64,000 bases of DNA, taken from positions 37,138,001-37,202,000 of the forward strand of contig OZ024745.1 of NCBI GenBank assembly GCA_964016885.1. The letters are read 5' to 3'. Under the pieces are notes generated by a model. The model saw nothing but the letters and a program-made list of their open reading frames with translations, had not been told where the DNA came from and made no database searches. Source of the DNA: Eledone cirrhosa. Taxonomy: Eukaryota. The translations under genes were made by a program, and so were the position numbers. Position 1 is the first letter of the stretch. Each line of letters begins with the position of its first letter. Of the stretch, positions 1-64,000 are shown one piece after another.

Positions 1-29474: not shown

Positions 29475-29535
<61 letters not shown>

Positions 29536-29716
29536 TATATATATAAGTATATATATATATGTGTGTATATATATATATATATATACTTATATATATATAC
29601 TTATATATATATATATATATATATATACTTATATATATATATATATATATATAAGTATACTTATATATATATATAAGTATATATATATAAGTATATATAT
29701 ATATATATATATATAA

Positions 29717-29755
<39 letters not shown>

Positions 29756-29802
29756 TATATATATATATATATATAAGTATATATATATATATATATATAT
29801 AA

Positions 29803-29905
<103 letters not shown>

Positions 29906-29934
29906 TATATATATAAGTATATATATATAAAAGT

Positions 29935-31280
29935 ATAAATGGAAAAAATGAAACGAAATTTCATTTCTCACTCTTAGTACGGCTGTTACTTAAATACAAG
30001 TATGTATACGTACATATATATATGTATACAGACGTACAGTAGTATGTATATATATATACATACATGCACACATATATATATATGTATGTATGGATTTACC
30101 TAACATTTATTATAATGCTCGTTTTTTTTTGTAAACAAATATCCCGAATTAAGCCGTACAGTGTTTAGCAGCCATCGTTGCCCTTTTGTTCAACACTGAC
30201 AAAGGAACGATGTACTAGTTTCAAGCTTATTAACTATCGTCAGCACCGTATACCTTCCTGCCAGATGATTGAACGTCTGAAAGTATATACGTTCCTTATG
30301 CATATGAACGGCTGAGCAACCTAATTTGCATACGATAGCTAATAAGCTTGAAACTAATACATCGTTCCTTTGTCAGTGTTGAACATTTATTATAATGCTC
30401 GGTTTGTTTGTAAACAAATATCCCGAATGAAGCCGTACAGTGTTTAGCAACCATCGTTGCCCTTTTGTTCAACACTGACAAAGGAACGATGTATTAGTTT
30501 CAAGCTTATAAGCTATCGTATGCAAATTAGGCTGCTCAGCCGTTCATATGCATAAGGAACGTATATACTTTCAGACGTTCAATCATCTGGCAGGAAGGTA
30601 TACGGTGCTGACGATAGTTAATAAGCTTGAAACTAGTACATCGTTCCTTTTTCAGTGTTGAACAAAAGGGCAACGATGGTTGCTAAACACTGTACGGCTT
30701 CATTCGGGATACTTGTTTACAAACAAACCGAGCATTATAATAAATGTTAGGTAAATCCATACGTACATATGTGTGCATGTATGTATATATATACATACTA
30801 CTGTACGTCTGTATACATATATGTATGTACGTATAGATACTTATATTTAAGTAACAGCCGTACTAAGGGTGAGAAATGAAATTTCGTTTAATTTTTTCCA
30901 TTTATAGTTTTCGGTGCGCCCGGCCGATTAACTCACTCGATATACAAATTAGGCTGCTCAGCCGTTAATATGCATAAGGAAAGTATGTACTTTCAGACGT
31001 TCAATCATCTGGCAGGAAAGTATACGGTACTGACGATAGCTAATAAGCTTGAAACTAGTACATCGATCCTTTGTCAGTGTTGAACAAAAGAGCAACGATG
31101 GTTGCTAAACACTGTACGGATTAATTCGGGATGTTTGTTTACAAACAAACCGAGCATTATAATAAATGTTCGGTAAATCCATACGTACATATATATATGT
31201 GTGCATGTATGTATACATATGCATACTACTATACGTATGTATACATATATGTATGTACCTATACATACTTATATTTTTAT
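29935..31280. mobile_element. Family C complex array: several inversions plus a head-to-tail repeat (period 422); HHRs at 30207-30249 (-), 30602-30644 (+) and 31024-31066 (+)
   Basis: The two + strand HHRs are 422 bp apart in continuous homologous sequence. Truncated HHR halves lie at ~30333-30366 and ~30486-30519. Confidence 0.85.
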
Positions 31281-31290
31281 ATATATGTAA

Positions 31291-31371
<81 letters not shown>

Positions 31372-31566
31372 TATATATATATATATAAGTATATATATAT
31401 AAGTATATATATATATATAAGTATATATATATAAGTATATATATATATATAAGTATATATATATAAGTATATATATATATATAAGTATATATATATAAGT
31501 ATATATATATATATAAATATATATATATATAAGTATATATATATGTATAAGTATATATATATATAA

Positions 31567-31599
<33 letters not shown>

Positions 31600-31652
31600 T
31601 ATATATATATATATATATATATATATAAGTATATATATATATATATATATAA

Positions 31653-31709
<57 letters not shown>

Positions 31710-31740
31710 TATATATATATATAAGTATATATATATATAA

Positions 31741-31777
<37 letters not shown>

Positions 31778-31798
31778 TATATATATATATAAGTATAA

Positions 31799-31857
<59 letters not shown>

Positions 31858-31872
31858 TATATATAAGTATAA

Positions 31873-31912
<40 letters not shown>

Positions 31913-31915
<3 letters not shown>

Positions 31916-32080
31916 ATGAATTCCCTTTTCTATCAACCAATGACCTACACCCATCCCACTCCCCACCCTCTCCTACCACTTGAAGAGACCTATAAATACC
32001 ATACTTATTTTTTGATACGCAGATTCCTGATGATTTCTAAAGAATGAAACAGTTCTAGTCTCATCTATATTAAAACTATA
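31913..32080 (+). mobile_element. Family B fragment with internally deleted HHR (~32022-32060)
   Basis: GATTCCTGATGATTTCTAAAGAATGAAACAGTTCTAGTC, then lacks CTGTAGAATC relative to 13111-13170. Confidence 0.7.
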
Positions 32081-32132
32081 TATATATATAAGTATATATA
32101 TATATATATATATGTATATGTATATATATAAG

Positions 32133-32172
<40 letters not shown>

Positions 32173-32417
32173 TATAAGTATATATATATATATATAAGTA
32201 TATATATATATAAGTATATATATATATATAAGTATATATATATATAAGTATATATATATATAAGTATATATATATATATATATATAAGTATATATATATA
32301 TATAAGTATATATATATATATATAAGTATATATATATATAAGTATATATATATATAAGTATATATATATATAAGTATATATATATATATAAGAATATATA
32401 TATATATATATACATAA

Positions 32418-32472
<55 letters not shown>

Positions 32473-32649
32473 TATATATATATATATATAAGTATATATA
32501 TATATATAAGTATATATATATAAGTATATATATATATATATATAAGTATATATATATATAATGGAAAAATTTGAACAGGGACAAAACAGAGAGGCAGTAC
32601 AATAAATGTTTATTAATTTCACGCTCAGGATAGTGGGGGGTAGGTGGGG

Positions 32650-32680
32650 GACGACGTTTCGGGCATAAGCCCTTCCTCAG
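32650..32680 (-). ncRNA. HHR core in the PLE 3' UTR lacking an adjacent stem I
   Basis: CTGAGGA-aGGGC ttat GCCC-GAAA-CGTCG-TC; the flanks CTCAC and CCCCA do not pair. Confidence 0.6.
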
Positions 32681-34199
32681 GTGAGAAGTGTGTGGGAACA
32701 GAGTTCAAAAGGTGTGTAGGGGAGTGGTGGAGAGACATATAGCGAAAGGAAACGGTGCGAATGAAAAAAAACAAATAAAGATAAAAAATAAAAATAAAGC
32801 ATGATCAAAATACAAGGAATGAGAAAATTTAAAAATAAAGGCATGATCAAAATAAACTGAAATTAAAAGGGGGGTAAACAGGTGGTGGAAGGGTGTGGGG
32901 TGAGTAGGGGTGGTGGCGGGTGGAGTGGGGAGAGGAAGACGGGGTGTCCGAGCGGGGAGGGCTGAAGGTGGTGTGTGTGTGTAGGCGTGCGTGTGTGTGT
33001 GTGTGTGTGTGTATGTGAAAGTAAGGGTTGGGGGAAAAACGGGGTTGCATGTTCAGGAAGGGGTGTGTGTGGGGGGTGTTTTTGTGGGTCGGAGTGTCTG
33101 TGCGTGTGTGGATAGGGGGGTGGGGGGAGAGGAATCAGGAGGCTGAGGGTGTAAATATGTGGTGGGAAGCACGTGTGTGTGGGGTTTAAGCGTGTTGTGG
33201 GTGTGGGTGGCGTGTGGATAAAAAAATGTTTTGGGTGTGTGTGTGCGGGTGAGTTATATAGGTGATTACGCAAGAGGATGGTTGAAAAGTTGGTAAGTTC
33301 CAAGGATGTTCAGTAGATTGTTTGTAAGTCAAATTCTGCGTGTGGGTAATCCATGAAGTGGTGGTCGGAAGAGGAGAGATGTGGGGTGCGCACGCAACAG
33401 GAAGTGGTCAGCAGTGGGAGTGCTGTGGTCTGTTGGTGCTGGGAGGTGGCCAGAGGGCACAGCAGCAGTCAGTGCAATGATAGGGGGCGAGGATGGGTAG
33501 GTGTGAAAGTTGGAGTGAGGAGTGTGTGTGTGTGTGTATTAGTAGGGGTGTTAGTGGGATGAGTGAGTGTGGAGCGAGGGTGTGGGTGGAGTGGGGAGAG
33601 AAGGGTGTGTGTGGTTCTATGGAGGGAGTGTGGTGTACTGGTGTGTGTGTAGTTGGATGAAGAGGTGTTAGTGGGTGTAAGTATACGGGAGGTGGGGAGG
33701 GGTTGAATGCAGGTGTGAGTGGGGGTTAGTGGTGGTAGGGTGTGTAGAGTTGGTGGTGTACGAGGGTGTGTGGGTACGTGTGCGTGGGGTTGGGGGGTGT
33801 TAGTGATGTTAGTTGTGTGTGGGGTGGGTGGTGTAAGTGGGTGCGTGTGTTCGTGTGCTTGGGGTTAGGGGGTGTTAGTGAGGTTAGTTGCGGGCTGGTG
33901 GGATGGAGGTGTGGGGGTGAGAGGTGTGGGGGTGAGGGTTAGTGGTGGTAGTAGGGTGTGTGTTTAGTGTGAGCGCGTGTATATATGTGCAGGTGGGTGT
34001 GTGCGTGTGATAAGGAGGGGGAGGAGGAGAAGTGGGGAGGGAAGGATGTTAGTATGTTAGTTGGGGAAGGGTGGTCAGATGAGGGGTGGAGTGGAGGTGT
34101 TAGTATTGTTAGTGTGGGGTGGGCGGTGAAAAGGAGAGGTGTGTTAGTGGTGTTAGTGGGGGATAAGTGTGGGGGGAGGGGGCCGGTCGAACGCTAAAG

Positions 34200-36570
34200 G
34201 AATAAGGGTGGGGAGTTCAGGCCGGGGGGAGTGTGGGTCAGTAAGATGAAGATAGTTCGTTGTTCGACCGTAAGGCGATGGGCGGGTGTTCCGTGGCACT
34301 GGAGTAGGCCAAAGACTGTGTCCAGGGCCACCAAAGTGGCGGCCTTGGGGGAACTGCCCCCGAGACGAATATCCCGGAGGTGCTCCGTGACTCGGTCCGC
34401 CAGGCGACGTCCCGTCTGTCCGACATAAGTAGACTAGGTTGGAGGAGGTGCAGCGGAAGGCATGCCGAACCGAGAGAGAGTGGCCGTTGGGACCCTGGAA
34501 GGTGGTGGTGTTGGTGATGTGGGGACAGGTGTTGCAGCGGGGCCTAGAACAGGGAAAGGAACCGGGGGGGGGGAACAGAGCGTGGGTTGGGGGGTAGGGA
34601 GCTGTGGACGAGGAGGGTGCGGAGATTGCGTGCGCGTTTGAAGGAGGGGAGTGGTGGGGTTGAGAAGATGTGGGAGGTGGAGGGGTCGGACTGGAGGCGT
34701 CGGAAGAGGCGGTGGATGGTGCGGTGGAGGGGTAAGGTGGAGGGGTGGTAGGTGATGGGGAAGGGGAGACGGTGGGTGGGTGTGTGGTGGCGTGGGGTGA
34801 GGGTGGTAGAGCGGGGGACAGCACGGGCGCGGGTGAGAGCGGTGTAGACGAGAGAGTGGGGGTAACCTCTGCGGATGAAATGGCTGACTAGGGAAAGGAC
34901 CTGGGACTCGAAGTCAGCATCACGGCTACAGAGGCGACGGATCCTGAGAAGTTGGGAGTAGGGAATGGAGTGTTTAGTGTGGGTGGGGTGGGAAGAGGTG
35001 AAGTCGAAGTAAGAGTGGGAGTCGGTGGGTTTGAAGAAGGCGGAGGTGACGAGGGAGTGGTGGAGGGGTCGAAGGCGACGGAGATGTCTAAGAAGTGGAC
35101 GTGGGTGGTGGAGATAGAGATGGTGAAGTGGAGGGAGGGGTGGAAGGAGCAGAAGAAGGAGAGAAAGGAGTCGAGCTGTTCTCGGGTGAGGCTCGTGGCT
35201 TCGATACAGTCGTCAATGTAACGACCTTACAGTTCGGGCGTGGGGCCGGTGTTCTGGGCAAAGATTTGGGCCTCAACATGGCCAACAAAAAGGTTGGCAT
35301 AGTTGGGGCCCATTCTTGTGCCCATGGCTACCCCCGTGACCTGTTGGTAAAAACTCACCCGAGAAGGAGAAACAATTTAGGGTGAGGACCAGCTCGAAGG
35401 AGGGTGTGGGTGGAGGGAATGGGGGAGGGGCGAAGGTCGAGGTAGTGTTTGAGGGCGCGAAGGCCGTCGGCGTGGGGAATGACTGTATAGAGCGACTTGA
35501 TGTCTAGGGTGAAGAGGAAGGGCTGTGGGCCGGGTAGGTAGGTGAAGGAGTCGAAAAGGCGCAGGGCGTGGTTGGTGTCGGAGATGTGGGAGGGGAGGGT
35601 GGTGACAAGGGGGGCGAGGAGGGAGTCGAGAAAGGCGGAGATGAGTTCGGTGGGGGAAGTTGCAAGCGGAGACGATGGGGCGGCCGGGGTTGTCGGGTTT
35701 GTGGAGTTTGGGGAGGAAGTAGATGGTGGGGGTGCGGGGGTGCGGACGATGAGGTGGGAAGCGGTGGGGGGAGGAGGGAGGAGGCGATAAGGTCTTTGAT
35801 GTTGGAGGAGACTTGTTGTTGGTAGAGGGGGGTGGGATCGGAGGGTAGAGGGTGGTAAAAGAGGGGGTTACAGAGCTGCCTGAGGGCTTCGGCCGTGTAG
35901 GAGGTCCGCGCGCCATACCACTACGGCGCCTCCCTTGTCCGCCGGTTTGATGACGATGTCATCTCGGCTACGGAGGGAGCGGAGAGCGAGGAGTTCGCCC
36001 CGTGAGATATTGTGCCGTTTGGAACGGTGGCGGAAGTCGAAACGATTTACTGCGCTACGGCTGGCTTCGACGAAGGCGTCCAGGGTGCTAAATTGCCCTG
36101 GGGCCGGCGTCCAAGAAGATGGTCGTCGGCCCAGGGCGAGAAACGGGTCTGGGGCGTCCGGAGCCGGTGGCGTTCGGCTGAAATGTGCCTGTAGCTTAGT
36201 GCGTCGCACGAATCGCTCGACTTCCGTTCGGGTGCGGAACTCGTCGCTGTGCGGAGTGTGGGGCATGAAGCGAAGGCCTCTACTAAGGAGTGAGCGCTCA
36301 GGTGCGGAGAGGGGGAGGTCAGGGGGTATGGTGACCTCAAGGGGTAGGGTTGGGGTGTTTGAGGGCGGAGGGGAGGGTGTGGTGAGGGATGAGGTGGAGG
36401 GTGGAGATTGGGTAGGGGTGTGGGTCGGGGGAGAGGTGGAGAGTGGTGGGCGTATGGGGATGGACGGGTGGTGGTGGATGGGGGAGGGGGGAGTGAGTGT
36501 AGCTTGCGGGCTTTGGTGGAGCTGAGGAACGAGAAGAGGTTGTGGATGAAGGAGAGGATGGCTTGAATGG
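34200..36570 (-). pseudogene. Frameshifted PLE reverse transcriptase / GIY-YIG endonuclease ORF
   Basis: Motifs in order: IKPADKGGAVVVW; IYFLPKLHKPDNPGRPIVSAC; FTLDIKSLYTVIP; GVAMGTRMGPNYANLFVG; RYIDD (YIDD 35209-35220); PCSRPRCNTC; NLVY/YVGQTGRRLADRVTEH (spacer deleted); PPGLN. Confidence 0.92.
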
Positions 36571-36822
36571 CGTAGGACAGAACAAAGGAGAGGCACATAA
36601 ACAAAGAAGGGAATCCCCAGTCACTGAAGAGGTCACAGGGTGTGTGACGAAAGAACTATGACAATATATAAACAACTATTTGGTTGTGGAACCAACCAAC
36701 CAACCAACCAGAAATTTATAAATTTATAAATTTATTATAAATTTATTATAATAAATTGAAGTGAAAGCAACTAGTGCGTGTGTTTCTTATTGGCAACATG
36801 ACCCTCCCAAAGTATAACAATA
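36566..36822 (+). mobile_element. Family F PLE 3' end joined head-to-head to the Neptune-like element; HHR at 36620-36662 (+)
   Basis: GTCA-CTGAAGA-gGTCACA gggtg TGTGAC-GAAA-GAAC-TA-TGAC; reverse-complement homologue of 51685-51937. Confidence 0.82.
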
Positions 36823-38690
<1,868 letters not shown>

Positions 38691-38888
38691 ACACCCACAC
38701 ACATGTACACACTCATATATATATATATCTGTATCTCTGTCTGTGTTTTTTTGTGTATCTGTATGTATGTATGTATGTATGTATGTATGTATGTATGTAT
38801 GTATGTATGTATGTATGTATGCATGCATGCATGCATGTATGTGTGTATGTGTGTATGTATGTATCTGTGTATGTATGTTCTGGTTTCA

Positions 38889-39272
38889 CTGGATTAGCAG
38901 TATTGGTAGAGGGTCGGACGCCATGCTTTGACGTATAGAGTTACGTCCCTTTATGATCTGAGTTCAAATCCCGCCAAGGTTAACTTTGCCTTTCATCCTC
39001 ACGGGGTCGATAAAATAAAGTACCAGTAATGCACTGAGTAATTTCTGGCCTTGTGCCTAACGTAGAAACAATTATTTTATAAATTTGGATTGGCAGTATC
39101 GATAGAGAGTCGAACACAATGCTTTGAAGCATAGAGTTACGTCCCTTTATGATCTGAGTTCAAATCCCGCCGAGGTTAACTTTGCCTTTCATCCTTACGG
39201 GGTCGATAAAATAAAGTACCAGTAATATACTGCGATAATTGCTGGCTTGTGCCAAAAGTAGGAACAATTATT
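38889..39272 (+). mobile_element. Two tandem tRNA-derived SINEs (duplicated at ~44967-45357)
   Basis: Two B boxes (GAGTTCAAATCC) and two SINE tails. Confidence 0.85.
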
Positions 39273-40615
39273 TTATAAATTTATTCCAATAGAGTGAGAA
39301 CCGGTTTTTAACATAGACATAAGACTCTCTCATTGGGATTTAGCTAGGTAAACAATATGCAAATCACTGTATTTTATGGAACTCAAATCATTCCTTAAAG
39401 ATTCCTTTATATATTTCTATATATTTATTTATCTTTCTTTTACGTATTTTTGTTGTTGTTAACTACAAGCAGAATACATCAGAGTTCATGTGATATTTTT
39501 CTCTATTTTCTAATCATTAACCAACTAAGATATATTCCATTGCTTCCAGAACAAATATTTTCCAACTCATATTACTATACTTAATTTTCTCACAGCTCTG
39601 TAATAATTATTTGTCTAATATATGACATACAAATGCTCGTGGTCTCAACTAATGTTGTTCAAGCTGCGTGGTTCACCCCATTAGTGGAGACAAAAATATA
39701 ATTGATCACGACGTTAAGACACGATCAACAAACAGATTTTTTTTTCTTATTGAGTCGCAATACAAAACGCAGCTCTTGTTGTGGTTCGCAGTAATTAATG
39801 TTTGAATGACGCTGAATGATTAAAGTATTGGCCCAACGGTCATAAAGTCGTTAGATCGATTTGCAGACCGGGTGTCGCGTTGTCTTTGAGCAAGACAATT
39901 AATTTAACATTGCTTTTGTTCACTGAGATAAGCTCCGGGATTCTGCACACATGCAAACATAGTCAAACGAACATAATAATATCTTGCATCAAGCTTCTCA
40001 TGGGTTTACTGTTTGTTGCATGCACATCAAACATAACTGCTTAATTCTCAAACTTGGCGATGATTTAAAACATCGAATAGAATTTTCGTGGTATTTGTCC
40101 CGGTTCTATACACTTTGATTTCAAATCTCGCACAGGTCAACTTTGTCTTTTGAACGTTGATTATGAATTCATACAGTTCTTCTTTCTTTCTGGACCTAGA
40201 AATAAATTAGCAGCTAATGGCAGGGAATTGTTAGAGCGTCGAACGAGATGTCTAGCGCTATCTGTGCCGGTACTTTGTATCCTGGGATAACATACCATCT
40301 ACAGATTCAAGCACTACCGATGGCGAGAGTTAATTAGCCGACAACGAGACCACAATTGATTCTGAAAGCTGCAATGTTTGGGAGAGGACTCTAGTTGCCT
40401 GCTTCTGCAGTCAAACTCGTCTATATAGGAATATTTGAACGTTACACTGCAAGTAACAAAATGATTATGAATTTATACAGTTCTTCTGATGTTTGGAGAA
40501 TGTGAACTATTCTTGTTTTCACGGTGTCCGTCTGTAGTTAAGTGGTTCAAACTAACAAGGTTTGAATTTATTAACCAGGAACGCATCTAGCATTGCAAAC
40601 GGGAGCCACTTGCGA

Positions 40616-40910
40616 AGGCGTGTTGCTTAGCGGCGAGGGAGTTCGGCCCATGATCGTAAGGTCGTGAGCCTGATTCCGTGCAGTGTGTTGTGTCTTTGAG
40701 CAAGACACTATATTTCACATTGCATCAGTTCACTCAGCTGCTAAAAATAAGTTGTACCTGAAATTCAAAGGTCCAGGCCTTGTTACACACTATATTACGC
40801 TAAATCTTTCTAAAAAACAGATTAAACGTATATGTGGCTATGGAATACTGAACCACTTGCACGTCAATTTCAGGCTATCCCGTTGTTTGAAAAACTGGAA
40901 CACTCATCAT
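40616..40910 (+). mobile_element. Second, older tRNA-headed SINE family (duplicated at ~46703-46997)
   Basis: GGCGTGTTGCTTAGCGG head and TGTGTCTTTGAGCAAGACACT core; a related core lies at ~39880, and tail-like repeats at ~55080-55420. Confidence 0.55.
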
Positions 40911-42406
40911 CAGAATCAACAATATGATTCAACAATATGAATCACTGGCCATTCTGCCAGCAGTCTAATGCCCTACCTATCAACATAGCCGGCAATGATT
41001 TCTTTAGTCATCCCATAGACCGATTCATTTTTGTATTTATTGCAGTACACTGTGTTCAGATTTCAAATCCTGCTGCGGTCAAAATGGCCGTTCATACTTC
41101 ATAATTGAAAACAATAAAATATCACGCTAACGTGGTGGACTAGCAGTCTCATTATAGCATTGGATAGGATGTCTTGAGGTATATTTTTACCGACGTTTTG
41201 ATTTATGAGTTCAAAACCTGCTTTAGCTGGTTGCTAGAAGTAATACTCCCCGGTTTAGCAAGACTACACTGTCTTTTGGCGCCTGTAGTGGAATCCCTTA
41301 TGCTGCAAGCAATTGGACTATGACTCAGTTGTATAATCTATTTAATATTTATATTTTAGTAATGGCCACAATGAAAATAACATGTAGGTGTTTCAGATTT
41401 TATTAAATCGCTTCACAATCATGTTGAACTTGGGCTATAAACAATTTCATTAGAAGTATGTTATACTTGTATATCTACATGGCTTCAGACACGACCCATA
41501 TTAGAAAGTAAACTGATCGAATATTTCCAGTACATTGCTGAAAAACTTCCTTTTCCCTTCTTACCAGTACATTGCTGAAAAACGTCATGGAAACTACCTT
41601 CTCTCTCTAAGTGACACAATCAACATCAACAACAACAAATTATGCAAGACAGACAAATAGAATAATAAAATTTCACATTATTATTATTATATGTGATATT
41701 ATTTTACCTACTTAAGTCAGTTTCCAAAGAGGAAAACACCTAATAGAGATTTAGTCGATTATATTGACCACAATATAATCTACTGGCGGTTCCATAGCCA
41801 ATGAGGGTTATCCGAGGCGTGGTTATTGCTAGTTGGAAACTATATTGACCACAATACTGAAACTTATTTTAGCGTTCTCTTTTTGTCGAACTGCTAAGTT
41901 ACGGGGTATAAAAATAATAAACGTAGGAGTATACACGTACACAAACTTAAGCTTCTACACAGTTTTCATCTAGCACAGTTTTCATCTAGCAAATTTCACA
42001 AGGCATTAATCAACCCGAAACTATATATATATATATGAAGACTTTGCCCAAGATGTGACAAGGGGAAGTGGCCCTAAACCAGTTGGCAGCGAAGCGAACT
42101 CCTTAACCACACAGCCACCGCCATGCCTATATATACATGTATATATATATGTATATATGTGTGTGTCTGATGGTATCTAAGATGCTTCCATAGGCAGTAT
42201 GCCGGTTGAGCACTCTATGCTCTTACAGAGCAGAGTATAATAGAATATCATGTGAGAGAATAAGCTCCGAAATCATTAGACGTGTCCGTTGAACCTGCGG
42301 GTCCAGAATCAGACAGATCCACACAATGATCGCATCTCGAGCTGTCCACCGGCGAAACATTTGTAACACACAAAAAATTGAGTTCAGATGCATCACTGAT
42401 TTTTCG

Positions 42407-42491
<85 letters not shown>

Positions 42492-42770
42492 GTTTGTGTA
42501 TGTGTGTGTGAGTATGACTATATATATATATATATTTGTATGTATATATACATATTTATATTTCAATAAGATAACTATTTTTTCCTTCTTATTTTTTTCT
42601 CTTCCAATCGTTATATTTTTTCTCTTCTGCTAATGTGCTCCAGAAGATTTAATCTATTTTGTTTCCACAATGATGTTTAAACTCTTCTACAAACAGGTAC
42701 ACGAAGTTAGTTCGGTACAACGTTGTATACAAGTTTTAATACTATCATTAAAAGTTTTAAGTCTTGTTTT

Positions 42771-42970
42771 NNNNNNNNNNNNNNNNNNNNNNNNNNNNNN
42801 NNNNNNNNNNNNNNNNNNNNNNNNNNNNNNNNNNNNNNNNNNNNNNNNNNNNNNNNNNNNNNNNNNNNNNNNNNNNNNNNNNNNNNNNNNNNNNNNNNNN
42901 NNNNNNNNNNNNNNNNNNNNNNNNNNNNNNNNNNNNNNNNNNNNNNNNNNNNNNNNNNNNNNNNNNNNNN
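42771..42970. other. Assembly gap (200 N)
   Basis: Run of n. Confidence 1.
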
Positions 42971-43008
42971 ATATATATACTATATATATATAATATATAT
43001 ATAAGTAT

Positions 43009-43042
<34 letters not shown>

Positions 43043-43044
43043 AG

Positions 43045-43110
<66 letters not shown>

Positions 43111-43142
43111 TATATAAAGTATATATATAATATATATATTAT

Positions 43143-43175
<33 letters not shown>

Positions 43176-43176
43176 A

Positions 43177-43209
<33 letters not shown>

Positions 43210-43229
43210 TATATATATATATATATATA

Positions 43230-43289
<60 letters not shown>

Positions 43290-43298
43290 TATATATAT

Positions 43299-43329
<31 letters not shown>

Positions 43330-43371
43330 AGTATATATTATATATATATATATATAATATATTATATATAT

Positions 43372-43454
<83 letters not shown>

Positions 43455-43463
43455 GTATATATA

Positions 43464-43517
<54 letters not shown>

Positions 43518-43713
43518 TTATATATATATAGTATATATATTTATATATATATAGTATATTATATATATATATATATATAATTATTATTATATATATTATA
43601 TTATATATATAATAATATATAATATATATATATATAATTATATATAATATATTTATATATATATATATAATTATATATATATATATTATATATATATAAT
43701 ATATATATATAAT

Positions 43714-43760
<47 letters not shown>

Positions 43761-43763
43761 ATA

Positions 43764-43844
<81 letters not shown>

Positions 43845-43888
43845 ATATTATATATATATATATAATATATATATTTATATATATAATA

Positions 43889-43923
<35 letters not shown>

Positions 43924-44027
43924 TATATATATAATTATATATTATATATATATATAAGTATATATATTATATATATATATATTTATATTATATATATATA
44001 TATTATATTATATATTATATATATATT

Positions 44028-44102
<75 letters not shown>

Positions 44103-44113
44103 GTATATATATA

Positions 44114-44152
<39 letters not shown>

Positions 44153-44173
44153 TATATATATATATATATATTA

Positions 44174-44302
<129 letters not shown>

Positions 44303-44426
44303 TTATATATATATAAGTATATATATATATATATAGTATATATATATATAGTTATAATATTATATACTTTATATATATTATATATATATATATATAGTAT
44401 ATATATATATTTATATTATATATATA

Positions 44427-44457
<31 letters not shown>

Positions 44458-44514
44458 CTTGTATATATATATATATATATATATATATACTTTTATATAA
44501 TATATATATATATA

Positions 44515-44584
<70 letters not shown>

Positions 44585-44585
44585 A

Positions 44586-44658
<73 letters not shown>

Positions 44659-44720
44659 ATATATATAAAGATTATATATATAAATATATATATATTATAT
44701 ATATATAATAATATATATAA

Positions 44721-44761
<41 letters not shown>

Positions 44762-47700
44762 CATAGTCACACCCACACACATGTACACACTCATATATAT
44801 ATATATCTGTAACTCTGTCTGTGTTTTTTTGTGTATCTGTATGTATGTATGTATGTATGTATGTATGTATGTATGTATGTATGTATGTATGTATGTATGC
44901 ATGCATGCATGCATGTATGTGTGTATGTGTGTATGTATGTATCTGTGTATGTATGTTCTGGTTTCACTGGATTAGCAGTATTGGTAGAGGGTCGGACGCC
45001 ATGCTTTGACGTATAGAGTTACGTCCCTTTATGATCTGAGTTCAAATCCCGCCAAGGTTAACTTTGCCTTTCATCCTCACGGGGTCGATAAAATAAAGTA
45101 CCAGTAATGCACTGAGTAATTTCTGGCCTTGTGCCTAACGTAGAAACAATTATTTTATAAATTTGGATTGGCAGTAAGTAAGTATCGATAGAGAGTCGAA
45201 CACAATGCTTTGAAGCATAGAGTTACGTCCCTTTATGATCTGAGTTCAAATCCCGCCGAGGTTAACTTTGCCTTTCATCCTTACGGGGTCGATAAAATAA
45301 AGTACCAGTAATATACTGCGATAATTGCTGGCTTGTGCCAAAAGTAGGAACAATTATTTTATAAATTTATTCCAATAGAGTGAGAACCGGTTTTTAACAT
45401 AGACATAAGACTCTCTCATTGGGATTTAGCTAGGTAAACAATATGCAAATCACTGTATTTTATGGAACTCAAATCATTCCTTAAAGATTCCTTTATATAT
45501 TTCTATATATTTATTTATCTTTCTTTTACGTATTTTTGTTGTTGTTAACTACAAGCAGAATACATCAGAGTTCATGTGATATTTTTCTCTATTTTCTAAT
45601 CATTAACCAACTAAGATATATTCCATTGCTTCCAGAACAAATATTTTCCAACTCATATTACTATACTTAATTTTCTCACAGCTCTGTAATAATTATTTGT
45701 CTAATATATGACATACAAATGCTCGTGGTCTCAACTAATGTTGTTCAAGCTGCGTGGTTCACCCCATTAGTGGAGACAAAAATATAATTGATCACGACGT
45801 TAAGACACGATCAACAAACAGATTTTTTTTTCTTATTGAGTCGCAATACAAAACGCAGCTCTTGTTGTGGTTCGCAGTAATTAATGTTTGAATGACGCTG
45901 AATGATTAAAGTATTGGCCCCAACGGTCATAAAGTCGTTAGATCGATTTGCAGACCGGGTGTCGCGTTGTCTTTGAGCAAGACAATTAATTTAACATTGC
46001 TTTTGTTCACTGAGATAAGCTCCGGGATTCTGCACACATGCAAACATAGTCAAACGAACATAATAATATCTTGCATCAAGCTTCTCATGGGTTTACTGTT
46101 TGTTGCATGCACATCAAACATAACTGCTTAATTCTCAAACTTGGCGATGATTTAAAACATCGAATAGAATTTTCGTGGTATTTGTCCCGGTTCTATACAC
46201 TTTGATTTCAAATCTCGCACAGGTCAACTTTGTCTTTTGAACGTTGATTATGAATTCATACAGTTCTTCTTTCTTTCTGGACCTAGAAATAAATTAGCAG
46301 CTAATGGCAGGGAATTGTTAGAGCGTCGAACGAGATGTCTAGCGCTATCTGTGCCGGTACTTTGTATCCTGGGATAACATACCATCTACAGATTCAAGCA
46401 CTACCGATGGCGAGAGTTAATTAGCCGACAACGAGACCACAATTGATTCTGAAAGCTGCAATGTTTGGGAGAGGACTCTAGTTGCCTGCTTCTGCAGTCA
46501 AACTCGTCTATATAGGAATATTTGAACGTTACACTGCAAGTAACAAAATGATTATGAATTTATACAGTTCTTCTGATGTTTGGAGAATGTGAACTATTCT
46601 TGTTTTCACGGTGTCCGTCTGTAGTTAAGTGGTTCAAACTAACAAGGTTTGAATTTATTAACCAGGAACGCATCTAGCATTGCAAACGGGAGCCACTTGC
46701 GAAGGCGTGTTGCTTAGCGGCGAGGGAGTTCGGCCCATGATCGTAAGGTCGTGAGCCTGATTCCGTGCAGTGTGTTGTGTCTTTGAGCAAGACACTATAT
46801 TTCACATTGCATCAGTTCACTCAGCTGCTAAAAATAAGTTGTACCTGAAATTCAAAGGTCCAGGCCTTGTTACACACTATATTACGCTAAATCTTTCTAA
46901 AAAACAGATTAAACGTATATGTGGCTATGGAATACTGAACCACTTGCACGTCAATTTCAGGCTATCCCGTTGTTTGAAAAACTGGAACACTCATCATCAG
47001 AATCAACAATATGATTCAACAATATGAATCACTGGCCATTCTGCCAGCAGTCTAATGCCCTACCTATCAACATAGCCGGCAATGATTTCTTTAGTCATCC
47101 CATAGACCGATTCATTTTTGTATTTATTGCAGTACACTGTGTTCAGATTTCAAATCCTGCTGCGGTCAAAATGGCCGTTCATACTTCATAATTGAAAACA
47201 ATAAAATATCACGCTAACGTGGTGGACTAGCAGTCTCATTATAGCATTGGATAGGATGTCTTGAGGTATATTTTTACCGACGTTTTGATTTATGAGTTCA
47301 AAACCTGCTTTAGCTGGTTGCTAGAAGTAATACTCCCCGGTTTAGCAAGACTACACTGTCTTTTGGCGCCTGTAGTGGAATCCCTTATGCTGCAAGCAAT
47401 TGGACTATGACTCAGTTGTATAATCTATTTAATATTTATATTTTAGTAATGGCCACAATGAAAATAACATGTAGGTGTTTCAGATTTTATTAAATCGCTT
47501 CACAATCATGTTGAACTTGGGCTATAAACAATTTCATTAGAAGTATGTTATACTTGTATATCTACATGGCTTCAGACACGACCCATATTAGAAAGTAAAC
47601 TGATCGAATATTTCCAGTACATTGCTGAAAAACTTCCTTTTCCCTTCTTACCAGTACATTGCTGAAAAACGTCATGGAAACTACCTTCTCTCTCTAAGTG

Positions 47701-48493
47701 ACACAATCAACATCAACAACAACAAATTATGCAAGACAGACAAATAGAATAATAAAATTTCACATTATTATTATTATATGTGATATTATTTTACCTACTT
47801 AAGTCAGTTTCCAAAGAGGAAAACACCTAATAGAGATTTAGTCGATTATATTGACCACAATATAATCTACTGGCGGTTCCATAGCCAATGAGGGTTATCC
47901 GAGGCGTGGTTATTGCTAGTTGGAAACTATATTGACCACAATACTGAAACTTATTTTAGCGTTCTCTTTTTGTCGAACTGCTAAGTTACGGGGTATAAAA
48001 ATAATAAACGTAGGAGTATACACGTACACAAACTTAAGCTTCTACACAGTTTTCATCTAGCACAGTTTTCATCTAGCAAATTTCACAAGGCATTAATCAA
48101 CCCGAAACTATATATATATATATGAAGACTTTGCCCAAGATGTGACAAGGGGAAGTGGCCCTAAACCAGTTGGCAGCGAAGCGAACTCCTTAACCACACA
48201 GCCACCGCCATGCCTATATATACATGTATATATATATGTATATATGTGTGTGTCTGATGGTATCTAAGATGCTTCCATAGGCAGTATGCCGGTTGAGCAC
48301 TCTATGCTCTTACAGAGCAGAGTATAATAGAATATCATGTGAGAGAATAAGCTCCGAAATCATTAGACGTGTCCGTTGAACCTGCGGGTCCAGAATCAGA
48401 CAGATCCACACAATGATCGCATCTCGAGCTGTCCACCGGCGAAACATTTGTAACACACAAAAAATTGAGTTCAGATGCATCACTGATTTTTCG

Positions 48494-48597
<104 letters not shown>

Positions 48598-49112
48598 CAC
48601 ATGTTTGTGTATGTGTGTGTGAGTATGACTATATATATATATATATTTGTATGTATATATACATATTTATATTTCAATAAGATAACTATTTTTTCCTTCT
48701 TATTTTTTTCTCTTCCAATCGTTATATTTTTTCTCTTCTGCTAATGTGCTCCAGAAGATTTAATCTATTTTGTTTCCACAATGATGTTTAAACTCTTCTA
48801 CAAACAGGTACACGAAGTTAGTTCGGTACAACGTTGTATACAAGTTTTAATACTATCATTAAAAGTTTTAAGTCTTGTTTTCTTCCTTACTGTATTTTAA
48901 TGTGAAAGCCAGAAAGCTTTTGAAAACATTTTTTAAGCTTCTTATAAATTTTCATTGCAAGATAAGAAATCGACGCAGAATTATTATTATTATTTTTAGT
49001 ATTATTATCATTATTATTTGTAAGGAAGTTAAAAGTAGTAAACAGTCTTCGTCTGTCTGACACACACAAGGGAAATGAATAAATATATAATGTAAAACTT
49101 TTAAACCCATAA

Positions 49113-49164
<52 letters not shown>

Positions 49165-49183
49165 TGTATATATATGTGGTTAT

Positions 49184-49219
<36 letters not shown>

Positions 49220-50019
49220 CAGACACACGTACATACATATATGTGTGTATATATGTATGTATTCACAAATTGTTTTTTCTATTTGCTATGCCTGGAGGAA
49301 CAGACAATGCCTATGGCCTTCAAAGGACCTCCAACTCCAAGAAGATTGATGTCGAGTTAGGGCTTTGGACACGATATGCCAGATGAGAAAATAGGGAGGG
49401 TCGTGAGTACGTAAGTTGAAATGGCATAAGACTGAAGAAAAGAGGTCATTGAATAGCGGTAGAAAAAGCAAAGAGAAAATAGGAGACTGGTTTTGAATGA
49501 CTATATCAATATACATTATTGACCGCAAAAAACAAATCAGATGTAAACCGATGATGTTCTTGCAGTATAAACGATGTCTGCCTATGACAAAAAAAAAATG
49601 TATTGTAAAATTTATCGTCTACGAGATAGAGAATAAATATACAAACACCAACCAGCCAGAAACCACTGAAACAATATGTGGATTTGGTCCAGACAAATAG
49701 ATATGAACAAAAAATGTCCGTCCATTGCATCAAAAGAGAATTAGCATTTTAGAGACGAACAGTTTACGATATATCAGCTTTATTCGTATTGTGACAGGTT
49801 CCTTACTGGAGTTGCGCACATTATATACATAGACATTGTTTCAAAGCAAATTGCCCGCACCTCTGTACATATAGTGATGTAATATTATAATCTACGTTTT
49901 GGTGGGGAGTTTCCGCCCTTCGCCCAAACCCTCATTTCAGCGGGTCCTATCAGAAGCAACCTTCTCCAACTGATCCGGCTAGATCCCTAAGCGAGACCAG
50001 CCAAACAAAAAAATTAACA

Positions 50020-50658
50020 CACTAAAATACTGCCAACAGAAACACACACATTCGACGGCTATCGCACTGCTTGAATAAAAAAAATATAACCTCCAACAAT
50101 GAAGGCAACACGTATACATTTAAATCAGGACAAAATTTTACTGTAAAAAAATCACTTCACTTGCTCATCAAAAAATCTATTTTATGCCATTAAATGTAAA
50201 GGATGCAATGAAGATTATATAGGACAAACTAAACTCACACTCAGAAACAGAATGACAGTTCATCGCCAACAATTAAGAGATCCAACCACGAGACAGATAC
50301 CACTAAGCGCACATCTAGACATATGCGCAAGTAATAAGACACCCACATTCCAAGTCTTCCCATTTTACCTTTGCGCTAACAATACAACAGAACAAATACG
50401 AATAAATAAGGAAAATATGTTTATTCAAAAATATAGACCAGCATTAAATATGGTTTAATATACATTATGTCAACACCATAACATGCTAACTATCCAAACA
50501 GACACATACACACACATAACACCTTCTACTTTAGAAAATAAAAACCCGAACTAAATAAACCTTAACATACGTTTGCACTGACAATACAACAGAACAAATA
50601 CGAATAAGTAAGGAAAATATGTTCATTCAAAAATATTCCTACTAAAGGAATCATTTTC

Positions 50659-50721
<63 letters not shown>

Positions 50722-51602
50722 ATATATATATTCTCATCATCTTAACATGCTAACCATACTCCCACACACAACACCCATACACACACACAACTCACCTCCC
50801 CCATTTCTACTAATAGAATCACTTTCCTACACACATATATACACACACACAAAATATATATTCTCTCCATCTTAACATACTCCCACACACACACACATAA
50901 CACCCATATACACACACACACACAACTCCCTCCCCCATTTCTACTAATGGAATCATCTTCCAATACACACACACACACAAGCACACAAATAAACATACAT
51001 ATCTTTACTTTCTTTATTCAATAGAAAATCTGAATTCTGACACCCCAGCGAACTAACCATATTCACTGAACCAGAACAATTCTCCCATCCCATTTCTCTT
51101 GACCATTATCTTTTACTTATCATAAAATTCTCTAAAAAGGCTACAGAATGGATTTCCAAATAAGGGCGCGAAAATTTAATGAAAACTTGTTCGCGTGACA
51201 GCCATAATTTCATTTATAACCAACCAAAAAAAAGCCTTCGTGAGCCCCTTTTTTTCAAGTAAAAAGAAATTCAAACACTCATATATGAAAAAAACAACCT
51301 GTGACCCCCCCCCCCCCCTTTTGAAGAACTTTGTAACGCGAACTGGCGCGAAATTTATTATAATTATTGACCAACCAATCAAATTACTTCTCGAAAAACC
51401 TGGCATTTCGAGCCACTTTTTCCATATAAAACAAGTAACATTCAGAGACCAACCAGATGTGAGAAAAACCACAGACCCTCCATCTCAACTCTACTTTTGA
51501 AAAGCAGAAGAACTGCGAAACCGGTAAAGGAACCAAATAAATATATATATTTAAAAAAAAATAAGACTCCAGTTGCATTTTCGATTTCATCTTTTTTTCA
51601 TT
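50020..51602 (+). mobile_element. PLE 3' portion: GIY-YIG endonuclease (ends 50458), 3' UTR and HHR
   Basis: HFTCSSKNLFYAIKCKGCNEDYIGQTKLTLRNRMTVHRQQ...RINKENMFIQKYRPALNMV*; ends TTTTTTCAT next to (TA)n. Confidence 0.88.
51494..51529 (+). ncRNA. Minimal type I hammerhead ribozyme, U3-A8 core variant
   Basis: CTT-TTGAAAA-GCAG aagaa CTGC-GAAA-CCGG-TA-AAG. Stem III is the palindrome ACCGGT and AATAAA lies a few nt downstream. Confidence 0.72.
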
Positions 51603-51612
51603 ATATATATAT

Positions 51613-51645
<33 letters not shown>

Positions 51646-51684
51646 ATATATATATATATAATATATATATATATAATATATATA

Positions 51685-52318
51685 TTGTTATACTTTGGGA
51701 GGGTCATGTTGCCAATAAGAAACACACGCACCAGTTGCTTTCACTTCAATTTATTATTATAATAAATTTATAATAAATTTATAAATTTATAAATTTCTGA
51801 TTGGTTGGTTGGTTCCACAACCAGATAGTTGTTTATATATTGTCATAGTTCTTTCGTCACACACTCTGTGACCTCTTCAGTAACTGGGGATTCCTTTCTT
51901 TGTTTCTGTGCCTCTCCTTTGTTCTGTCCTACGCCATTTTGTTTCTGTGTCTGTGTTGTGTGCTCAGTCTGCGCATGCGCCATATCCGGGTGTCTGTGTG
52001 TGTTTATGTCATTTATTTATTTGTTTATTTACATGTTACTGGTTGGTTGTTTGTTCTATGTGTGTGTGTGTTTTCATTTTGTCCTTAATTGTAAGTTGTG
52101 ATGTTGCTGTTCCACTCATATTTTCTATTTAATTTTGGTTGTAATTCTTTTATGTTTATTGCCTCTGTAATTTGTCTAAACATTGCGTCTTTTCTCTGTG
52201 CAGATTCTATTTTTATTTCTATGTTCTCTAATTTACCCTTGTGTTCTATTTTAGCATGTTGGTATGTTGGTAGAGTACAGATGATTCAGATGATTCTTTA
52301 CAAATTCAGAAACGAAAT
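51685..52318 (-). mobile_element. Family F PLE 3' portion: GIY-YIG C-terminus, 3' UTR, HHR at 51842-51884 (-), short inverted tip at ~52292-52318
   Basis: Minus strand encodes AMFRQITEAINIKELQPKLNRKYEW. The HHR reads GTTA-CTGAAGA-gGTCACA gagtg TGTGAC-GAAA-GAAC-TA-TGAC. Confidence 0.8.
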
Positions 52319-52442
52319 ATATATATATAATATATATATATATAATATATATATATATATAATATATATATATAATATATATATATAATATATATATATA
52401 ATATATATATATAATATATATATATATAATATATATATATAT

Positions 52443-52560
52443 AATTGTTTCTACTTTTGGCACAAGGCCAGCAATTACCCAGTGTATTACTGGTACTTTA
52501 TTTTATCGACCCCATAAGGATGAAAGGCAAAGTTAACCTCGGCGGGATTTGAACTCAGAA
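52443..52560 (-). mobile_element. tRNA-derived SINE, 3' part
   Basis: Homology to the other copies. Confidence 0.85.
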
Positions 52561-52619
52561 TATATATATATAATATATATATATATAATATATATATATA
52601 ATATATATATATATATAAT

Positions 52620-52759
<140 letters not shown>

Positions 52760-52782
52760 TAATATATATATATAATATATAT

Positions 52783-53493
52783 ATACAAATATATTACACA
52801 AAGAGAAATGTGTTACACAGTGAGGTGTGTGTAAAGAATTATTACAAGTGAGTTTAACCGTTACTGTATGGAGAACAATATCTACAGGTTAGCAATTAAA
52901 TAGAAAAAAACTAAGTCAGAATCAAATCTCTGAAGTAGAGTTTTAAATTACCAACCTTATAACTATAAGTTTGCTGATACGTATCTAGTTCGTCTCGCCA
53001 CAGAAATGTGCAGTTTAACAGCCCACAGGTTACTCAGTCAGCAAATGTGGATTCTGTTCACGACACATCTAACCTCATGGATAGAGAGAAAGCTAATATA
53101 CACGCTGCCCAGAGTAGGGCGAAATCACGTGTTATTTCCATCAAATAACAGCTCTCATGGATTGGGGAAAATGCTAGAGAAGGCAGCCCAGCTATTCGAA
53201 TTTATTAGCTCAACAATTTGGAGCTCGTTAAGTATACGAGGATCGGAATTAAGAGTATTCCGCAGTTCACAGTAATAATAATAATATTAGCTCAAAGAAG
53301 AATAGAGAAGTTTCTTTTGAGCTCAAATACAAATATATTGCACAAAGAGAAATGTGTTACACAGTGAGATGTGTGTAAAAAATTATTACAAGTGAGAGAA
53401 CAATATCTACAGTTTAGCAATTAAATAGAAAAAAACCAAGTCAGAATCAAATCTCTGAAGTAGAGTTTTAAATTACCTACCTTATAACTATAA
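52783..53493 (-). mobile_element. 544-bp-period partial tandem (~1.3 units) with a decayed HHR at 52970-53045
   Basis: Direct repeats 52783-52968 and 53327-53493. Minus strand reads TTTGCTGA-CTGAGTA-...ggc-GAGA-CG aactagata CG-TA-TCAGCAAA (8-bp stem I, two core changes). Confidence 0.55.
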
Positions 53494-53579
53494 TATATAT
53501 ATAATAACTATATAATATATATGTGGCAACCGTTCACAATGTGGCTCAATGAAGAATTAATAAATTAAATAATCAGAGC

Positions 53580-54360
53580 AATATATCATAAATCATGTCC
53601 ATAGAATCATTAGATAAAATATACACTATTTCCTCTCCCAATTAGCATAATTAACCACATAAAAAATCAATTAGACCAGGCTATAAGAATAAAGGCTCCT
53701 ATGAAGAAATATTTGATAAATAACCGCAAGCAGCCTCTTCGCGACTGACCGCAATAGAGTATTTACCCAACATTTCAACAGCATGTAGAAATTGACTAAA
53801 TATACCGTTTAATAATCTCCCGTTGGGTTGAGATGCAATTTGGGCGATATTGGGCTGCGCTTTCTAGCAACCAGCCTACTCGCCGTAAGCAACTAATCAC
53901 ATTCTTTCCAACTTGACCACTGGCACGTCACGATTCTTAACCATTTTTTAAATCTATTTCTGGCGGGGATCGTATTGGAAAATTAACTGTCCTATTGAGT
54001 TTGTCTCCTGATGAGTTCGATACTCGAGATTTATCCTTAATAGGATATCTCAAAATACGAACAAAACCATGGTAGGAATATATTACGGTAAGAATGTACG
54101 CATTTCTTCTAACTTTAAATTTATACCTAATTGTGTATGGTTGACGGTATATTTAGTCAGTTTCTACATGCTGTTGAAATGTTGGGTAAATACTCTATTG
54201 CGGTCAGCCGCGAAGAGGCTGCTTTCGGTTATTTATCAAATATTTTTTCATAGGAGCCTTTATTCTTATAGCCTGGTCTAATTGATTTTTCATGTGGTTA
54301 ATTATGCTAATTGGGAGAGGAAATAGTGTACTGATTCTATGAACATGATTTATAATATAT
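53580..54360. mobile_element. Family H inverted pair with decayed long-stem-II HHR at ~54006-54076 (+)
   Basis: 53580-53808 is the reverse complement of ~54144-54360. The motif reads CTGATGA-GTTCG..GAGAT tTATCC ttaa tAGGATA TCTC..CGAAC-AAAA-CCATGG-TA. Confidence 0.65.
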
Positions 54361-54361
54361 A

Positions 54362-54650
54362 TATTGTTATACTTTGGGAGGTCATGCTGCCAATAAAAAC
54401 ACGCGCACCTGTTGGTTTTCACTTCAATTTATTATGTTTCCGGTTGGTTGGTTGGTTCGATAACCGGAAGGTTGTTTATATATTGTCAAAGCTCTTTCGT
54501 CACACATTCTGTGACCTTATAATAAATTGAAATGAAAACCAACAGCTGCGTGTGTTTTTATTGGCAGCATGACCCTCCCAAAGTATAAAACAATATCTGT
54601 TTCAACACACGTTTTCAGATAAGAAATCTCGCAAAATAAATTCAAAAGCG
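54362..54650. mobile_element. Family F inverted pair; minus arm truncated at the base of HHR stem II
   Basis: Junction at about 54517 (..GTGACCT|TATAATAAATTG..). Confidence 0.72.
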
Positions 54651-56393
54651 AATTATATCTATATACATATATAATACCACAGGATATAGCTATCATTCCT
54701 ACACATTTTCATATTCTTCTTTTTTTTATTCTACTTTGACAAAGGGTTCGATCTCAAACGTCAGCTCCCATCTTCAATTTCTACTCTTATTTCTCCTGTA
54801 CAAACATTGTTCATATCATGTGTAAATATTTTGTTCCCCGCGCGTTTTCTTTTTTTACAATTGTTTTCTACTTTTTTTAAATTCTTTTTTTTTTTTTAAA
54901 CTTTGACGTTTAACTGTTTGCACCAACGTTCCTTTGCATAGTCCCGCGTGGAATGTTGTGCAAGCCTCATTTACTATACTTTCAGGTCGACGCAGACTTT
55001 GTGGGGGAAATTATATTGGCGGAAATTGTTTGGCTACTCATCGGTTGGACTGTACTTGTAATTCAAAAGGTCGGTCTTAACATACACTGTAGAACGCTGA
55101 ATTACGTTAAGGTTACACCTGCCTGTGGAATGCTTAGCAACTTACGCTACAATACAAAATAGACTGTACCTGTAATTCAACGAGTCGATCTTGTCATACA
55201 TTGTGTCACATTAAATCTCCTTGAGAATTACATGAAGGATTTACATGTCTATGGGATACTTGGCCACTTGAAATATAATATACAATGGATTGTACCTTTA
55301 TTTTAAAGAGCTGACCGTGTCACACATTCTGTTACGCTGAATCCATCTAAGAATCACGTCATGGTTACACGTTATTTTAACGATTAGGCTGTTCCGTTGT
55401 TCGAGATTGAACAACTGGAACACACCTCACCTAAACCGATGGAGATCCATTCCATTTCCATTAACCAATATTTCGTTAACGTGATTCACCCATTCCTTAA
55501 TCTAGTTACGAAAATACATAACTGAGTGCATTTAAGATCTTCTTTAAACTAAAACGAAAGAACTGGAGAAATGTCTATTAAATCATCAGCCTGCACGCCA
55601 GAAGAAGAAGATGTCTTCTTTTAGTTTTATTTGAATATGTCTTTACGTTTTAGTATGTTTTGGTTTGGTTGTGCTAAGATTTTTATTTTCGGTAAATTCT
55701 CTGTAAATCTTAATTCATAGATAACAAATCCGTAAAAAGGAAGACACGTTGAACCAAAAGAAGCCAAAGAAGAATCAGAAACTGTTTTTGTTTGTCAAAT
55801 CGATGGAAGTTAGTGAGACACAGATTGAGAGAAGCGTAGAGATAAAGGGTGTAGAGTGAGAGAGGGGGAGAGAGAGTGGCGTGGAGATAAAGGGAGTAGG
55901 GAGAGGGGGGAGAGAGAGAATGAGAGTGGCGTGGAGATAAAGGGAGTAGGGAGAGAGGGCAGAGAGAGAGAGAGAGAGAGAGAGCGACGTGGCGTAGAGA
56001 TAAAGGGAGTAGGGAAAAAGAGAGAGAGGGAGCTAGAGAGAGAGAGAGATTGAGAGCGGTATAGAGATAAAGGATAAAGGGAGTAGAGACAGAGAGAGAG
56101 AGAGAGAGAGAACGGCGTGGGGGAAAATGGAAGAAGGGAAAGACGAAGAGGAAATAGAAAGAGAATGGCAAGAGTGAGGGAGAGAGAAGGAAAAAGAAAA
56201 GGTGGGAGGGGGGATATAAAGGGAGGAAGAAGAGATAAAAGGAAAAATACAAGGGAAAGAAAGAGGTGAGAATGATGAAGAAAGATAGAAGGCATAAAGA
56301 GAGAGAGAGAGATAGGGGGTGGAGATAGAGAGTAAAAAGGTAAGATAGGGATAGAGTGGAGAGATAGATATAAAGAGGGGATAGAGTGAGTGG

Positions 56394-59300
56394 GACGGAG
56401 CGTTGGAAGAGTTGGAGGGGGAGACGGAGAGTTGGAAGAGTCGGAGGGGGAGACGGAGAGTTGGAAGAGTCGGAGGGGGAGACGGAGAGTTGGAAGAGTT
56501 GGAGGGGGAGACGGAGGGTTGGAAGAGTTGGAGGGGAGACGGAGAGTTGGAAGAGTTGGAGGGGGAGACGGAGAGTTGGAAGAGTTGGAGGGGGAGACGG
56601 AGAGTTGGAAGAGTTGGAGGGGGAGACGGAGAGTTGGAAGAGTTGGAGGGGGAGACGGAGAGTTGGAAGAGTCGGAGGGGGAGACGGAGAGTTGGAAGAG
56701 TTGGAGGGGAGACGGAGAGTTAGAAGAGTTGGAGGGGAGACGGAGAGTTGGAAGAGTTGGAGGGGGAGACGGAGGGTTGGAAGAGTTGGAGGGGGAGGGG
56801 GAGGGTTGGAAGAGTTTGAAGAGTTGGAGGGGGAGACGGAGAGTTGGAAGAGTTGGAGGGGGAGACGGAGAGTTGGAAGAGTTGGAGGGGGAGACGGAGG
56901 GTTGGAAGAGTTGGAGGGGGAGACGGAGAGTTGGAAGAGTTGGAGGGGGAGACGGAGGGTTGGAAGAGTTGGAGGGGGAGACGGGGAGTTTGAAGAGTTG
57001 GAGGGGGAGACGGAGAGTTGGAAGAGTTGGAGGGGGAGACGGAGAGTTGGAAGAGTTGGAGGGGGAGACGGAGAGTTGGAAGAGTTGGAGGGGGAGACGG
57101 AGGGTTGGAAGAGTTGGAGGGGGAGACGGAGAGTTGGAAGAGTTGGAGGGGGAGACGGAGGGTTGGAAGAGTTGGAGGGGGAGACGGGGAGTTTGAAGAG
57201 TTGGAGGGGGAGACGGAGAGTTGGAAGAGTTGGAGGGGGAGACGGAGAGTTGGAAGAGTTGGAGGGGGAGACGGAGGGTTGGAAGAGTTGGAGGGGGAGA
57301 CGGAGGGTTGGAAGAGTTGGAGGGGGAGACGGAGAGTTGGAAGAGTTGGAGGGGGAGACGGAGAGTTTGAAGAGTCGGAGGGGGAGACGGAGGGTTGGAA
57401 GAGTTGGAGGGGGAGACGGAGGGTTGGAAGAGTTGGAGGGGGAGACAGAGAGTTGGAAGAGTTGGAGGGGGAGACGGAGAGTTTGAAGAGTCGGAGGGGG
57501 AGACGGAGGGTTGGAAGAGTTGGAGGGGGAGACGGGGAGTTTGAAGAGTTGGAGGGGGAGACGGAGAGTTGGAAGAGTTGGAGGGGGAGACGGAGGGTTG
57601 GAAGAGTTGGAGGGGGAGACGGAGAGTTGGAAGAGTTGGAGGGGGAGACGGAGGGTTGGAAGAGTTGGAGGGGGAGACGGGGAGTTTGAAGAGTTGGAGG
57701 GGGAGACGGAGAGTTGGAAGAGTTGGAGGGGGAGACGGAGGGTTGGAAGAGTTGGAGGGGGAGACGGAGAGTTGGAAGAGTTGGAGGGGGAGACGGAGAG
57801 TTGGAAGAGTTGGAGGGGGAGACGGAGAGTTGGAAGAGTTGGAGGGGGAGACGGAGGGTTGGAAGAGTTGGAGGGGGAGACGGAGGGTTGGAAGAGTTGG
57901 AGGGGGAGACGGAGAGTTGGAAGAGTTGGAGGGGGAGACGGAGGGTTGGAAGAGTTGGAGGGGGAGACGGAGAGTTGGAAGAGTTGGAGGGGGAGACGGA
58001 GGGTTGGAAGAGTTGGAGGGGGAGACGGGGAGTTTGAAGAGTTGGAGGGGGAGACGGAGAGTTGGAAGAGTTGGAGGGGGAGACGAAGAGTTGGAAGAGT
58101 TGGAGGGGGAGACGGAGAGTTGGAAGAGTCGGAGGGGGAGACGGAGAGTTGGAAGAGTTGGAGGGGAGACGGAGAGTTGGAAGAGTTGGAGGGGAGACGG
58201 AGAGTTGGAAGAGTTGGAGGGGGAGACGGAGAGTTGGAAGAGTTGGAGGGGGAGACGGAGAGTTGGAAGAGTTGGAGGGGAGACGGAGAGTTGGAAGAGT
58301 TGGAGGGGGAGACGGAGAGTTGGAAGAGTTGGAGGGGGAGACGGAGAGTTGGAAGAGTTGGAGGGGGAGACGGAGAGTTGGAAGAGTCGGAGGGGGAGAC
58401 GGAGAGTTGGAAGAGTTGGAGGGGGAGACGGAGAGTTGGAAGAGTTGGAGGGGGAGACGGAGGGTTGGAAAAGTTTGAAGAGTTGGAGGGGGAGACGGAG
58501 GGTTGGAAGAGTCGGAGGGGGAGACGGAGGGTTGGAAGAGTTGGAGGGGGAGACGGAGAGTTGGAAGAGTCGGAGGGGGAGACGGAGAGTTGGAAGAGTC
58601 GGAGGGGGAGACGGAGAGTTGGAAGAGTCGGAGGGGGAGACGGAAGGTTGGAAGAGTTGGAGGGGGAGACGGAGAGTTGGAAGAGTCGGAGGGGGAGACG
58701 GAGGGTTGGAAGAGTCGGAAGGGGAGACGGAGGGTTGGAAGAGTTGGAGGGGGAGACGGAGGGTTGGAAGAGTTGGAGGGGGAGACGGAGGGTTGGAAGA
58801 GTTGGAGGGGGAGACGGAGAGTTGGAAGAGTCGGAGGGGGAGACGGAGAGTTGGAAGAGTCGGAGGGGGAGACGGAGAGTTGGAAGAGTCGGAGGGGGAG
58901 ACGGAAGGTTGGAAGAGTTGGAGGGGGAGACGGAGAGTTGGAAGAGTCGGAGGGGGAGACGGAGGGTTGGAAGAGTCGGAAGGGGAGACGGAGGGTTGGA
59001 AGAGTTGGAGGGGGAGACGGAGGGTTGGAAGAGTTGGAGGGGGAGACGGAGGGTTGGAAGAGTTGGAGGGGGAGACGGAGAGTTGGAAGAGTCGGAGGGG
59101 GAGACGGAGAGTTGGAAGAGTTGGAGGGGGAGACGGAGGGTTGGAAAAGTTTGAAGAGTTGGAGGGGGAGACGGAGGGTTGGAAGAGTTGGAGGGGGAGA
59201 CGGAGAGTTGGAAGAGTCGGAGGGGGAGACGGAGGGTTGGAAGAGTTGGAGGGGGAGACGGAGGGTTGGAAGAGTTGGAGGGGGAGACGGAGGGTTGGAA

Positions 59301-62056
59301 AAGTTTGAAGAGTTGGAGGGGGAGACGGAGGGTTGGAAGAGTTGGAGGGGGAGACGGAGGGTTGGAAGAGTTGGAGGGGGAGACGGAGAGTTGGAAGAGT
59401 TGGAGGGGGAGACGGAGGGTTGGAAGAGTTGGAGGGGGAGACGGAGGGTTGGAAGAGTTGGAGGGGGAGACGGAGGGTTGGAAAAGTTTGAAGAGTTGGA
59501 GGGGGAGACGGAGGGTTGGAAGAGTTGGAGGGGGAGACGGAGGGTTGGAAGAGTTGGAGGGGGAGACGGAGGGTTGGAAGAGTTGGAGGGGGAGACGGAG
59601 AGTTGGAAGAGTTGGAGGGGGAGACGGAGGGTTGGAAGAGTCGGAGGGGGAGACGGAGAGTTGGAAGAGTTGGAGGGGGAGACGGAGGGTTGGAAGAGTC
59701 GGAGGGGGAGACGGAGAGTTGGAAGAGTCGGAGGGGGAGACGGAGAGTTGGAAGAGTCGGAGGGGGAGACGGAGAGTTGGAAGAGTTGGAGGGGGAGACG
59801 GAGGGTTGGAAGAGTCGGAGGGGGAGACGGAGAGTTGGAAGAGTTGGAGGGGGAGACGGAGAGTTGGAAGAGTCGGAGGGGGAGACGGAGAGTTGGAAGA
59901 GTTGGAGGGGGAGACGGAGGGTTGGAAGAGTCGGAGGGGGAGACGGAGAGTTGGAAGAGTTGGAGGGGGAGACGGAGGGTTGGAAAAGTTTGAAGAGTTG
60001 GAGGGGGAGACGGAGGGTTGGAAGAGTTGGAGGGGGAGACGGAGAGTTGGAAGAGTCGGAGGGGGAGACGGAGATTTGGAAGAGTCGGAGGGGGAGACGG
60101 AGGGTTGGAAAAGTTTGAAGAGTTGGAGGGGGAGACGGAGAGTTGGAAGAGTTGGAGGGGGAGACGGAGAGTTGGAAGAGTTGGAGGGGGAGACGGAGGG
60201 TTGGAAGAGTTGGAGGGGAGACGGAGAGTTGGAAGAGTTGGAGGGGGAGACGGAGGGTTGGAAGAGTTGGAGGGGGAGACGGAGGGTTGGAAGAGTTGGA
60301 GGGGGAGACGGAGGGTTGGAAGAGTTGGAGGGGGAGACGGAGAGTTAGAAGAGTTGGAGGGGGAGACGGAGGGTTGGAAGAGTTGGAGGGGGAGGGTTGG
60401 AAAAGTTGGAAGAGTTGGAGGGGGAGACGGAGGGTTGGAAGAGTTGGAGGGGGAGACGGAGGGTTGGAAGAGTCGGAAGGGGAGACGGAGGGTTGGAAGA
60501 GTTGGAGGGGAGACGGAGAGTTGGAAGAGTTGGAGGGGGAGACGGAGGGTTGGAAGAGTTGGAGGGGGAGACGGAGAGTTAGAAGAGTTGGAGGGGGAGA
60601 CGGAGGGTTGGAAGAGTTGGAGGGGGAGGGTTGGAAAAGTTGGAAGAGTTGGAGGGGGAGACGGAGGGTTGGAAGAGTTGGAGGGGGAGACGGAGGGTTG
60701 GAAGAGTCGGAAGGGGAGACGGAGGGTTGGAAGAGTTGGAGGGAGAGACGGAGGGTTGGAAGAGTTGGAGGGGGAGGGGGAGGGTTGGAAGAGTTGGAGG
60801 GGGTGACGGAGGGTTGGAAGAGTTGGAGGGGGAGGGGGAGGGTTGGAAAAGTTGGAGGGGGAGGGGGAGGGTTGGAAGAGTCGGAAGGGGAGACGGAGGG
60901 TTGGAAGAGTTGGAGGAAGAGACGGAGGGTTGGAAGAGTTGGAGGGGGAGGGGGAGGGTTGGAAGAGTTGGAGGGGGAGGGGGAGGGTTGGAAAAGTTGG
61001 AAGAGTTGGAGGGGGAGACGGAGAGTTGGAAGAGTCGGAAGGGGAGACGGAGAGTTAGAAGAGTTGGAGGGGGAGACGGAGGGTTGGAAGAGTTGGAGGG
61101 GGAGACGGAGAGTTGGAAGAGTTGGAGGGGGAGACGGAGGGTTGGAAGAGTTGGAGGGGGAGACGGAGGGTTGGAAAAGTTTGAAGAGTTGGAGGGGGAG
61201 ACGGAGGGTTGGAAGAGTCGGAGGGGGAGACGGAGAGTTAGAAGAGTTGGAGGGGGAGACGGAGGGTTGGAAGAGTTGGAGGGGGAGACGGAGGGTTGGA
61301 AGAGTTGGAGGGGGAGGGGGAGGGTTGGAAAAGTTGGAGGGGAGACGGAGAGTTAGAAGAGTTGGAGGGGGAGACGGAGGGTTGGAAGAGTTGGAGGGGG
61401 AGACGGAGGGTTGGAAGAGTTGGAGGGGGAGGGGGAGGGTTGGAAAAGTTGGAGGGGGAGACGGAGGGTTGGAAGAGTTGGAGGGGGAGACGGAGGGTTG
61501 GAAGAGTTGGAGGGGGAGACGGAGGGTTGGAAGAGTTGGAGGGGGAGACGGAGAGTTAGAAGAGTTGGAGGGGGAGACGGAGGGTTGGAAGAGTTGGAGG
61601 GGGAGACGGAGGGTTGGAAGAGTTGGAGGGGGAGGGGGAGGGTTGGAAAAGTTGGAAGAGTTGGAGGGGGAGACGGAGGGTTGGAAGAGTCGGAAGGGGA
61701 GACGGAGGGTTGGAAGAGTTGGAGGGGGAGACGGAGGGTTGGAAGAGTTGGAGGGGAGACGGAGGGTTGGAAGAGTTGGAGGGGGAGGGGGAGGGTTGGA
61801 AAAGTTGGAAGAGTTGGAGGGGGAGACGGAGGGTTGGAAGAGTTGGAGGGGGAGACGGAGAGTTGGAAGAGTTGGAGGGGGAGACGGAGAGTTGGAAGAG
61901 TTGGAGGGGGAGACGGAGAGTTAGAAGAGTTGGAGGGGGAGACGGAGAGTTGGAAGAGTTGGAGGGGGAGACGGAGAGTTGGAAGAGTTGGAGGGGGAGA
62001 CGGAGGGTTGGAAGAGTTGGAGGGGGAGACGGAGAGTTGGAAGAGTTGGAGGGAGA
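56394..62056. repeat. 29-bp G/purine-rich minisatellite (GAGACGGAGAGTTGGAAGAGTTGGAGGGG)n, roughly 195 copies
   Basis: Period measured 56421 to 56450; recurrent variants (GAGAG/GAGGG, GTTGG/GTCGG, +9-nt AAAGTTTGA). Confidence 0.97.
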
Positions 62057-62482
62057 GGGGGGAGAGATGGGAAGCCACTTACAAGAATACATGTAGATGA
62101 ATATTCTTGATGTTACATTAAAAGAAACCTAACATTTTAACATAATCCATGTGTGTAAAAGTATGTATGTTCAACGACGACTGCGTAATACTGATATATT
62201 GATGCTTAGCACTAAATATATACGTGGGTGTACAAGTATAGTTGAATGTACACACACACATATATAAATACAGTTAAAGATAGATATAGGCAACAATATG
62301 TTGTGTATATGTTTTATAAGTAGATGATAAAATCGAATAAAACATGAAGAACGTTCACCTCCAATATTTATACATCAATATATACATCACGTGGTTAGAA
62401 GACGGCAGTGGAATTTGTCTAATTTGAGAATTGAATTGAATTCGTAACTTTTGCAATGTTTTTGCTACAGAAAATATTTCTA

Positions 62483-62840
62483 ATAATGATTTCTAGTATA
62501 GGCACGAGGCCAGTAATTGGGGTGGGTGGGGGGGGGGGGGGGGTCGATTAAATCGACCTCAATGCGTGACTGGTACTTTATTTTATCGACGCCGTAAGAA
62601 TGAAAGGCAAAGTTAACCTCGGCGGGATTTGAACTCAGATCATAAAGGGCCGTAACTCTATGCTGCAAAGCATGTTGTCCGACTCTCCACCGATTCTACC
62701 AATCCACCGCCCTAAAATAGTCTAATAATTGTTTCTACATTTGGTACAAGGCCAGCAATTACCCAGTACATTACTGGTATTTTAATGTATCGACCCCGTA
62801 AGGATGAAAGGCAAAGTTAACCTCGGCGGGATTTGAACTA
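62483..62840 (-). mobile_element. Two SINE copies (full ~62483-62711; partial ~62726-62840)
   Basis: B box and head/tail homology to 18928-19117. Confidence 0.85.
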
Positions 62841-63259
62841 AAAAATAGTCTAATAAGAACAGAAAAAAAAATGGGCATCAGCAAGTGTGGAAATCGAATC
62901 CACGCCTTATATATACAAACATATATGTATGTATGATCCATTCTATTTCTTCCTTCCTATCTATCCTTCGAGCCAACTCACTTCGAGCCACTTATTTCTG
63001 TCATTCGAGGTAGTGATTTAACCAACGCCGTTTCGATTTTTGCTGTTTTAACATCTTCCTTACACCGAGTTTTTCTATATTCCCTACGAATTCCAATACA
63101 CACGCGTTTCAAAACTCGATACTCGAGTTCATTTTCTTTATATATATTTTTATGTATATGTGAGGGGGTTGTATGTATTTATATACCATTTGTTAACTAG
63201 CAAAGCATTGGCAAATTTGAAATTTGATAATATAGTCGCAACAGAGCAGGTAGTTATAA

Positions 63260-63438
63260 TAATTGTTTCTACTTTTGGCACAAGGCCAGTGTATTACTGG
63301 TACTTTATTTTATCGACCCCGTAAGGATGAAAGACAAAGTTAACCTCGGCGGGATTTGAACTCAGAATGGCAAGGGCCGTAACTCTATGCGTCAAAGCAT
63401 GGCGTCCGACCCTCTACCGATACTGCCAACCCACCGCC
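63260..63438 (-). mobile_element. Full-length tRNA-derived SINE with candidate target duplication GGTAGTTATAAT
   Basis: Near-identical to 18928-19117; GGTAGTTATAATAAT occurs at ~63249 and ~63441. Confidence 0.88.
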
Positions 63439-63658
63439 CTGGTAGTTATAATAATAATTGAACATATCATCTCTAGGGATACTTTACAAGATTTATTCAA
63501 CTTTTATTTATTGTTGTCCTATATCATTTATAGTTTTCAACTATTATTTTGGTTATCTGTATTGTGGTGACTATAATATACGATGTACGGTTATATTTGT
63601 TATTGCATATACAACTTTCATCGAGTCTTCTCTAGATTTTGGTCTGTTCCTGTTTGTA

Positions 63659-63740
<82 letters not shown>

Positions 63741-64000
63741 GGAAGTACAGCATAATCGAAGCTCTGGCTGCAGCTAAGCTAACGAATGCAATTGGAATGT
63801 GCAGCAGCTAAGCACTCAATAAGGTATTTTACCTTAGAGTTATAACATTACGTTGTGACAGCTTTGCGAATTGAAGACAGCTACCGATAAGCCAGCCGCA
63901 GTGCAACGAAAAAAACTGACTCAGGAAAATATGGCAAACCTGGACCATCGCGTTGATATACAATATCTCCGCTAGGTTTTCTGTAAATCCGAAATCAACA

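Follow-up and report, generated by a model that had tools for sequence, protein, structure and literature searches.

The locus at positions 29935 to 31280 of the window, i.e., the whole stretch of 64,000 nucleotides analyzed here, raises the question of what kind of element Family C is and from what kind of RNA it is copied. The original prediction regarded it as a retrozyme copied from a circular or multimeric RNA. The window consists of AT-rich DNA of animal type that is dense in (TA)n runs, and 3379 of its 64000 bases (5.3%) belong to Family C. Judged by its repeats, among them a SINE-like one near 38.9 kb, it resembles cephalopod DNA, probably that of an octopus.

Anatomy of the Family C insertions

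The four clusters in which one unit had been predicted were all recovered at their positions. The unit is ~420-445 nt long, with periods of 422, 428, and 444 nt across the clusters; the period of 428 predicted at 15261/15689 is among them. As ruler for the unit coordinates, we used the copy at 8392-8835 (444 nt), in which CUGA lies at position 125 and the predicted cut follows position 155. Every cluster (4/4) contains a head-to-head inversion inside (TA)n, a feature that the original prediction had overlooked, and an inverted repeat (29935-30911 against itself, 90%) takes up ~1 kb of 29935-31280. The clusters are ~610, 670, 710, and 1350 nt long, and the arms within the insertions are 4-5% diverged. 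A fifth trace, also absent from the original prediction, is a tail-only remnant at 20565-20590 that has the same 3' end as the tailed copies. The anatomy was derived from the four dissected insertions and this remnant in the window. Cluster 4 and its flanks comprise the following features.

29929..31280, no strand: cluster 4, a composite head-to-head insertion in (TA)n
29929..30332, minus: arm X, inverted, unit 36-444 plus ~5 nt past the joint, tailed; outer end to the left, into (TA)n
30207..30249, minus: type I hammerhead motif of arm X, core 30213-30243
30333..30385, plus: fragment B, unit 128-179; its hammerhead lacks CUGA and has one altered stem III base
30381..30519, minus: fragment C, unit 128-270, inverted; stem III change as in B; the C/U1 joint repeats the X/B joint
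30519..30906, plus: unit copy U1, unit 36-444
30602..30644, plus: type I hammerhead motif in U1, with the cut predicted after 30638
30847..30906, plus: tail in U1, a ~60-nt optional 3' extension between two fixed end sites
30907..31270, plus: unit copy U2, unit 1 to ~385, no tail; outer end to the right, into TA-rich repeat
31024..31066, plus: type I hammerhead motif in U2, with the cut predicted after 31060
29478..29929, no strand: (TA)n target, left flank of cluster 4
31270..32560, no strand: TA-rich simple repeat, right flank of cluster 4

The other clusters and the remnant are built as follows.

8145..8835, no strand: cluster 1, hammerhead at 8510-8552
8164-8385, minus: cluster 1 inverted arm, unit 167 to ~383, no tail, short stutter at the end
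8384-8835, plus: cluster 1 plus arm, unit 437-444 followed by 1-444, tailed
15251..15864, no strand: cluster 2, arms meeting in a 20-nt palindrome
15251-15754, minus: cluster 2 long arm, unit 306-444 followed by 1 to ~383, no tail
15465-15507, minus: cluster 2 hammerhead
15735-15864, plus: cluster 2 short arm, unit 306-444, tailed
20986..21699, no strand: cluster 3, hammerhead at 21446-21488
20986-21286, minus: cluster 3 inverted arm, unit 128-444, tailed
21288-21699, plus: cluster 3 plus arm, unit 395-444 followed by 1 to ~376, no tail
20565..20590, plus: tail-only remnant of the unit's last ~25 nt, flanked by (TA)n runs on both sides

The head-to-tail joint, at which the tail is followed by unit position 1, is kept in all four clusters, and behind it lies a direct repeat of 8 to ~385 nt (4/4; pseudo-LTR). 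The predicted head-to-tail repetition is present in the form of this joint but does not go beyond 1.8 units, and a tandem pair of same-strand hammerheads is found in one of the four clusters, namely cluster 4.

Coding content and fold of the unit

As predicted, the unit holds no credible ORF: in the four forward arms, no coding frame on either strand exceeds 76 codons, and frames starting from ATG reach at most 55. A 37-codon frame over the hammerhead, present in both units of cluster 4, was rejected as a gene, the ATG frame being lost in clusters 1 to 3. The GC content of the Family C region, flanks included, is 0.24-0.26 and thus under 50%, as in retrozymes. The hairpins listed in the original prediction were found in the unit, whose fold surpassed that of shuffled sequences (z -3.65). 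With the TA-rich part removed, z ranged from -2.3 to -5.5 in the sense and from -1.9 to -3.9 in the antisense orientation (5/5 copies). As both strands fold better than shuffles, the chain of hairpins is real yet not strand-specific.

Scans of metagenomes with a 28-nt unit pattern and of viral contigs for the unit pattern yielded 0 matches each. A 22-nt pattern gave one metagenome match (L001:3192-3213), which lies on a bacterial contig just before an alanyl-tRNA-synthetase-like ORF and was discarded as a chance match; the ORFs of this contig, which by eye we take to be era, der, an M23 peptidase, and alaS-like, are unrelated to Family C.

A conserved hammerhead predicted to cut as a dimer

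Six complete type I hammerhead cores of the form CUGACGA..GAAACUAGUA are present in the window, compared to none in 100 shuffles, and the hammerheads predicted with stem I from 30602 and 31024 (period 422) are among its features. The structure comprises a stem I of 6 bp followed by a 6-nt bulge and ~17 more pairs, a 4-bp stem II that carries an AAUA loop and, at its base, a U facing a U, and a stem III of one or two pairs inside the palindrome ACUAGU. In this predicted fold, 96.6% of 174 cells are paired, versus 31-42% when the structure is slid. At position 4 of stem I, cluster 1 has A-U, clusters 2 and 3 have U.G, and cluster 4 has G.U. The assertion that stem I varies while staying paired therefore holds for one pair that changes on both sides, but the covariation is not significant, with 42 of 500 shuffles scoring as high for the six copies. 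The core shows 0 deviations in 96 cells versus 22 in 450 cells of the surrounding columns (P ~0.008), and among the best 40 of 112 variant entries from sequencing reads, the sole core change concerns the free position N7. Over the window, Rfam gave no hammerhead at gathering score and reported only U4; at E values up to 10, the 91 matches within 29900-31300 contained no hammerhead, the weak hits being hairpin-shaped, of miRNA type, and below gathering score.

Cut sites were predicted from the established hammerhead numbering. With its stem III of 1-2 bp closed by a palindrome, the hammerhead is predicted to cut only as a dimer. A monomer could therefore be released only at the few loci that carry two units on the same strand. 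A double hammerhead of U1 and U2 can be drawn at -136.4 kcal/mol, versus -143.6 kcal/mol for the free fold, i.e., ~7 above the minimum with two stem I pairs of U2 (31024) broken; most copies in the reads carry the paired letters at these sites. The segment 30590-31075, which had been proposed as a dimer construct, is consequently a poor choice, since its second hammerhead is the one with the two broken pairs.

These properties bear on the classical non-LTR retrozyme route, in which double-hammerhead self-cleavage would give ~430-nt circles and a PLE (Penelope-like element) reverse transcriptase (RT) with two internal starts would copy them for more than one turn. The size, low GC content, absence of an ORF, and hammerhead type match animal retrozymes; the joint is conserved in two organisms, as is the core within the family, and the U1-U2 double hammerhead is possible at 7 kcal/mol above the minimum. 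Comparable weak motifs are described in axolotl (PMC7229834; this paper, PMC4209133, PMC8557442, PMC3846280, and bioRxiv 10.64898/2026.07.22.740005 are cited throughout for the part of their text that was covered). HHR_Amex1 has a one-pair stem III with a palindromic tetraloop and HHR_Amex2 has U.U at the base of stem II; both families cleave as dimers and form circles. The Family C motif unites the two weak features, the likeness being one of structure. Canonical animal type I hammerheads with such helix sizes and a palindromic loop are described as working as dimers, and circles have been proposed as PLE templates (PMC4209133). As detailed below, the genomic copies nevertheless make this route unlikely.

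Fixed outer ends and variable inner breaks

All nine outer ends face TA repeats as 3' ends of the unit. They fall in two places ~60 nt apart, at unit ~373-385 (four ends) and 441-449 (five ends). The probability of such clustering by chance is bounded at 2e-7 for two 14-nt arcs and was 2e-4 in a simulation with two 40-nt arcs, the arcs having been chosen post hoc. Each cluster has exactly one tailed and one untailed end (4/4), which a coin toss would produce in 1 of 16 cases. The ends are not set by simple annealing, because a longer TA run of 10 nt within the unit (30784-30793) never serves as an end. In contrast to the outer ends, the ten distinct inner (5') breaks are scattered, and none of them (0/10) coincides with the predicted cut, the nearest lying at +11, +23, and -28. 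The statement that copies begin and end at different registers is thus correct for the inner 5' breaks only. With outer ends at two fixed sites and scattered inner breaks, the unit is not freely permuted: its 3' ends are fixed and its 5' ends variable.

The inner joints consist of a 20-nt palindrome in cluster 2, a 6-nt palindrome in cluster 3, and otherwise homologies of 1-5 nt. Both flanks being TA repeats, a target-site duplication is unreadable; non-LTR retrozymes lack an LTR, PBS, and PPT, and any target-site duplication that they have is large. The last 35-40 nt of the tail are predicted to form a hairpin in five of six copies, that of U1 being weaker; in the modeled fold, this hairpin is a candidate protein binding site. 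Two further observations concern the ends. At the short end of cluster 1 (8145-8180), ~20 nt of the unit end are repeated over a short TA run, a stutter that repeated priming at one site might leave. Inner breaks at unit 128, inside the CUGA box, occur in two separate clusters (21286, 30333, 30519).

Templates of clusters 3 and 4

One pass round one circle should yield identical tandem units that are equidistant from a co-inserted inverted arm. In cluster 4, the comparison of U1 with U2 gives 21 differences in 322 sites (6.5%), that of X with U1 18 in 388, and that of X with U2 28 in 328. Arm X shares five diagnostic states (62, 77, 135, 232, 270) with U1 and none with U2. The joint of unit 36 (inverted) with 128 is present twice, at 30332 and 30519, and fragments B and C have a private change at unit 153 in common; on account of the doubled joint and this common change, X plus B is read as a copy of the composite C-U1. 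A 2-nt deletion and a substitution in the inverted arm of cluster 3 are shared with cluster 2 and not with the arm's own neighbor. Because tandem neighbors differ, X sides with U1, and an older inversion joint was duplicated, the sequences point to templates that would have been linear, longer than one unit, and already composite. Unit site 218 groups C with U1 rather than X, in conflict with a simple tree. Arm-to-arm conversion or fold-back synthesis could also make X resemble U1, a mixed dimeric circle is a possible template for cluster 4, and fixed ends would also be expected from an RT starting internally on a circular template.

Of the predicted copying from a circular or multimeric RNA, the multimeric half therefore fits, whereas the fixed ends, the inversions, the short tandems, the non-identical neighbors, and the absence of breaks at the cut (0/10) leave the monomeric circle unsupported. 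The same features count against the classical retrozyme route: tandem neighbors are different variants, a composite with an older inversion was duplicated, arrays do not exceed 1.8 units, and a same-strand hammerhead pair is found in 1/4 clusters. Moreover, one of nine retrozyme dimers was cleaved in vitro according to the covered part of bioRxiv 10.64898/2026.07.22.740005, and the anole PLE protein PAc mainly used uncleaved RNA (PMC11167929).

Family C in sequencing reads

Reads of 4 of 15 runs were mapped onto one period (30690-31111, with 30690-30802 masked). The runs were X1 (organism A, possibly the sample of the window itself; 9449 pieces), X13 (same species label as X1, from another study with a reduced-representation library; 77464 reads), X4 (organism B; 3906 pieces, mostly 80-95% alike), and X5 (15 pieces). 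Read-through of the joint at 30906 was seen in 116 X1 contigs and 92 X4 contigs and from 226 starts in X13. In X1, 66 contigs run into (TA)n at this position; in X13, 7484 reads depart at 30840 and reach (AT)n 12 letters on. Both end types thus recur beyond the window, X1 possibly being the window's own sample. Opposite-strand joints make up 8 of 15 joint entries in X13 (the best 15 of 57), and such joints also gather at 31020-31067. X13 ends at 30880, 30947, and 30950 and loose-end piles at 30883-30884 coincide with AATT sites and were excluded as probable cuts of the library enzyme. The summed depth of X1 is ~2 million and was not taken as copy number. Family C is abundant and common to at least two organisms.

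The reads also bear on whether the clusters might be no more than pLTR debris left by 5' truncation of a longer coding PLE. Truncation affects most PLE copies, and hammerhead pairs on opposite strands, 100-700 bp apart, are described near PLEs in Schistosoma (PMC4209133). An ORF-bearing extension could hide among the loose-end entries beyond the best 24 of 804. In these best 24, taken from non-RNA runs, no end lies at the cut site and none extends the unit into a common longer body. Depth of X1 over the 5' third of the unit is like that over the 3' part, a weak measure. In all four clusters, the tail leads straight into unit position 1 and the next hammerhead follows 125 nt on, with no ORF between, so that we consider an origin as pLTR debris improbable. 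Since the same tail-to-start joint is present in four clusters and is read through in three of four runs, the data support Family C as self-contained: a non-coding unit of retrozyme size that bears a hammerhead, is linked to PLE machinery, and is more than loose pLTR pieces.

Other elements in the window

A coding PLE, broken by frameshifts and stops, lies next to the right flank of cluster 4 and outside Family C.

32561..36566, minus: broken coding Penelope-like element with its own hammerhead at 32680

It presumably retains remnants of an RT, a zinc-finger linker, and an endonuclease, recognized by eye, and its strand is very C-rich. None of its five frames (5/5) had a Pfam match. In the Atlas, one piece of it was placed with HTH_animal clusters at 0.96, the family being found on 46-57% of the members. 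Judged from its sequence by the linker described in the covered text of PMC8557442, the element would be Neptune/Nematis-like. It ends in (TA)n, its last 10 nt being identical to those of the Family C tail, and it exemplifies the kind of helper present. A comparison of the unit with 4.3 kb of this PLE, the only one compared, gave a best match of 19/22 nt at both 3' termini (E 0.22), a hint in sequence at the lineage of the helper and not an identification. The 5' side of the broken PLE meets, head-to-head, a different hammerhead family (36566-36829), which in turn leads into (TA)n; judging from this junction, a single insertion may draw its two arms from different RNAs.

This second hammerhead family has a CUGAAGA core and G-C at the base of a long stem II. 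It is found at 36566-36829 (plus), 51676-51938 (minus), 22510-22702 (minus), 13231-13348 (minus), and 54355-54595; its copies at 36824, 51676, and 13241 share almost the same end point in (TA)n. Members of a third family, in which, as in Family C, two U residues face each other at the base of stem II, lie at 7927-8147, 13038-13182, 27987-28049, and 32020-32104, the second of them being a near-perfect head-to-head palindrome ending in (TA)n. CUGAnGA..GAAA motifs at 2226 (plus), 12645 (minus), and 24817 (minus) may represent other hammerhead families.

Two families of short palindromic MITE-like elements also occupy (TA)n, one at 8860-8995 and with ends at 9559, 11981, 12482, 12750, and 25977 and the other at 20626-20753 and 20810-20937. 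A ~6.1-kb duplication (~36820-42560 and 42970-48670), possibly an assembly artifact, has a run of N between its copies and contains two U4 snRNA genes of equal Rfam score (41772-41900 and 47859-47987). A purine-rich minisatellite of 5.7 kb is located at 56394-62057 (29-nt unit, 192 copies, 91% matches).

Comparison with known mobile elements

Animal non-LTR retrozymes, as described in the covered parts of PMC7229834 and bioRxiv 10.64898/2026.07.22.740005, resemble Family C in being non-coding, 150-450 nt long, and under 50% GC, in having a head-to-tail joint, and in sharing their genomes with PLEs. Their type I hammerhead likewise has a 6-bp stem I, a 4-bp stem II, and a palindromic weak stem III. 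They differ in forming arrays of up to 62-300 units and in having circles detected by northern blot, whereas Family C reaches at most 1.8 units and is described here from DNA. The inverted arm, the two fixed 3' ends, and the (TA)n target of Family C are not described for retrozymes in the text covered. Retrozyme circles have been demonstrated in coral, mussel, and axolotl, and PLEs were called "a strong candidate" for retrozyme mobilization (PMC7229834, Cervera and de la Pena 2020). More recently, Li, Clavereau, and Pollet (bioRxiv 10.64898/2026.07.22.740005) argued that retrozymes are non-autonomous PLE derivatives, leaving the mechanisms to be elucidated; by the covered text, their preprint sampled no mollusc.

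Endonuclease-bearing (EN+) PLEs, i.e., Penelope/Poseidon, Neptune, Nematis, and Naiad, share with Family C a partial tandem, an inverted 5'-truncated head-to-head copy, a palindrome or short homology at the joint, a one-ended tail, an AT-rich or (TA)n target, and a hammerhead in the repeat (covered text of PMC8557442, PMC3846280, and PMC11167929). Family C differs from them by the lack of an RT/GIY-YIG ORF, by a whole unit of 430 nt, and by a tail of ~60 nt versus 30-40. Its hammerhead has canonical helix sizes and U.U at 10.1-11.1, whereas the minimal hammerheads of PLEs have G-C at this site and a long stem II (PMC4209133). Chlamys PLEs of Chlamydomonas, e.g., MRC1, are alike in having ORF-free members, pLTRs, and head-to-tail copies, and MRC1-type elements have their 3' end in common with coding families (PMC8557442); these elements belong to a green alga and to a clade with an N-terminal endonuclease and without canonical hammerheads, whereas Family C is an animal element with a hammerhead.

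The inverted ends in TA repeats, together with true palindromic MITE-like elements in the same TA runs, could suggest a DNA-level element (a MITE or fold-back transposon at TA, or replication or repair palindromes in (TA)n), a most improbable origin given that the two ends differ by ~60 nt in 4/4 clusters and lengths vary over ~610-1350 nt, contrary to the matching terminal inverted repeats and fixed length of MITEs and class II fold-back elements, that arm lengths and inner joints all differ, that a one-ended remnant exists, and that a conserved hammerhead core has no role in DNA transposons.

In our literature search, no cephalopod family of this kind was found; Repbase, Dfam, subscription papers, and the supplementary figures of Cervera may already hold it. 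Two papers on cephalopod repeats mention Penelope elements and, in the covered part of the main text, not the word "ribozyme" (PMC13282606, PMC8967140). The kind as such is already known, animal retrozymes now being equated with non-autonomous PLE derivatives, and Family C is a new family within it. In its anatomy, Family C works like a PLE; in the strict sense of cleavage and a circle, it is a candidate retrozyme.

A probable non-autonomous Penelope-like element as the best explanation

Taken together, Family C is probably a non-autonomous PLE that would be copied in trans, by the RT/GIY-YIG endonuclease of a coding PLE, from linear RNA of more than unit length. We favor this reading because each feature of genomic PLE insertions is present and the ORF is not: the unit contains no ORF with RT and GIY-YIG and hence is not autonomous. 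According to the covered text of PMC8557442, PLEs insert into microsatellites as partial tandems, with an inverted and 5'-truncated copy adjoining the 5' end and a tail of 30-40 bp that is often one-ended; inverted copies are reported to be mostly head-to-head with palindromes at the joint (PMC3846280). In biochemical assays, purified PAc acted on AT-rich DNA by cutting and extending the two strands, and its reverse transcription began within the RNA, at two neighboring sites between which the tail lies. For PAc, hammerhead cleavage is dispensable, uncleaved RNA is the main template, and no RNA-seq ends were found at the cut site (PMC11167929).

On this basis, we infer the following course for the non-autonomous element. 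A partial-tandem copy would be transcribed through more than one unit. By analogy to PAc, the helper would then bind near the 3' hairpin and cut both strands of (TA)n, and the RT would start inside the RNA at one of two sites ~60 nt apart. The genomic result is observed: one end with the 60-nt tail and the other without it. Two opposite 5'-truncated products, either two primed cDNAs or one folded back, would subsequently be joined at short homologies or palindromes. Read-through from the tail into the next unit, which is seen in the copies, restores the partial tandem. The hammerhead, finally, is predicted to cut only as a dimer.

A doubtful extension would have the retrozyme make use of the PLE machinery, with rare two-unit loci releasing a 430-nt circle and a dimeric PLE protein priming at both ends of the (TA)n cut. 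As part of the same, equally tentative claim, the two fixed internal starts would be used on separate RNAs, and each insertion would be built from two templates joined in head-to-head orientation.

Significance of Family C

As a probable non-autonomous PLE, Family C combines an ORF-free unit of retrozyme size with the whole insertion signature of PLEs and hence provides structural evidence for PLE mobilization in trans. All cis-acting signals would sit inside 430 nt, making the unit a minimal natural substrate. Its abundance offers large numbers for addressing questions on PLEs, i.e., the two starts, the single tail, the use of one or two templates, and circular versus linear RNA. The motif escapes Rfam, and repeat pipelines might classify the copies as MITEs or simple repeats. 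If the combined reading of circle release and two-ended PLE priming were true, the family, which may number many thousands of insertions, would directly connect circular retrozyme RNA of animals with PLE insertion, a connection that has been missing.
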